Shown here one piece after another: positions 1 through 64,000 of a DNA stretch of 64,000 nt. This DNA comes from Balanoglossus misakiensis. Taxonomy: Eukaryota; Animalia; Hemichordata. Each line of letters opens with the position of its first letter. Within the stretch, counting starts at the first letter, position 1. The stretch covers positions 8,631,124 through 8,695,123 of the forward strand of contig CM082596.2 of the NCBI GenBank assembly GCA_040954595.2, given 5' to 3'. The position numbers were made by a program, and so were the translations under genes. The notes under the pieces were generated by a model. That model was not told the origin of the DNA. It saw only the letters and a list, made by a program, of their open reading frames with translations, and did no database searches.

Positions 1-1695
1 GCAACTGAGGCTGAATTAGAAAACAAGTGTGAACTGAGTGGCTGCAATGGAGGCGGATTTGTCTGTGACATAGCGAATTCCATCTGAGGGAGAAGTGACG
101 TACGATTCGATGGCTGCAAGTGTGGCGGAATAGTGTGCACCTGTTCTAACATAGGTTGGCTCGCCCACTGTGGGTTGTGAAGACTGTGTAATGGTGTCTG
201 TTGTGCTGACAATCAAAGGTTGGTAACCATGGCTAGGGTAGTGTAGATTGCGCGTCCAGTGGATCCATCTGTGTGAAATCTAGCTGAATGCAGAGACGAT
301 GGTTTGGTAGGGGTCTCAACTGTGGAGCTCGCAATAGAGCGATCTGCAACTGCGGCGGAAAGTCAGTTGGGATGTAGGTGTCGGTGAGTCAGCCTGTGGG
401 TTGCTTTTTTGGTTTGTATGGACATTCACTTGGTGGGTGTGACAGTTGAAGGTCGCGGATACGCAAACAGAAACGACAGATGTGATGTTCCATTATCCCT
501 TCCTGGTTGTTGTGGTCATTGTTGAACTTACATTTTCCAAGCTGGTAGTCTGCACAGTATCTGGGGTTTGTCTTGTATTTGTAGCTGGTGTTGGCTCTCA
601 TAGGGGCTTTGGTCAACTTGATATGTAAACATCTGGCTTTCTCCTTGGTGAAATCATATTGCCATGTGTTTTCCCCAGTCTCGATAGAACGCAGGACTGC
701 ACAATGGAGCTCCCTGACATCGGCCCATTGGTAAATTTCTGCTAGGTGTAATAGTTCTATAAGGTGATCAGTTCTGGCAAGTCTGGTGGCAAGTGGCTCT
801 ACATGGTGGATGATGTATAGTTCTCCACGTACTAGTGCTGGCATTGACAATGTGGCATATGATTGGTCATCAATGCTGCTGTCGGACTTGTGGGCATATT
901 CGTGTGGCCATGGAACTTGGTAACGCACTTGCTCGCTGGATCTGCGAGCCACACCAGACTTGGGCTTTTTGCGATTGTGGAGTTTACGGAAGGTTTTGTA
1001 GTGCTGCTTACCTCCCTGCTCGAGCTGCGTGGCAGAGTCTGAGTCTGTACAGGATGACGAAGATGCTGAGGAATCTGTGTCAAACATCTTGGTATGGTGC
1101 GAGAGCAGCATTATGGCGAAGAGATGTAATGGTGGGCTTGTCCTGAGAATCCTCCATACCTGTAGGCGGTTTTGCCTTCAACTTTTCATTTCTCGCTAGT
1201 TCTCTCTTTAATTCTATTTCAATCTCCAGCTCTTCATTTTCCTTCTTAATCGCCTCTAGCATTTGCTTTTTAGGGCTGATAATGTCTCGATTACCTTCGC
1301 TGGTGTCCGGCTTAGACCATTCTGTCTTGATTGTGTCCTTTGTATTTTTCAAGTGGTCAGATGGTGTCACACTTGAAGTGCTGGCGTGCGTTTGAGGCGA
1401 CGATTTGTGGTCCATCTCGAAGGAGTTGTCCTTGTTTTCTCTACAGAGGTGTCCGGAAGGTCCTTTGTGGTGTTTCAAGTAGATAAGACAGGTTCTGCAA
1501 AGTCTTTGCGGCCTAGATGACATCGGATTGCAAATTGAGATTGCTCAGAAAATGTGACTGGTAACAAAATGGCGTTCTGCAAGGCATCATGGGAGATAAA
1601 GTCAAACCGCGGGAGCTGCCACTAGAGGGCTCTCCCTATCATAACAGCAATTAACCAAATTTTCAGCAAGAGACTTGCTATCAAATTTTACACAA
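1..1695 (-). mobile_element. 5' part of a YR (Ngaro/DIRS-like) retrotransposon inserted in an intron of the ankyrin exon array; continues beyond the left edge
   Basis: Contains the gag-like ORF. The array intron sequence (TTAATTCTAATCAACAAAC) resumes abruptly at ~1696. RT and YR are not in the window. Confidence 0.55.
389..1523 (-). pseudogene. Gag-like ORF of a Ngaro/DIRS-type tyrosine-recombinase retrotransposon, frameshifted near 1085
   Basis: ORFs 1080-1523 and 389-1111 join into one protein: coiled-coil, Ser-rich tract, KSG, PWPH...VRG...HL...YQW..VRE.H..VL..IE.G..TW, and a C-terminal CCCH/CCHC knuckle (YCADYQLGKC...H...HICRFC...H...C). This layout is typical of ORF1 of metazoan YR retroelements. 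Confidence 0.65.
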
Positions 1696-3186
1696 TTAAT
1701 TCTAATCAACAAACAAACATACATGTATGTGTTTGTTTGTTTGTTTAAGGAAACCTCACATTACATTTCAATTTTTGTGACATTGTTCTCATGCTCCTCC
1801 TTCATTACTTACAGAATGGAGACACACCTTTGCACTTTGCACCAAGGGATGGCGATGAAGGCCGTGTCAGATTGTTATTGGAACACAAAGCTGATGCTAA
1901 CATACAAAACAAGGTAAATACAAACCTGACTTCTATAGGTTAATTCTAATCAACAAACAAACAAACATGTGATTGTTTGTTTGTTTAAGGAAACCTCACA
2001 TTTATACATTTCAATTTTTGTGACATTGTTCTCATGCTCCTCCTTCATTACTTACAGGATGGAAGCACACCTTTGCACTTTGCAGCAGCAAGGTTTGGTG
2101 ATATCGGTAAAGGCTGTGTCAGATTGTTATTGGAACACAAAGCTGATGCTAACATACAAAACAAGGTAAATACAAACCTGATTTCTACAGGTTATTGCTA
2201 CTCAACATACCAACATTTGTTGGTTTGTTCTGTTTATTTATTTAAGGAGATCTCACATTACATTTCAATTTTTGTGACATTGTTCTCATGCTCCTCCTTC
2301 ATTACTTACAGAATGGAGACACACCTTTGCACTTTGTAGCAAGGGATGGCGATGAAGGCCGTGTCAGATTGTTATTGGAACACAAAGCTGATGCTAACAT
2401 ACAAAACAAGGTAAATACAAACCTGATTTCTACAGGTTATTGCTACTCAACATACCAACATTTGTTGGTTTGTTCTGTTTATTTATTTAAGGAGATCTCA
2501 CATTACATTTCAATTTTTGTGACATTGTTCTCATGCTCCTCCTTCATTACTTACAGAATGGAGACACACCTTTGCACTTTGTAGCAAGGTATTGCGATGA
2601 AGGCCGTGTCAGATTGTTATTGGAACACAAAGCTGATGCTAACATACAAAACAAGGTAAATACAAACCTGACTTCTACAGGTTATTGCTACTCAACATAC
2701 CAACATTTGTTGGTTTGTTCTGTTTATTTATTTAAGGAGATCTCACAGTACATTTCAATTTTTGTGACATTTTTCTCATGCTCCTCCTTCATTACTTACA
2801 GAATGGAGACACACCTTTGCACTTTGTAGCAAGGGATGGCGATGAAGGCCGTGTCAGATTGTTATTGGAACACAAAGCTGATGCTAACATACAAAACAAG
2901 GTAAATACAAACCTGACTTCTACAGGTTATTGCTACTCAACATACCAACATTTGTTGGTTTGTTCTGTTTATTTATTTAAGGAGATCTCACATTACATTT
3001 CAATTTTTGTGACTCGTACTGCCCATCTTCTCCCATGGTCAGGTCCATTGGTTTTTAATGGGCAATTTGATGCTGTTCTTAGAACAAATGAGGAGTTGCT
3101 TAAACAGAAGTTGGCTGTAGAACAGTTAGCAGTAGCACAAGCTCAGTCTTCTGTCTCTGGGTCAAAGTTCACCGGCAAACGGAAGT

Positions 3187-5344
3187 TTGCTAGGAAGAGA
3201 CCATTTAATAAGCAAAGGAAGGGTCAGCCCTTTCGTCAGCAGGCTAAGCCCCCCAAAGGGGCTAGCAGCCAGCACAAGTGACTACACAAGTCAGGACAAA
3301 GGGGTAATGGGGTCACAATCTGTGACTATGCCCCAGACACCATTGCCACAAGTAGCAGTTGGGGGTCGTCTGAAACATTTTGCCCAGGAATGGCAGAAAA
3401 TTACAGACGACCAAACAGTCCTCTCTTTAGTTTCGGAAGGGGTTCGTCTGTTCTTCAGGACGTTTCCACCCCTTTCGTTGTATCCTCCAAGTCATTTGGT
3501 ATCGCACCCTTCCCCTCCTATGTGGAGGGCCATACAGGGGCTGTTGGAAAAAGGGGCCATTCAAAAGGTCCCTTTACCAGTTCAGGATACGAAAAATCAC
3601 AGGGATGGAGACCTATTTTGGACCTGAGCGTGCTCAATCAGTACATTATAATCGAGTCTTTCCGTATGGAGCCACTCAAACTATTCGTCAGGCTCTCTCC
3701 ACGGGAGATTGGGCACTGACGATAGACTTGCAGGACGCTTATTTCCACATTCCTATCCATGCTCACTTCCAGAGGTACTTTCGCTTTGCGATAGGGAGCA
3801 AACTGTTCCAGTTTGTGGCTCTTCCGTTCGGTTTGGCCACTGCCCCGGCTATTTTTACACGGGTAGTAGGGGCGTTGATGGCTTTCCTTCATTCCCGAGC
3901 AGTACAAGCCAATCCATACCTGGACGACTGGTTGCTACACAATTCCAGTTTCCAGTTGACACTGGCAGACACACAAACCACACTACGGGAGACCGTTCGT
4001 GTGGGGTTCATTCCGAGCACAGACAAGTCTTGTCTAATCCCCTCACAGAGGATCCAGTTCATTGGCATGGTCATGGATCTGTCCAAGGGTTTAGTTTTCC
4101 CTACGGAGGAAAACCTGTTGAAATTAGAACAACAAGTGCATCGGATCAGTTCAGAGTCCATGGTCCAAGCACACACATTGCTCAGCATCCTGGGTCGCAT
4201 GAACTTTCTAGCCGAGGCAATACCTTTAGGCAGACTACATATGAGGCCAATTCAACTGTTTCTGTTGGCCCATTGGAGGCTGGTATCCGGTCAGTTGACG
4301 GACCTTTTTCAGGTCAAGCCACCTCTAGTTTCACACCTGCAATGGTGGCTAGACAGGGGGAATACTCTCGAGGGAAACCCCCTAGTATCCCCGTTGGCGA
4401 CGGTGTCACTGTTTGTGGACGCATCTCTCCAAGGATGGGGTGCACACTTGGGAGACAGGACAATCTCAGGGATATGGTCAGTCGACCAGTCAGTGCGGCA
4501 CATAAATTGGTTGGAAATGAAGGCAGTACAGTATGCACTTCTCCACTTTCACCAAGACATTTGCGGCAAGGTGATTCTGATCAGGTCAGACAACACCACA
4601 GTAGTCGCATTTATAAATCACCAGGGCGGCACCAGATCACCCAGCCTGTGTTATCTGGTATGGGACATGCTGAATTGGTGCCAGGCGAACAGCATCACGC
4701 TGAAAGCACTCCACGTTCAGGGCACAAGCAACATTCTGGCAGATGCTCTATCACGGGACAAGTTCTATCCACTAGAGTGCGCTCTACGGCAACCGCTAGT
4801 AGAGCAGATTTGTCTGATTTGGGACAGGCCCCACGTAGACCTATTTGCGACAGCTAGGAATCGCAAGTTCCCGATTTACGCGTCACTAAGGTCGGAACCA
4901 CAAGCACTAGCATGCGACGCTCTGTCAATCAGCTGGAAGGGAATGTTGGCATATGCATTTCCCCCACTACCGTTGATCTCCAGGGTAATTTCCAAGGTAG
5001 CACACGAAGAATGCGAAGTAATTCTAGTTGCACCACTGTGGCCAACACGTCCTTGGTTTCCAAGACTACTCCAGTTACTGGTGGACTGTCCACTGACATT
5101 ACCACACAATTGCATGGAGGAGACTGTTCGGCTGCCTCCGGTAGCACAACACCTTCACTTCCACGCTTGGAGACTATCAAGCTCAGTTTGCAGGCAAGAG
5201 GCTTTTCTGCAGAAGCTGCCTCGCGCATTGCACAACACCGACGAGCATCCACCACGGCAGCATATGATTCAAAGTGGTGTTCCTTTCGTCATTGGTGTGA
5301 GAAAAGGTCGATTGATTTTCTCAGACCCACGCCTCCTCAGCTAG
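3187..5344 (+). pseudogene. DIRS pol ORF: reverse transcriptase, RNase H, DNA N6-adenine methyltransferase-like domain; frameshifts at ~3585 and ~3672
   Basis: GGRL..F...W, WRPILDL, IDLQDAYFHIP, LPFGL..AP, YLDD. RNase H: VDAS..GWGA, HINWLE, SDNTT, N..ADALSR. MT-like: DLFA...N...DAL...W...YAFPP. Confidence 0.9.
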
Positions 5345-6237
5345 CAGATTTTTTCCTCTATTTGTTTAAGGAGAAAAAGACAGCAGTGAGCACTATTAAG
5401 GCGTACCGTTCAGCTATAGGTAACACACTTCGATTGTTGGGTGAGGAAGTTACTACCCTGGACGGCTCTATTTCTGCTTTGATTAGTAATTTCTCTTTGG
5501 CGCGACCAGTTGTCAAGTCACTGGTTCCCCAGTGGAGTTTATCTTTGGTTCTACATGCTTTATTAGGAGCTCCATTTGAACCTTTGCAAACAGCAGAGTT
5601 GAAGTTCTTGACGTACAAGACTGTTTTTCTTTTGGCATTAGCTACGGCAGGTCGCCGTAGTGAGCTTCATGCCCTGTCTATGGCTTCAGCTCATATTCGT
5701 TGGTCAGCAGACAGTGTCACTTTGCTTACTGACCCAGCTTTCTTGGCAAAGAATCGGATTGCGGATCTGCCACAATCGCCTCTGGTTATTCCGAAACTGA
5801 CGAAGTTAGTCGGTCAGCGTTCAGAGGATAGGTTGCTCTGTCCTATCAGAGCACTGAAGTATTATTTGCAGAGAACAAAAGACAGGAGGGGAGAGCAGAC
5901 AAGACTGTTTATCTCCATTAGGGTTACACCCAGTATGTCTATTTCACAGGCGACTATTTCCAGATGGATCGTCGAGACTATTAAGTTTGCTTATTCTAGC
6001 CCTTCAGAAGAAGCAATTAACTGGGCTAAGGTGTCAGCTCATGAAGTCAGAGCTCTTGCTGCTTCATGGTCACTTTTTTCAGGGACTTCCATGGCTGATT
6101 TATTGTCTGCAGTCCAGTGGAGATCACAAACTACTTTTTCCTCTGCTTATCTGCGAGATATGGCAGCGGAAGCAGATGGCTTATTTTCCTTGGGTCCTAT
6201 CTGTGTAGCTCAAAGGGTAGCTCACAGTAAGTATTAG
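4912..6237 (+). CDS. DIRS tyrosine recombinase
   Basis: SAM-like N-domain (STTAAYDSKW..F..WC) and catalytic R (GRRSEL), LCP.RAL, HEVR, W-S..TF...Y. Confidence 0.92.
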   Translation: MRRSVNQLEGNVGICISPTTVDLQGNFQGSTRRMRSNSSCTTVANTSLVSKTTPVTGGLSTDITTQLHGGDCSAASGSTTPSLPRLETIKLSLQARGFSAEAASRIAQHRRASTTAAYDSKWCSFRHWCEKRSIDFLRPTPPQLADFFLYLFKEKKTAVSTIKAYRSAIGNTLRLLGEEVTTLDGSISALISNFSLARPVVKSLVPQWSLSLVLHALLGAPFEPLQTAELKFLTYKTVFLLALATAGRRSELHALSMASAHIRWSADSVTLLTDPAFLAKNRIADLPQSPLVIPKLTKLVGQRSEDRLLCPIRALKYYLQRTKDRRGEQTRLFISIRVTPSMSISQATISRWIVETIKFAYSSPSEEAINWAKVSAHEVRALAASWSLFSGTSMADLLSAVQWRSQTTFSSAYLRDMAAEADGLFSLGPICVAQRVAHSKY

Positions 6238-6307
6238 CCTGGTTCTTTCTGTTGGAATTTTGTTTTTTCGGTTCAAGTCCCACCGCCAGTTGTTCCTTGG
6301 GACTCTG

Positions 6308-6407
6308 TAGGCTATAGGTTGGATCAAAGGTATGGTATTTATGCCATAGAAACAAAAAATTTTCTATTTTCGTTTCTGTTAGTAAATACTTACCTTTGAT
6401 CCAACCT
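6308..6407 (+). other. DIRS internal complementary region (ICR)
   Basis: The right half is a 58-bp perfect complement of the element's 3' end. The left half repeats TAGGCTATAGGTTGGATCAAAGGTA found at ~6636-6660. Confidence 0.88.
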
Positions 6408-7187
6408 GATACCCACCCGCCTCCCCACACTTGACCTGTGACTGTTTTTCCATTATTCATAAATTTTGGATGGGTCCTCAGTGCGTGGGCAGCATAGTTT
6501 CGGCCTGAGCAGTTATTTCTCGTGCTGAGCAATACTGAATATTCACGGCTGGACAGGTGGTATATGTACTCGGTGAGTATGACGTAATCAGGGGAAAGTT
6601 TTTTATCTCAGCGGTCGTTAGAGGGCGAGATATATTAGGCTATAGGTTGGATCAAAGGTAAGTATTTACTAACAGAAACGAAAATAGAAAATTTTTTGTT
6701 TGTTTGTTCTGTTTATTTATTTAAGGAGATCTCACAGTACATTTCAATTTTTGTGACATTTTTCTCATGCTCTTCCTTCATTACTTACAGAATGGAGACA
6801 CACCTTTGCACTTTGTAGCAAGGGATGGCGATGAAGGCCGTGTCAGATTGTTATTGGAACACAAAGCTGATGCTAACATTCATAACAAGGTAAATACAAA
6901 CCTGACTTCTATAGGTTAATTCTAATCAACAAACAAACATGTATTTGGTTGTTTGTTTGTTTAAGGAAACCTCACAGTACATTTCAATTTTTGTGACATT
7001 GTTCTCATGCTCCTCCTTCATTACTTACAGGATGGAGACACACCTTTGCACTTTGCAGCAGCAAGGTCTGGTGATGAAGGCCGTGTCAGATTGTTATTGG
7101 AACACAAAGCTGATGCTAACATACAAAACAAGGTAAATACAAACATGACTTCTATAGGTTAATTCTAATCAACAAACAAACATGTAT

Positions 7188-7256
7188 TTGTTTGTTTGTT
7201 TGTTTGTTTGTTTGTTTGTTTGTTTGTTTGTTTGTTTGTTTGTTTGTTTGTTTGTT
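7188..7256. repeat. (GTTT)n microsatellite expanded in an array intron
   Basis: Direct reading. Confidence 0.95.
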
Positions 7257-9084
7257 TTTAGGAAGTACATTTCAATTTTTGTGACATTGTTCTCATGCTC
7301 CTCCTTCATTACTTACAGAATGGAGACACACCTTTGCACGTTGCAGCAGCGTTTGGTGATGAAGGCCGTGTCAGATTGTTATTGGAACACAAAGTTGATG
7401 TTAACATACAAAACAAGGTAAATACAAACCTGATTTCTACAGGTTATTGCTACTCAACATACAAACATTTGTTTGTTTGTTCTGTTTATTTATTTAAGGA
7501 GATCTCACATTACATTTCAATTTTTGTGACATTGTTCTCATGCTCCTCCTTCATTACTTACAGAATGGAGACACACCTTTGCACTTTGTAGCAAGGTATT
7601 GCGATGAAGGCCGTGTCAGATTGTTATTGGAACACAAAGCTGATGCTAACATACAAAACAAGGTAAATACAAACCTGACTTCTATAGGTTAATTCTAATC
7701 AACAAACAAACAAACATGTATGTGTTTGTTTGTTTGTTTAAGGAAACCTCACATTTATACATTTCAATTTTTGTGACATTGTTCTCATGCTCCTCCTTCA
7801 TTACTTACAGAATGGAGACACACCTTTGCACTTTGCAGCAGCAAGGTTTGGTGGTATCGGTAAAGGCTGTGTCAGATTGTTATTGGAACACAAAGTTGAT
7901 GTTAACATACAAAACAAGGTAAATACAAACCTGACTTCTACAGGTTATTGCTACTCAACATACCAACATTTGTTTGTTTGTTCTGTTTATTTATTTAAGG
8001 AGATCTCACAGTACATTTCAATTTTTGTGACATTTTTCTCATGCTCCTCCTTCATTACTTACAGAATGGAGACACACCTTTGCACTTTGTAGCAAGGGAT
8101 GGCGATGAAGGCCGTGTCAGATTGTTATTGGAACACAAAGCTGATGCTAACATACAAAACAAGGTAAATAAAAACCTGACTTCTATAGGTTAATTCTAAT
8201 CAACAAACAAACATGTATTTGTTTGTTTGTTTGTTTAAGGAAGTACATTTCAATTTTTGTGACATTGTTCTCATGCTCCTCCTTCATTACTTACAGAATG
8301 GAGACACACCTTTGCACGTTGCAGCAGCGTTTGGTGATGAAGGCCGTGTCAGATTGTTATTGGAACACAAAGCTGATGCTAACATACAAAACAAGGTAAA
8401 TACAAACCTGATTTCTACAGGTTATTGCTACTCAACATACAAACATTTGTTTGTTTGTTCTGTTTATTTATTTAAGGAGATCTCACAGTACATTTCAATT
8501 TTTGTGACATTGTTCTCATGCTCCTCCTTCATTACTTACAGAATGGAGACACACCTTTGCACTTTGCAGCAGCAAGGTTTGGTGGTATCGGTAAAGGCTG
8601 TGTCAGATTGTTATTGGAACACAAAGCTGATGCTAACATACAAAACAAGGTAAATACAAACCTGATTTCTACAGGTTATTGCTACTCAACATACCAACAT
8701 TTGTTGGTTTGTTCTGTTTATTTATTTAAGGAGATCTCACATTACATTTCAATTTTTGTGACAATGTTCTCATGCTCCTCCTTCATTACTTACAGAATGG
8801 AGACACACCTTTGCACTTTGTAGCAAGGGATGGCGATGAAGGCCGTGTCAGATTGTTATTGGAACACAAAGCTGATGTTAACATACAAAACAAGGTAAAT
8901 GCAAACCTGACTTCTACAGGTTAATTCTAATCAACATACAAACATTTGTTTGTTTGTAAAAGGAAACCTCAAATTACATGTTAATTTCTGTGACATGATT
9001 ATCATTCTCCTTCTTCATTACTTACAGAAAGGCAATGCAAGATCAATTCCAAAGATGTTAAAACGTTTGATTTTTCTACATTAT

Positions 9085-9835
9085 ATTTAAGCAATAAAAC
9101 ACCCCTAGCCATGGTATACCACGAGATTTTGACCAGTTCACGACATATACGCACGAGCGATAGCGATTATATTATGCCAGTATATTGAAACTTTGCATAA
9201 AACATTTTAAAAAGGCATTTTCTTTGACTATGATATATGACTGTGGTATATGACAAATATATCACAGTCACGTGTCGTGTCCCGACCAATAAAATAGCGT
9301 GATTTACACCATCAATATACTGGTATAATATAATTAAATAATAACACATGATAGCAAGGGCAATGTTACCCGAGCATCATGTGTTATTAATTTTATTACG
9401 CCGAACATTTGAACGTACATACACTGTAGAATAGAAGAACGTAGGGTTGCGTCCATGTCTTACGTTGCTGAGAATGTAAAATGTCTCGATCTCCCAAGAA
9501 CTATACCTATTTCGAACTCGGATAATTTTGAGCATACTGCGCTGTTGGTTGCGATTTTGGTGTATTTACTGTTCATTTGCGGTAAAATATCGTCCAGTTG
9601 AACAGGTATTAAGCCTATGTGTCGCTTTGAAGCCATATAGATGCGGGAGTTGACTGATCGTGAAGGAAGCCATTGAACGACAGTTTGGAACGCGCAGAAG
9701 TCGCGCGCAGAACACCAAAACAACCCAGTGGGCGATATCAACATAGGGCTTTTTTTTCTCTATATGTAACGTGAGCGCATCTCAGCCAATCACGAATACG
9801 ACATAATACATGAGGTGTAATAAACCACAATACCA
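9085..9835. mobile_element. Cluster of short non-autonomous elements with inverted ends, Crypton-like
   Basis: Inverted pairs TATATTATGCCAGTATATTGA / TCAATATACTGGTATAATATA, TAATAACACATGAT / ATCATGTGTTATTA and TTATTACGCC / GGTGTAATAA. No TSDs seen. The family assignment is by resemblance only. Confidence 0.35.
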
Positions 9836-9865
9836 CAATATTTGGAAAACATCATCAACCAAGCA

Positions 9866-11302
9866 TTTTTAGGTCCCATTGGTATGTACCATGGGACCTT
9901 ATGGGATGGGTTGCGTCTGTATGTATGGATGCATGTATGTATGGATGGATGTATGTCTGTATGTCCGTCCACATCAAAAACTTGAAAACCGCAGCACGTA
10001 TGACCTCGATATTTGGTGTGTAGATGCAGGCAGGGCTGTAGATGGGAGTTTGTTCAAATGAAGGTGTCATTGCCAAAAATATGCAAATTAGCTGGGAAAA
10101 TGTGAAATTGGTCAAAACTCGACATCCACTGGTCATATTGATTTGAAAATTGGTATGCATGTACCTTATGTCAACCTCAAACAGTCCTGTATGTTTTGAG
10201 CTAATATTATCGATTTCCTATTTTTTATGCATTTTTTTTGTATTTTTCCATGTTATTGGTGAAAAGTCTTCATTTCTGAAAGTGATGGGCTTACTTCTTT
10301 GAAATTTAGTATGAAGCTTCCTTATAGTTGTCTGAGTAACCATAGTTTTGTTCAAATTGTTGCAAAATTTGCATATTATAATTTTGAGCAATATTTGCCA
10401 TTTTGGTCAAAACATTTTTTTCTTTAAAACCGCATGCCAGATTGCTTTGAAATTTGGTAGGCATGTTCGTAGGGGTAACCTAAGTAATATGTTGTAAAAA
10501 AATGTGATATTTTCATAAATGTGTTTTGCAATTTTTGTCAAAAAATGTTTTCTCTGAAACAGCTTGTCATATTGCATTGAACTTTGGCAGGCATGTTCCT
10601 TGTTGTGATTGAAGTAAGATATTGTACAATTTTGGTGATATTTTTCATATTTGTGTTTTTGCCACTTTTGAACAAATATTTTCTGTGAAAGTGCTTGTTG
10701 GATTGCTTTGAAATTTGTTTTTTTCTCTGATTGCTCTGAAATTTAGGATATAATTTCATAACACATACATGTATATGTGCAACTTTTATTCAATTCTGAC
10801 ATCAGAAATATTCAATATTTAGCAAGTTTTTTTGTAAGTTTCTTTGTTTTTGGTTAGCAAATCTTCTCCTAAACCATTTGTCCCGTTGTTTTTAAAGTTA
10901 CTATTTCCAAGGAGTTGTTACCCCGAACTAAGACATGTTTACATAACTTTAATAGGCCAGCTGTTACAGAGACCACAAGCTATTAAATTTTTAATTACCA
11001 GTGGCAGGTCAGTGTGTGTGTCTGTCTGTGTGTCTGTTCCAGGGCTGACTGAGAGAAGTTGCTTGTCATGTGTGTTTGTACAGACAATTGTTGGTCAATT
11101 TTTTTTTCTAGCACCACTTGTAAGACTGCCATGACACATGACTGTTTATTGGGCATGTTCTTTGATAATTTTTGTACATTCCAGATTTCTATATGGTTAG
11201 ATCATATCTGCTTGCAATGTCACCTGTAATTTTTATTCTGGTGTGTCACTGTTTCCGCACAATCCTCAAATGGGACCACAGTGTCCTTGACGCTATTTTT
11301 CT
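9866..11302 (-). mobile_element. HINE/DINE-1-like non-autonomous element, second family
   Basis: Reverse complement of 49553-50985 and 60197-61626. Terminal hairpin AGGTCCCATTGGTA..TACCATGGGACCT next to a (CATA/CAGA)n microsatellite. Confidence 0.75.
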
Positions 11303-11306
11303 AATA

Positions 11307-12149
11307 CAGTAGAACGTCGATTATCCGAACAGCTAGGGGGACAGGCTTTTGGTTCGGTTATGCGATCAGTTCGGATACGCAAACTTAGGGGGGCGGGGTC
11401 ACATCTGACATATAACACGCATACATAAACCCGTCCATAGTAGACAAGACACATCGTTTTCCATTCTATTTTTATTTCTAAGTAAATTTGGATGGTTTCA
11501 AATACTGCACAAAGTAAAATTATGAGAAAGTAAAAAATAAATAAAAGAATGGTGACGTGAGGTCGAGGACGTGACGCTCGCTTCATGACATAGCCATGAT
11601 GGCATGGACAGTAATGGCGGAAGCAATGCGATGTCGGTCGGTTCGATGTTTCTCGGCAGATCACTACTGGAATTACAAATGGTGAAATTTCCCAAAACCC
11701 AAGGGTTTTAAACACTTCTACCGAACTAGTTAACACTTTCAAGTTTTGACAAAATGCCGCGAACGTTTAATGAAGAAGCCGACCATCGGTCGCAACCTTT
11801 TAGCCAGGCTGGCAAAGCTTTGCGGCTGACGAACCGTGCCATTGTCGAGCTGTTTATTTTCACACCTCTTGCGATTGCATCCAAATGATTCATACCCGAG
11901 GATACAAAACATTAACACTTTCAGAATTAAAACAAAAGGCTAATGGGCGGTAAGGTTGTTTAAAGAAATAACTTTTTAAAAGAGGAAAGTGCTGTATGAT
12001 GCCTTCCTTTGACAGCGAGAGCCGTGAATATCAAACAATGGTTAACAAGGTATACGCCTAGTACAGGTAGACTTTTCGGGGGACACAGAGTGAGTTCGGA
12101 TGACAGAACAATGCGGATAATCGACGTGCGGATAATCGACGTTCTACTG
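11307..12149. mobile_element. Tc1/mariner-pogo type non-autonomous DNA transposon
   Basis: TIRs CAGTAGAACGTCGATTATCCG / CGGATAATCGACGTTCTACTG flanked by TA. Confidence 0.85.
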
Positions 12150-12393
12150 TATAGTGGTTCAAGGTGTTCTACCGGTAAACAGTGAATGACATCAGTATCC
12201 TCAAATTTTTTACCAACAATTGTACAATTGTTTGTTTGTTGATTTATTGATTGATTGATTGATTTCAAAGAAGACCAGGGGGCACAATTAAGTCCCATTT
12301 GCAGGCTCCATATATATTCCTAGGGGTATTAATTGTGTTCCCTTACTGACTTGTTTCTGTACACATAAATGGCAGCTTTTGTTTCTTGCACAG

Positions 12394-12504
12394 GATGGCA
12401 ACACAGCACTCCACATGGCAGCAATGGGTCATCACTCTTGGCAACAAAATTTTGTTGTGAAACTGTTGCTGCACTATGGAGCTGATATTGACTGCAAAAA
12501 TAAG
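12394..12504 (+). CDS. Divergent ankyrin-repeat exon (DGNTALHMAAMGHHSWQQNFVVKLLLHYGADIDCKNK)
   Basis: TTTCTTGCACAG acceptor, AAG|GTAC donor, 111 bp, phase 0, ankyrin consensus. Confidence 0.85.
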
Positions 12505-13038
12505 GTACAATCTTCTATTGCAATATTTTATTGCATGATGCTCTACACCATGTGTTCTGATCAACTCCCAATATTTCTTCACAATATTGAAATTTGAAGT
12601 GATGGGTATGGGTAAGTTTATTTGTAGAATTTTATCAAAACTATTCTTACAAAAAACACATAGTTAATTATGAGTTTTTTCCAATATATTCAGCATGTAG
12701 ATTCCTGTAGATCCATTGCACTTTTTGGTATTCTAATACTAAGACTGTGAGGTTATTACGAAAAATACCACAAAGTATGCATGAGAACATTAGTGCCAGT
12801 CGTATCGCCAGACGTGTACTATACATCTTACATCTCCATTAGTTTTTGCATTTCATATTACTTGGCTTTCATGTGATGTGGTCATTCTTTGTATGAACAA
12901 TTTGAAATTAAAATTGAGTTCAAAATTTTGCTGGAATTTAATGAGTTACCATTTGTTACAGTATTTAATAAATATCTTATCAATATCAACATTATACATG
13001 TAACTGATAGTTACGTTTTTTATCCCAATAAAACTTAG

Positions 13039-13107
13039 ATCGGAAAGACACCACTTGATGTCGCTGCAAGTAGGTCTGTTAAGGATGTGCTGTTGGATAA
13101 CATTAGG
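13039..13107 (+). CDS. C-terminal ankyrin capping exon (IGKTPLDVAASRSVKDVLLDNIR)
   Basis: AAACTTAG acceptor, AGG|GTGAGT donor, 69 bp, phase 0, GxTPLDxA motif. Confidence 0.8.
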
Positions 13108-14577
13108 GTGAGTAAAATTTTTCTTAAATTTGAATAATATATGACCTGCAATGTGCAAATTCTAATGTATCCTGAATTAAGAGTGTCTGTAAATATCAAT
13201 GTAATAATTTGCTACTTAATTCATGTATTTTAATTATTTCTTTATTCAACAAGAAACGAGATGAGTTCAGTGACCTGATGAAGGAATCAGGTATTTGGTG
13301 AAGGTGTAAACAGCAAACTTCTCATCGACCTTCTGGAGGATTTTGAGCTTCTCTGTCATGCACATGGCCTCACAAAGACTGGAGAGAAACTTTTCTTCAT
13401 ACCAGGACTTCAAGATGATGATATGCCTGAAGGCCATTGGGAGAAGAGCGAAGTGAAGACAATTGATTTTGGGAGACGATTCGAATGCCAATTAGATGAA
13501 ACAGATTCCTTTACGGCAGGCTTTTTCCCAAAATTACAGACCCGTCTATATAAGCGTTTCACCAACCTTGGCCAACCACCCAGTGGCTTATGGAGAAGTA
13601 TCACAGTGTGCCATGATGTTGAAGGTCTTGTCTTTATGACCAATGGCAGAAGGGCAGTCAATGTCTGCGTACGAGTTGAAGACAAGAAGTTGATTGGTGA
13701 GGGCCATGAGCTTCTTGAGATGGTTTCCAAAGACATACAGGATGTCTTCTCAATTGCCTGTCCAGGCAACAGGATGATCGAATCAGCTTATCCTGAGTGC
13801 AGACTCTCTTGCAAACCACGACATGGAACAAGTTTGGTTTTACACTCTTGATGACGTGCTACACGCAGAAGACATTGGAAAGAAAGTGTACAACAAAGAA
13901 GTCGGTGAACCAAAAGATATTTGTGACCTGCTTTGTCAAGGTCATGACACAACGATCTTACTGAAGAAGTGGAAACGCTGTGATATCAAATGGATGCTTG
14001 AAGATACCAGACACAAAGTGACCATGAGAATGGACATTGAGCGTGGAGACCCTTCTTTGCACTATGCCAGCATAGCCGAATGGATGGGCATAAAATACAC
14101 GGATGTGCGGACATTTGAAGAACAAGCTCGTCGCACTGGCCGACCAGTTACAGAGTACCTCTTCAAAGAGTGGTGTCGCAGATGGGCTGAGAGGAAACAA
14201 CATCAAAGTGGAAAATACACTGGCAGGTGCCAGAGCCATCTCACCTAACATAGATGCCACCAAAGGTCGTTCAGCAAAAATGTCACACTCATCAACATCA
14301 TCCCCACCAACAAGATTCTGATGAAGAAGTGAATGCTCAGAAAACAAGACAGAAGTATCCACATTTAAAGGGACCAGGCTCTTCGAAAGCAACTTTGAGA
14401 ATCTGTTGGCAATTTTCAAGACCATGGGAAGAGACGACATGGTAACGTTGATTGAAGAGATGTTCGAAGAAATTGTGAAAACACAAACGAAATGAACAGA
14501 TAACATGTGTAAATTCCACCCAGTATTAACCAAAACAGTGTGTGTTAAATTGTCATAAAAATGTCAGGTGCCTTTGA

Positions 14578-14583
14578 AATAAA
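14578..14583 (+). promoter_or_regulatory. Candidate polyadenylation signal of the Roco-like gene
   Basis: AATAAA ~80 bp after the TGA at 14493-14495. Confidence 0.35.
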
Positions 14584-15655
14584 TGATCTGGAAACATTAT
14601 AACCATGTACCCCTATGTCAGTTCAGACCAGTGTAGACACCTAAATGGTGGTCCAGAATTGAAAAAGAAACTTTAGACCTCAAATCTTTCGTTTCGAAAT
14701 AGTAATATTATAGTCTAAAAATGCAAACAGTGTCATACAACAGTGAAAAGGTTGACACAGTGTATTTTTTGCCGTTTGTGAATCTGATGACCAGGAGGTG
14801 GTCTTTGAGCAATGTGTATTCAACCTACAAACTATAGTTAAAAGAGTGCATTTCTCATGTCTTAAATACAATGTACGGTAGATGTCGAATAAAAAGGTAA
14901 TCCGAGACTAGTATTTCTGCAATGGCATTTTCAAATACCACACGTACAGTATATAGAGTGATAAGTGTGTGTGATTCTCAATGTACATGTATCTATTAAT
15001 TGCCAATGCAGCCCAACAAAATATCTATAACCAATCATGAATGTACATTAGAGTTTGGTTCATTTTTGTTTGTGTGATAGATTTAAACTTCTGTCTCATG
15101 GAGAGACGCAAATAACCATTTTTGAAGTGTGTTTTATTGTAAGTTTTTTAATGCTCCGTAAAGTTTGTATCTTCTTTACATGTTATATAAAGAGGCCACT
15201 AATTCTTAATCCCTATGAGTATTTTAAAGCCTCAGTATTTCTCGTAGGGGCAAAATTTTGTTTGAAACGGCATCTATAATTTCTAAAAGTAGATGATAAT
15301 TGATTCTGAATCGAACAGTCATCATCCCCAGCTCTGCTCATAAACTCATACAATTTACAATATAACGAGTGAAGAATGACTTTCTGTCCTTACAGAAAGT
15401 CAGGCTCTGTTGACACACGTGACTACTGCGCATGCGCACTCAAATGTGAATCTATGCGGAAGAGGTTTGGTCGCCCCAAATCAAGTGACTCAGCGAAGAA
15501 ATGCGCACTAATTCGGCGAAATTTTGGGAAGATAACTTTATGGGAGAAATCAGTCGATGGAACCAGATCAAATCCGAAAATGGTCTGACCATCAAATGTC
15601 AAAGTGGCACGTTTGCTGATCGACATGTGCAACATGTCCGTTGTAAATTATTGAC

Positions 15656-16740
15656 AGATGTCTATCAAGTTTGCGAAGAGGAATGTGATTGGTCGAAGAT
15701 TATGGCGGCCATATTGGATTTTGTGAAAAACGATTAAAAAGTAAAAATTCCCTTTCTAGCCTAAAAATTGATAGCACAGAAATTCTTTTTACGGATATGA
15801 ATCATCATATGCCAAGAATAAGCTATAAATATTTTGGTAATTTTGGCAATGACCATTGACCTACTTTTGACGCATGATTTTTCTGCATATCTAATTCCAG
15901 GCTAACCAATAGGGCTATAAGTTTGGTTTTTGATGTATGTGGATTTGTATGTGATCCAAAAATTTTGCTACTTTTCATGACCCCTTTGACCTCTACTGAC
16001 CTCATTAAATATGCACATACCTAATTACAGATGAACCAATAGACCTAGAGGTTTTGTTTTTGTTATACATGGACCAGTATGGGGTCAAAATATTTTGCCC
16101 AAATGTTGGGTGACCTCGGGTGACCTTTGACCTACTTTTGCATATCTCGACATCCACAGCAGATACAGCCTTGGCGTTTGGAGGTATGGGGCCATAATGA
16201 AAAGCCAAAGTTTGGGGTCACCTGTGACACCTGCTTAACTCATTAATTATGTGCATACCTAATTCTAGGCTAACCAAAAGGGCTAGAGATCTGGTTTTTG
16301 TTGGACATGGACCACTATGGGTCAAAATTTTCTGCCCAAATTTTGGATGACCTCAGATGACCTTTGACTACTTTTGCATATCTCGGCATCCAAAGCAGGT
16401 ACAGCCTTGGCATTTGGAGGTATGGGGCCATAATGAAAAGCCAAAGTTTTGGGTCACCTGTGACACCTGCTTTACGCATCCAGGCTAACCAAAAGGGCTA
16501 GAGGTCTGGTTTTTGTTGGACATGGACCACTATGGGTCAAAATTTTCTGCCCAAATGTTGGGTGACCTCTGGGTGACCTTTGACCTACTTAACACTTTAA
16601 CAGCACGAAACATAGATATAACCTTGATATTTCATGGGATAAAACAGCATTATGTTTCTACTCATTAATTATGTGCATATCTAATAATCAGATCAGATAA
16701 TAGAGCTTGGGCCCGGACAATGCTGCTTGCAGCTTTAATT
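15656..16740 (-). mobile_element. Inverted, 3'-truncated HINE-like element closely related to the innermost nested copy (30752-32710)
   Basis: Reverse complement of TTAAAGCTGCAAGCAGCATTGTCCGGGCCCAAGC at ~16705-16740, with the same ~238-bp internal repeats. Confidence 0.85.
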
Positions 16741-17730
16741 CATTTTTTTATTATTAATAATAATAATAATTAATATTTCCCAATTTTAACACAAAATAGA
16801 TCACAATAACAATAATACTATTTTTCATAATAATAATAATAATTATTATTATTATTAATATTTTTTGCCATTTTTATTCATAATAATAATAATAAAACTA
16901 TGTTTTTATTCATTTTACCACAACTATGAGCCTGAGTTCCCTGTGATCAAAACATCACAGCATATACGTGTACAGTGAGTATTTGTTATTATGCAAAGTT
17001 TGAATTCAAGTCCGGAGTAGAATTCATTTGTCAACAATATCAGTGGTGGTTACACACGTGCATTACCTTCTTTTTGTCTATATGCAATGGTAATGAGGGT
17101 GACTATTTTTAGGGTCGTCTTTGTTCTACATTAGCGAGCATTCGCTGGTCTATCGTGGCCCCTACACGACAATTTTAATTTATTATTTTGAAAGTTAAAC
17201 TTTAATTTTAGATAGACCATATCTTTTCCCAAGAAGTAAACTTTAATTTTGGTGGCGGCAACTAATTTTGATGGACAAAACTTTTTGATTTTGACAGTAA
17301 AACTTTAATTTTACTTATCACAAATTTTATTTTTCGAAAGCAAATTTTATTTTTTCCAAGAATAATATTTTAATAAAGATTTATTTTGTCTAAAATAAAC
17401 AGTAACAACTTGAGATAAACTTATTCATACTACATGGATTTTTTTTTTCAAAAAAGTATGTTTTAATTTTTAAAGAAAAAGTTTATTTTCTAAAATAACA
17501 AATTATTTTTCCCAGGTGAAAATATTTTACGGAGTTAAATTTTTATTTACATTTAAATAACCTTTAAACACTCGAGATAAAATTATCTGTACTCGATGGA
17601 ATTATTTAACTTTTTAAAACAAAACATTTTTATTGCTTAAGAAAAAAAAATATTTACTAAAGTAACAAATTATTTTTCCCGGGTGAAAATTTTATTTTAC
17701 AGGGATAAATTTAATCTGATTTCTAGTAAC
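16741..17730. repeat. AT-rich low-complexity region with (TAA)n tracts and degenerate internal duplications
   Basis: (TAA)n at 16750-16900, repeated AAACTTTAATTTT, and a duplicated AACAAATTATTTTTCCC.GGTGAAAAT. Confidence 0.6.
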
Positions 17731-18951
17731 ACAACTTATATGGGGGCGCTCTTTCTAATGCTACTGACAAACTTTTGTTATGAGGGCGCAATTCAGGTTT
17801 CGGCGTGCGAATTTCTTTTACATGCTTGACAAAATATATTTTCAGAACAGACTGAGAAAGCAAAATATTTTTTTCTTCGCGGCGGAAATGAAGCTATCCC
17901 ACAATTCCCGTACATGAGGACGTTACAGGAGTACATAAATCCAACAAACAGATGAGATGGCTATCTATCCACAGTGCAATATTTACAGATTGTATCTACT
18001 ACGGCCCGGGCAGACAAATCCGGACAATTTCGCCGACGTATCGTAGACCTTTGAATGACGCTGTCGATCAAATCGAATACAAGATCTAGGGGAGTCGGTC
18101 CGTGGGAGAAATCGGCCAGGTGCGAACTTGGCTCGTAGGATCGTTTAAATTAAAGTCCTTTAAATTATGTTTCGTGTATGCGTCACATTTTACGTGTACA
18201 GTAAACCACAGTGCTAGTGCTGCTCTGTCCCTGTCCCTTGGCAGTTTGTGGAGTGACCGTGGTACAGTCGCCGCCGTTTAATCAGGACACCATGGGCGCA
18301 GACAAAACATCCCCATTAACCGGCTGTTCCATTTAGGGTAAAATGGTCGATCCCACCCACACATGTTCACCTAGTCTTGCTCCAAGACTGTGTGATACTG
18401 AAAAAGAAATGCGCGTCCGCGTTGCGTCCTGTGGACGCGACGCTAATCTGGCGGCGCGTCGTACGAAAGTTCCATTCCTTATCGACAGGCACAGCGACTG
18501 CCATAGAGTCTAATGTTCACCTTACACGCTATTGTTTACTTGGACATCGACGGCAAACAATTTCCATATGATGATTGACTTTCGCGCTGATTATCGTACC
18601 CACGGCGGCCGACTGACCACGCTGAGTATATATAGCCGCTCTAGAAAACATGACCTCAGACAGATCCCTCGGGACCATGCCTCGAATTCAACGATCACGT
18701 AGATGGACGCGCTGCCGCGTATGAGGTCACCGGGGAGCTTTCCAAAGTGGTCACCCGAAATTGGAAGGGCCAGCCGGTTAATCGAAACATAATTTAAATT
18801 CCTTTCAACCAACAACAACTGGACACAGAGTGTAATGCCCACGGTTGCACGAGCACACGTGTGTACGAACAAATTAGACTTCCGGCTAAAGACGATTGGA
18901 GTCGGCTTCGGATTCAGCTTTGGTTTCGGGTTCGAGTGAACCACTGGTAAC

Positions 18952-19080
18952 CACAGGTAGCTGTGATATTTCTATGTCGGAGAATTATAGTGAGGTCATT
19001 AGTTATCCCGTGCTCGTTCTGCGGGATAACTAATGACCTCACTATAATTCTCTGACATAGAAATATCACGGCTACCTGTG
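18952..19080. mobile_element. 129-bp hairpin MITE with 8-bp TSD (hAT or P-like)
   Basis: 59-bp arms with 2 mismatches, CACAGG...CCTGTG termini, TSD CTGGTAAC at 18944-18951 and 19081-19088. Confidence 0.9.
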
Positions 19081-19144
19081 CTGGTAACTGTGGTAACTGA
19101 TGGAAAACTACAGCGTAATTGTGAAGAGCGTCACCAAAGGTTAA

Positions 19145-22100
19145 AATATAGCTGCAAGCAGCGATGACGGGCACAAGCTTAAGCCGAAGGTCAAAGGTCA
19201 TATGTGGTCACCCAAAATTTGGGCAAAAAGTTTTGACCCCCATACTAGTCCAGGTCCAACAGAAACCTGACCTCTAGCCCTATTGGTTTGTCTGAAATTA
19301 GATATGCACATAATTAATGATGTAAAGTGTAAGACTCCATTAATAGTTCGATCCATCCAAACACAAATGCTGTACCTGTTCTGGATGCCAAGATATAGCA
19401 AAGTAGGTCAAAGGTCACCTAAGGTCACCCAAAATTTGGGCAAAATTTTTGACCCCATACTGATCCATGTCCCACAAGAACAAAACCTCTAGCCCTATTG
19501 GTTAGCCTGGAATTAGGTATGCGCATAATTAATGAGATATGCAGGTGTCACTGGTGACCCCAAATTTTGGCTTTTCAATTTTAGTCCCAACCCTCCAAAC
19601 GCCAAGTCTTTGCCTGCTCTGGTTGCCAAGATATGGTAAATTAGGTCAAAGGTCACCTGAGGTCATGCAAAATTTGGGCAAGAAATTTTGAGCCTATACT
19701 GGTCGATGTTCAACAAAAATCAAACCTCTAACCCTATTGGTTAGCCTGTAATTAGGTATGCACATAATTAATGAGATAAGCAGGTGTCACAGGTGACCCC
19801 CAAATTTGGCTTTTCAATTATAGTCCCAACCCTCCAAACGCCAAGTTTGTACCTGCTATTGATGCGGAGATATAGGAAAGTAGGTCAAAGGTCACCTGAG
19901 GTCACCCAGAATTTGGGCAAATTTTTTTAACCCCATACTGGTCCAAGACCAAAAAGAACGAAACCTCTAGCCCTATTAGTTAGCCCGGAATTAGGTATGC
20001 ACATAATTAATGAGTTTAGCAGGTGTTACAGGTGAGCCCGAAATTTTGCCTTTTAATGTGGTCCCATTCTGCTCATGGGCCAGTAGGCAGTCTCTGTACA
20101 GGACCATTGCACAGACGTGTACATGGCGTCATAGCTTAACTATAGAAAGTATAGGCCCGTGGCTGGGTCCAAAAATATGAAAAACTACTAATATTTACAA
20201 GTCTTCTTCTCAAAATAGACTTGGCCCACGGCCTTGATATTTGGCATGTAGGACACTGATCACATGGTCCACAAAAGTTGCTAAAAGAATTTCGATATCT
20301 CCATTCATATGCAAATTAGGCCCATTTGAAAACTTTGCCCATATATGGTCATCAAGCCACATGACTATATAAACATTCACAGGGATACTGCACCAGCTCT
20401 CATAGGCCTGCACCATTGTGCCAAGTTTGAGATTTGTAGGTTCAGCCGTTTTCAAGATCTACCTGAGCAAAAAAACTACACAAGAAAAAAAAAAAGATGA
20501 ATATAGCTGCAAGCAGCGATGACGGGCCCAAGCTTAAGCCAAAGGTCAAAGGTCATAAGCGGTCACCCGAAATTTGGGCAAGAAATTTTGACCCCATACT
20601 GGTCCGTGTCTCACAAGAACAAAATCTCTAGCCCTATTGGTTCGCCTACAATTAGGTATGCGCATAATTAATGAGATAAAGTGTAAGGCTCCATCAGGAG
20701 TTCCATCCCTCCAAATGCCAAGGCTGTATCTGCTGTGGATGCCGAGATATGGTAAAGTAGGTCAAAGGTCACCTGAGGTCACCCAAATTTTGGGCAAAAA
20801 ATGTTGACCCCATACTGGTCCATGTTCAGCATAAATCAAACCTCTAGCCCTATTGGTTAGCCTGGAATTAGGTATGCACATAATTAATGAGATAAGCAGG
20901 TGTCACAGGTGACCCCAATTTTGGCTTTTCAATTTTAGTCCCAACCCTCCAAACGCCAAGTCTGTACCTGCTCTGGTTGCGGAGATATAGGAAAGTAGGT
21001 CAAAGGTCACCTGAGGTCACCCAACATTTGGGCAATGTTTTTTAACCCCATACTGCTCCATGTCCCACAAGCACGAAACCTCTAACCCTACTGGTTAGCC
21101 TGGAATTAGGTATGCACATAATTAATGAGATATGCAGGTGTCACAGGTGACCCCTATTTTGGCTTTTCAACTTTAGTCCCAACCCTCCAAACGCCAAGTC
21201 TGTACCTGCTGTGGATGCCGAGATATAGGTAAGTAGGTCAAAGGTCACCTGAGGTCACCCAAAATTTGGGCAGAAAATTTTGACCCATAGTGGTCCATGT
21301 CCAACAAAAACCAGACCTCTAGCCCTTTTGGTTAGCCCAGAATTAGGTATGCACATAATTAATGAGTTAAGCAGGTGTTACAGGTGAGCCTAAAATTGTG
21401 CCTTTTATTTTGGTGCCATTGTGCTCACTGACCAATAGACAGTCACTGTACAGGACTATTGCACAGACCAGAATTCCACAATAAGACATAGACATAGCTT
21501 AACCATAGAGGTATAATTAAAGGTATAAATTTAATAAAAAAATTAATATAAAAAAATCGGTCGATTTTTCATATTATTTTTTTTGCTTAAAATTATTGAC
21601 AAATGCAAGGCTAGCTGCACACCAAAGTTGGAGATGATCGGCCTAACAGATTTTGAGATATGTATGCATATTTATCCAAAATACGATGTGGTCATAGCTT
21701 TACTATGTAAAGTATAGGCCGATGGCTTGGGCGAAAAAATATGAAAAATAATACTTAAAAATCTTCTTCTCAAAATTGACATGGCCTATGGCCTTGACAT
21801 TGGGCATGTAGAACCCTGGCCATATGGCCCACAAAGTATCTTAACAGAATTTTGATATCTCCATTCATATGCAAATTAGGCCGATTTGAAAACTTTGCCC
21901 ATATATGGTCATCAGGTCACGTGACTTATTAAACATTCACAAGGGTACTGCACTAGCTCTCATTGGCCTGCACCATTGTGCCAACTTTGAAATTGGTAGG
22001 TTTAGCCGTTTTCCAGATCTAGCTGGCCGAAAAAACTACACAAGAAAAAAAAGAAGTAGAAGAAATATAGCTGCAAGCAGCAATAGCGGGCCCAAGCCAA

Positions 22101-23454
22101 CATAGCACATAGCAACATAGCAATAAGCATATCTGCACTTGATACCAAGATATGGTAAAGTAGGTCAAAGGTCAACTGAGGTCATGTTATATTTAGGCAA
22201 GACATTTTTACCCTATACTGGTCCACGTTCAACAAAAACCAAACCTATAGCACTATTGGTTAGCCTGGAATTAGGTATGCACATAATTAATGAGGGAGGC
22301 AGGTGTCACAGGTGACCCCCAATTTTGGCTGTTCAATTTTAGTCCAACCCTCCAAACCCCAAGACTGTACCTGCTCTGGATGTCAAGATCTGGTAAAGTA
22401 GGTCAAAGGTCACCTGAGGTCATGCAAAATTTGGGCAAGAAATTTTGACCCTATACTGGTCCATGTTAAGCAAAAACTAAACCTATAGCCCTATTGGTTA
22501 GCCTGGAATTAGGTATGCACATAATTAATAAGGTAGGCAGGTGTCACAGGTGACCCCCAATTTTGGCTTTTCAATTTTAGTCCCAACCCTCCAAACACCA
22601 AGTCTGTACTTGCTCCGGATGCCAAGATCTGGTAAAGTAGGTCAAAGGTCACCTGAGGTCATGCAAAATTTTGGCAAGAAATGTTGACCCTATACTGGTC
22701 CATATCCAACAAGAACGAAACCTCTAGCCCTCTTAGTTAGCCCAGAATTAGGTATGCACATAATTAATGAGTTAAGCAGGTGTTACAGGTGAGCCCAAAA
22801 TTTTGCCTGTTATTTTGGTCCCATTGTGCTCACTGCCCAATACACAGTCACTGTACAGGACCGTTGCACAGACCAGAATTCCACACCAAGACGTGTAGTG
22901 TTCATAGCTTAACTATAGAGGTATAAGTAAAAAGGTATAAATTTAATTTAAAAAATTAATATAAAAAAATCGGTCGATTTTTCATATTATTTTTTTCGCT
23001 TAAAATGATTGACAAATGCTAGGCTAGCTGCACACCAAAGTTTGAGATGATCAGCCTAACAGATTTTGAGATATGTATGCATATTTATCCAAAATAATAT
23101 GTGGTCATAGCTTTACTATGTAAAGTATAGGCCGATGGCTTGGGCGAAAAATATGAAAAATAATACTTAAAAATCTTCTCCTCAAAATTGACATGGCCTA
23201 TGGCCTTGACATTTGGCATGTAGAACCCTGGCCATATGGTCCATAAAGTATCTGAACAGAATTTTGATATCTCAATTCATATGCAAATTAGGGCGATTTG
23301 AAAATTTTGCCCATATATGGTCATCAGGTCACGTGACTAATTAAACATTCACGAGGGTACTGCACCAGCTCTCATTGGCCTGCACCATTGTGCTAAGTTT
23401 GAAATTGGTAGGTTCAGCCGTTCTCCAGATCTAGCTGGACAAAAAAACGACAAG

Positions 23455-23486
<32 letters not shown>

Positions 23487-26400
23487 GAAGAAAAATCCCA
23501 GTAATACCAATAGGGCCCAAGCCTGCTGGGCTTGGGCCCTAAATATAGCTGCAAGCAGCGATGACGGGCCCAAGCTGAAGCCGAAGGTCAAAGGTCATAT
23601 GTGGTCACCCAAAATTTGGGCAAAACGTTTTGATCCCAATACTAGTCCAGGTCCAACAGAAACCAGACCTCTAGTCCTATTGGCTTGTCTGAAATTAGAT
23701 ATGCGCATAATTAATGATGTAAAGTGTAAGACTCCATTAATAGTTCAATCCATCCAAACACAAATGCTGTACCTGTTCTGGATGCCGAGATATAGGAAAG
23801 TAGGTCAAAGGTCACCTGAGGCCACCCGAAAGTTGGGCAAAAAATTTTGACCCCATACTAGTCCAGGTCCAAGAAAAAACAGACCTGTAACCCTATTGGT
23901 TCGCCTGGAATTAGATATGCACATAATTAATGACGTAAAGTATATGGCTCCATTAGAAGTTCCATGCCTCCAAATGCCAAGGCTGTATCTGCGTTGGTTG
24001 TCGAGATATGGTAAAGTAGGTCAAAGGTCACCTGAGGTCACCCAAAATTGGGCAAGAAATTTAACCCCATACTGGTCCATGTTCAATAAAAATCAAACCT
24101 CTAGCCCTATTGGCTAGCCTGGAATTAGGTATGCACATAATTAATGAGATAAGCAGGTGTCACAGGTGACCCCCAATTTTGTCTTTTCAATTTTAGTCAC
24201 AACCCTCCAAACGCCAAGTCTGTACCTGCTGTGGATGCCGAGATATAGGAAAGTAGGTCAAAGGTCACCTGAGGTCACCCAAAATTTGGGCAAAAATTTT
24301 TGATCCCATACTGGTCCATGTCTCACAAGAACAAAATCTCTAGCTGTATTAGTTAGCCTGGAATTAGGTATGCACATAATTAATGAGTTAAGCAGGTGTT
24401 ACAGGTGAGCCTAAAATGTTGCCTTTTATTTTGGTGCCATTGTGCTCACTTACCAATAGACAGTCACTATACAGGACTATTGCACAGACCACAATTCCAC
24501 AATAAGACATGGACATAGCTTAACTATAGAGGTATAAGTAAAGGTATAAATTTAATAGAAAAATTAATATAAAAAAATCGGTCGATTTTTCATATTATTT
24601 TTTTCCGCTTAAAATTATTGACAATTGCTAGGCTAGCTGCACACCAAAGTTGGACTTGATCGGCCAAACAGATTTTGAGATATGTATGCATATATATCCA
24701 TAATATGTGGTCATAGCTTTACTATGAAAAGTATAGGCCCATGGCTTGGGCGAAAAATATGGAAAATAATACTTAAAAATCTTCTTCTCAAAATTGAGCT
24801 GGCCTATGGCCTCGACATTTGGCATGTAGAACCCTGGCCATATGGTCCGTAAAACTTTGATATGTCCATTCATATGCAAATTAGGCTGATTAAAAATTTT
24901 TGCCCATATATGGTCATCAGGTCACATGACTAATTAAACATTCACAAGGGTACAGCTCTAGCTCTCATTGGCCTGCACCATTGTGCTAAGTTTGAAATTG
25001 GTAGGTTCAGCCATTTTCCAGATCTAGCTCGCCAAAAAAACGACACAAGAAGAAAAAAAAATATAGCTGCAAGCAGCAATAGCGGGCCCAAGCCAACATA
25101 GCACATAGCAACATAGCAATAAGCATATCTGCTCTTGATATGGAAAAATATGTCAAAGGTCACCTGAGGTCATGCAAAAATTTGGGCAAGAAATTTTGAC
25201 TCTATACTGGTCCATGTTCAACAAAAACCAAACCTATAGCCCTATTGGTTAGCCTGGAATTAGGTATGCACATAATTAATGAGATATGCGGGTGTCACAG
25301 GTGACCCCCATTTTGGCTTTTCAATTTTAGTCCCAACCCTCCAAACACCAAGTCTGTACCTGCTCTGGATGCAGAGATATGGTAAAGTAGGTCAAAGGTC
25401 ACCTGAGGTCATACAAAATTTGGGCAAGAAATTTTGACCCTATACTGGTCCATGTTCAACAAAAAGCAAACCTATAGCCCTATTGGTTAGCCAGGAATTA
25501 GGTATGCACATAATTAATGAGATATGCAGGTGTCACAGGTGACCCCCATTTTGGCTTTTCAGTTTTAGTCCCAACCCTCCAAACGCCAAGTCTGTACCTG
25601 CTCTGGATGCCGAGATATAGGAAAGTAGGTCAAAGGTCACCTGAGGTCACCCAAAATGTGGGCAAAAATTTTTGACCCTATACTGGGCCATGTCCCACAA
25701 GAACGAAACCTCTAGCCCTCTTAGTTAGCCCAGAATTAGGTATGCACATAATTAATGAGTTAAGCAGGTGTTACAGGTGAGCCTAAAATTTTGCCTTTTA
25801 TTTTGGTGCCATTATGCTCACTGACCAATAGACAGTCACTGTACAGGACTATTGCACAGACCAGAATTCCACAATAAGACGTGGACATAGCTTAACCATA
25901 GAGGTATAAGTAAAGGTATAAATTTAATAAAAAAATTAATATAAAAAAATCGGTTGATTTTTCATATTATTTTTTTTCTCTTAAAATGATTGACAAATGC
26001 TAGGCTAGCTGCACACCAAAGTTGGAGATGATCGGCCGAACAGATTTTGAGATATGTATGCATATTTATCGAAAATAATATGTGGTCATAGCTTTACTAT
26101 GTAAAGTATAGGCCCATGGCTTGGGCGAAAAATATGAAAAATAATACTTAAAAATCTTCTTCTCAAAATTGACATGGCCTATGGCCTTGACATTTGGCAT
26201 GTAGGACACTGACCACATGGTCCGCGAAAATCGCTAAAAGAATTTAGATATCTCCATTAATATGCAAATTAGGCCCTTTTGAAAACTTTGCCCATATATG
26301 GTCATCAGGTCACGTGACTAATTAAACATTCACAAGGGTACTGCACTAGCTCTCATTGGCCTGCACCATTGTGCCAAGTTTGAAATCTGTAGGTTTAGCC

Positions 26401-29400
26401 GTTTTCCAGATCTAGCTGGCCGAAAAAACTACACAAGAAAAAAAAAAAGAAGAAGAAGTAGAAGATTAAAGCTGCGAGCAGCATTGTCGGGCCCAAGCGC
26501 TGATCTTGAATTATATATGCACAGTATGAATTAGAAGAAACAGAATTTTCTATCGGATGTATTATCTCATGACATAACAAGGATGTGGGTATTTTTGCTG
26601 CTGAAATAGGGTGAAGTAGGTCAAAGGTCACCTGAGGTCACCCAACATTTGGGCAATTTTTTTTTACCCATACTGGTCCATGTCCAACAAAAACCAAAAC
26701 TCTAGCTCTATTGGTTCACCTGTAATTAGGTATGTGCATATTTAATGAGGTCAGCAGGTGTCACAGGTGACCCAAAAATTTGGCTTTACATTTTGGTCCC
26801 ATCCTACCAAATGCAATGGCTGTATCTGCTCTGGATGCTGAGATATGAGAAAGTAGGTCAAAGGTCACCAGAGGTCACCCAACATTTGGGCAAAAAAATT
26901 TGATCCCATACTGGTCCATGTCCAACAAAAACAAAACCTCTAGCTCTATTGGTTCGCCTGTAATTAGCTATGTACATAATTAATGAGGTCAGCTGAGGTC
27001 AAAGGGGTCATGAAAAGTAGCAAAATATTTTGATCACACACTAATTCACATTCATCAAAAACCAAACGTCTAGCCCTATAGGTTAGCCTGGAATTAGATA
27101 TGCAGAAATAATAACGCGTGATAAGTAGGTCAAAGGTCATGTGAAAAATCGCAAAAAAATTGTAACATATTTTAGTCACATGACGATTGATATCCATAAA
27201 AACAATTTGTATGCTATCAAATTTTAGACTAGAAAAAGGAATTTCAAATTTTCACTGCTTTTTACAAAATCCAATATGGCCGCCATAATCTTCGACCAAT
27301 CACAATGCTCTTTGCAAACTTGATAGACATCAGTGTAGTGACCATACTCCCCGAATCTTGCAACTCAGTCATCGCCCGTTCTGGAGAAGAAGATTTTTGG
27401 AGTTTAACTATGGTTTTTCGTAAATCCAATATGGCCGCCATAATCTTCGACCAATCACAATGATCTTCGCAAACTTGATAGACATCAGTTAGGTGACCAC
27501 ATACCCCAAACCCCGTGTCTCGGTTATCACCGGTTCTGGAGAAGAAGATTTTTGAAATTTTGACCAGATTTCAGAAAAACAACTGTAGCAAAAAAACTGC
27601 AACATTGACAGCAAAATATCCAATTACAAAAATGATGGGCAGAAGGTACACTACCTGCACACCAAATCTGAAGTCGATCTGACTTGTAGTTTCTGAGATC
27701 TGAGATTTGCATTTTTTCAGAAAATCCAATATGGCCACCAGGTCACGTGACTAATTACGTATTCACAAGTCACTGCACATCTACTCATTGACCTTGACCA
27801 CTGTAGCAAGTTTGAGCAGTGTACCTGCAGTAGTTTCTGAGATTTAGTTGGCCGAAGAATTGACACAAGAAAAAAGAAAGAAAGAAAGATTAAAGCTGCG
27901 AGCAGCATTGTCGGGCCCAAGCGCTGATCTTGAATTATATATGCACAGTATGAATTAGAAGAAACAGAATTTTCTATCGGATGTATTATCTCATGACATA
28001 ACAAGGATGTGGGTATTTTTGCTGCTGAAATAGGGTGAAGTAGGTCAAAGGTCACCTGAGGTCACCCAACATTTGGGCAATTTTTTTTTACCCATACTGG
28101 TCCATGTCCAACAAAAACCAAAACTCTAGCTCTATTGGTTCACCTGTAATTAGGTATGTGCATATTTAATGAGGTCAGCAGGTGTCACAGGTGACCCAAA
28201 AATTTGGCTTTACATTTTGGTCCCATCCTACCAAATGCAATGGCTGTATCTGCTCTGGATGCTGAGATATGAGAAAGTAGGTCAAAGGTCACCAGAGGTC
28301 ACCCAACATTTGGGCAAAAAAATTTGATCCCATACTGGTCCATGTCCAACAAAAACAAAACCTCTAGCTCTATTGGTTCGCCTGTAATTAGCTATGTACA
28401 TAATTAATGAGGTCAGCTGAGGTCAAAGGGGTCATGAAAAGTAGCAAAATATTTTGATCACACACTAATTCACATTCATCAAAAACCAAACGTCTAGCCC
28501 TATAGGTTAGCCTGGAATTAGATATGCAGAAATAATAACGCATGATAAGTAGGTCAAAGGTCATGTGAAAAATCACAAAAAAATTGTAACATATTTTAGT
28601 CACATGACGATTGATATCCATAAAAACAATTTGTATGCTATCAAATTTTAGACTAGAAAAAGGAATTTCAAATTTTCACTGCTTTTTACAAAATCCAATA
28701 TGGCCGCCATAATCTTCGACCAATCACAATGCTCTTTGCAAACTTGATAGACATCAGTGTAGTGACCATACTCCCCGAATCTTGCAACTCAGTCATCGCC
28801 CGTTCTGGAGAAGAAGATTTTTGGAGTTTAACTATGGTTTTTCGTAAATCCAATATGGCCGCCATAATCTTCGACCAATCACAATGATCTTCGCAAACTT
28901 GATAGACATCAGTTAGGTGACCACATACCCCAAACCTCGTGTCTCGGTTATCACCGGTTCTGGAGAAGAAGATTTTTGAAATTTTGACCAGATTTCAGAA
29001 AAACAACTGTAGCAAAAAAACTGCAACATTGACAGCAAAATATCCAATTACAAAAATGATGGGCAGAAGGTACACTACCTGCACACCAAATCTGAAGTCG
29101 ATCTGACTTGTAGTTTCTGAGATCTGAGATTTGCATTTTTTCAGAAAATCCAATATGGCCGCCAGGTCACGTGACTAATTACGTATTCACAAGTCACTGC
29201 ACATCTACTCATTGACCTTGACCACTGTAGCAAGTTTGAGCAGTGTACCTGCAGTAGTTTCTGAGATTTAGTTGGCCGAAGAATTGACACAAGAAAAAAG
29301 AAAGAAAGAAAGATTAAAGCTGCAAGCAGCATTGTCGGGCCCAAGCGCTGATCCGGTATTATATATGCACAGTATGAATGAGAAGAAACAGAATGCTCTA

Positions 29401-30721
29401 TCAGGTGTTTTATCTCATGACATAACAAGGACGTATGTATTTTTCCTGCTGAAATAGAGTAAAGTAGGTCAAAGGTCACCTGAGGTCACCCAACATTTGG
29501 GCAAAATTTATTGACCAATACTGTACCATGTCCAACAAAAACCAAAACTCTAGCTCTATTGGTTCGCCTGTAATTAGGTATGTGCATATTTAATGAGGTC
29601 AGCAGATGTTACAGGTGACCCAAAAATGTGGCTTTACATTTTGGTCCCATCCTACCAAATGCCATGGCTGTATCTGCTCTGGATGCTGAGATATGCGAAA
29701 GTAGGTCAAAGGTCACCAGAGGTCACCCAACATTTGGGCAAAAAATTTTGATCCCATACTGGTCCATGTCCAACAAAAACCAAACCTCTAGCTCTATTGG
29801 TTCGCCTGTAATTAGCTATGCACATAATTAATGAGGTCAGCTGAGGTCAAAGGGGTCATGAAAAGTAGCAAAATATTTTGATCACACACTAATCCAAATT
29901 CATCAAAAACCAAACGTCTAGCCCTATAGGTTAGCCTGGAATTAGATATGCAGAAATAATAATGCGTGATAAGTAGGTCAAAGGTCATGTGAAAAATCGC
30001 CAAAAAATTGTATAATATTTTAGTCACATGACGATTGATATCCATAAAAAGAATTTGTATGCTATCAATTTTTAGACTAGAAAAAGGAATTTCAATTTTT
30101 CACTGCTTTTTACAAAATCCAATATGGCCGCCATAATCTTCGACCAATCACAATGTTCTTTGCAAACTTGATAGACATCAGTGTAGTGACCATACTCCCC
30201 GAATCTTGCAACTCAGTCATCTCCCGTTCTGGAGAAGAAGATTTTTGGAGTTTAACTATGGTTTTTCGAAAATCCAATATGGCCGCCATAATCTTCGACC
30301 AATCACAATGATCTTCGCAAACTTGATAGACATCAGTTAGGTGACCACATACCCCAAACCCCGTGTCTCGGTTATCACCGGTTCTGGAGAAGAAGATTTT
30401 TGAAATTTAAGCCAGATTTCAGAAAAAAAATTGTAGCAAAAAAACTGCAACATTGACAGCAAAATTTCCAATTACAAAAATGATGGGTAGAAGGTAGTCT
30501 ACCTGCATGCCAAATTTGAAGTCGATCTGACTTGTAGTTTCTGAGATCTGAGATTTGCATTTTTTCAAAAAATCCAATATGGCCGCCAGGTCACGTGACT
30601 AATTAAGTATTCACAAGTCACTGCACATCTACTCATTGACCTTGACCATTGTAGCAAGTTTGAGAAGTGTACCTGCAGTAGTTTCAGAGATCTCGTTGGC
30701 CGAAGAATTGACACAAGAATA

Positions 30722-30754
<33 letters not shown>

Positions 30755-33108
30755 TAAAGCTGCAAGCAGCATTGTCCGGGCCCAAGCTCTATTATCTGAT
30801 CTGATTATTAGATATGCACATAATTAATGAGTAGAAACATAATGCTGTGTTTTATCCCATGAAATATCAAGGTTATATCTTTGTTTGGTGTTGATATAGT
30901 GTAAAGTAGGTCAAAGGTCACCCAGAGGTCACCCACAATTTGGGCAGAAAATTTTGACCCATAGTGGTCCATGTCCAACAAAAACCAGACCTCTAGCCCT
31001 TTTGGTTAGCCCGGAATTACGTATGCACATAAATAATGAGTAAAGCAGGTGTCCCAGGTGACCCAAAACTTTTGCTTTTCATTATGGCCCCATACCTCCA
31101 AACGCCAAGGCTGTATCTGCTGTGGATGTCGAGATATGCAAAAGTAGGTCAAAGGTCATCTGAGGTCACCCAAAATTTGGGCAAAAATTTTGACCCATAG
31201 TGGTCCATGTCCAACAAAAACCAGACCTCTAGCCCTTTTGGTTAGCCCGGAATTAGTTATGCACATAAATAATGCGTAAAGCAGGTGTCACAGGTGACCC
31301 AAAACTTTGGCTTTTCATTATGGCCCCATACCTCCAAATGCCAAGGCTGTACCTACTTTGGATGCCGATATATGCAAAAGTAGGTCAAAGGTCACCCGAG
31401 GTCACCCAACATTTGGGCAGAAAATTTTGACCCATAGTGGTCCATGTCCAACAAAAACCAGACCTCTAGCCATTTTGGTTAGCCCGGAATTAGGTATGCA
31501 CATAAATAATGAGTAAAGCAGGTGTCACAGGTGACCCAAAACTTTGGCTTTTCATTATGGCCCCATACCTCCAAACGCCAAGGCTGTATCTTGTGTGGAT
31601 GTCGAGATATGCAAAAGTAGGTCAAAGGTCACCCGAGGTCACCCAACATTTGGGCAAAATATTTTGACCCCATACTGGTCCATGTATAACAAAAACAAAA
31701 CCTCTAGGTCTATTGGTTCATCTGTAATTAGGTATATGCATATTTAATGAGGTCACCAGAGGTCAAAGGGGTCATGAAAAGTAGCAAAATTTTTTGATCA
31801 CATACAAATCCACATACATCAAAAACCAAACTTATAGCCCTATTGGTTAGCCTGGAATTAGATATGCAGAAAAATGATGCGTCAAAAGTAGGTCAAAGGT
31901 CATTGCCAAAATTACCAAAATATTTATAGGTTATTCTTGTCATATGATGATTCATATCCATAAAAAGAATTTCTGTGCTATCAATTTTTAGGCTAGAAAA
32001 GGAATTTTTACTTTTTAATCGTTTTTCACAAAATCCAATATGGCCGCCATAATCTTCGACCAATCACATTCCCCTTCGCAAACTTGATAGACATCTGTTT
32101 AATGACCACACACACCAAATCTTGTGACTCGGTTATCGCCCGTTCTGGAGGAGAAGATTTTTGAAGTTTTACTATGGTTTTTCGAAAATCCAATATGGCC
32201 GCCATAATCTTCGACCAATCACAATGATCTTCGCAAACTTGATAGACATCAGTTAGGTGACCACATACCCCAAACGGCGTGACTCGGTTATCGCCGGTTC
32301 TGGAGAAGAAGATTTTTGAAATTTTGACCAGATTTCAGAAAAACAACTGTAGCAAAAAAACTGCAACATTGACAGCAAAATATCCAATTACAAAAATGAT
32401 GGGCAGAGGGTATACTACCAGCACGCCAAATCTGAACTCGATCTGACTTGTAGTTTCTGAGATCTGAGATTTGCATTTTTTCAGAAAATCCAATATGGCC
32501 GCCATGTCACGTGACTAATTAAGTATTCACAAGTCACTGCACATCTACTCATTGACCTTGACCACTGTAGCAAGTTTGAGAACTGTACCTGCAGCGGTGT
32601 CTGAGATCTAGAGCGCGAAAGAAGTGAACCAAGAATAAAGAAAGAAAGAAAGAAAGAAAAACCCCAACGAAACCAATACGGGCCCAAGCCTGGCTTGGCT
32701 TGGGCCCGTAAAAAATTCCAACGAAACCAATAGGGCCCAAGCGCTTGCTTGCGCTTGGGCCCTAAAAAACCCCAACGAAACCAATAGGGCCCAAGCGCAA
32801 GCAAGCGCTTGGGCCCTAAAAAACCCCAACGAAACCAATAGGGCCCAAGCGCAAGCAAGCGCTTGGGCCCTAAAAAACCAGGATAATAACAATAGGGCCC
32901 AAGCGCTGCATGCGCTTGGGCCCTAAAAAAAAAAAAAAAAAGTAGAAGAAAAACCAGGATAATACCAATAGGGCCCAAGCGCTGGTATGCGCTTGGGCCC
33001 TAAAAACCAGGATAATACCAATAGGGCCCAAGCGCTGCATGCGCTTGGGCCCTAAAAAACCCCAGTAATACCAATAGGGCACAAGCCTGCTTGGCTTGTG
33101 CCCTAAAA
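19145..33108 (+). mobile_element. Nested stack of nine Helentron-associated (HINE/DINE-1-like) non-autonomous elements
   Basis: 5' ends (TATAGCTGCAAGCAGC or TTAAAGCTGC..GGGCCCAAGC) at ~19145, 20500, 22063, 23542, 25060, 26464, 27889, 29312 and 30752. Each has ~238-bp internal tandem repeats and an AAG/AAAG microsatellite. 3' GGGCCCAAGC..GCTTGGGCCC hairpins: one at 23494-23541 and eight at 32660-33108. No TSDs and no coding capacity. Confidence 0.85.
32660..33108 (+). repeat. Eight consecutive ~54-bp terminal hairpin modules (stacked element 3' ends)
   Basis: CCAATAGGGCCCAAGC-loop-GCTTGGGCCCTAAAAA x8 with variable loops. Confidence 0.92.
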
Positions 33109-33409
33109 ATAGCCTTCCAAAACATAATGAAAGACCACGGAATTCTATTTTGTGGTAACGTTATCAAAAAGTGACTGACCCCCATTAAAATGGAAATGTG
33201 GGTATTGCTGGAGCGCCCTCTGTTATGTAGATTAAGTTTGCTATTGTTTTCGTGACCATGTGTGTTTATCGTTTACTTTAGTAATTTGAATATTTGCGTG
33301 ACCAGGTGTGATGCATTCATTACTTTTCTTGTATAAAAGCGTGCACGTTGCCACGTCTCTGCTGATTTGGACTGGCCCTTGTGAGCTGTGTTCCGTTCCT
33401 CACCGACTT

Positions 33410-33800
33410 GGAAGCTTTGCTGTGTCTCATGTTGTACTGGTCTGGAAGCCGCGCCTAGAAGCCGTGCTGTCTCATGTTGTACTGGTCTGGAAGCCGCGCC
33501 TAGAAGCCGTGCTGTCTCATGTGGAACTGGTCTGGAAGCCGCGCCTAGAAGCCGTGCTGTCTCATGTGGAACTGGTCTGGAAGCCGTGCTGTCTCATGTG
33601 GAACTGGTCTGGAAGCCGCGCCTAGAAGCCGTGCTGTCTCATGTTGTACTGGTCTGGAAGTCGCGCCTAGAAGCCGTGCTGTCTCATGTGGAACTGGTCT
33701 GGAAGCCGCGCCTGGAAGCCGTGCTGTCTCATGTGGAACTGGCCTGGAAGCCGCGCCTAGAAGCCGTGCTGTCTCATGTGGAACTGGTGTGGAAGTCGTG
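33410..33800. repeat. 45-bp minisatellite (GAAGCCGTGCTGTCTCATGTGGAACTGGTCTGGAAGCCGCGCCTA), ~9 copies
   Basis: Direct reading. A two-copy version occurs in the adjacent duplicate at ~34180-34270. Confidence 0.92.
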
Positions 33801-34345
33801 CAGTCTACCGGTGGATTTTGCCAGAGCGCTACTCGGACTGAACGTCGCCGTCGGAACTGTCGCGGTGTTGTCGCGTTCGTCGTAAGCTACGGAACTTTGG
33901 ACTTTAGTCTTACATTTCCACACCTGGTCACATTTAAGGTAGTCACTTATTTTTGTGGGTTTTTTTTTCAGTGTAAAATCATTTCCAAAAGTAAGGAAAT
34001 AACGTGTGGTGTGACTATATCATGTATATTGTTGACCGTCTTTCGTAATTTGAATATTTGCGTGACCAGGTTTGATGCATTGATTACTTTTCTCCTATAA
34101 AAGCGTGCACGTTGCCACGTTGTGCCGTCGCTGCTAATTTGGACTGGTCCGTGTGAGCTGTGTTCCGTTCCTCGCCGGCTTGGAAGCTGTGCCGTATCTC
34201 ATGTGGAACTGGTCTGCGTCTGGAAGCGCCGCGTCTAGAAGCCGTGCTGTCTCATGTGGAACTGGTCTGGACGCCATGCAGTCTACCGGTGGATTTTGCC
34301 AGAGCGCTACTCGGACTGAAGTCGACGTCGGAACCTGTCGCGGTG

Positions 34346-34803
34346 TAGTCTCGGTTACCCAGACGCCTTTGCTCTTCCGATGCTCTCCAGAAAAAGGGTC
34401 TGGGGAAATGCTATTGAAAGCTTTGTAAAACAAAATGGCCGATGTCAGGATTTTGATCATCGCCTGATTGGCTGAACTGTCAGTATGACCCGGGTCACTG
34501 ACTCTCGACAATGTGTGATTATTTGTCGTATCTTCATATCAAGAGACCGGTACTTGTTGGTTGATGCGAAAGGCAAAAGGCGTCCTCTGTTAGCATTGTT
34601 GGAGAAATTATATGAAATATCTTTGGTAGACGATTGTCGAAACTATTGCGGTGACCCGGGTCATACTGACAGCTCAGCCAATCAGGCGATGATCAAAATC
34701 CTGACATCGGCCATTTTGTTTTACAAAGCTTTCAATAGCATTTCCCCAGACCCTTTTTCTGGAGAGCATCGGAAGAGCAAAGGCGTCTGGGTAACCGAGA
34801 CTA
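34346..34803. mobile_element. MITE with ~155-bp TIRs, TAG..CTA termini and 9-bp TSD (AcademH- or MULE-type)
   Basis: TSD GTCGCGGTG at 34337-34345 and 34804-34812. The empty site is present in the sister duplicate at ~33859. Confidence 0.9.
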
Positions 34804-35339
34804 GTCGCGGTGTTGTCGCGTTCGTCGTAAGCTAGTGCTACGGAACATTGGACTTTAGTCTTTCATTTCCACACCTGGTCACATTTAAGGTAGTCTCCTA
34901 TTTTTGTGTTGTTTTTTTTCAGTGTAAAATCATTTTATCTTTATCAATGGTTTAGTTGTAATAATTAAAAGTTTCCATAAGTAAGGAAATAACGTTGTGG
35001 TGTGACTTTTGTTGACCGTCTTGCGACGTCCAGGGACATTTGCATATGATTTATAAGGCTATTCAGATGCTAATTTTTAACTTTGCATATAAATGTTAAT
35101 TTAGGTGCTATGCATTTTTTGTCGTTTTATTGTAAAATAAGAGAAGTCAGTCCTGTTTCAAGAGTCCTTGATCTCACAATTTGTTGTTTTAATATTGACA
35201 GCTTTAGTATTTTCTTCATAGCTTTGATTTAATGACAAATAAAACGTGTGACCTTGATTAAAGAGCAACCTATCGACCAAACCAAACATAAAGTTTTGTT
35301 GAGCTTGATACCGTCCAAAGTTCCGGGCCGACAGCCAAT

Positions 35340-35809
35340 ATCGCTTCTCGGCCTTTTGGCTAAGATCATGTGTTGTACGGCCTTTATGGCTACGATCACG
35401 TTTTCGTACGGCCTTTTTGGCTACGATCATGTTTTCGTACGGCCTTTTTGGCTAGATCATGTTTTGGACGGCCTTTTTGGCTGAGACCATGTTTTCGTAC
35501 GGCCTTTTTGGCTGACACCATGTTTTCGTACGGCCTTTTTGGCTGAGACCATGTTTTGGACGGCCTTTTTGGCTAAGATCATGGCCTTTTTGGCTAAGAT
35601 CATGAGTATGTGTAGATTCGGTTTCGATTTCGGTCATACCCCATCTCAAACAGGAGTATCTGTTCTTATCAGCTTAATATCTGATACGTTGCTCACCGAG
35701 CAGCTCGATATTAAACTGATTTTTGGAAACGGGCCATGGAATAGGGGCTTGCTCCGTCCTGGCCACGGATCGACCTGGTATTGCAGTACCACCAGGAAAC
35801 GGTCCACCT
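35340..35809 (+). ncRNA. RNU2: U2 snRNA gene or pseudogene interrupted at the branch-point recognition region
   Basis: ATCGCTTCTCGGCCTTTTGGCTAAGATCA at 35340-35368. At 35655-35809: AGTATCTGTTCTTATCAG.TTAATATCTGATACG, Sm site GATTTTTGG, GGAATAGG.GCTTGCTCCGTCC and ATCGACCTGGTATTGCAGTACC.CCAGG. Confidence 0.93.
35349..35604 (+). repeat. Nine tandem ~29-31 bp copies of U2 nt ~10-38
   Basis: (C)GGCCTTTTTGGCT.AGATCATGTTTTCGTA units starting at 35349, 35378, 35409, 35440, 35469, 35500, 35531, 35561 and 35583. Confidence 0.92.
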
Positions 35810-36363
35810 CACAAATAAATCAAAAGTAAGACTTAAAAATGATTTCTGAAATGTGGAAAGCACTGAAATTCTCTTCATACCAGTTCTGGTTTTTATATCT
35901 ACATGTGTATGTACCAGAGCAGTTTGCTTCATCTAAATCTTCAAAGCAAGTTTTTTTTTTAACCTCAAAAATTAATAATTGTAGAATGTGTCAAAGCTAT
36001 GGACAGCATAAGAATACCACACCGCGTAAGTAAAAGACGTCGCCGTTCCCTACATCTGATTTTAATCAGATTGTAAAAACCCATGCAACAGCTCCAAATG
36101 TTTGAAATTGGAGTTTAGCATAACATGTAGAAGTACTCGATATATAATCAATAGACCATTTTCCCCGGTTTTTCCGGATTCCAAGAGACACTGCAAGATC
36201 TTGCATGACTAACAAGCACAAAAATTGCGAGTTTTAATTTGTCAAGGCCAAAATAAAAAATATGTGCTAGCTGTTCCATTTACCCGACCTACCCTTATTA
36301 TAACCCGCCGACCCTAAACATTGACAAACAAACAGCAAGGAATGACATTTTTTTAAAAATTTT

Positions 36364-36397
<34 letters not shown>
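36364..36397. repeat. (CAT)n microsatellite
   Basis: Direct reading. Confidence 0.95.
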
Positions 36398-37367
36398 AGA
36401 TTCCCCTGCCTGTTCCCCGTATTTCAATTGCTAATTAAGTTGGTCATTTGGCACCACCCGGTTACATTCCTGACAACAGAGCATAATTATGACAAACCCA
36501 AGTGACTAGTCCAGGGGGAAAGTGTGAAAACCCGGGTGTAAACAGAAGTTTGACCAATGTGGTGACAAAAAAGGGACATTTGATATGCGACGGTGAGGGA
36601 GGAAACTGATTTGATCAGCATATAAAAGCTACATATGCTGGAATCGTCGACGAGTGCCGTAAACAAGGACATGCCTTTGACAAAAAATCAATAGCTGTTA
36701 CCTCGATTTTGTAATCACTACAAGTATCAATTGAATACCTCTACATCACACATATCTGACAAATCCACACTTTGGTCCAATTTCTCTCTTTAAAAAAAGT
36801 ATTTTATTCGAGAATTCAGACAGAAAATAAAATATTTCCATATCTTATGACATGCATTGATCAACACATCTTGAAACATGAATATCCCTCCACGACCATC
36901 AAAAATATATTTCAAATTCTCTCCATAAATATGCATTATAGGCTTAATGAAATATATAATAACTAACACATTCCCAGTCACACAAGATTCCTGGGCATTC
37001 CGTGAATTACTACAGAGGTTTTCCAGGAATATTAGCAGCGTACAATATCCTTTTTCAGAGATAGAGAAATTAATGAATTCTGTACAGCAACATACATAGT
37101 TGATTTTTTAATCATGGTCTTCATATACAGCTGTGAATTTGATTCATCAAGTCTTTCACAGAGTTGCTTCAATTTCAAGCAGACTTTACGAGAATAACGC
37201 ATCTTGGTAAACCCTCTTTCGACTCTGAGGTCGAACATGACCAATCCAAAACAATGGATTTGGATCAAACCACTGTGGTGAAAGGGTTAAACTACTACTA
37301 ATTGAAAAGACCAGTTACACATGATTCATAGGTGAAATTTGGCAGCTGTGATTGAAAAGAAATGTCA

Positions 37368-38869
37368 TCATGGTCTTTCATTTGAATGGATCCTCATGTG
37401 CCTCTTCTGATGGCCACTCTGTCTAAATGTTTTCCCACATTCTTTACATGCAAATGGTCTTTCATTTGAATGGATCCTCATGTGTTTCTTTAGACCTTCT
37501 CTCCATGTAAATGTTTCCCCACATTCATTGCATTCAAATGGTCTTTCATTTGAATGGATCCTCATGTGGCTCTTCTGATGGCCACTCCGTCTAAATGTTT
37601 TCCCACATTCTTTACATGCAAATGGTCTTTCATTTGAATGGATCCTCATGTGTTCCTTTAGACTGTCTCTCCGTGTAAATGTTTTTCCACATTCATTGCA
37701 TGCAAATAGTCTTTCATTTGAATGGATCCTCATGTGTTCCTTTAGACCGTCTCTCCGTGTAAATGTTTTTCCACATTCATTGCATGCAAATGGTCTTTCA
37801 TTTGAATGGATCCTCATGTGTTTCTTCTGATCGCCACTCCATTTAAATGTTTTCCCACATTCTTTACATGCAAATGGTCTTTCATTTGAATGGGTCTTCA
37901 TGTGTTCCTTTAGACTGTCTCTCCGTGTAAATGTTTTTCCACATTCATTGCATGCAAATGGTCTTTCATTTAAATGGATCCTCATGTGTTCCTTTAGACT
38001 GTCTCTCCGTGTAAATGTTTTTCCACATTCATTGCATGCAAATGGTCTTTCATTTGAATGGGTCTTCATGTGTTCCTTTAGACTGTCTCTCCGTGTAAAT
38101 GTTTTTCCACATTCATTGCATGCAAATGGTCTTTCATTTGAATGGATCCTCATGTGTTCCTTTAGACTGTTTCTCTGTGTAAATGTTTTTCCACATTCAT
38201 TGCATGCAAATGGTCTTTCATTTGAATGGATCCTCATGTGTTCCTTTAGACTGTTTCTCTGTGTAAATGTTTTTCCACATTCATTGCATGCAAATGGTCT
38301 TTCATTTGAATGGGTCTTCATGTGTTCCTTTAGACTGTCTCTCCGTGTAAATGTTTTCTCACATTCTTTACATGCAAATGGTCTATCATTTGAATGGATC
38401 CTCATGTGTTCCTTTAGACTGTCTCTCCGTGTAAATGTTTTTCCACATTCATTGCATGCAAATGGTCTTTCATTTAAATGGATCCTCATGTGTGTCTTCT
38501 CATCGCCACTCCATCTAAATGTTTTTCCACATTCTTTACATGCAAATGGTCTTTCATTTGAATGGATCCTCATGTGTTTCTTCTCATCGCCACTCCATTT
38601 AAATGTTTTCCCACATTCTTTACATGCAAATGGTCTTTCATTTGAATGGGTCTTCATGTGTTTCTTTAGACTCCCTCTCCGTCTAAATGTTTTCCCACAC
38701 TCTTCAAGTACTAACCATCTTCGGCCCTGTCCACTGTTGCAATCGTGATGCAACATGTCTGATCCACCAAGTTCTTGACCATGTTCAACATGTTGACTGC
38801 TGACATCATCCAGTAGGCTCACTTGAATATGGCCAGAGTGTGCCAGAGTCTGGATTATCAGTGATACAT
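37368..38869 (-). CDS. C2H2 zinc-finger array exon, copy A (15 complete + 1 partial finger)
   Basis: 84-bp repeats encoding FACxECGKTF-x6[12 protein letters not shown]. Phase-1 acceptor (TTTTGTTATCATCCAACAG on the minus strand) at 38870, with the frame open to TGA at 37368. Confidence 0.88.
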
Positions 38870-39082
38870 CTGTTGGATGATAACAAAACAGCTACTTAAA
38901 TACAGGCTTCAAGCACACTTAATAAGTAACATTACTACTGATTACCAATCACATCGTCTCAGGGTGTCAGGAGACAGATTCCCTCTTCTGAACCCTCCCC
39001 CCCCCCCACACACACACCCTTTAACGTTGCCGGCTAATGGCTGATGCCCATCTTGAGATAGGTTATACTGAAGATAACTTAA

Positions 39083-39701
39083 AGGGGAAATCCGCTGTAG
39101 CTGATTTCTACATAATTTGGTAGCTTTGATGTCTCTCTTTCAGAAAAAAACATATTCGCCATGTATAGGTCGCGCGATTTTTTACAAAATCTAGGGAAAA
39201 TTGGCAGAATTTCCAATATGGCGTTTACTGTAATTTGAATCATGGGAAAAAAAGCGCCAGGACCAACTTCCGCCCACCTTGGTGTGGGTGATACCATTTT
39301 CCGATTGGTGTCACTGTGTCACAAGCTAAGCGTATTTGCATATTTTTCATGGGTTATAGCTCATGAAAACTGTCAATAGATGACAAATTTTCGACTTTGC
39401 TGATGATTGTTTATCAACTGATGCAAAGAACAAACAATAGCTATGAAAATACGCCTAGTCTGTCGCCCAGTGACACCAATCGGAGAATGGTATCACCCAC
39501 ACCATGGTGGGCGGAAGTTGCTCCTGGCGCTTTTTTTCCCATGATTCAAATTACAGTAAACGCCATATTGGAAATTCTGCCAACTTTCCCTAGATTTTGT
39601 AAAAAATCGCGCGACCTATACATGGCGAATATGTTTTTTTCTGAAAGAGAGACATCAAAGCTACCAAATTATGTAGAAATCAGCTACAGCGGATTTCCCC
39701 T
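39083..39701. mobile_element. Kolobok-type MITE with long TIRs, TTAA TSD
   Basis: TTAA|AGGGGAAATCCGC...GCGGATTTCCCCT|TTAA with TIRs over 230 bp. Empty site at ~56008 in copy B. Confidence 0.9.
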
Positions 39702-39925
39702 TTAAGCAATCATGTATGAGCAGACTGATTATTTGTTGATGTACTGAACTATTGGCAAAGAATGATCACAACAATGGTGTGATTGACTTCAAGGGAACAC
39801 CCCCTTTCAATTTGTATACATCATCTTTCTCCAAAGGGAAAGCTTTGTTCATGCTGTCTTTTGTTTCAAGAGACAAGAAACAGCAGGACTAGTAATATGT
39901 AACAAAAGAGATTATGCTTGCTTAC

Positions 39926-40048
39926 CATCAAAGGATTCAGCACCCTCTTCAAATCGATGTGTTACTTTACTATGTGATGATTCCAACAGTCTGCCAAGTT
40001 CATGTAACTTATTTGAATGTCTGTACTGTGTGCACACTTCAAAACATT
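39926..40048 (-). CDS. Putative upstream exon of ZF gene copy A (CFEVCTQYRHSNKLHELGRLLESSHSKVTHRFEEGAESFD)
   Basis: CTTACTTTTCCAG acceptor, G|GTAAGC donor, 123 bp, open, phase 1-1 and compatible with the ZF exon. Conserved in copy B. Confidence 0.5.
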
Positions 40049-40419
40049 CTGGAAAAGTAAGGCATGAGTATTAAGTTACATAAGGTGACAGTCTATATTT
40101 TCTTTGTGCATGACCATTCCCAATAAACAACTATGAATAATGCAAACATTACATTAATCCAAAACCCCTGACTTGCTGCACCAGGGTTTACGTTAAAATT
40201 TAGAGTATACGGGGATTACCGCGGGTAGTTACCATATACATGTAGTTTATACATTGTTGTTGAGGTGGTTGATTTCTTTAAAAATTACACAATTTACAAC
40301 ACCCCTGCAAGTATGTGGACAGCAAAACTAGATTGTGTCACCAGTCACAGTGGATTAGAGGGTGAGCAGTGAAAAAAAACATGAACCATGATGGTTTGAG
40401 GTGGCGTCTGGAGGGAAAC

Positions 40420-40541
40420 TAGACTCTCTCACAGCCCCTCTCGTCGTCCATGCAGGCTTATGGACTGATTGCATGTGTGCCAACACCAACACCGCGTCAG
40501 TGAAGAGCCTTGCAGCGAACCGTGGGCTGTGAGAGAGTCTA
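40420..40541. mobile_element. 122-bp MITE, TAG..CTA termini, 9-bp TSD
   Basis: TAGACTCTCTCACAGCCC / GGGCTGTGAGAGAGTCTA with TSD GAGGGAAAC. Also present in copy B (56710-56831). Confidence 0.85.
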
Positions 40542-40785
40542 GAGGGAAACATGCTGGTCATCATTCAGAATCTTTAAATTCTGACTGGCCAAACCCCACA
40601 CATATCTGTTGCATATGTTTTTAAAACTCTAAAGCCATTTTTTCAAGCTGGTTAAAAAAAACAACTGAAGACTTTATGAGGATATTCCCTGTGGAAAAGC
40701 GCATATACTTGGATCTTTTCGATGCTTGGTGCATGTGGGATTGGGGCAGGGAACCAGACTACTACTGTCTATCACTTGACTGCAA

Positions 40786-41890
40786 CATAGACCCTAGAGA
40801 AAGAAGGACGCGCAACTCCAGGTTTTTCTTGAAACGATGTTCTTTTGCATACATTATTTTCGGATAATCCCCAATAATCCAATTTGCAAATAAACTATGT
40901 ATAAACTAACGCAAAGTCTCGCGTTTTGCGAGAAAAGACGAGAAAACTGCAACGTGGTTGAACTGCAGCGATCATTTATGGAACACATCTGGACAAGTTA
41001 AACACGAATTTGGCACTTCTGAGTCTGACAGCGTCCAAAACAAGCATCTTTTGTCTAACAGTCCTGGTATTTGACAAGGCTGTGAGCTAACCGTACCTAG
41101 GGTTTCCTGTCGTCGTCAACCACGAAAAACCAAGATGGCGGCCATAGCGCACACGTGAAAATCCACAAAGTTTGTTTACAAATTGTTTTCGTGAAATCTG
41201 TTTCATTGTTCACGCACTGCGAAATAAAATGCCCCTAAACCACAATTTTTGTTTCAATGCTTCACGCAAACATAAAATTATTACGAAAAGTGTCAGCATT
41301 ACCAAGAAGTATGAGTGCCCAGTCGGACATGCAAAAAACATGGATGATTTGTTTACAATTTTTAAATGAAGCCTGTGGCACTAGAAATGACCGTTCAACC
41401 GACAGACGAACACCAAACCATTATAAATAATACAGAAAACGTAATACTTTTTGAATTTTATAAAAAAACGCAGTGGCTGCTGAAATATAGGAGTGCCAGT
41501 TTTGGTTACTGTCGCGCATCACAGAGTTGCGTTTAGTTTTTTGGTGATATGTTAGTGATATGCTAATGACATCGACGCGTGCCAAAGTGGAGATTCACGC
41601 CTGCCACAGTCCTAGGTGTTAAAGGTATACGGTCACCTCCAATTTACATATCGCCATATTTAGTTGAAATGGCGTATTTGAGTGTTCTAAAGAACGCTTT
41701 ATTTTCGCGTGTGCCACCCACTGAAAATCTGTGATTGGTTAGATCTCAATTTACCATAGTAACAGTGGCTAAATTTGTATACGTGACCGTATACCTTTAA
41801 TTATATGCAAAAGAACATCATCATACCAATAATCACCAAACCCTTTGATCTTTGCCGCAGTTGCGCGTCCTTCTTTCTCTAGGGTCTATG
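40786..41890. mobile_element. Non-autonomous DNA transposon with CATAG..CTATG ends and 7-bp TSD (P-like)
   Basis: TIR CATAGACCCTAGAGAAAGAAGGACGCGCAACT, TSD ACTGCAA. Empty site (inverted) at ~57150-57165. Confidence 0.85.
41623..41796. mobile_element. Small Kolobok-type MITE nested in the P-like element
   Basis: TTAA|AGGTATACGGTCAC...GTGACCGTATACCT|TTAA. Confidence 0.8.
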
Positions 41891-43131
41891 ACTGCAAGCA
41901 GTAACAAGCTTTGATTTTTGGGAGTAGGTGATTCACACTTTAAAACAAAGCCTAGGCTATCGACTAGCATCCAACTTTGTTTCAATGTATTTGTATGACA
42001 TTATTGTTCAAAATTCGAAGAAAAAGCTCAGCACACAACATATTTTTCTTCGAATTTTCATCTCGCCCACCAGATTATAGCCCTGTTCGTGACGTCACAC
42101 CGCGCGCGGACAAGAATACGTCTGAATGTTTGACAGACTCGAATTATCAAACTCAAGAGTAACATATGCAATGATGGACACATACCAGCTCTTGTCAAGT
42201 GGTTGCAAATTACGGATGATCTTGGTGTGGCATCCATTTGGTTTCCACTTTTCGACAACGCACTCTGGAGCGTGTTGACTTCCTCCATTTTACTCTTGAA
42301 ATGTTTCGAGTACTGAAGTTAGTGTCGGTTTCGGTTTCGGATTCATTTTCGGATTCGGGTTCGAGAGACTGAAAGTTACAGCATTTTCGCATTTTCGGGC
42401 GACCATCGCGGTTTGGCATCTGCAGTACAAGTATGAAAATAACTCTGTAAAAAATATGGATATAACTCTCTCGACATGTTATGTATGATAATTTTGGCAC
42501 CAAAACTCTGTTTTTTTACATCGGAAATTGTTAAATACATATTTTATCATCGAAAAACATACTTCGATGATAAAAAGATAATATTTTGTAATTTTCGGCT
42601 TGAATAAATATTGTTTGGGTGAGAAAAATGTCATACATAACAACTATCAGCGGTGGGGATTGGGGTCAGGGAACCAGACTAGTACATGTATCATTCAACT
42701 CGACGATACTGAAATAAGCCTCGGATTCGGTTTCAGTTTCGGATTCGGAATCGGTTTCGAGAGACTGAAAATTTCGAGGGCATCTGCGTACGAGTGATAG
42801 AGTGTGGGACTGGGGGCCTCGACATGTGTTTGACTCTCGCTTGGGATTCTCCCTGTATTGAGGGTTGAGGGCGCCAGACAGGGGTCGGGGGTCAACGGCA
42901 GATCTGGGGTTCCACGAGGCAAGGGTTTCTTGTGTATGTACCGTACGTGAGGCAGCGAGATAAACAATACAACCTCTTGTTCGTGAGACGTCGTCCCCGT
43001 GTGCTTATATTAATCAACATTAACACTGGTGGCAGCGGTGGGATCAAGCATACATCGTGGTGAGCTGAGGAACTGACGTTAAATTGAACTTTAATTTTGG
43101 AACATCGTACTGTAGTTTTCCGAGAAACAAG

Positions 43132-44019
43132 ATGGCGTCCAATGTTGTGCCATGGGATGGTAGCGACAATACAAAAATCGAAAGCCACATCAGTCAAGTC
43201 GAGGCTTATTTTACGGCCAAAGGAATCGAGGATGAAACAAAGAAGGTAGCGTTCCTTCATTTTTCACTGAAGGGTGAAGCAAAAGACTACTTCACTGAGT
43301 TACAACAAAACCAACGTGATACGTTTGCTCATGCTGCACAGGCTTTGAAGGACCGTTTTAAGAAATTGAAAACATCAATCCACTATCAACGTGAGCTGGC
43401 AGAACGTAAACAGAAAGTTGGGGAAACTGTCCATGAGCTGAAGTTTGCCATCCTTACTCTCGTGTCACGTGCCTATCCTACAGTTAAGGATTTGGATGCT
43501 GTTCAAGCTTTAGCAGTGGCCCATTTTCGTACTGCCCTACATGCTGACATTGGTACTAAGTTGGACTGGGTCACAGATGAAAAGGCAACCTTAGATGATC
43601 TAACAGCGAAAGCAGCCCAGATAGAAAGAGATGTGACTGTTAGAGTTGTCACAACTTCCGAAAACGAAAGCAATATTGAGGCTGGGGATAACGCAGTTTT
43701 AAACGATGTAGTACAGAAATTGGAAGAATTGACCACGGGACAGCAGCAACTGGCCAGCACAGTAGCAACTATTCAGACCCAAGTAACAAATAGAGGAAGA
43801 GGTCGCGGTCGAGGAAGAGGGAGAGGTGTTTCAGGATCCTGTTTTGTCTGCGGTCAACCCGGACACTTTGCTCGCAACTGCATGTATAATGCCAATGCAC
43901 AAGCCAGAATTCCAGGCCGTGGTTTTGCAGGTCGGTGTCACCGTTGTCAACAGCTGGGTCATCGTGCAGCTGAGTGTACAGCCCCAAGTCCTGTTTCTAC
44001 AATTCCGGGAAACTTCTAG
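43132..44019 (+). CDS. gag: Gypsy Gag with RG-rich tract and two CCHC knuckles
   Basis: CFVCGQPGHFARNC and CHRCQQLGHRAAEC, plus an MHR-like QKVGETV motif. Confidence 0.92.
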   Translation: MASNVVPWDGSDNTKIESHISQVEAYFTAKGIEDETKKVAFLHFSLKGEAKDYFTELQQNQRDTFAHAAQALKDRFKKLKTSIHYQRELAERKQKVGETVHELKFAILTLVSRAYPTVKDLDAVQALAVAHFRTALHADIGTKLDWVTDEKATLDDLTAKAAQIERDVTVRVVTTSENESNIEAGDNAVLNDVVQKLEELTTGQQQLASTVATIQTQVTNRGRGRGRGRGRGVSGSCFVCGQPGHFARNCMYNANAQARIPGRGFAGRCHRCQQLGHRAAECTAPSPVSTIPGNF

Positions 44020-44555
44020 TGGCTGGGGGAGAAGGTCAGTCTTCCCCAGCTCATCCTGAAATGACCAAACCCATCGTATCTGTTGCTGGACTTGCACAAC
44101 CACTGCCAAATGGGATTGAAATACAAGGACAGATCGGGGGAAAGAAATTTACCTGGTTACTTGATACAGGGGCACAAATCAGTGTAGTTGTCGATTCCTT
44201 GGTCAAAGGAGCAAACGGAACATTTGCACCAGCACTCTATGCACCACAGGGAGCCAATGGGTCAGACCTAGGGACAGTATGTGACATCATCACTGATTGT
44301 GAAATTGGTAACCATGCAGTAAAGCAACATAGATTCACTGTTGTCAGGCAGTCAACTTACCCAGCAATAATTGGGATGGACCTCTTTCCATCACTACCAG
44401 TGCATCTTTCAATAGGAAAAGATGTTTACTACGACTCTACACAGTCTACAAATAGAAATTTCACAAGAGGTGTTGCCCAAGCTCCATATCATGAACAACG
44501 TTCTGCCCGTCCCATGGTATGTCGTATTCATGCAGCAAATACAGTCAATATTTAA
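44007..44555 (+). CDS. pro: Gypsy aspartic protease reached by -1 frameshift
   Basis: LLDTGAQISV and IIGMD motifs. Slippery site G GGA AAC at 44007-44013. The frame ends at TAA 44555, out of frame with RT. Confidence 0.85.
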   Translation, partial: GKLLVAGGEGQSSPAHPEMTKPIVSVAGLAQPLPNGIEIQGQIGGKKFTWLLDTGAQISVVVDSLVKGANGTFAPALYAPQGANGSDLGTVCDIITDCEIGNHAVKQHRFTVVRQSTYPAIIGMDLFPSLPVHLSIGKDVYYDSTQSTNRNFTRGVAQAPYHEQRSARPMVCRIHAANTVNI

Positions 44556-47500
44556 GTATGTGTGTAGTTCAAGGTAAACTGGTGGATGATATAAAGCGTG
44601 GAACTCAAGGAATTGTAGAGTCAGCAGGAGAAGAAGGATCAGAACGCATGGGAGTCGGATGTGGCCGAGTTCTTGATGCGGTGCGAGACAATGGAACAGT
44701 ATTGATGCATATGACGAATCCTTCAAATTCGACTTGCAAAATTGTTGCTGGCTCTATCATAGGCATGTTTACTGCAGGTGCAGAAGATGTGCAGACAAAA
44801 CAGATTGCAACAATGACCAAACAGATGGGCAAGGGTGACTTTACCCAGAAGCGCAGAGAAACGGCAAGAGATGAAATGTCGCGTGCTTTTGCGAATGAGT
44901 CTGATGTGGCCCCGAACGAGAAACATCGATTGTATAAGGTGATACATTCGTATGCTGACATATTTTCATTAGATGGGGAAATGGGTCTCACAGACCGCAT
45001 TGAACATTATATACCAACAGGTTCAGCAGCACCTGTTTCACAACAACCACGACGGATACCGTTCCACCGAATGGCAGAAGTGGAGCAGTTCGTGAATGAC
45101 AGTCTACAGGATGGGGTGATCAGACCAAGCAGTAGTCCGTGGTCCAGCCCCCTGGTGCTAGTAAAGAAAGCAGACGGAAATACAAGATTTTGTGTTGACT
45201 TTCGCCGACTTAATGACTTAACAGTTGGGGATTCATTTCCAATCCCGAGAGTGGACGACAGCCTAGCAGCCCTATCAGGAAGTCGTATCTATACAACCAT
45301 CGACCTTTCGCGGGGATTTTGGCAGGTACCAGTGAATGAGGCAGACCGACCGAAAACTGCGTTTACCTGTCACAAAGGCCTCTTTGAATTTAACACTATG
45401 CCATTTGGTCTTAAGGGAGCGCCAGCGACGTTCCAGAGACTAATGACATCACTTCTCAGTGATCTCAACTGGGAATTTGTACTCATCTATTTAGATGATA
45501 TTCTGGTCTATTCTCGCAGCTTTGATGAACACCTCGAACACCTCAAGATTGTGTTCGAGAAACTCCGCGCTGCTGGTTTGAAATTGAACATTAAGAAGTG
45601 TAAATTTGCTCGCAGACAAGTCAAATATTTGGGGTATAGGATCACGGAAGCAGGTGCCCACCCAGATCCAGACAAAGTAAGTTCAATTGTTGACTACCCT
45701 CGGCCAGCAACAGTACCCGAGCTTCGGCGTTTCATAGGTATGGCATCCTATTATCGGAGATTTATTGAGAAGTTTTCAAGCATTGCACATCCTTTGAATG
45801 AACTCACCCAAAAGAATACAACTTTTCAATGGAATGATGCTTGCCAACATGCTTTTGAGACACTCAAGACAAAGCTTGCTACAGCTCCAGTGCTAGCACA
45901 TCCATCTTTTCAAGAGGAATTTACTGTTGAAACAGATGCCAGTGACATTGGTATTGGGGCAGTTCTTGCTCAAAATGGACATGTCATTGAATACGCTTCC
46001 AGATCACTCAATCAAGCTGAGAAAAATTACTCCGCCACTGAGAAGGAATGCCTCGCGATCGTCTGGGCACTGGACAAATTCGGAATGTACTTGCAGGGAC
46101 GGCGTTTCACAGTGATCACAGACCACAAGCCACTTACCTACTTGCTACAACTCAGAGAACCTAGAGGTAAATTAGCACGGTGGCGTATTGCACTAGAGAA
46201 CTTTGATTTCACAATATCACATCGCCCCGGCGCAAAAATGGTCGTGGCAGACGCTCTTTCCCGATCTCCACAAGTAAATGCAGTCACACTTACAGGTTTG
46301 TGGTCTGTTCAGGAACTAGCCAGTCTGCAACAATGTGATCAGGACATTCAGATTATGCGCACATGGGTGACAACACACCGCAAACCCCCTAACATACCGG
46401 GACATGTCAACAGCTTCCTGAAGACAAAGGGAGGCTGTCTACGCATACAGGATGGACTTCTTGTACTCACAAGTGAATTAGACGGTAGAATAGTTCAGCA
46501 AACTGTGATTCCTCGCAAGGAAGCTGAACGCGTCCTGTGTGCACTTCATGATGATCAGGGACACTTTGGGCCGGAGAAGACACGAGCTGCTATCAGGTCA
46601 CGATATTTCTGGTTTAATTGGCAAAAAGATGTTCGATCATGGTGCCGCTCCTGCGAAGTTTGCTTGAAACGAAAAACCCCAACTGTGCCAGACCACCCAC
46701 CGATTGGTGAGTTGCCAGTACCACAGGAGCCACTGAAGTGGTGGCACATGGACTTTGCCGGCCCTTTGCCAAAGACTGCCAGGGGAAATCGTTACATTTT
46801 CTCTCTGACAGATCCTTTGAGCAAATGGGTTGAAGCCTTTGCGGTGCCAGATGAAACCGCCTTGACCACAGCAGGAATTGTGTATGATGAAATAGTGTGT
46901 CGCTTTGGGGTTCCAGAAGGACTACATTCCGATCAAGGTCGAAACTTTGAGGCCCACATCATGCAGGAATTGTCACATCGCCTGGGTATCAAACGCTCGC
47001 GTACTTCGCCGTTTAACCCGTGTTGTAACGGACAGGTTGAACGAATGAATAAAACAATGGCTGAACGTCTAGCAATGTTAATTGATGCAGAAGACCAAAC
47101 CGACTGGGATGAAAAGCTCCCCACAGCCCTGTTTGCTATCCGTTCCATGCAGAATGCCACAACAAAGGAATCTCCCTTCAAAGTTTTATTCGGCTGTGAA
47201 CCTCGCAACAAAGTTGACTTTCTCTCGACTATGCCCCCAACCAGCAGGGGAGGGAGAGGTGTAGAGCAGTTCGCAAAGAGACTCGACAATCTCCAAAGAG
47301 TCCATGAATCGGTCAGAAGCAAGATACTGACAGAGCATGAGATGCGTCAACAAAGACAACAGGCAAAGACTCGGTTTTCTCCGTTCTCAGAGGGAGACAA
47401 GGTTTGGGTCTATTATCCTCGACGACAAAGGGGTGCTTCCAAGAAACTGACGTCAGAACGATGGAGAGGCCCATATCTTATCAGTGGGAGGATTGGCGAG

Positions 47501-47869
47501 ACCACTTACAAATTGCAGCCAGTGGGCGGTCACCGTCATAGAGGGAGCAAGATTGTAAACCACAGACGTCTGAAGAGACATTGGGAAAGGCCAGCACATC
47601 TTTCGGTGTGCTATACTGACAGTCAGTCTGATGAAGAAGTCCAAAACGAGTCCGAGGAAGTTCAAAACTTGAATGCCGAACTCATGAATAACTTGAGCCC
47701 TGTGGATTCGGAGGATGACACCAGTATCCATGACCCTGTCACTGAGGAAAATAATACAGGATTTAATCAGGAAATTGTGCGTCGATCACAGCGGACTCGA
47801 GTTCAGCCACATTGGCATGATGACTATGACATGAGCAATGACTGTGACTCATCAGGAAGCGAGGAATAA
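44519..47869 (+). CDS. pol: Gypsy Pol: RT, RNase H, integrase
   Basis: RFCVDFR, MPFGL, YLDD. RNase H: TDAS, EKECLA, TDH. Integrase: HHCC, D,D(35)E (MDF, SDQG, VER), GPY motif. Confidence 0.96.
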   Translation: MSYSCSKYSQYLSMCVVQGKLVDDIKRGTQGIVESAGEEGSERMGVGCGRVLDAVRDNGTVLMHMTNPSNSTCKIVAGSIIGMFTAGAEDVQTKQIATMTKQMGKGDFTQKRRETARDEMSRAFANESDVAPNEKHRLYKVIHSYADIFSLDGEMGLTDRIEHYIPTGSAAPVSQQPRRIPFHRMAEVEQFVNDSLQDGVIRPSSSPWSSPLVLVKKADGNTRFCVDFRRLNDLTVGDSFPIPRVDDSLAALSGSRIYTTIDLSRGFWQVPVNEADRPKTAFTCHKGLFEFNTMPFGLKGAPATFQRLMTSLLSDLNWEFVLIYLDDILVYSRSFDEHLEHLKIVFEKLRAAGLKLNIKKCKFARRQVKYLGYRITEAGAHPDPDKVSSIVDYPRPATVPELRRFIGMASYYRRFIEKFSSIAHPLNELTQKNTTFQWNDACQHAFETLKTKLATAPVLAHPSFQEEFTVETDASDIGIGAVLAQNGHVIEYASRSLNQAEKNYSATEKECLAIVWALDKFGMYLQGRRFTVITDHKPLTYLLQLREPRGKLARWRIALENFDFTISHRPGAKMVVADALSRSPQVNAVTLTGLWSVQELASLQQCDQDIQIMRTWVTTHRKPPNIPGHVNSFLKTKGGCLRIQDGLLVLTSELDGRIVQQTVIPRKEAERVLCALHDDQGHFGPEKTRAAIRSRYFWFNWQKDVRSWCRSCEVCLKRKTPTVPDHPPIGELPVPQEPLKWWHMDFAGPLPKTARGNRYIFSLTDPLSKWVEAFAVPDETALTTAGIVYDEIVCRFGVPEGLHSDQGRNFEAHIMQELSHRLGIKRSRTSPFNPCCNGQVERMNKTMAERLAMLIDAEDQTDWDEKLPTALFAIRSMQNATTKESPFKVLFGCEPRNKVDFLSTMPPTSRGGRGVEQFAKRLDNLQRVHESVRSKILTEHEMRQQRQQAKTRFSPFSEGDKVWVYYPRRQRGASKKLTSERWRGPYLISGRIGETTYKLQPVGGHRHRGSKIVNHRRLKRHWERPAHLSVCYTDSQSDEEVQNESEEVQNLNAELMNNLSPVDSEDDTSIHDPVTEENNTGFNQEIVRRSQRTRVQPHWHDDYDMSNDCDSSGSEE

Positions 47870-49530
47870 CGGACTGCCACTCAAAATGTTGAGCTGTATT
47901 GTATTTAATGTATTTTGGCATTGATTGGTGTTAACGTTCTTTATAGTGCATGAAGTTGCATATTTTATTGTTCTTCGTTTTGAAGGTTCTTACAAACTTC
48001 GGGATTTGCTGTTTCTGCAGGTTGTGGCAATGACATTTTGTTGGGTGACATTTGGGGTTCTGGAGGGGAGGAGTGATAGAGTGTGGGACTGGGGGCCTCG
48101 ACATGTGTTTGACTCTCGCTTGGGATTCTCCCTGTATTGAGGGTTGAGGGCGCCAGACAGGGGTCGGGGGTCAACGGCAGATCTGGGGTTCCACGAGGCA
48201 AGGGTTTCTTGTGTATGTACGTGAGGCAGCGAGATAAACAATACAACCTCTTGTTCGTGAGACGTCGTCCCCGTGTGCTTATATTAATCAACATTAACAC
48301 GAGTATGAAAATTACTTTGCTAAAACACCAATAAATTTGATTTGTGTGTGAGTCTATCTAAAACACACTGGGTATGGTGACCAGGCTACACCTTGGCACA
48401 TACACCGAGAACAGCCAAGACAGAGAAAAGAACAGCAAAAAAGATCACCAAAGCTAAAAACAGCGCCTAAACTCTATGTCTGATTTTAATCTGATTGCCG
48501 TGGACCCTGAGTGAACGCCAGCAGTGCCATGATACGCTGACAATAGCATGAATTCAATCACACATTTTGTTGTACAGTTAGAGAAGGATGGGTAACATTG
48601 TCAATATAATCTTACAGACCAGCAATCCTGAGGCTGTTGTATATGGATCAAACTACTTTTTCAAAAACAAAATTATAATAACTTACACATACAAAATGAA
48701 ATCCCAACACAATAAAGTGTGGCAACACAATTTATTAAAATTGAATAAACAGAAACAAGTCTTTCCAATTTTCAAGCGGGGGAATAAATAATCTTACACT
48801 AGCTGCATGCCAAGTTGGCGGTGACAAAAATGCGATTTCAACATGAAAACAAACTGAGAATCTTCAAACGGATAATACAGGTATTCTCAGTAATATAGTA
48901 TTGATAGAGTTCATATATATACCACAATATTTACACTGATCTGATGACAGTAAATATAAATAGCAGCTGCTGTACAAAAGTGGTCTTTTTCTTTGATATT
49001 TCAAAATGACTGATATGAAGTGCGCCCGCATATGATGGCTACGCATGACTGATAACATGCATTGGAAAATACTTCAGAAACTACATTTTCACTGATAAGT
49101 CACATTCTGCAGAAAGATAACAAAATCAATGCTAGCTTCTAGCAAATACAAACTGTACCATAAATTAATCTGTCCAATAGAAAAAAAATTGACGTTTTCA
49201 CAGCCACTAGATTTGCATGTCAAAAAGTTACAGGCTCTGAGCCTCTCCCTCACAACAACTGGTCAATCCCTTCTCTTACAACCCCCACCCTGTATTCTCA
49301 ACAATTCAACAATCCCCTGACGCCCACTCTAACCCTGGTCAGATAAACTTCACACCTCTCATGGCACTAATATATTGTGCGTATCACTTTCTTGGTCAAA
49401 AGGAAAATATGAAACCCTACCCTCCCATCCCATCCAAACCAAACCCCGCGCAAGCAATCCATAAATATGTGTCTCTATGTATTTGTTTCAAATGTGCTCT
49501 TAACACTGGTTTGCACAAAAATGCAAAAGC

Positions 49531-50985
49531 AAACAAGACGATAGTCACAGAGAAAAATAGCGTCAAGGACACTGTGGTCCCATTTGAGGATTATGCAAAA
49601 ACAGTGACACACCAGAATAAAAATTACAGGTGACATTGCAAGCAGATATGATCTTACCATATAGAAATATGGAATGTGAAAAAATTAACAAGGAACATGC
49701 CCAATAAACTGTCATGTGTCATGGCAGTCTTACAAGTGGTGCTAGAAAAAAAAATGACCAAAAAGTGTCTGTACAAACACATATGAGAAGAAACTTCTTT
49801 CAGTCAGCCCTGGAACAGACACAGACAGACAGACAGACACACACACATTGACCTGCCACTGGTAATTATAAATTTAATAGCTGGTGGTCTCTGTAACAGC
49901 TGGCCTATTAAAGTTATTTAAAACATATCTTAGTTCGGGGTAACATCTCCTTGTAAACAGTAACTTTAAAAACAACTGGACAATTGGTTTAGGAGAAGAT
50001 TTGCTAACCAAAAACAAAGAAACTTACAAAAAACTGGCTAAATATTGAATATTTCTGATATCAGAATTGAATAAAAGTTGCACATATACATGTTTGTGTT
50101 ATGAAATTATACCCTAAATTTCAAAGCAATCAGAGAAAAAAAAAATTTCAAAGCAATCCAACAAGCAGTTTTACAGATAATCTTTGTTCAAAAGTGGCAA
50201 AAACACAAATATGCAAATATCACCAAAATTGTACAATATCTTACATTAATCACTACAAGGAACATGCCTGGCAAAGTTCAATGCAATATGACAAGCGGTT
50301 TCAGAGAAAACAGCTTTTGACAAAAATGGCAAAAGTTTCCCCGATAACACCTTGATGCAAATATCACATTTTTTAAAAACATATTACTTAAGTTATCCCT
50401 ACGAACATGCCTACCAAATTGCAAAGCAATCTGGCATGCGGTTTTAAAGAAAAAAAAATTTGACCAAAAATGGCAAATATTGCTCAAAATTATATGCAAA
50501 TTTTGCAACAATTTGAACAAAACTATGGTTACTCAGACAACCATTAGGAAGCTTCATACTAAATTTTAAAGAAGTAAGCCCATCACTTTCAGAAATGAAG
50601 ACTTTTTACCAATACCATGGAAAAATACAAAAAAATGCATAAAAAATAGGAAATCGATAATATTAGCTCAAAACATACAGGACTGTATGAGGTTGACATG
50701 CATACCAATTTTCAAATCAATATGACCAGTGGTTGTCGAGTTTTTGAGTTTTGACCAATTTCACATTTTCCCAGCTAATTTGCATATTTTTGGCACTGAC
50801 AACTTCATTTGAACAAACTCCCATCTACAGCCCTGCCTGCATCTACACACCAAATATCGAGGTCATACGCGCTGCGGTTTTCAGGTTTTTGATGTGGACT
50901 GACATACAGACATACATCCATCCATCCATACAGACAGACACAACCCATCCGATAAGGTCCCATGGTACATACCAATGGGACCTAA
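49531..50985 (+). mobile_element. HINE/DINE-1-like element at the end of duplication copy A
   Basis: AACAAG start, (CAGA)n and (CATA)n microsatellites, terminal hairpin AGGTCCCATGGTAC..CCAATGGGACCT. Confidence 0.75.
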
Positions 50986-51252
50986 AAATCAATAGCTGTT
51001 ACCTCGATTTTGTAATCATTAATATAAGTATCAATTGAATACCTCTACATACACACATATCTGACAAATCCACAATTTGGTCCAATTTCTCTCTTTAAAA
51101 AAAGTATTTTATTCGAGAATTCAGACAGAAAATAAAATATTTCCATATCTTATGACATGCATTGATCAACACATCTTGAAACATGAATATCCCTCCACGG
51201 CCATCAAAAATATATTTCAAATTCTCTCCATAAATATGCATTATAGGCTTAA

Positions 51253-51985
51253 GGTGGCATTGCATGAAAAGTTGTGATTTTTGCCAAATTTTACTTTTTT
51301 ACATAAATCGGTAGGCCTAATACTGACCCACAACCTGACTAATACGTCTTGGCGGAAATGGTGCATAATCACCCCAAAATAGCACTTTTCTGAATGAGTT
51401 CACAGCTTAACAAATAGGTGTCAACAATGCAAATGGCCGTTTTTCTCAGTTTGCATTTTCGCTGCTCTTGACAACTTCGGACTAAAATAGCTTCGCCCTG
51501 CGTTGGCTGAATTTGCTCAAATTTTAACTGGGGATTGTGTATGACCCATCCAACAAAACGCTAGTTTTGTTTGTCGATAAAGTGTCCCTGGCGGGAATAA
51601 ACTCTGATTCAATACAACTCACCGTGAATTTGATCAAATTTTCTGAAAATCTAACTTTTAAACGCTGTTACTCCTCAATGGAAGCAGATAACGCAAAACA
51701 AAGTTAGCGTTTTTTTGCACGTGTACTCTAGTTTTGAACGACATATTAAGATGCATGATGCATGGTCAACTTTTTTACCTATTTTAAATTTCATGACATA
51801 ATATCAAAAAATGGGTTTTTTCACCCCAAATCGCCACCATTTCCGGGGATCAATAATATTTGCAACTCAAACAAAAGTTCAAAATCTCAGCTTCCAGAAT
51901 ATATATGGTTTATGGGGGTTTTAACTTTTTCTTTGATGAGAAATAGGCCTCTGAAAAAGTCTCGACGGTTTCATGCAGTGCCACC
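51253..51985. mobile_element. Kolobok-type non-autonomous element, TTAA TSD
   Basis: TTAA|GGTGGCATTGCATGAAA...TTTCATGCAGTGCCACC|TTAA. Empty sites at ~36944 and ~61888. Confidence 0.9.
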
Positions 51986-52140
51986 TTAATGAAATATATA
52001 ATAACTAACACATTCCCAGTCACACAAGATTCCTGGGCATTCCGTGAATTACTACAGAGGTTGTCCAGGAATATTAGCAGCGTACAATATCCTTTTTCAA
52101 AGATAGAGAAATTAATGAATTCTGTACAGCAACATACGTA

Positions 52141-54611
52141 CCATTAAAGTCATTTTATAAGTCGCGGCTGTATTATAAGTCGCACCCATTCTTTGAAAGA
52201 CTTGTTTGGGAGGAGATTTTCAGAAAATGGAAACAACATAACATCCATATTATAAGTCGCACCCCCTTTTCAGCACACACTGTCACTCATGAAGCCGACA
52301 CAGAGGAGAGCAGTTCATTAAAGTTAACACTTTTTGTTTCTTTGTTTCAATTTCCCTTGTTGAAAGAAACTGCTCTTTGTGTCTCCGATCATTTGACACC
52401 TAGGTGTATGTGTGGTAACCTAGGCCACAAACTTGGCAAGGCACTGTCAGTGCTATAATTTATGCACGCAGAAGCCATTAGAGATAAGCAAGTAGGGCTT
52501 TCGGGTTATTTTCCTTGATGATAACACAAGAATTCGCTACCTTGTCTGTACTTACGTATCAGGGGAGGGGGAGAGAAACCACATGCCACTTTTTAACCAT
52601 TTCAAATTTTGGTGGCGCCTAAACAAAGGCAGAAATTTGCCTTTTCAAGAACTGGTGGCGCTTATTCATGGGTCGCCCTGTATACTGTACCCTGTTGATT
52701 CATATGCAAATGATTTGGGACGTTCCAATCAGTGTTCTCATAAGGGGGTGTCCGCAGTGAATGAATGGCTGTTTCAAATTCATATGTAAAGTTTTAACAT
52801 TTTCTATTCAAATACAGTCAGTTCAATGTATTGTCTAATAAATATTCCAGAAATAAAAAGTTGTCAACGAAGTGAATACTACGAGCAGCATTACAGTATG
52901 CTGGCTGAACCATCAACAAAATCTACTGAAGTATAGTGGTTTAGTCCAAGTGCGTCTTTGTCATGCTCGCTCTCACACAGGCAAGGTTGTGTGAATACTC
53001 AGGTTGCGTGAATATTCATGAGAAAATTAATACCGCAAACATTCACAACTTGAAACTAGTCCTATTATTTCAAAGCCCTGGCCATATGGTCAAACTTGGG
53101 TGGTAGTGCCGGTAACGTAAGCGGCTGCCGCTCCATCGACAGGAAAAAGACGAGTGTCTAGACGCCCGGCACCTGTGTCTTTTGCAGTGAATAATAATTT
53201 ACATAAATTAGGAGGTTGACATGTGCCCGATTTCATCTGATCAGCCCAAAGCATGCATTGTCTGCTCAGGTCAATTATTATTCACGCAGCAAGCCCCCAT
53301 TGATTTTGACAAGACCCCTAAACAGGTGTTACCTCGGTAGTACTTGCCATGATTCACGTACGTCCACACACCTCAAAAAAAAAAAAATTCCTGGCGCTTA
53401 ATTTTAAGTAAAAAGTAGCAGAGTCAGGTATCACTGGCGCCTAATCATGGGTGGCGCTTAATTGCGAGAATATACGGTATTTACCGTTTAAAAAAATTTT
53501 GGTGCACAATTTTTGTATTTGGTGATGCAATTGGACAAAGTGAGCTGAGATTTTCTCAGTAATTTGACCCCGCCCACTTTTGAACAATTGATAACTACCA
53601 GGGTTCTCCACGCTTTGAAAATTAAGAGGGGCGGATAATTTACATAAAATTAGCAAACATTAGCATGTCATTTGCATAAAATTAACATAATGTTTCTTTG
53701 TATTTGTGGAATGCACCAGAGTGACCATACGCCAGTGCTTTAAAATTCTAAGGTACACGACCCCCCAGCTCAGGACTTTTTGCAAGTAACAACGAAATCT
53801 CGATGTCCCAAAATATTTTGCTCTAACTTCACAGAATTTCAAACAAAAGTCAAAGGAGTGACATTTTAAGATACAAAGGTATAAATATAAGTATGTAGAC
53901 ACACTGTCGAAAACACGGTCGCGCGCGTTCGACTGACCGCGACCGTGCGCGTACATCGCGTCCACAGCTCAATGCAGTTGGCTGGGTCCCCGATCGCGCG
54001 CGCGACCACCCGCTCTCGACATCGGCTCCAAAGTCGTTGTCACGGTCGGGATTACTAATGGCCTTGATCGGTATAAAATTGTAGTCAATGAAACCCCCAA
54101 ATATCGTAATCATTGTTGAAGTCGCTGTCATGAAAATGTTCAGTGAAAAATTTGCTGTCTTCCGGGTTTACAAAGTGAAGGAAGGACGCATACTGTCAAA
54201 GGTCACGTAATTAGGTCATGTCGATAACACGATCGTTTTTCTCTTGAACGTTCGACTGACATCATTTCCCGCGATCGGGCCGGTACTTTGAAATTGATCC
54301 GAATGTGTGAAACGGTTTCCATTTGCCATGCTCAGTGTCACTATGGTGCATGACAAAGTGTGAACGACCATTTTGAGCGAGCTTTGTTTTCTACCAGGTA
54401 AAACAAAGGGGCGGTGTTGTCAAATGCAGGGGCGGCACATACGACAGAGGGGCGGCCGCAAAAAACAGAGGGGCGGGCCGCCCCTCAAAAAACCCCCGTG
54501 GAGAACCCTGACTACGTATTATAAGTCGCACCCCTTCCTCAGAAAAATACAATTTGTTCAAATTTTGCAACATTGTAACAAAAGCCGCGACTTATAAAAT
54601 GACTTTAACTG
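52141..54611. mobile_element. pogo/Tc1-type non-autonomous element with nested insertions, TA TSD
   Basis: TIR (C..)TTAAAGTCATTTTATAAGTCGCGGCT and its complement. Empty site ACGTA|GTTG at 62040 in copy C. Confidence 0.85.
53599..54510. mobile_element. Nested element with CAGGG..CCCTG termini and 5-bp TSD (hAT5-like)
   Basis: CAGGGTTCTCCACG / CGTGGAGAACCCTG flanked by ACTAC on both sides. Confidence 0.75.
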
Positions 54612-54882
54612 TAGTTGATTTTTTAATCATGGTCTTCATATACAGCTGTGAATTTGATTCATCAAGTCTTTCACAGAGTTGCTTCAATTTCAAGCAGACT
54701 TTACGAGAATAACGAATCTTGGTAAACCCTCTTTCGACTCTGAGGTCGAACTTGACCAATCCAAAACAATGGATTTGGATCAAACCACTGTGGTGAAAGG
54801 GTTAAACTACTACTAATTGAAAAGACCAGTTACACATGATTCATAGGTGAAATTTGGCAGCTGTGATTGAAAAGAAATGTCA

Positions 54883-55796
54883 TCATGGTCTTTCATTTGA
54901 ATGGATCCTCATGTGGCTCTTCTGATGGCCACTCCGTCTAAATGTTTTCCCACATTCTTTACATGCAAATGGTCTTTCATTTGAATGGATCCTCATGTGT
55001 TTCTTTAGACTGTATCTCCATGTAAATGTTTTTCCACATTCATTGCATGCAAATGGTCTTTCATTTGAATGGATCCTCATGTGGCTCTTCTTAGTGCCAC
55101 TCCGTGTAAATGTTTTCCCACATTCTTTACATGCAAATGGTCTTTCATTTGAATGGGTCTTCATGTGTTTCTTTAGACTCCCTCTCCGTCTAAATGTTTC
55201 CCCACATTCATTGCATTCAAATGGTCTTTCATTTAAATGGATCCTCATGTGGCTCTTCTGATGGCCACTCCGTCTAAATGTTTTCCCACATTCTTTACAT
55301 GCAAATGGTCTTTCATTTGAATGGATCCTCATGTGTTCCTTTAGACTGTCTCTCCGTGTAAATGTTTTTCCACATTCATTGCATGCAAATAGTCTTTCAT
55401 TTGAATGGATCCTCATGTGTTTCTTCTTATCGCCACTCCATCTAAATGTTTTTCCACATTCTTTACATGCAAATGGTCTTTCATTTGAATGGATCCTCAT
55501 GTGTTTCTTCTGATCGCCACTCCATTTAAATGTTTTCCCACATTCTTTACATGCAAATGGTCTTTCATTTGAATGGATCCTCATGTGTTCCTTTAGACTG
55601 TCTCTCCGTCTAAATGTTTTCCCACACTCTTCAAGTACTAACCATCTTCGGCCCTGTCCACTTTTGCAATCGTGATGCAACATGTCTGATCCACCAAGTT
55701 CTTGACCATGTTCAACATGTTGACTGCTGACATCATCCAGTAGGCTCACTTGAATATGGCCAGAGTGTGCCAGAGTGTGGATTATCAGTGATACAT
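54883..55796 (-). CDS. C2H2 zinc-finger array exon, copy B (8 complete + 1 partial finger)
   Basis: Same 84-bp repeat, same acceptor (55797) and same stop context as copy A. Confidence 0.88.
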
Positions 55797-56220
55797 CTGT
55801 TGGATGATAACAAAACAGCTACTTAAATACAGGCTTCAAGCACACTTAATAAGTAACATTACTACTGATTACCAATCACATCGTCTCAGGGTGTCAGGAG
55901 ACAGATTCCCTCTTCTGAACCCCCCCCCCCCCCCCCACACACACACCCTTTAACGTTGCCGGCTAATGGCTGATGCCCATCTTGAGATAGGTTATACTGC
56001 AGATAACTTAAGCAATCATGTATGAGCAGACTGATTATTTGTTGATGTACTGAACTATTGGCAAAGAATGATCACAACAATGGTGTGATTGACTTCAAGG
56101 GAATACCCCCTTTCAATTTGTATACATCACCTTTCTCCAAAGGGAAAGCTTTGTTTTGTTTCAAGAGACAAGAAACAGCAGGACTAGTAATATGTAACAA
56201 AAGAGATTATGCTTGCTTAC

Positions 56221-56343
56221 CATCAAAGGATTCAGCACCCTCTCCAAATCGATGTGTTACTTTACTATGTGATGATTCCAACAGTCTGCCAAGTTCATGT
56301 AACTTATTTGAATGTCTGTACTGTGTGCACACTTCAGAACATT
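56221..56343 (-). CDS. Putative upstream exon of ZF gene copy B
   Basis: Paralogous 123-bp AG/GT-bounded open exon. Confidence 0.5.
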
Positions 56344-56709
56344 CTGGAAAAGTAAGGCATGAGTATTAAGTTACATAAGGTGATGTCAACAGTCTATATT
56401 TTCTTTGTGCATGACCATTCCCAATAAACAACTATGAATAATGCAAACATTACATCCAAATCCCCTGACTTGCTGCACCAGGGTTTACGTTAAAATTTAG
56501 AGTATACCGCGGGTAGTTACCATATACATGTAGTTTATACATTGTTGTTGTGGTGGTTGATTTCTTTAAAAATTACACAATTTACAAAACCCCTGCAAGT
56601 ATGTGGACAGCAAACTAGATTGCGTCACCAGTCACAGTGGATTAGAGGGTGAGCAGTGAAAAAAAAAAACATGAACCATGATGGTTTGAGGTGGCGTCTG
56701 GAGGGAAAC

Positions 56710-56831
56710 TAGACTCTCTCACAGCCCCTCTCGTCGTCCATGCAGGCTTATGGACTGATTGCATGTGTGCCAACACCAACACCGCGTCAGTGAAGAGCCT
56801 TGCAGCGAACCGTGGGCTGTGAGAGAGTCTA
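56710..56831. mobile_element. 122-bp MITE, paralog of 40420-40541
   Basis: Same TIRs and GAGGGAAAC TSD. Confidence 0.85.
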
Positions 56832-59800
56832 GAGGGAAACATGCTGGTCATCATTCAGAATCTTTAAATTCTGACTGGCCAAACCCCACACATATCTGTT
56901 GCATATTTTTTTAAAACTCTAAAGCCATTTTTTTCAAGCTGGTTAAAAAAACAACTGAAGACTTTATGGGGGATATTCCCTGTGGAAAAGCGCATATACT
57001 TGGATCTTTTCGATGCTTGGTGCATGTGTTGAGCAAAACCAGAGTCCCTATATCACAAGGTCATGAAACAAAGTTGGATGCTAGTCTATAGCCTAGGCTT
57101 TGTTTTAAAGTGTGAATCACCTACTCCCAAAAATCAAAGCTTGTTACTGCTTGCAGTCAAGTGACACCTACCATAGACAGTAGAGGGGGTAACAGGAAAT
57201 ACCATTTCAGATAATTTGCTTATGTAGATGTACATGGTGACTAAATCAGATAGGTTGCCAAATTGAACTTGAAGAGACAGTCACTTTTTAGGATTTTTTA
57301 GGATTTCCAGACGACACCCCATTCACCTTCAAACCTTGCAGAAGTATAATATGAACAGACTCAGGGTTTTCGCTAAGCGCTTGCGTACTTGCACTGAACT
57401 GGCCGTCTACTTTTCCTTAACCCATTAGGGTTATTTTTATTTTTATACTCTTTCACGCTCATAAATAAGGGTTCGTACGCTCCTGGAAACTCCTGGAATT
57501 TGAAACCCCTCCTGGAAACTCCTGAAAATTCAAAATTTCTCCTTGAAACTTGAAAACCGCGAGTCACGATCGCATTTCACCGGATCGTGAAACAGTACGC
57601 GTTGCCCATTTCACTCAGCGCACCAGTTATCTTTAGACATGCGTCCTATAAATAGTATCATTGACGTAGTAACGCACAAATTGCAACAACTAACGCAGCT
57701 CATCGTTCCGGTCGCAACAAAATATCTAAAACTTGACAAAAGATGTAGCAACTTTTGTTAGAGGTCATCCGCGCGTCTGCAGAATACTTGTACAGACGGC
57801 CGCGGCAGACACCCGTGAGATCGATGTTCAGGGCAATTAGTGATGTCAAAAAGAAGCAAAAAAGGCAGGCGTTTTTTGTGTTTTTTTTCAGCAGCAGAAC
57901 AGTAATTTCCATCAGTAATTTGTCGATTTTATCAGGACAGAAATCATTGCTTTAGGGCCCGTTCAGTTTTTACGGCCGAGAGGGGGGTCAAAGGTCAACA
58001 TGATGGGGGGTCAAAGGTCAACATGTCCCCGGCCCCGCATAATTGGCCCCCTACTTTGCCAATATGGCCCTCTACTTCAAATTTTAGCGAAACCCCTGAC
58101 TGTAACAGTCTTGTATTATTAAGCCAATTTTGGCATCTGCAGTACGAGTATGAAAATAACTCTGTAAAAAAATATGGATATATTTGATCAAACTCTCTCG
58201 ACATGTTATGTATGATAATTTTGGCACCAAAACACTGTTTTTCACATTGGAAATTGTTAAATACATATTTTATCATCGAAAAACATACTTCGATGATAAA
58301 AAGATAATATTTTGTAATTTTCGGCTTGAATAAATATTGTTTGGGTGAGAAAAATGTCATACATAACAAGTATCAGCGGTGGGGATTGGAGTCAGGGAAA
58401 CAGACTAGTATCATTCAACTCGGCGATACTGAAGTAAGCCTCGGATTCGGTTTCAGTTTCGGATTTAGAATCGGTTTCGAGAGACAGAAAATTTGGAGGG
58501 CATCTGCGTACGAGTATGAAAATTACTTTGCTAAAACACCAATAAATTTGATTTGTGTGTGAGTCTATCTAAAACACACTGGGTATGGTGACCAGGCTAC
58601 ACCTTGGCACATACACCGAGAATAGCCAAGACAGAGAAAAGAACAGCAAAAAAGATCACCAAAGCTAAAAACAGCGCCTAAACTCTATGTCTGATTTTAA
58701 TCTGATTGCCGTCAACCCTGAGTGAACTCCAGCAGTGCCATGATACGCTGACAATAACATGAATTCAATCACACATTTTGTTGTACAGTTTTTTTCAGTT
58801 AGAGAAGGATGGGTAACATTGTCAATATAATCTTACAGACCATTCCCTTTACCTCTAGTATACCTAATTATGGAAATCGAGAAAAGAAACTATTCAAATT
58901 CCTTAGCACCTTCAAAGTTCCATGAGGCGACTAAAATCGGTCAACTGTTTAGATTTACATAAACACTTTATCATTTACATGTTCTGTAATTTGATGTTAT
59001 ATGCTTTGGATTATGAAATTGATATTCAAGAGGAATACTTTGAATCAATGCCAGGGTTTTGGCCAAGTGGTTGGGTGCCATTTTCCTTGTAGTATGATTA
59101 TGTTTAAAGTCCACAGCAATGCAAAAACATAGGGCCAGGGGCACCAAAGTCCTATATGGATGGTGCTGCAAAGAAATATAGTCTTCTACCGATTAATCTC
59201 TACAAGTTTATTTCTATGGCTAAAGACCATCTTCCATGAAATACATGAAGAGAGACCTGAATGGTCGACATTAGCAATCCTGAGGCTGTTGTATATGGAT
59301 CAAACTACTTTTTCAAAAACAAAATTATAATAACTTACACATACAAAATGAAATCCCAACACAATAAAGTGTGGCAACACAATTTATTAAAGTTGAATAA
59401 ACAGAAACAAGTCTTTCCAATTTTCAAGCGGGGGAATAAATAATCTTACACTAGCTGCATGCCAAGTTGGCGGTGACAAAAATGCGATTTCAACATGAAA
59501 ACAAACTGAGAATCTTCAAACGGATAATACAGGTATTCTCAGCAATATCGTATTGAAAGAGTTCATATATATACCACAATATTTACACTGATCTGATGAC
59601 AGTAAATATAAATAGCAGCTGCTGTACAAAAGTGGTCTTTTTCTTTGATATTTCAAAATGACTGACATGAAGTGCGCCCTCATATGATGGCTACGCATGA
59701 CTGATAACATTCATTGGAAAATACTTCAGAAACTACATTTGTATTGATAAGTCACATTCTGCAGAAAGATAACAAAATCAATGCTAGCTTCTAGCAAATA

Positions 59801-60174
59801 CAAACTGTACCATAAATTAATCTGTCCAATAGAAAAAAAATTGACGTTTTCACAGTCACTAGATTTGCATGTCAAAAAGTTACAGGCTCTCCCTCACAAC
59901 AACTGGTCAATCCCTTCTCTTACAACCCCCACCCTGTATTCTCAACAATTCAACAATCCCCTGACGCCCACTCTAACCCTGGTCAGATAAACTTCACACC
60001 TCTCATGGCAATAATATATTGTGCGTATCACTTTCTTGGTCAAAAGGAAAATATGAAACCCTACCCTCCCATCCCATCCAAACCAAACCCCGCGCAAGCA
60101 ATCCATAAATATGTGTCTCTATGTATTTGTTTCAAATGTGCTCTTAACACTGGTTTGCACAAAAATGCAAAAGC

Positions 60175-61626
60175 AAACAAGACGATAGTCACAGAGAAAA
60201 ATAGCGTCAAGGACACTGTGGTCCCATTTGAGGATTATGCAAAAACAGTGACACACCAGAATAAAAATTACAGGTGACATTGCAAGCAGATATGATCTTA
60301 CCATATAGAAATATGGAATATGAAAAAATTAACAAGGAACATGCCCAATAAACTGTCATGTGTCATGGCAGTCTTACAAGTGGTGCTAGAAAAAAAAATG
60401 ACCAAAAAGTGTCTGTACACACACATACGAGGAGCAACTTCTTTCAGTCAGCCCTGGAACAGACAGACAGACAGACAGACAGACACACACACACTGACCT
60501 GCCACTGGTAATTATAAATTTAATAGCTGGTGGTCTCTGTAACAGCTGGCCTATTAAAGTTATTTAAAACATATCTTAGTTCGGGGTAACATCTCCTTGT
60601 AAACAGTAACTTTAAAAACAACTGGACAATTGGTTTAGGAGAAGATTTGCTAACCAAAAACAAAGAAACTTACAAAAAACTGGCTAAATATTGAATATTT
60701 CTGATATCAGAATTGAATAAAAGTTGCACATATACATGTATGTGTTATGAAATTATACCCTAAATTTCAAAGCAATCAGAGAAAAAAAAATTTCAAAGCA
60801 ATCCAACAAGCAGTTTTACAGATAATCTTTGTTCAAAAGTGGCAAAAACACAAATATGCAAATATCACCAAAATTGTACAATATCTTACATTAATCACTA
60901 CAAGGAACATGCCTGCCAAAGTTCAATGCAATATGACAAGCGGTTTCAGAGAAAACAGCTTTTGACAAAAATGGCAAAAGTTTCCCCGATAACACCTTGA
61001 TGCAAATATCACATTTTTTAAAAACATATTACTTAAGTTATCCCTATGAACATGCCTACCAAATTGCAAAGCAATCTGGCATGCGGTTTTAAAGAAAAAA
61101 AAAATTGACCAAAAATGGCAAATATTGCTCAAAATTATATGCAAATTTTGCAACAATTTGAACAAAACTATGGTTACTCAGACAACCATTAGGAAGCTTC
61201 ATACTAAATTTTAAGGAAGTAAGCCCATTACTTTCAGAAATGAAGACTTTTTACCAATACCATGGAAAAATACAAAAAATGCATAAAAAATAGGAAATCG
61301 ATAATATTAGCTCAAAACATACAGGACTGTATGAGGTTGACATAAGGTACATGCATACCAATTTTCAAACCAATATGACCAGTGGTTGTTGAGTTTTTGA
61401 GTTTTGACCAATTTCCCAGCTAATTTGCATATTTTTGACAGTGACAACTTCATTGGAACAAACTCCCATCTACAGCCCAGCCTGCATCTACACACCAAAT
61501 ATCGAGGTCATACGCACTGCGGTTTTCAAGTTTTTGATGTGGACGGACATACAGACATACATCCATCCATACATACAGACGCAACCGATCCCATAAGGTC
61601 CCATGGTACATAACAATGGGACCTAA
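60175..61626 (+). mobile_element. HINE/DINE-1-like element at the end of duplication copy B
   Basis: Paralog of 49531-50985. Confidence 0.75.
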
Positions 61627-62855
61627 AAATCAATAGCTGTTACCTCGATTTTGTAATCATTACTATAAGTATCAATTGCATACCTCTACATACACACACA
61701 TCTGACAAATCCATACTTTGGTCCAATTTCTCTCTTTAAAAAAAGTATTTTATTCAAGAATTCAGACAGAATAAAATATTTCCATATCTTATGACATGCA
61801 TTGATCAACACATCTTGAAACATGACTATCCCTCCACGGCCATCAAAAATATATTTCAAATTCTCTCCATAAATATGCATTATAGGCTTAATGAAATATA
61901 ATAACTAACACATTCCCAGTCACACAAGATTCCTGGGCATTCCGTGAATTACTACAGACGTTTTCCAGGAATATTAGCAGCGTACAATATCCTTTTTCAG
62001 AGATAGAGAAATTAATGAATTCTGTACAGCAACATACGTAGTTGATTTTTTAATCATGGTCTTCATATACAGCTGTGAATTTGATTCATCAAGTCTTTCA
62101 CAGAGTTGCTTCAATTTCAAGCAGCCATTACGAGAATAACGCATCTTGGTAAACCCTCTTTCGACTCTGAGGTCGAACATGACCAATCCAAAACAATGGA
62201 TTTGGATCAAACCACTGTGGTGAAAGGGTTAAACTATTAAATACTAATTGAAAAAACCAGTTACACATGATTCAGAGGTGAAATTTGACAGCTGTGATTG
62301 AAAAGAAATGTCATCATGAACAGAATGCCCACTATCCTTTAATAATCTGTGGGTGGTCACTTCACAGGCTGACGATCGTCTTATGTGCAATACATGTTCT
62401 GCAAATTTGGCGTTCGACACATTCAAATAGTGGACTGCCTTCATGTCCTTCCATAATTCTTGTGCATCGTATAAGAAGACTTTTAGTTTTGTGCCTTCTT
62501 TTCACAAAATTTGCTGTCTTTTCCCAATCTCTGACACAGACTATGGTCACCACCATCTTGCCTGTTGCTAGGACAACACACTGCCTTATGGCATTGACTG
62601 TATACAATTTTTGTAACCAGAGTCTCTGGTTAGGCACATGCCCATAAGACGATCCTTGCCCTTTAAACCTTTCACCCGCAGTTCCCTCTTAAGAGGTTGG
62701 TCCAACTTTACTACAGAAAACAATGGGTCTGGACTAAACCATGGTGGTGTAAAAGGGTTAATGACATGTCTCAGATACTGTACATCATCTTCCATCAATA
62801 TGAATGAAAATTATTTCAGGCAAGACCGACTAGCTACTAGTATATAGACAAGCTA

Positions 62856-62975
<120 letters not shown>

Positions 62976-62991
62976 CTAACTGCCACTCCAT

Positions 62992-64000
62992 TTAAATGTT
63001 TTTTCCACATTCATTGCATGCAAATGGTCTCTCATTTGAATGGATCCTCATGTGGCTCTTCTGATGGCCACTCCATCTAAATGTTTTCCCACATTCTTTA
63101 CATGCAAATGGTCTTTCATTCGAATGGATCCTCATGTGTTCCTTTAGACTGTCTCTCCGTGTAAATGTTTTTCCACATTCATTGCATGCAAATGGTCTTT
63201 CATTTGAATGGATCCTCATGTGTCTCTTCTTAGTGCCACTCTTTGTAAATGTTTTTCCACATTCTTTGCATGCAAATGGTCTTTCATTTGAATGGATCCT
63301 CATGTGGCTCTTCTGATGGCCACTCCGTCTAAATGTTTTCCCACATTCTTTACATGCAAATGGTCTTTCATTTGAATGGGTCTTCATGTGTTTCTTTAGA
63401 CTCCCTCTCCGTCTAAATGTTTCCCCACATTCTTTACATGTAAATGGTCTTTCATTTGAATGGATCCTCATGTGTTTCTTTAGACTGTCTCTCCATGTAA
63501 ATGTTTTTCCACATTCATTGCATGCAAATGGTCTTTCATTTGAATGGATCCTCATGTGTTTCTTTAGACTGTCTCTCGATGTAAATGTTTTTCCACATTC
63601 ATTGCATGCAAATGGTCTTTCATTTGAATGGATCCTCATGTGGCTCTTCTGATGGCCACTCCGTCTAAATGTTTTCCCACATTCTTTACATGCAAATGGT
63701 CTTTCATTTGAATGGATCCTCATGTGTTCCTTTAGACTCTCTCTCCGTGTAAATGTATTTCCACATTCATTGCATGCAAATGGTCTTTCATTTGAATGGA
63801 TCCTCATGTGTCTCTTCTTAGTGCCACTCTTTGTAAACGTTTTTCCACATTCTTTGCATGCAAATGGTCTTTCATTTGAATGGATCTTCATGTGTTTCTT
63901 CTGATCGCCACTCCATTTAAATGTTTTCCCACATTCTTTACATGCAAATGGTCTTTCATTTGAATGGGTCTTCATGTGTTCCTTTAGACTCCCTCTCCGT
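62992..64000 (-). CDS. C2H2 zinc-finger array, copy C (at least 11 complete fingers, partial at the window edge; frameshift at ~63000 and a decayed tail to ~62895)
   Basis: Same 84-bp repeat. An extra T in the T-run at 62999-63004 ends the frame, and the following finger contains a stop. Confidence 0.85.
   Translation of the reverse strand, partial: RRGSLKEHMKTHSNERPFACKECGKTFKWSGDQKKHMKIHSNERPFACKECGKTFTKSGTKKRHMRIHSNERPFACNECGNTFTRRESLKEHMRIHSNERPFACKECGKTFRRSGHQKSHMRIHSNERPFACNECGKTFTSRDSLKKHMRIHSNERPFACNECGKTFTWRDSLKKHMRIHSNERPFTCKECGETFRRRGSLKKHMKTHSNERPFACKECGKTFRRSGHQKSHMRIHSNERPFACKECGKTFTKSGTKKRHMRIHSNERPFACNECGKTFTRRDSLKEHMRIHSNERPFACKECGKTFRWSGHQKSHMRIHSNERPFACNECGKNI

Follow-up and report, generated by a model that had tools for sequence, protein, structure and literature searches.

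The 64,000-nucleotide stretch of Balanoglossus misakiensis DNA analysed here (the window) contains a run of near-identical exons, each encoding a single ankyrin repeat, and raises the question of whether such cassettes serve a diversifying sensor, as the initial annotation proposed, or are plain tandem DNA in a dead gene. The reading that we consider moderately probable is that 14 intact, same-phase, one-ankyrin exons, together with their introns, form the front of a broken copy of a multi-copy ankyrin-Roc-COR-death gene, and that unequal crossing-over and gene conversion likely shuffled these units and held them similar. The copy in the window is then best read as a relic of a sensor family. 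The features of the locus are collected in Table 1.

Table 1. Features of the ankyrin-exon locus, in window coordinates
Feature	Position	Strand	Details
Unrelated inserted DNA	1..1695	-	Cuts the intron before the first visible exon; junction 1695/1696; minus-strand ORFs 389-1177, 1080-1544
Left array, ankyrin exons 1-5 and introns	1696..3013	+	Exons 1815-1913, 2058-2165, 2312-2410, 2557-2655, 2802-2900
DIRS-type tyrosine-recombinase retroelement, inside array intron 5	3014..6697	+	RVT_1 E 7.7e-16; weak integrase matches E 2.4e-4 to 0.016
Right array, ankyrin exons 6-14 and introns	6698..9027	+	Exons 6791-6889, 7031-7132, 7319-7417, 7564-7662, 7811-7918, 8065-8163, 8297-8395, 8542-8649, 8796-8894
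15th-exon stub	9028..9090	+	Acceptor intact, ~4 ankyrin-like codons, then unrelated sequence; stop after 20 codons
Divergent ankyrin exon, 37 aa, phase 0	12394..12504	+	Pfam Ank E 4e-10; matches P0004 76-114; splice sites
Capping-repeat exon, 23 aa, phase 0	13039..13107	+	By-eye resemblance to last ankyrin segment of P0004
Roc-linker start fused to COR-A end	13254..13301	+	Junction 13290/13291; stop 13299-13301
COR-B and death-domain remnant, three frames	13291..14495	+	4-nt insertion near 13776; second shift near 14220

The array exons are intact. Fourteen phase-0 exons of 99, 102 or 108 nt span positions 1815-8894 with no stop codon and no frameshift, and all 14 use the same acceptor and an AAG/GTAAAT donor. 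Pfam Ank scored in all three array exons scanned. Every peptide variant listed in the initial annotation was recovered, the 14 exons comprise 11 distinct DNA sequences, and the ten other exons aligned to exon 1 are 79-94% identical to it (mean ~87%). The exon core motif occurs 14 times on the plus strand of the window and 0 times on the minus strand, so the window holds no inverted spare exons. The array had been taken as one block from 1696 to 9040; it is instead split 5 + 9 by a 3.68-kb retroelement. A search downstream of the 15th-exon stub brought up no further part of that exon, and the last intron of the right array is more diverged than the others. All 16 ankyrin-coding exons, including the divergent and capping exons, keep frame and splice sites, as does the linker exon. 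In an exon-alignment search, none of the best 120 of 4950 matches, among which generic ankyrins dominate, is a protein with exactly the array repeat.

The assignment of the gene to an ankyrin-Roc-COR-death (Roco-death) family was borne out. The intact protein closest to it comes from Ptychodera flava (P0004); it has an ankyrin-Roc-COR-death architecture, with both Roc and COR, and lacks a kinase. The window sequence groups with P0004 in the tree with support 99/99. Proteins of this kinase-less ankyrin-Roc-COR type are present in several copies in Ptychodera, Glandiceps, Saccoglossus, lancelets and echinoderms, some of them ending in caspase, CARD or GT4. We rejected DAPK1 orthologue as a label for the relatives, given a Pfam kinase in 0 of the 14 scanned; the 5′ end of the window gene itself is not visible. 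The relative's model matches the COR fold of 3dpt_B at E 9e-11, with Z 16.5, rmsd 4.1 and 287 aligned in VIA-align, and the COR-B half is the part kept in the window. Residues 355-507 of the relative's model align with the death-fold chains 1d2z_A (Z 11.7, rmsd 2.6, 94 aligned) and 3mop_K (Z 11.4, rmsd 1.8), and with more than 10 others, at Z values under the caution level of 13 for helical bundles but covering whole domains. In addition, a family profile hits both window frames as well as the death domains that Pfam calls in P0159 and P0151.

The window copy is nevertheless broken, and the Roco signalling protein envisaged in the initial annotation is not encoded at this locus. Specifically, ~330 codons of Roc and COR-A, corresponding to P0004 residues ~151-479, are absent at the deletion junction, leaving no Roc domain and hence no tandem Roc and COR. 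The COR-death remnant is 57%, 43% and 67% identical to P0004 in its three pieces (57% over COR-B), and the death domain is split by a frameshift. An assembly artefact was ruled out for the 4-nt insertion, which a 133-nt contig spans without a gap. Upstream, the 5′ part of the gene is lost or lies beyond the window, which contains no start exon. The DNA inserted there has no significant Pfam match; its minus-strand ORFs carry a Cys/His motif and are presumably gag-like. The element inside the array has the layout of the DIRS family, in which a reverse transcriptase-RNase H is combined with a tyrosine recombinase and a terminal repeat with an internal complementary region, with recombinase matches below Pfam cut-offs. 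Its left end is absent, the start of its RT frame is split across three frames, and it carries a 63-nt inverted pair (6345-6407/6644-6706).

Public sequencing runs indicate that the gene is multi-copy. In two DNA runs (X1 and X2), 285 and 216 contigs were placed on 12200-14700, most of them less than 95% alike. The 4-nt insertion is absent from most of the contig depth, contigs extend past the deletion junction on both sides into the missing domains, and two pass from the linker into a Roc-like start, so some copies keep Roc. One low-depth X1 contig spans the deletion junction with one base different; its left side has only 29-30 letters, just below the bridge threshold. The search with the right array listed 5 runs, no RNA run among them, and is thus silent on expression; at a threshold of at least one-fifth of the array words, it returned only short contigs of one sample.

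How the array came to be shuffled is suggested by its introns. The 12 complete internal introns comprise 5 of type A and 7 of type B in irregular order; that there are two types had been noted in the initial annotation. Its claim that introns are as homogeneous as exons needs qualifying, since overall they are somewhat less so (mean p-distance 8.3% for introns versus 5.4% for exons; 2.0% within type B). The introns have a variable patch of their own, at a microsatellite hairpin. Exon and intron together form a near-identical repeat unit of ~245 bp. In the four-gamete test, 107 of 435 pairs of informative columns fail, giving at least three exchange points within the unit, and identical tracts of 210 and 195 nt are shared by units across the retroelement. 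The units are thus recombination mosaics, which likely arose through unequal crossover or gene conversion; homogenisation of the introns along with the exons points to tandem unequal crossover, one of the two sources first proposed. Because all exons are phase 0 and the units near-identical, a misaligned germline crossover would add, remove or swap whole or half repeats with the frame intact.

Variation among the repeats is concentrated, though not confined, in a patch. The initial annotation placed it right after TPLH, where 10 of 16 amino-acid-changing substitutions and all three indels do fall; the other 6 substitutions lie elsewhere, several at buried framework positions, so restriction to the binding face does not stand. 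Diversity is 12.8% in the patch versus 2.1% elsewhere in the exons. All 3 exon indels are multiples of 3, as had been stated, compared with 1 of 7 in introns (Fisher p 0.033). As exon events are linked, this p-value and the following ones for clustering, position and correlation are optimistic: a single stretch of 30 nt holds 14 of 21 exon events (scan p 0.016 by count and 0.0009 when weighted by frequency), post-TPLH clustering including indels gives p 0.013-0.016, and 5 of 6 positions that we take to be those randomised in DARPins vary, versus 9 of 27 others (p 0.037). Substitutions alone form no significant cluster (scan p 0.26-0.39). An intact P. flava paralogue that shares the repeat frame is most variable at the same columns (0.71 vs 0.35; 16 repeats), and its per-column variability correlates with that of the array (rank correlation 0.44, p 0.01). 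Against a special meaning of this pattern, the DARPin positions are the most variable ones in ordinary ankyrins as well (0.89 vs 0.56; 565 repeats). In DARPins it is the surface positions that are randomised (PMC8683736, which in the part available gives no position numbers).

Selection on the patch may have contributed, but the proposed diversifying selection did not reach significance in the dN/dS comparison across exons, where the ratio exceeds 1. The array exons show 16 non-synonymous to 2 synonymous changes (p 0.06-0.19), and the patch alone 10 to 1 (p 0.12-0.19). The dN/dS is 3.4-4.2 inside the patch and 1.6-2.5 outside it, each value resting on one synonymous change, so that purifying selection on the framework is not demonstrated either. 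Furthermore, 11 of 14 array repeats have Arg where helix 2 is normally hydrophobic, compared with 0 of 565 and 5 of 1174 other repeats, and 7 array repeats have Val where 90% have Ala. Such residues suggest poor folding or relaxed constraint. One patch indel falls within a GCA run and two substitutions are at CpG, so mutation bias can account for part of the patch.

These observations bear on whether the array is anything other than a neutral minisatellite, that is, a 245-bp exon-intron unit that expanded and is homogenised like any tandem repeat in a gene that is dying or already dead, its patch being due, without selection, to GCA-run slippage, decay at CpG sites and linkage within two or three old haplotypes. 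We regard this as rather unlikely, even though at least five lesions disrupt the locus, no dN/dS value is significant anywhere, framework-damaging residues are common among the repeat copies, and the introns are homogenised too and have their own hot patch. Neutral decay does not readily explain why 14 of 14 exons escaped stops, frameshifts and splice-site loss while the 3′ exon has two frameshifts, why all exon indels are in frame, or why the patch falls on the columns that vary in an intact paralogue. Homogenisation shrinks the effective mutation target, however, which makes exon intactness only moderate evidence against neutrality.

Two further readings are less likely still. With a stop three codons past the Roc-deletion junction, the gene could encode a capped stack of ankyrin repeats able to bind ligand but not to signal, as a decoy or inhibitor of intact paralogues, while the COR-death remnant decays as 3′ untranslated sequence. 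The in-frame state of all 16 ankyrin-coding exons and the linker exon, the position of the frame-breaking lesions downstream of the stop and the X1 contig over the deletion junction agree with this; we still judge it improbable, since the stub's intact acceptor at 9028 leads to a stop and the stub must be skipped, insertions lie within the array, the window has no start exon, and 11 repeats carry the core Arg. Still less credible to us is a repertoire made by splicing, in which many isoforms of a single gene arise when ankyrin exons are skipped, aided by base pairing of palindromic halves across introns, with the exons in between looped out. All exons are phase 0 with identical splice sites, introns 9 and 11 share ~40 pairs in the predicted fold of introns 9-11, a lancelet NCBI isoform model (P0284) lacks exactly three 33-aa repeats relative to P0283, and splice variants of brown-algal Roco genes are reported in the available portion of PMC11378527. 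That lancelet isoform is, however, an automatic model from an interspecies hybrid, and acorn-worm isoform pairs differ outside the repeats in 4 of 4 genes. Long-range pairing is expected of any tandem palindrome, local hairpins (z -2.0 to -2.8) should form first, and strong identical splice sites favour inclusion.

If the relic reading holds, crossover in working members of the family would alter how many repeats there are, their order, and the residues that close helix 1 and form the turn after it. It could thereby create new ligand-binding surfaces on a cytoplasmic sensor for which signalling by a Roc-COR GTP switch and a death domain is predicted. A parallel would be the fungal NLRs whose ankyrin repeats are near-identical and which are reported to vary likewise, and it is by such analogy that an immune role might be attributed to the family. 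The fullest version, which we offer as a speculation with the chances against it, is an expanded acorn-worm family of intracellular ankyrin-Roc-COR-death sensors that amounts to a natural DARPin library in a deuterostome: interchangeable exon cassettes of one repeat each would rebuild the binding surfaces, unequal crossover would make individuals differ, exon skipping might make transcripts differ, and truncated ankyrin-only copies such as the one in the window would serve as decoys or donors. Candidate immune sensors that diversify by repeat cassettes are described from brown algae (LRR-Roco) and from fungi (NLRs with ankyrin, TPR or WD repeats). An ankyrin-cassette Roco family would extend the strategy to a deuterostome, among the close invertebrate relatives of chordates, and would give many database proteins mis-named 'DAPK1-like' a testable job; the window copy, as a relic, is of limited importance in itself. 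We found no published account of an ankyrin-cassette array or of the acorn-worm family in a search thin on subscription journals. The family is not described in the accessible parts of PMC1266365, PMC9334734, PMC11463336 and PMC8195603, and the supplementary domain-architecture tables of the last could list such proteins.

Among known systems, the brown-algal LRR-ROCO genes, as presented in the available parts of PMC3341825 and PMC11378527, share with the window gene the Roc-COR core, one repeat per same-phase exon, reshuffled order and a multi-copy family with many broken members. They differ in using LRRs in phase 2 rather than ankyrins in phase 0, and positive selection and splice variants are reported for them, whereas the window gene has introns homogenised with the exons, a C-terminal death domain and no inverted spare exons. 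Spider MaSp2 silk genes (and tenascin-X and SOWgp, cited with them in the sections seen of PMC9779670) also iterate near-identical introns, sometimes of two types, a feature believed to favour unequal crossover. The MaSp2 product is structural and has no signalling module, and the MaSp2 intron types alternate regularly, unlike those of the window array. That homogenised exon-intron arrays also occur in such non-immune genes counts against the sensor reading.

Fungal ankyrin NLRs such as Podospora Pa_3_8560 share near-identical ankyrin repeats and inner helix/loop variation with the window array, and concerted evolution is proposed as their diversifying engine; they contain a NACHT or NB-ARC ATPase in place of Roc-COR, and repeat-number polymorphism and positive selection have been measured in them. 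The one-repeat-per-exon layout of the window array has no described counterpart in the part of PMC4986451 on which this comparison draws. The kinase-less 'DAPK1-like' proteins (XP_070550841.1, XP_070546714.1 and others), which are database models only, share domain order, repeat frame, linker and COR-death sequence with the window copy; those examined have 0-19 repeats, mostly <85% alike, whereas the window copy has lost Roc and its array is far more homogeneous. Of 30 Roc-motif proteins chosen among 147 hits, just one has ankyrin repeats at least 85% alike, so such homogeneity is no general family trait among annotated proteins. The window array, by comparison, reaches the level used for fungal NLRs, with repeats >85% alike across at least 100 aa.

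The exon array described in the initial annotation is real, with corrections. Its 14 phase-0 ankyrin exons are present and open, recur with a period of ~245 bp, and have like splice sites, each with a common acceptor and an AAG|GTAAAT donor. The exon types are RDGDEGR (n = 6), RYCDEGR (n = 2), VAAAFGDEGR (n = 2), AAARSGDEGR (n = 1) and AAARFG[D/G]IGKGC (n = 3), with 11 distinct DNA sequences among the 14 exons. The two intron types are also as described, the 12 complete introns comprising five of type A and seven of type B. The statement that introns are as homogeneous as exons applies to type B (mean difference 2.0%), but not overall (8.3%, versus 5.4% for exons), with 6.6% within type A and 12.7% between types. 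An (AAAC)n...(GTTT)n-type hairpin is predicted in each of the five array introns folded (e.g. 1949–1985; z −2.0 to −2.8), a paired C/G change keeps its stem in several type B introns, and intron 7 carries a 52-nt microsatellite expansion.

Features of the window
Feature	Position	Size	Description
Array exons (n = 14)	between 1815 and 8894	99, 102 or 108 nt	all phase 0, open
Retroelement	3014–6697	3.68 kb	DIRS layout; divides array 5+9
Divergent ankyrin exon	12394–12504		downstream of array
Capping exon	13039–13107		downstream of array
Roc-linker exon	from 13254		Roc linker, then direct jump to end of COR-A; stop at 13299–13301
Interspersed repeat, three copies	9865–11302; 49551–50989; 60195–61630	1.45 kb	~91% alike; one within long intron after array
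Nested tandem repeats	16001–32325		238-bp and 155-bp families within larger repeated blocks of ~1.4 kb
C2H2 zinc-finger arrays, three	37368–38891; 54883–55818; 62992–63999	9 to 16 fingers each	closely related, minus strand, tandem cluster, 84-bp period
Ty3/gypsy retroelement	43069–47869		frames for gag, protease-like, RT, RNase H, integrase

Exon types and intron types are freely recombined. In a four-gamete test on 30 informative columns, with every gap column counted singly, 107 of the 435 pairs fail, and these failures require at least three exchange points inside one unit. In addition, tracts of 210 and 195 nt are identical between units on either side of the 3014–6697 retroelement. Such mosaicism would be the expected product of unequal crossover and gene conversion, and part of the same pattern could arise by recurrent mutation. 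In silk genes, introns are known to be homogenised and are thought to promote unequal crossover (PMC9779670), so that such introns are by themselves no sign of immunity.

The array exons differ by 18 substitutions (16 non-synonymous) and three indels, and helix 1 and the following turn, the variable patch after TPLH, hold 11 of the substitutions and all three indels. Variation falls in part on the binding face and is not confined to it as had been proposed. The remaining substitutions lie elsewhere, and the patch includes framework positions, which change too (Ala to Val, Ala to Pro, Gly to Cys). The clustering survives scan correction with indels included (p 0.013–0.016; frequency-weighted 0.0009), while substitutions without indels form no significant cluster in the scan (p 0.26–0.39). 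Among the six positions randomised in DARPins, five vary, versus 9 of 27 others (p 0.037); in ordinary ankyrins these positions are likewise the most variable. The patch-to-rest variability ratio is 6.2 in the window array; it falls to 2.0 in an intact Ptychodera flava paralogue and to 1.3 across 565 generic repeats. At a further framework position of the patch, 11 of the 14 copies carry Arg, a residue that none of the 565 has there. dN/dS is 3.4–4.2 in the patch and 1.6–2.5 outside, with one synonymous change each and neither significant. Exon indels are, as claimed, always multiples of three (3/3, versus 1/7 in introns; p 0.033). Of the signs that the variants originated while the gene still functioned, this frame-keeping is the strongest, although its weight is lessened by a GCA run within the exon and by an intronic 4-nt microsatellite.

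For the family, the proposed interpretation is plausible. For the window copy, taken as a Roco–death-domain signalling protein, it is wrong; here the Roc linker is joined to the end of COR-A ahead of a stop and the COR-death remnant is distributed over three frames. DNA unrelated to the array adjoins it at 1695, so the gene start is not visible in the window, and a 15th acceptor after exon 14 opens into a stub with a stop after 20 codons. In the element dividing the array, an RT frame (E 7.7e-16) is accompanied by weak matches to tyrosine recombinases, and the right end bears an inverted pair of 63 nt, together the layout of a DIRS element; the element is without its left end, and its RT start is spread over three frames. 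Because its two junctions lie at different intron positions, some array units were probably lost along with that left end.

The lesions are genuine, and contigs point to a multi-copy family. From a single sample (organism A), two DNA runs yield 285 and 216 contigs on 12200–14700, part of them stemming from an intronic repeat near 12800, and 160 and 120 of these are <95% alike. The 4-nt insertion at 13776 is missing from most depth (717/856 and 4995/5990; depth is not copy number) and from organism B, and one 133-nt contig spans it without a gap. In each run, the loose ends of three contigs before 13291 extend COR-A in frame (hand translation), and two contigs extend past the linker side of the deletion junction into a Roc-like start. 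The junction itself is spanned by one low-depth contig, with one base different and a left side of 29–30 letters, just below the bridge threshold.

A search with the COR piece gave one match among 251 candidates, a P. flava 'DAPK1-like' protein, whose cluster contains P0004 (XP_070550841.1), the nearest intact relative, with ankyrin-Roc-COR and a death-like tail. P0004, searched against 1.84 billion representatives, returned related proteins, of which 20 were looked up; 18 are named deuterostome proteins (Ptychodera 3, Glandiceps 2, Saccoglossus 5, lancelets 5 including a hybrid, echinoderms 3), one is an abalone ankyrin protein, and one is unnamed. None of the 14 relatives scanned has a kinase domain, and some carry C-terminal caspase, CARD or GT4 domains. 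In a COR-B half tree of 25 rows, the window groups with P0004 (support 99/99; identity 57%), so the sequence probably comes from an acorn worm, which need not be P. flava. The structure model of the relative (pLDDT 81) matches COR, and its residues 355–507 match death domains (1d2z_A, Z 11.7, rmsd 2.6, 94 aligned). In Trichoplax, Roco genes number at least 17 and are partnered with death, CARD and TPR (PMC4104024).

Most likely, the array forms the sensing part of one family member and was built by tandem duplication of a single exon–intron unit. Misaligned crossover would alter repeat number, order and helix-1/turn residues, with phase 0 preserving the frame, and in intact members would readjust the ligand-binding stack that is linked to the Roc-COR switch and death domain; this architecture suggests an immune role for the family. 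Diversification by the same route is reported for fungal ankyrin NLRs (PMC4986451) and brown-algal LRR-Roco genes (PMC3341825; PMC11378527). Disruption like that of the window locus also affects at least half of the Roco loci of Ectocarpus (PMC3341825). By analogy, the array may represent an animal, ankyrin, intron-homogenised version of repeat-cassette sensor diversification. Of 30 Roc-motif proteins that a crude motif filter picked from 147 matches, a single one has repeats ≥85% alike, which speaks against the generality of such arrays in the family, although homogeneous arrays would tend to be hidden by automatic annotation and by 50% clustering.

The only hint of exon skipping comes from the ankyrin-Roco relative LOC144872558 of the lancelet hybrid, whose NCBI isoform models P0283 and P0284 differ by exactly three 33-aa repeats; all four acorn-worm isoform pairs differ outside the repeats. 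In P0273, an ankyrin-Roco relative from Glandiceps, two repeat types alternate and pairs are duplicated, forming a higher-order repeat. An abalone protein, P0131 (XP_048241358.1), has 28 near-identical ankyrin repeats and, by eye, an apparent caspase and NTPase region, and its repeat variation peaks at two positions after an LAA motif, matching the pattern of the window array.

Follow-up and report, generated by a model that had tools for sequence, protein, structure and literature searches.

A 14-kb block (19146–33105) within the 64,000-nucleotide stretch of Balanoglossus misakiensis DNA analyzed here (the window) consists of nine related non-coding elements, designated E1 to E9, with nine 3′ ends and nine 5′ hairpins that close in last-in-first-out order. 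We favor, with moderate confidence, the interpretation that these are rolling-circle elements, likely of the Helitron2/Helentron type, that were copied serially into a target carried by every copy, a short way in from the 5′ end. Self-insertion of Helitrons has already been published; our literature search found no fixed-site stack of such depth.

Architecture and nested pairing of the stack

All nine elements lie on the minus strand. Their 3′ ends, called starts in the first-pass annotation, are located at 19146, 20501, 22065, 23543, 25061, 26466, 27890, 29314 and 30754, and the hairpins at 23513, 32680, 32733, 32787, 32841, 32895, 32971, 33024 and 33077. Read along the minus strand, each element consists of a 5′ hairpin with an inverted repeat, a 17-nt linker, a run of five T's (T5), a (CTT)n or (CTTT)n tract, a body with 238-bp repeats, a 3′ inverted repeat and a small stem-loop. 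The hairpin had been described as the terminal hairpin closing the element; it is real, but the minus-strand reading, according to the Helitron2 definition, makes it the 5′ end. The start pattern has ten matches in the window, these nine and a truncated solo copy (16705–16734), compared to none in 100 shuffles. A strict hairpin pattern recovers eight of the nine hairpins, again with none in 100 shuffles; the one missed (32895) has a variant leader.

The outermost element, E1, comprises a 3′ stem-loop, a 3′ inverted repeat with the GGGCACAAGC variant, the central 238-bp repeats and a body extending to the cut tract (19146–20500); its 5′ end (33056–33105) has a 13-bp hairpin with the GGGCACAAGC variant in both arms, the linker and the T run. 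E2 (body and 3′ end, 20501–22064; 5′ end with a 14-bp hairpin, 33004–33054) lies inside E1 and holds two siblings. One of these, E3, is intact (22065–23541), with its own hairpin (23511–23541) and an unused target site. The other, E4 (body and 3′ end, 23543–25060; hairpin and missing tract piece, 32927–33002), is interrupted within its own long T run. E5 (25061–26465; 5′ end with the leader variant AATAAC, 32874–32925) is a mosaic with an E3-like 3′ terminus and an E2-like 5′ half. E6 (26466–27889 and 32820–32872) belongs to a second subfamily group; E7 (27890–29313; 5′ end identical to that of E6, 32766–32818) is 99.7% identical to it, and E8 (29314–30753 and 32712–32764) shares 95% identity with the pair. 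The innermost element, E9, is intact (30754–32710; hairpin 32677–32710) and has a free target site near 32655–32661. The depth is thus eight levels, as originally counted, when the outermost element is included, with seven nested insertions and one sibling (E3 beside E4). Outside the stack, the solo copy (15654–16738, plus strand) is an oppositely oriented E9-type element that lacks the 5′ part and the hairpin and has an AT-rich flank.

The earlier parse of the starts and hairpins as nested brackets is borne out by the 9:9 counts, the closing order and the similarity between bodies and hairpins. The nested pairing comes 20th among 362,880 possible pairings when judged by the final 150 bases of the bodies, 96th by the final 300 and 204th by whole bodies; a same-order pairing scores below it in six of six segments. 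On the first 45 bases another pairing fits better (r of 0.86, compared to 0.56 for the nested one), and E5 and E1 must therefore be mosaics. The start of E1 shares 10 letters with hairpin 33077 and 5–6 with each of the eight others, in agreement with the proposal that its variant is confined to E1 and the last hairpin. One extra C at the inverted repeat occurs only in the E9 start and hairpin 32680. Three further observations made earlier also hold: the four inner starts of one type match four first-closing hairpins of the matching type; E6 and E7, with 4 differences in 1424 positions, have identical hairpins (32787 and 32841); and E4 stops in an A9 run, with A17-GTAGAAG resuming directly after hairpin 32895. 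Additionally, the empty site has five A's, and every guest lengthens it by the same number of A's. We consider it very probable that the nine elements are nested last-in-first-out.

The hairpins are called as 53–54 bp tandem arrays by TRF, and the block could be viewed as two independent tandem arrays (1.4–1.9 kb bodies and 54-bp hairpin units) that match in number by chance. We strongly disfavor this view, given the mirror-image order of types at the rank reported above, the rare variants common to both ends of E1 and of E9, the split E4 tract and the constant bookkeeping of A's. An assembly artefact, in the whole stack or in the E6/E7 pair, is scarcely more credible. Sequencing depth for the family is very high in the runs and, among the contigs listed, none spans either of the two stack stretches compared; against this, E6 and E7 each have private changes, three of the four being CpG transitions, and matched rare variants 14 kb apart are not expected from an assembler. 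It is improbable, to a lesser degree, that the stack was built partly by recombination or from transposed ready-made nested blocks rather than by nine single insertions here, for example with E6–E9 assembled elsewhere, or with E7 as a duplicated E6 accompanied by a separate hairpin duplication. Such growth would be consistent with the near-identity of E6 and E7, including their tails and hairpins, with two subfamily groups that form clean blocks, with mosaic outer elements and a bypassed free site in E3, and with the reported transposition of composite multi-terminus Helitrons in Fusarium and maize. However, unequal exchange in the bodies alone would break the equal counts, a read-out that began at an outer 5′ end and stopped at the first 3′ end would leave spare hairpins, and the seven elements besides E6/E7 differ by 5–39%, and none is a local copy of another. 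Site-specific self-insertion would still be required to make the blocks.

Family assignment and known relatives

The 5′ inverted repeat forms a hairpin with a perfect 13–14 bp stem directly after the T run in all nine elements, as expected of HLE2 elements. A 3′ inverted repeat, 23 nt from the end, shares 10–12 letters with the 5′ repeat, also in nine of nine, where 8–15 bp are expected of HLE2 elements; four of them reach only 10 letters, whereas the family rule of PMC4067079 asks for 11 bp. The 3′ stem-loop, of the GCTGC-TT-GCAGC type, is present in every element and folds as a 4-bp stem (the entire end has −2.7 to −5.0 kcal/mol), shorter than the reported 7–11 nt stems of DINE-1. The (AAG)n/(AAAG)n tails behind the 5′ end and the central repeats of 216–239 and 155 bp resemble those of HINEs. 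A T run on the 5′ side and a T on the 3′ side accompany all nine insertions, and the longest repeat in the flanks consists of A's only; a T duplication of 1–3 bases would be indistinguishable from terminal T's. The Helentron/HINE-type anatomy and the TT insertion without target duplication, both claimed in the first-pass annotation, are supported by these ends and by the constant A excess. Stop-free frames in the stack are limited to two (120 and 172 codons), both across hairpin repeats. Of the 38 ORFs listed for the window, the 10 that were scanned contained no Helitron domain. The stack elements are likely non-autonomous Helitron2/Helentron-type elements (HINEs), a placement made by anatomy; a Helentron in the strict sense has a partner with an apurinic endonuclease domain.

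Other classes were considered and rejected. A TIR MITE does not fit the asymmetric repeats (0–2 nt and 23 nt from the ends) or the lack of duplication beyond A's. A SINE with an A-rich tail is at odds with a tract that is internal in the intact E3 and E9, and no Rfam match was found in 18500–34000. Satellite DNA does not account for a bracket-like order of units that are 0.3–39% apart. The start motif has two matches in metagenome contigs and none in prokaryote genomes or viral contigs, and the hairpin motif has none in prokaryote genomes. Loci L001 and L002 were set aside as a test of nesting, as they come from another organism, have only a 36-base terminus in common with the window and both end at the motif.

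Helitron2/HLE2 elements similarly have the 5′ repeat in a 5′ hairpin, the 3′ repeat followed by a small hairpin and placed 20–30 nt from the end, compensatory changes, and TTTT / T,C insertion without duplication (PMC3627910, PMC11417382). Helitron2 inserts between TTTT and T/C (PMC3627910), and DINE-1 after the second base of WTTTT (PMC2374699). The stack elements differ from Helitron2/HLE2 in the absence of a RepHel gene. HINE/DINE-1 elements and oyster Cg_HINE share the subTIR and IR with a microsatellite behind, central tandem repeats, a 3′ stem-loop, no ORF, T-rich targets and a variable terminal T count (PMC4067079, PMC2374699, PMC7492417); the stack family, by contrast, has as its microsatellite a pyrimidine tract rich in T, which its own members use as target. 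In Fusarium oxysporum, FoHeli1/2 have hairpins at both ends and the 3′ terminus ATATTTT, compared to TATATTT in the outer stack elements, and copies with the first 31–85 nt repeated led the authors to invoke self-insertion (PMC5148889). That report describes one nested example and mainly doubled 5′ ends, whereas in the stack the whole intermediate survives, with ends that match through eight levels. Helitrons that nest in maize and self-inserting MITEs of rice likewise prefer landing in or near their own kind, and nesting gives rise to multi-terminus elements (PMC3288121, PMC12477314, PMC5172404), but these belong to the HLE1 and TIR MITE classes, and no single regenerated site or last-in-first-out stack appears in the available text. 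The Helitron arrays reported from Paramecium and Hydractinia are, in the available text, chromosome-end arrays and not self-nested stacks.

The available text of the Helitron2/HLE2 papers describes neither a fixed self-target nor a deep stack, and the word “nested” does not occur in that of PMC3627910, PMC2374699 or PMC7492417. The end motifs of the stack family were not found in the text of the Thomas et al. supplements, a literature search by six end motifs gave, among the 25 of 26 papers listed, none whose title concerns such elements, and our literature search found no fixed-site Helitron stack of eight-level depth.

The insertion site and proposed growth of the stack

Six of the seven nested insertions lie 53–57 nt inside the host 5′ end, in the T5 run that opens the (CTT)n/(CTTT)n tract, and 23–25 nt from the host hairpin arm. 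The seventh, E5, lies 22 nt deeper in a longer T run, 79 nt inside the host 5′ end and 47 nt from the arm. All have a single orientation and no target duplication. Each host body contains 7–21 other A or T runs of at least five; under a null based on runs alone, log10 P is −5.3 to −9.3, in a test conditioned on a locus chosen for its nested look. The family had been proposed to target one site in itself, the A run before its 3′ hairpin; a preferred site within the element is supported, but its place is the T run just inside the 5′ end. That such self-targeting would be an adaptive safe-harbour strategy, as also proposed, is a hypothesis. Used sites retain the hairpin, linker and T run, and at most one of eight insertions reused one. 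No insertion used the intact site of E3, whereas five later ones went into the E4 line, a 1 in 32 outcome if both were free throughout.

The transposase might instead recognize an older copy by binding its hairpin or inverted repeat, and insert at the first T run, ∼24 nt away, producing the same nested stack. The constant arm distance in six of seven insertions, across two subfamily groups, points in this direction, as do the starts directly after a hairpin in at least five X1 contigs and the duplicated 5′ pieces of similar scale in Fusarium Helitron2 (PMC5148889); if E3 preceded E4, E4 also landed in the T run directly against the E3 hairpin. We nevertheless regard such attraction to resident 5′ ends as rather unlikely, since at most one of up to seven used hairpin-plus-T-run sites was reused, E5 landed well away from the arm, and a fixed T-run place explains the fixed distance equally. 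At six of the seven sites the hairpin and tract are confounded and their separate roles are not distinguishable. Within our preferred reading of a landing site carried by each element, the tract is favored over the hairpin because used hairpin-T-run sites were rarely reused, E5 landed further in, and E1 and the solo copy occupy T-rich sites with no family hairpin alongside.

A RepHel transposase encoded elsewhere would insert at TTTT^T/C, the preference published for the Helitron2 group, and the T run opening a pyrimidine tract would be its best substrate, perhaps aided by the adjoining hairpin. Insertion would split the T run of the host away from the tract behind it, and a new site would arrive with the guest, so that the stack would grow from inside. 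Tentatively, and with less confidence, one may go further and propose that an HLE2 animal lineage self-inserts as its main rule, its transposase reading its own 5′ end (hairpin, T run and tract) as an attachment site renewed by each insertion, with at least a fifth of copies in ordered stacks. In a simple growth model, an eight-deep stack would need ∼20–30% nested insertions, or a local hot spot. If self-insertion were the main rule, stacks would be the missing intermediate for multi-5′-end Helitrons and exchanged termini, and would offer a natural view of how HLE2 transposases choose their targets; the literature, in its available text, describes that choice as no more than a preference for T-rich sequence. 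For multi-5′-terminus Helitrons in Fusarium an intermediate has been proposed, and the stack preserves it. A regenerated in-element site is also a defined assay substrate that could separate sequence preference from end recognition. Such blocks are prone to mis-annotation as satellites or truncated repeats.

Order of insertion and copies at other loci

The stack records the order of insertion, not a long-term succession of subfamilies; the old-to-young record suggested initially does not stand. All 124 of 124 stem base pairs across the nine hairpins are intact, and all nine elements therefore look young. E7, the inner twin, has three private changes and E6 has one, and E3 can be placed only after E2. 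CpG content (11–15 per kb in outer elements, 18–19 in inner ones) was rejected as a dating measure, as the bodies differ in sequence. In contigs elsewhere, the two hairpin groups may stand in reverse order among the matches listed: a GCTGGTATGC hairpin is followed by a CCAACGAAAC leader in at least four X1 and at least two X2 contigs. These were not taken as proof of a reverse order, as one X2 contig joins the GCTGGTATGC loop to the CCAACGAAAC leader.

All contigs derive from a single sample, which may be the source of the window DNA itself; the loose ends listed are 18 of 161 and 15 of 43, and summed contig depth does not equal copy number. Among the matches listed, bodies and hairpins are joined as the nested parse predicts: the E2 leader follows an E2-type tail in at least two X1 contigs, the E5 leader variant follows an E5-type tail in at least one X3 contig, and an (AAAG)n tail stands ahead of the E8 5′ end in at least six X1 contigs. 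The X3 joint 32533–33002 and X3 record 17 have equal depth, are probably one contig and were counted once. X1 record 1 (66 letters, depth 1355.6), which runs from a tail into a start, was not counted as bridging, because no more than 14 of its letters belong to the start. There are also solo insertions, with unrelated flanks. Hairpin-after-hairpin joins absent from the window also occur among the contig matches listed, which indicates that other stacks exist.

Nested arrangement of the elements

Nine related elements (E1, outermost, to E9, innermost) at 19146–33105 are genuinely nested in one another; they are non-autonomous HLE2 elements, their stack is well preserved, and its self-target is sharp. 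Nine occurrences of the start motif fall within 19146–30787, and of the nine hairpins eight are grouped at 32680–33103 and the remaining one is at 23513. Each pattern was found in 0 of 100 shuffles, the strict version of the hairpin pattern recovering 8 of the 9 window hairpins. E3, a sibling of E4 inside E2, and E9 are intact within the window. E6 and E7 are 99.7% identical, with E8 at 95% identity to them and E9 at about 89–90%; the outer elements (E1–E5) share 87–93% in pairs. The window has one further start, the tenth, in a truncated solo copy (15654–16738; 94% identity to E9), which retains its 3′ end and lacks the 5′ hairpin, and resembles the 5′-truncated Helitron2 copies of Chlamydomonas described in PMC3627910.

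Body distances were compared with hairpin-unit distances over all 362,880 pairings. The nested pairing ranked 20 for the last 150 body bases, 96 for the last 300, 204 for whole bodies, 320 for the first 33 bases, 1192 for the first 45 and 4714 for the tails (the pyrimidine tracts), with the same-order pairing below it in all six segments. E2 and E5, the nearest outer bodies close to the hairpin (2.7%), are assigned the nearest outer hairpins (1.9%). An extra C is common to E9 and hairpin 32680 only, and a variant repeat to E1 and hairpin 33077 only, which bears out the first-pass annotation in pairing the variant E1 start with the last hairpin. Its other three internal checks, which matched the four inner starts to the first four hairpins, the near-identical E6 and E7 to identical hairpins, and the shortened E4 tail to a piece behind the fifth hairpin, are also correct, so that all four hold. 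Intact sites contain five A residues, and filled sites eight with an outer-type guest or seven with an inner-type guest (E6–E9); with the start cores included, the two kinds of filled site have the same length, the long run of E4 not being countable. Against nesting, the first 45 bases are better fitted by another pairing (r of 0.86 versus 0.56), because E3 and E5 have a common start and different hairpin types. Sliding windows reveal mosaics, with E1 and E4 differing by 5% over columns 1–270 and by 6–24% beyond them, and E2 and E5 by 1–13% in the second half.

Contigs containing stack sequence, from three sets (X1, X2 and X3) of one sample that is possibly the window's own source, were compared with 32300–33420 and 21975–22135 (covering 18 of 161 and 15 of 43 loose ends); no single piece among the contigs listed spans either interval. 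An E2-type tail precedes the leader predicted for E2 in at least two contigs, a tail with the extra AAGAAG of E5 precedes the AATAAC leader, specific to the predicted E5 hairpin, in at least one, and an (AAAG)n tail lies ahead of the predicted E8 hairpin in at least six. These joins bear on E2, E5 and E8, and not on E1, E4, E6 or E7. Hairpin-after-hairpin joins foreign to the window (at least one X3, at least six plus four X1 and at least two X2 contigs) and tail-like sequence ahead of a start (at least three X1 contigs) indicate that other stacks exist. Elsewhere, starts follow hundreds of unrelated bases (X1 record 4, X2 record 13); thus, the family is dispersed as well as stacked.

Identity and age of the elements

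Read on the minus strand, the elements begin with a T run, a perfect 13–14 bp hairpin with an inverted repeat, a linker, T5 and a (CTT)n or (CTTT)n tract, followed by a body with 238-bp repeats, an inverted repeat 23 nt from the end, a small stem-loop and a T-rich end. This layout is that of the Helitron2 definition and of HINEs, as given in PMC3627910 and in PMC4067079 and PMC7492417, respectively. The outer elements terminate in TATATTT, which resembles ATATTTT, the terminus of FoHeli1/2 in Fusarium (PMC5148889). The hairpin is therefore terminal, as first annotated, but it marks the 5′ end, since the layout lies on the minus strand. On anatomy, the elements are probably non-autonomous HLE2, with the narrower "Helentron" label a candidate; no transposase was found in the window in a domain scan of 10 of 38 ORFs. 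An identical 36-base terminus is present in two contigs of another organism (L001 and L002), both of which stop at this region. In L001 (1–105) it forms the start of a 105-bp element that consists of a single long palindrome and abuts, on its far side, the AAT-rich tail with which a longer repeated body ends; in L002 (2504–2940) it is preceded by a related palindromic element in head-to-tail arrangement.

Stem base pairs are perfect in all nine elements (124/124), which caps mean change since insertion near 1.2%, barring stem repair or selection. Zero mismatches in the 136 stem bases of the outer five would have a P of 0.017–0.004 if each had decayed by 3–4%, and of 0.13 at 1.5%. E7 has three private changes and its outer twin E6 one, and E3 is placed only as later than E2. 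The old-to-young succession of subfamilies first read from the stack is not supported by these observations, and several subfamilies active within one short period fit better.

Choice of insertion site

Self-insertion has been proposed for Fusarium Helitron2 elements with their first 31–85 nt repeated, among which there is one nested example (PMC5148889); maize Helitrons insert near one another and nest (PMC3288121, PMC12477314), and rice MITEs self-insert (PMC5172404). A fixed-site, multi-level HINE stack was not found in the titles and abstract openings of the papers listed, the only supplements covered being those of PMC4067079 and most subscription journals and Repbase reports being outside reach. 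Self-insertion of Helitron-type elements is thus already described, and the deep stack at a sharp self-target would be the new aspect here.

Measured from the host 5′ end, six of seven nested insertions lie 53–57 nt in and the seventh lies 79 nt in, and each host body offers 7–21 other A or T runs of ≥5. The chance of the tract site being used seven times has a log10 P between −5.3 and −9.3, at a locus chosen for its pattern. Filled hosts retain the hairpin, linker and T run, and lose the tract behind them. We favor a reading in which the usual TTTT^T/C preference would act on the T run opening a pyrimidine tract, each copy carrying this target along. The main rival, in which the transposase recognizes the resident hairpin, is inseparable from it in these data. 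The tract preference is favored because filled hairpin-linker-T-run sites are barely reused (at most one of eight insertions), the target of E5 is a longer T run deeper in its host, and no family hairpin accompanies the T-rich DNA that received E1 and the solo copy.

In a toy model, a share f of new copies enters the single free site of a random stack. With 1,000–5,000 copies and f no higher than 0.2, a stack of eight arose in 0–5% of runs; the share was 40% at f of 0.2 with 20,000 copies, and 15–100% at f of 0.3. The stack thus points either to frequent nesting in this genome or to a local hot spot.

Other features of the window

The left edge of the stack is 65 bases from a 129-bp palindrome (18952–19080; 59-nt arms, 97% complementary), and a second, larger palindrome (89%) is at 39078–39706. 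To the right of the stack, a 45/32-bp minisatellite (33423–33798) falls within a unit recurring at 34040–34275. Two neighboring open frames of 189 and 156 codons (13282–14248, plus strand) have protein-like composition and no Pfam match at E 0.001. The region 3431–6237 (plus strand), considered with 389–1544 (minus strand) and 3136–4857, has a 637-codon reverse-transcriptase ORF (RVT_1) and, behind it, an ORF whose integrase SAM-like match is weak. The pair is likely a tyrosine-recombinase retrotransposon and has an array of a 245-bp ankyrin-exon repeat on either side (1730–3013 and 7264–8957). A Ty3/Gypsy-type LTR retrotransposon (42792–48300) has gag, protease and RT-RNaseH-integrase frames between 235-bp direct repeats (42792–43026 and 48071–48300; 97.9% identity). 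Three related minus-strand arrays of an 84-bp C2H2 zinc-finger unit (37370–38699, 54885–55631 and 62902–63998) share flanks and thus represent a locally duplicated gene family. A 2.6-kb segment is present in two copies with 97% identity (48621–51252 and 59273–61891), and 1.4 kb of it is also inverted at 9865–11302 (91%).

Follow-up and report, generated by a model that had tools for sequence, protein, structure and literature searches.

How does a U2 snRNA gene come to be split by copies of its own stem I, and is the result a damaged gene, a homing element or a working variant? The animal U2 gene that raises this question starts at position 35340 and ends at position 35812 of the window (the whole stretch of DNA that was analysed, 64 kb long). 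Its split structure is real and unusual.

Anatomy of the split U2 gene and its surroundings

The gene consists of U2 nt 1–38, eight more stem-I copies, a scrambled nt 31–39, 39 foreign bases and U2 from nt 35 to its end. An earlier note on this DNA had described a U2 gene split by a tandem array of its own stem I. Mapping bears this out: the eight extra copies start at 35379, 35410, 35441, 35470, 35501, 35532, 35562 and 35583, and TRF agrees (period 31, 7.7 copies, 89% matches, score 337). The features are:

35274..35294, + strand: candidate proximal sequence element (-66 to -46), tentative, from its position and loose likeness to the presumed vertebrate consensus
35340..35377, + strand: U2 nt 1–38 (copy 0), exact to nt 29, with nt 30 and nt 35 changed
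35378..35469, + strand: array copies 1–3 (U2 nt 10/11–38), first higher-order block
35470..35561, + strand: array copies 4–6, second higher-order block, with 83 of 90 aligned bases the same as in copies 1–3
35562..35604, + strand: array copies 7 and 8, short (U2 nt 11–30/31), identical over 21 nt
35605..35615, + strand: scrambled branch-point segment, U2 nt 35–39 followed by nt 31–36
35616..35654, + strand: foreign insert, 39 nt, with poly(A) and AATAAA both absent
35655..35812, + strand: U2 nt 35 to the 3′ end, stems IIa, IIb, III and IV intact, compensatory pair 35769/35803
35719..35726, + strand: Sm-binding site, from the RF00004 alignment
35823..35831, + strand: 3′-box-like motif, tentative, fitting what we take to be the AAARNNAGA half of the consensus

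The 5′ end had been called perfect. This holds up to nt 29, since nt 1–29, including stem I, agree with intact control U2 genes, and fails at nt 30 and nt 35, the two positions at which copy 0 departs from the intact U2 of one fetched locus; copy 0 was also compared by eye with human U2 as printed in S1 Fig of PMC4640811. The stem I arms are unchanged in all nine copies, as the earlier note had it (P about 0.01–0.03 for 11–15 events, in a test chosen post hoc). The branch-point segment (nt 33–38), said to be mutated in every copy, is changed in all seven full copies and missing altogether from the last two, which are 21–22 nt each, and nowhere in the gene is a continuous stretch of nt 33–38 plus stem IIa left. 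The suggestion of multiplied U6-pairing modules is only partly upheld, the alignment giving an exact nt 20–29 in three of nine copies. The foreign insert, put at ~50 bp, shrinks to 39 bases, because the 11 bases before it are U2-derived (35605–35609 are U2 nt 35–39 and 35610–35615 are U2 nt 31–36). U2 resumes after the insert at nt 35, four bases before nt 39.

The 3′ portion is intact as claimed, with its end at 35812 and not at 35809. Alone it scores 126.5 bits against RF00004 (E 2.7e-25), and the Sm site and stems IIa, IIb, III and IV of a functional U2 are all present. It keeps 71 of 73 conserved columns, 29 of which were fixed by the search pattern, leaving 44 informative ones. The two departures form one A–T pair (35769/35803), which is G–C in 62 of 69 distinct controls.

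No poly(A) tail or target-site duplication was seen by eye around the U2 gene. The 3′-box-like motif falls within 19 nt of the RNA end, where a 3′ box is expected (PMC3874203). The absence of these two retrocopy marks and the presence of the motif suggest that the split U2 is a gene locus rather than a retrocopy.

In the window there are ankyrin repeats, exons for C2H2 zinc fingers and two mobile elements, one of Gypsy type and one DIRS-like. Rfam E-value scans, with a 41-base gap between the two ranges scanned, gave no further fragment of U2 or of another snRNA. The Gypsy-type LTR retrotransposon (43069–47869) has separate reading frames for gag, protease and RT-RNase H-integrase, the last of 1124 aa; the DIRS-like element (3431–6237), with an RT and a weak match to a tyrosine-recombinase N-domain, is flanked by two arrays of a 245-bp ankyrin exon–intron unit (1730–3013 and 7264–8957). 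Tandem C2H2 zinc-finger exons form a minus-strand cluster (37368–38891, 54883–55818 and 62902–63998) whose homologues are generic and none of them close, with at most 49% identity among the 120 matches listed. Nearer to the gene, a MITE-like element (34346–34803) with 153-nt inverted arms, 99% complementary, lies ~540 nt upstream. It belongs to one copy of a local duplication of ~770–950 bp upstream of U2 (33276–34016 and 34040–35007), and the other copy holds a 45-bp minisatellite (33423–33795). An array of 53–54-bp units, each with a 34-nt near-palindrome, occupies 32657–33109, and a long hairpin at 39236–39548 is probably a MITE (sub-threshold MIR821 match).

Descent of the copies and origin of the insert

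The same 5-nt loop is common to all eight extra copies and the change at nt 30 to all nine. Copies 1–3 and 4–6 form a 91-bp higher-order repeat (83/90 aligned bases identical), and in the alignment copy 6 is a copy-4-type front joined to a copy-3-type tail. Judged from these shared derived changes and the higher-order repeat, the copies arose from one another through duplication and exchange within the locus. This rules out that each of the nine was captured separately from an intact gene, or that the target was struck in succession, since fresh copies of intact genes would have no derived changes in common. The earlier proposal that repeated target cleavage or abortive priming made each copy is not supported, given the same shared loop, nt 30 change and 91-bp repeat. 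Like those of a U2-derived satellite, the tandem units are derived from U2 and amplified from one another; no second such array was found in the 64-kb window.

Array copies 1–6 differ from intact U2 by 6–7, at most 8, events per 28 nt. Perfecting of the hairpin in each unit, by selection or by quasi-palindrome correction, was simulated as a cause of these changes and was not significant: stabilisation by the observed mutations compared with random ones gave P 0.06–0.07 per unit and 0.09–0.46 across the array (600 simulations each). The folding z-score of the array (-5.7) was set aside as a signal, being inherited from stem I.

The well-diverged array stands beside a 3′ half that has not decayed, which does not fit a dead gene. 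On a neutral clock at 10%, 73 untouched columns would have P 0.0007 and the 44 informative columns P about 0.01; comparing only copy 0 with the 3′ half gives no significant difference (Fisher P 0.12). Either mutation has run much faster in the repeats, or conversion has kept the U2 parts fresh, or the middle predates the gene that hosts it, or the RNA is under selection. A dead-gene reading therefore has to suppose that the repeats mutate faster or that intact paralogues have converted the U2 parts.

Over its first ~19 nt the insert is similar to a dispersed repeat found in the window at 42724 and 58444 (2 mismatches each). The 19-mer has 3 further matches in the window against 0.02 expected, these being copies of one repeat family with a low-complexity motif, and the likeness lends modest support to a possible capture from the genome. 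The dispersed repeat itself is ~370 bp long (42300–42790 and 58127–58520), and it is its short-motif-rich end that resembles the insert. Allowing 3 mismatches, the right half of the insert matches nowhere else in the window, the insert pattern has 0 matches in the metagenome contigs, and its fold shows nothing of note (z 0.2). A 6-bp direct repeat (35604–35609/35654–35659) was considered as the target-site duplication of a 44-nt DNA element and rejected because the supposed element would begin with U2 nt 31–36.

Read evidence came from run X1, whose contigs were matched to the insert only and which may be the source of the window DNA itself; runs X2 and X3 did not cover the insert, a result that carries no weight. 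One 119-nt contig, at a depth of 37.3, contains the insert with 0 differences and extends past both of its ends; if collinear it covers 35554–35672. Both of its end 30-mers are unique in the window. Its right end lies 12 nt short of the point at which a single insert would run into ordinary U2 genes, given an assembly k of 31, which we assume. The contig ends hint that the cassette end exists in a second version, in the simplest case the other allele and possibly a paralogue. Many identical element ends are argued against because the contig is unbroken inside the insert.

The target site, control loci and competing explanations

The junctions in the gene run from U2 nt 38 to 10, from 30 to 11 (twice), from 31 to 35, from 39 to 31, and from 36 through the insert to 35. 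Every new junction leaves or rejoins U2 within nt 30–39; a single junction would do so by chance with P about 0.05, and the junctions are not independent. This is where U2 genes are disrupted by Keno (Tx1 clade, APE) or Utopia (NeSL clade, RLE) retrotransposons, commonly where such elements live (PMC4640811; PMC6136364). The 3′ flanks of both begin at U2 nt 39 (PMC4640811), and PMC6136364 gives the Keno site, second-hand, as 37 nt into U2; Keno is recorded from vertebrates, lancelet and cnidarians (PMC4494074). With the unit ending at nt 38 and the 3′ half resuming at nt 35–39, the earlier placing of the array at the Keno/Utopia position is supported. At the 3′ junction, where U2 identity starts from nt 35, the nt 39 site fits if the last four bases belong to the insert.

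No such element lies close by. At the split U2 an ORF with RT plus APE or RLE is absent, the insert being 39 nt, and the two RTs of the window are Gypsy- and DIRS-like. No remnant of a non-LTR element turned up near the U2 gene in the range from 25.8 to 43 kb, and 0 of 34 stop-free frames of at least 75 aa had a Pfam match, frames in three tandem or target ranges being excluded. By eye the insert has no likeness to the published Keno/Utopia ends in three of the eight parts of S1 Fig of PMC4640811. The lesion works like a scar at a Keno/Utopia site and is a member of neither family.

Controls were at least 122 U2 loci from metagenome contigs, fetched with an exact 29-nt piece of the 3′ half; 42 of the loci had at most 300 nt of flank, and 118 were scorable (at least 40 nt upstream). 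The 5′ end is intact in 101 of those fetched and lacking in 17, and the other 4 fall below the length needed for scoring. None of the 118 scorable loci has a second stem-I-like copy upstream. A35 is kept in 100 scorable loci of the 101 intact ones, and a T just before nt 31 is found in 2. Foreign DNA is joined at nt 35–39 in 14 of the 118 (L001, L032, L036, L047, L049, L066, L068, L071, L077, L081, L084, L100, L106 and L115), so the site is struck often in nature; four of the 14 keep nt 35/36–38 like the split U2. AATAAA is present within one mismatch at 12 of these junctions and exactly at 8. All but one of the 14 pass the Rfam U2 threshold, nine of them at 104–140 bits, and a clean 3′ half is thus normal behind such junctions. 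No likeness was found between the insert and the 17 control 5′ ends, one of which lies just above the 95th percentile of shuffles.

The foreign DNA of the 14 junction controls is mostly A/T-rich and 3′-UTR-like, and lies upstream of U2 nt 39; that of L077 ends in a 5-nt tandem tail. The longest frames within reach are 55–114 aa. These genes likely carry Keno/Utopia copies. The remaining three of the 17 controls without an intact 5′ end comprise one adapter-like end, which we take to be a library adapter, and two that keep part of nt 22–38. Further damage near the same site (U2 nt 18–38) is seen in L087, where part of nt ~18–30 is lost, and in L024, which has the same nt 35 change as the split U2 behind a foreign 5′ end.

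The reading to which we give about an even chance is that of a disabled U2 gene in which one break at the retrotransposon target was followed by templated end joining and then by minisatellite expansion. A single break near nt 30–39 would have started the lesion, the cut likely being made by a Keno- or Utopia-type endonuclease, which is the least certain step. Templated end joining would have patched the break, recopying nt 10–38, nt 11–30 and nt 31–39 and capturing in the same repair a short piece of a genomic repeat. The unit would then have grown by local duplication and exchange as a minisatellite, and the gene would have lost its function. A single break with repair of the SD-MMEJ type is proposed because several short copies lie near one point together with a captured fragment. 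The signature of such repair is short copies taken from within ~30 nt of the break and primed at small hairpins or direct repeats (PMC5728401), and the short copies within ~30 nt of one point, with the captured fragment, appear to fit it. The internal microhomology of U2 (2–3 nt, nt 7–10 against nt 39–41) could also seed the unit without a cut.

That last point leads to a rather unlikely competitor, in which a redundant U2 gene was altered by replication slippage and unequal exchange alone, no element takes part and the match to the Keno/Utopia site is coincidental. The stem I hairpin and short microhomologies would destabilise nt 10–39, and microhomologies are indeed present at most junctions (nt 7–10/39–41; nt 11/31; nt 29–30/38–39 after the nt 30 change). 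The surrounding 3 kb has several unrelated minisatellites as well as the local duplication, and the absence of a non-LTR remnant nearby (25.8–43 kb) speaks for slippage too. However, the microhomology route requires one extra base loss to reach the observed unit end, the capture of 39 foreign bases at the same spot is unaccounted for, and none of the 118 control loci shows such slippage. We consider it improbable that the array and the 39-nt tail form an old, non-autonomous U2-homing cassette, transcribed from the U2 promoter with U2 letters flanking it on either side and copied into further U2 genes by a borrowed Keno/Utopia protein. Such a protein-free U2 parasite would be the counterpart of R2 SIDEs for snRNA genes, built from target sequence instead of element sequence, and the altered branch-point segment in each unit would shield it from re-cutting. 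It would account for an aged middle between a perfect nt 1–29 and a pristine 3′ half, and both of its ends are at the target site. One Utopia end published in PMC4640811 is C-rich and has no AATAAA. The second junction version implied by the X1 contig ends also favours the cassette, yet it is most simply the other allele, and the contig is unbroken through the insert, with no second contig matched (the filter can drop contigs). The cassette further has no tail, against the AATAAA of most control junctions, and its insert is unlike the control ends and finds nothing in the metagenome.

An expressed U2 variant under selection, an Sm-bound RNA of ~470 nt acting as decoy or regulator without branch-point pairing, is quite improbable in our view. 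In its favour are an intact Sm site, 3′ stems that are all preserved and include one compensatory pair, stem arms that are invariant in all nine copies, and flanks that are promoter-like and 3′-box-like by the consensus sequences assumed above. The whole RNA is predicted to fold with stem I repeated and with stems IIb and IV and the inner part of stem III still formed, but without stem IIa. The compensatory pair may be no more than what U2 normally has in this species, the bases for helix I, under the pairing scheme that we presume, are broken in copies 4–6, and the mutations are not significantly stabilising. It is very unlikely that the middle is a spliceosomal intron gained by reverse splicing, of the kind seen in snRNA genes of fungi, in which 35375–35653 (279 nt) would be removed to leave a near-U2 with an altered branch-point segment. 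The insert does end in CAG after a short pyrimidine run, splicing would free the middle to diverge, and of 60 GT–AG removals the best comes close to U2 (49 of 50 identities), leaving one mismatch and 2 inserted nt in the branch-point segment. None of the 60 restores an intact U2, all of them altering nt 31–36. The donors match 2–5 of 9 positions of what we take to be the donor consensus, the needed one matching 4 of 9, no better than its competitors in the array. Introns in U2 are known from a yeast, a fungal example (PMC5855946). An assembly artefact is barely credible: assembly is difficult for tandem repeats next to a multicopy gene, and the window may itself derive from X1, but the copies are structured and diverged instead of identical, and the separately assembled X1 contig spans both ends of the insert at good agreement (0 differences).

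If the disabled-gene reading is true, the locus is a minor but tidy record of the aftermath of a break at a U2 retrotransposon target, and possibly an early stage of U2-derived satellites such as U2_sat of Ciona; no model is changed. Should the cassette recur in several U2 genes, it would be a new non-autonomous, self-protecting homing element of snRNA genes. Were the gene transcribed, its product would be a naturally occurring U2 in which the U6-pairing modules are multiplied and pairing with the branch point is lost, and it would offer a ready way to see whether RNAs of this kind poison splicing or tune it.

Comparison with known systems

In the open-access literature, as seen in listings and the starts of abstracts, no report was found of a stem-I minisatellite within a U2 gene. 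The closest relatives are U2 genes disrupted by Keno or Utopia, which are likewise split at nt 35–39 with an intact 3′ half. Unlike them, the split U2 is without an RT ORF, a tail or a match to an element end, and its filler is mostly its own stem I in a diverged array. U2_sat of Ciona, a U2-derived satellite tied to the Utopia-related YURE elements (PMC4640811), is also a tandem repeat from the 5′ part of U2. The U2_sat stretch displayed in PMC4640811 runs from nt 1 past stem IIa with the branch-point segment intact, whereas the split-U2 unit is ~30 nt long without an intact branch-point segment, and its array interrupts a single gene that is otherwise whole.

R2 SIDEs, which are copied into 28S genes, serve as a model of how a short insert without coding capacity could home into an RNA gene of many copies by borrowing a protein; as described in PMC3414825 they carry the 5′ ribozyme and 3′ UTR of their parent and exist in many copies, and neither is seen at the split U2. 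The crocodilian SINEU elements share the repeated 5′ addition of U1/U2-derived pieces and are Tx1-dependent, but they are dispersed, poly(A)-tailed, high-copy and not within U2 genes (PMC4494074). The scars left by SD-MMEJ were obtained as fresh plasmid junctions in fly embryos, whereas the split U2 is an aged locus with later amplification; both are made of short nearby copies added in several rounds (PMC5728401).
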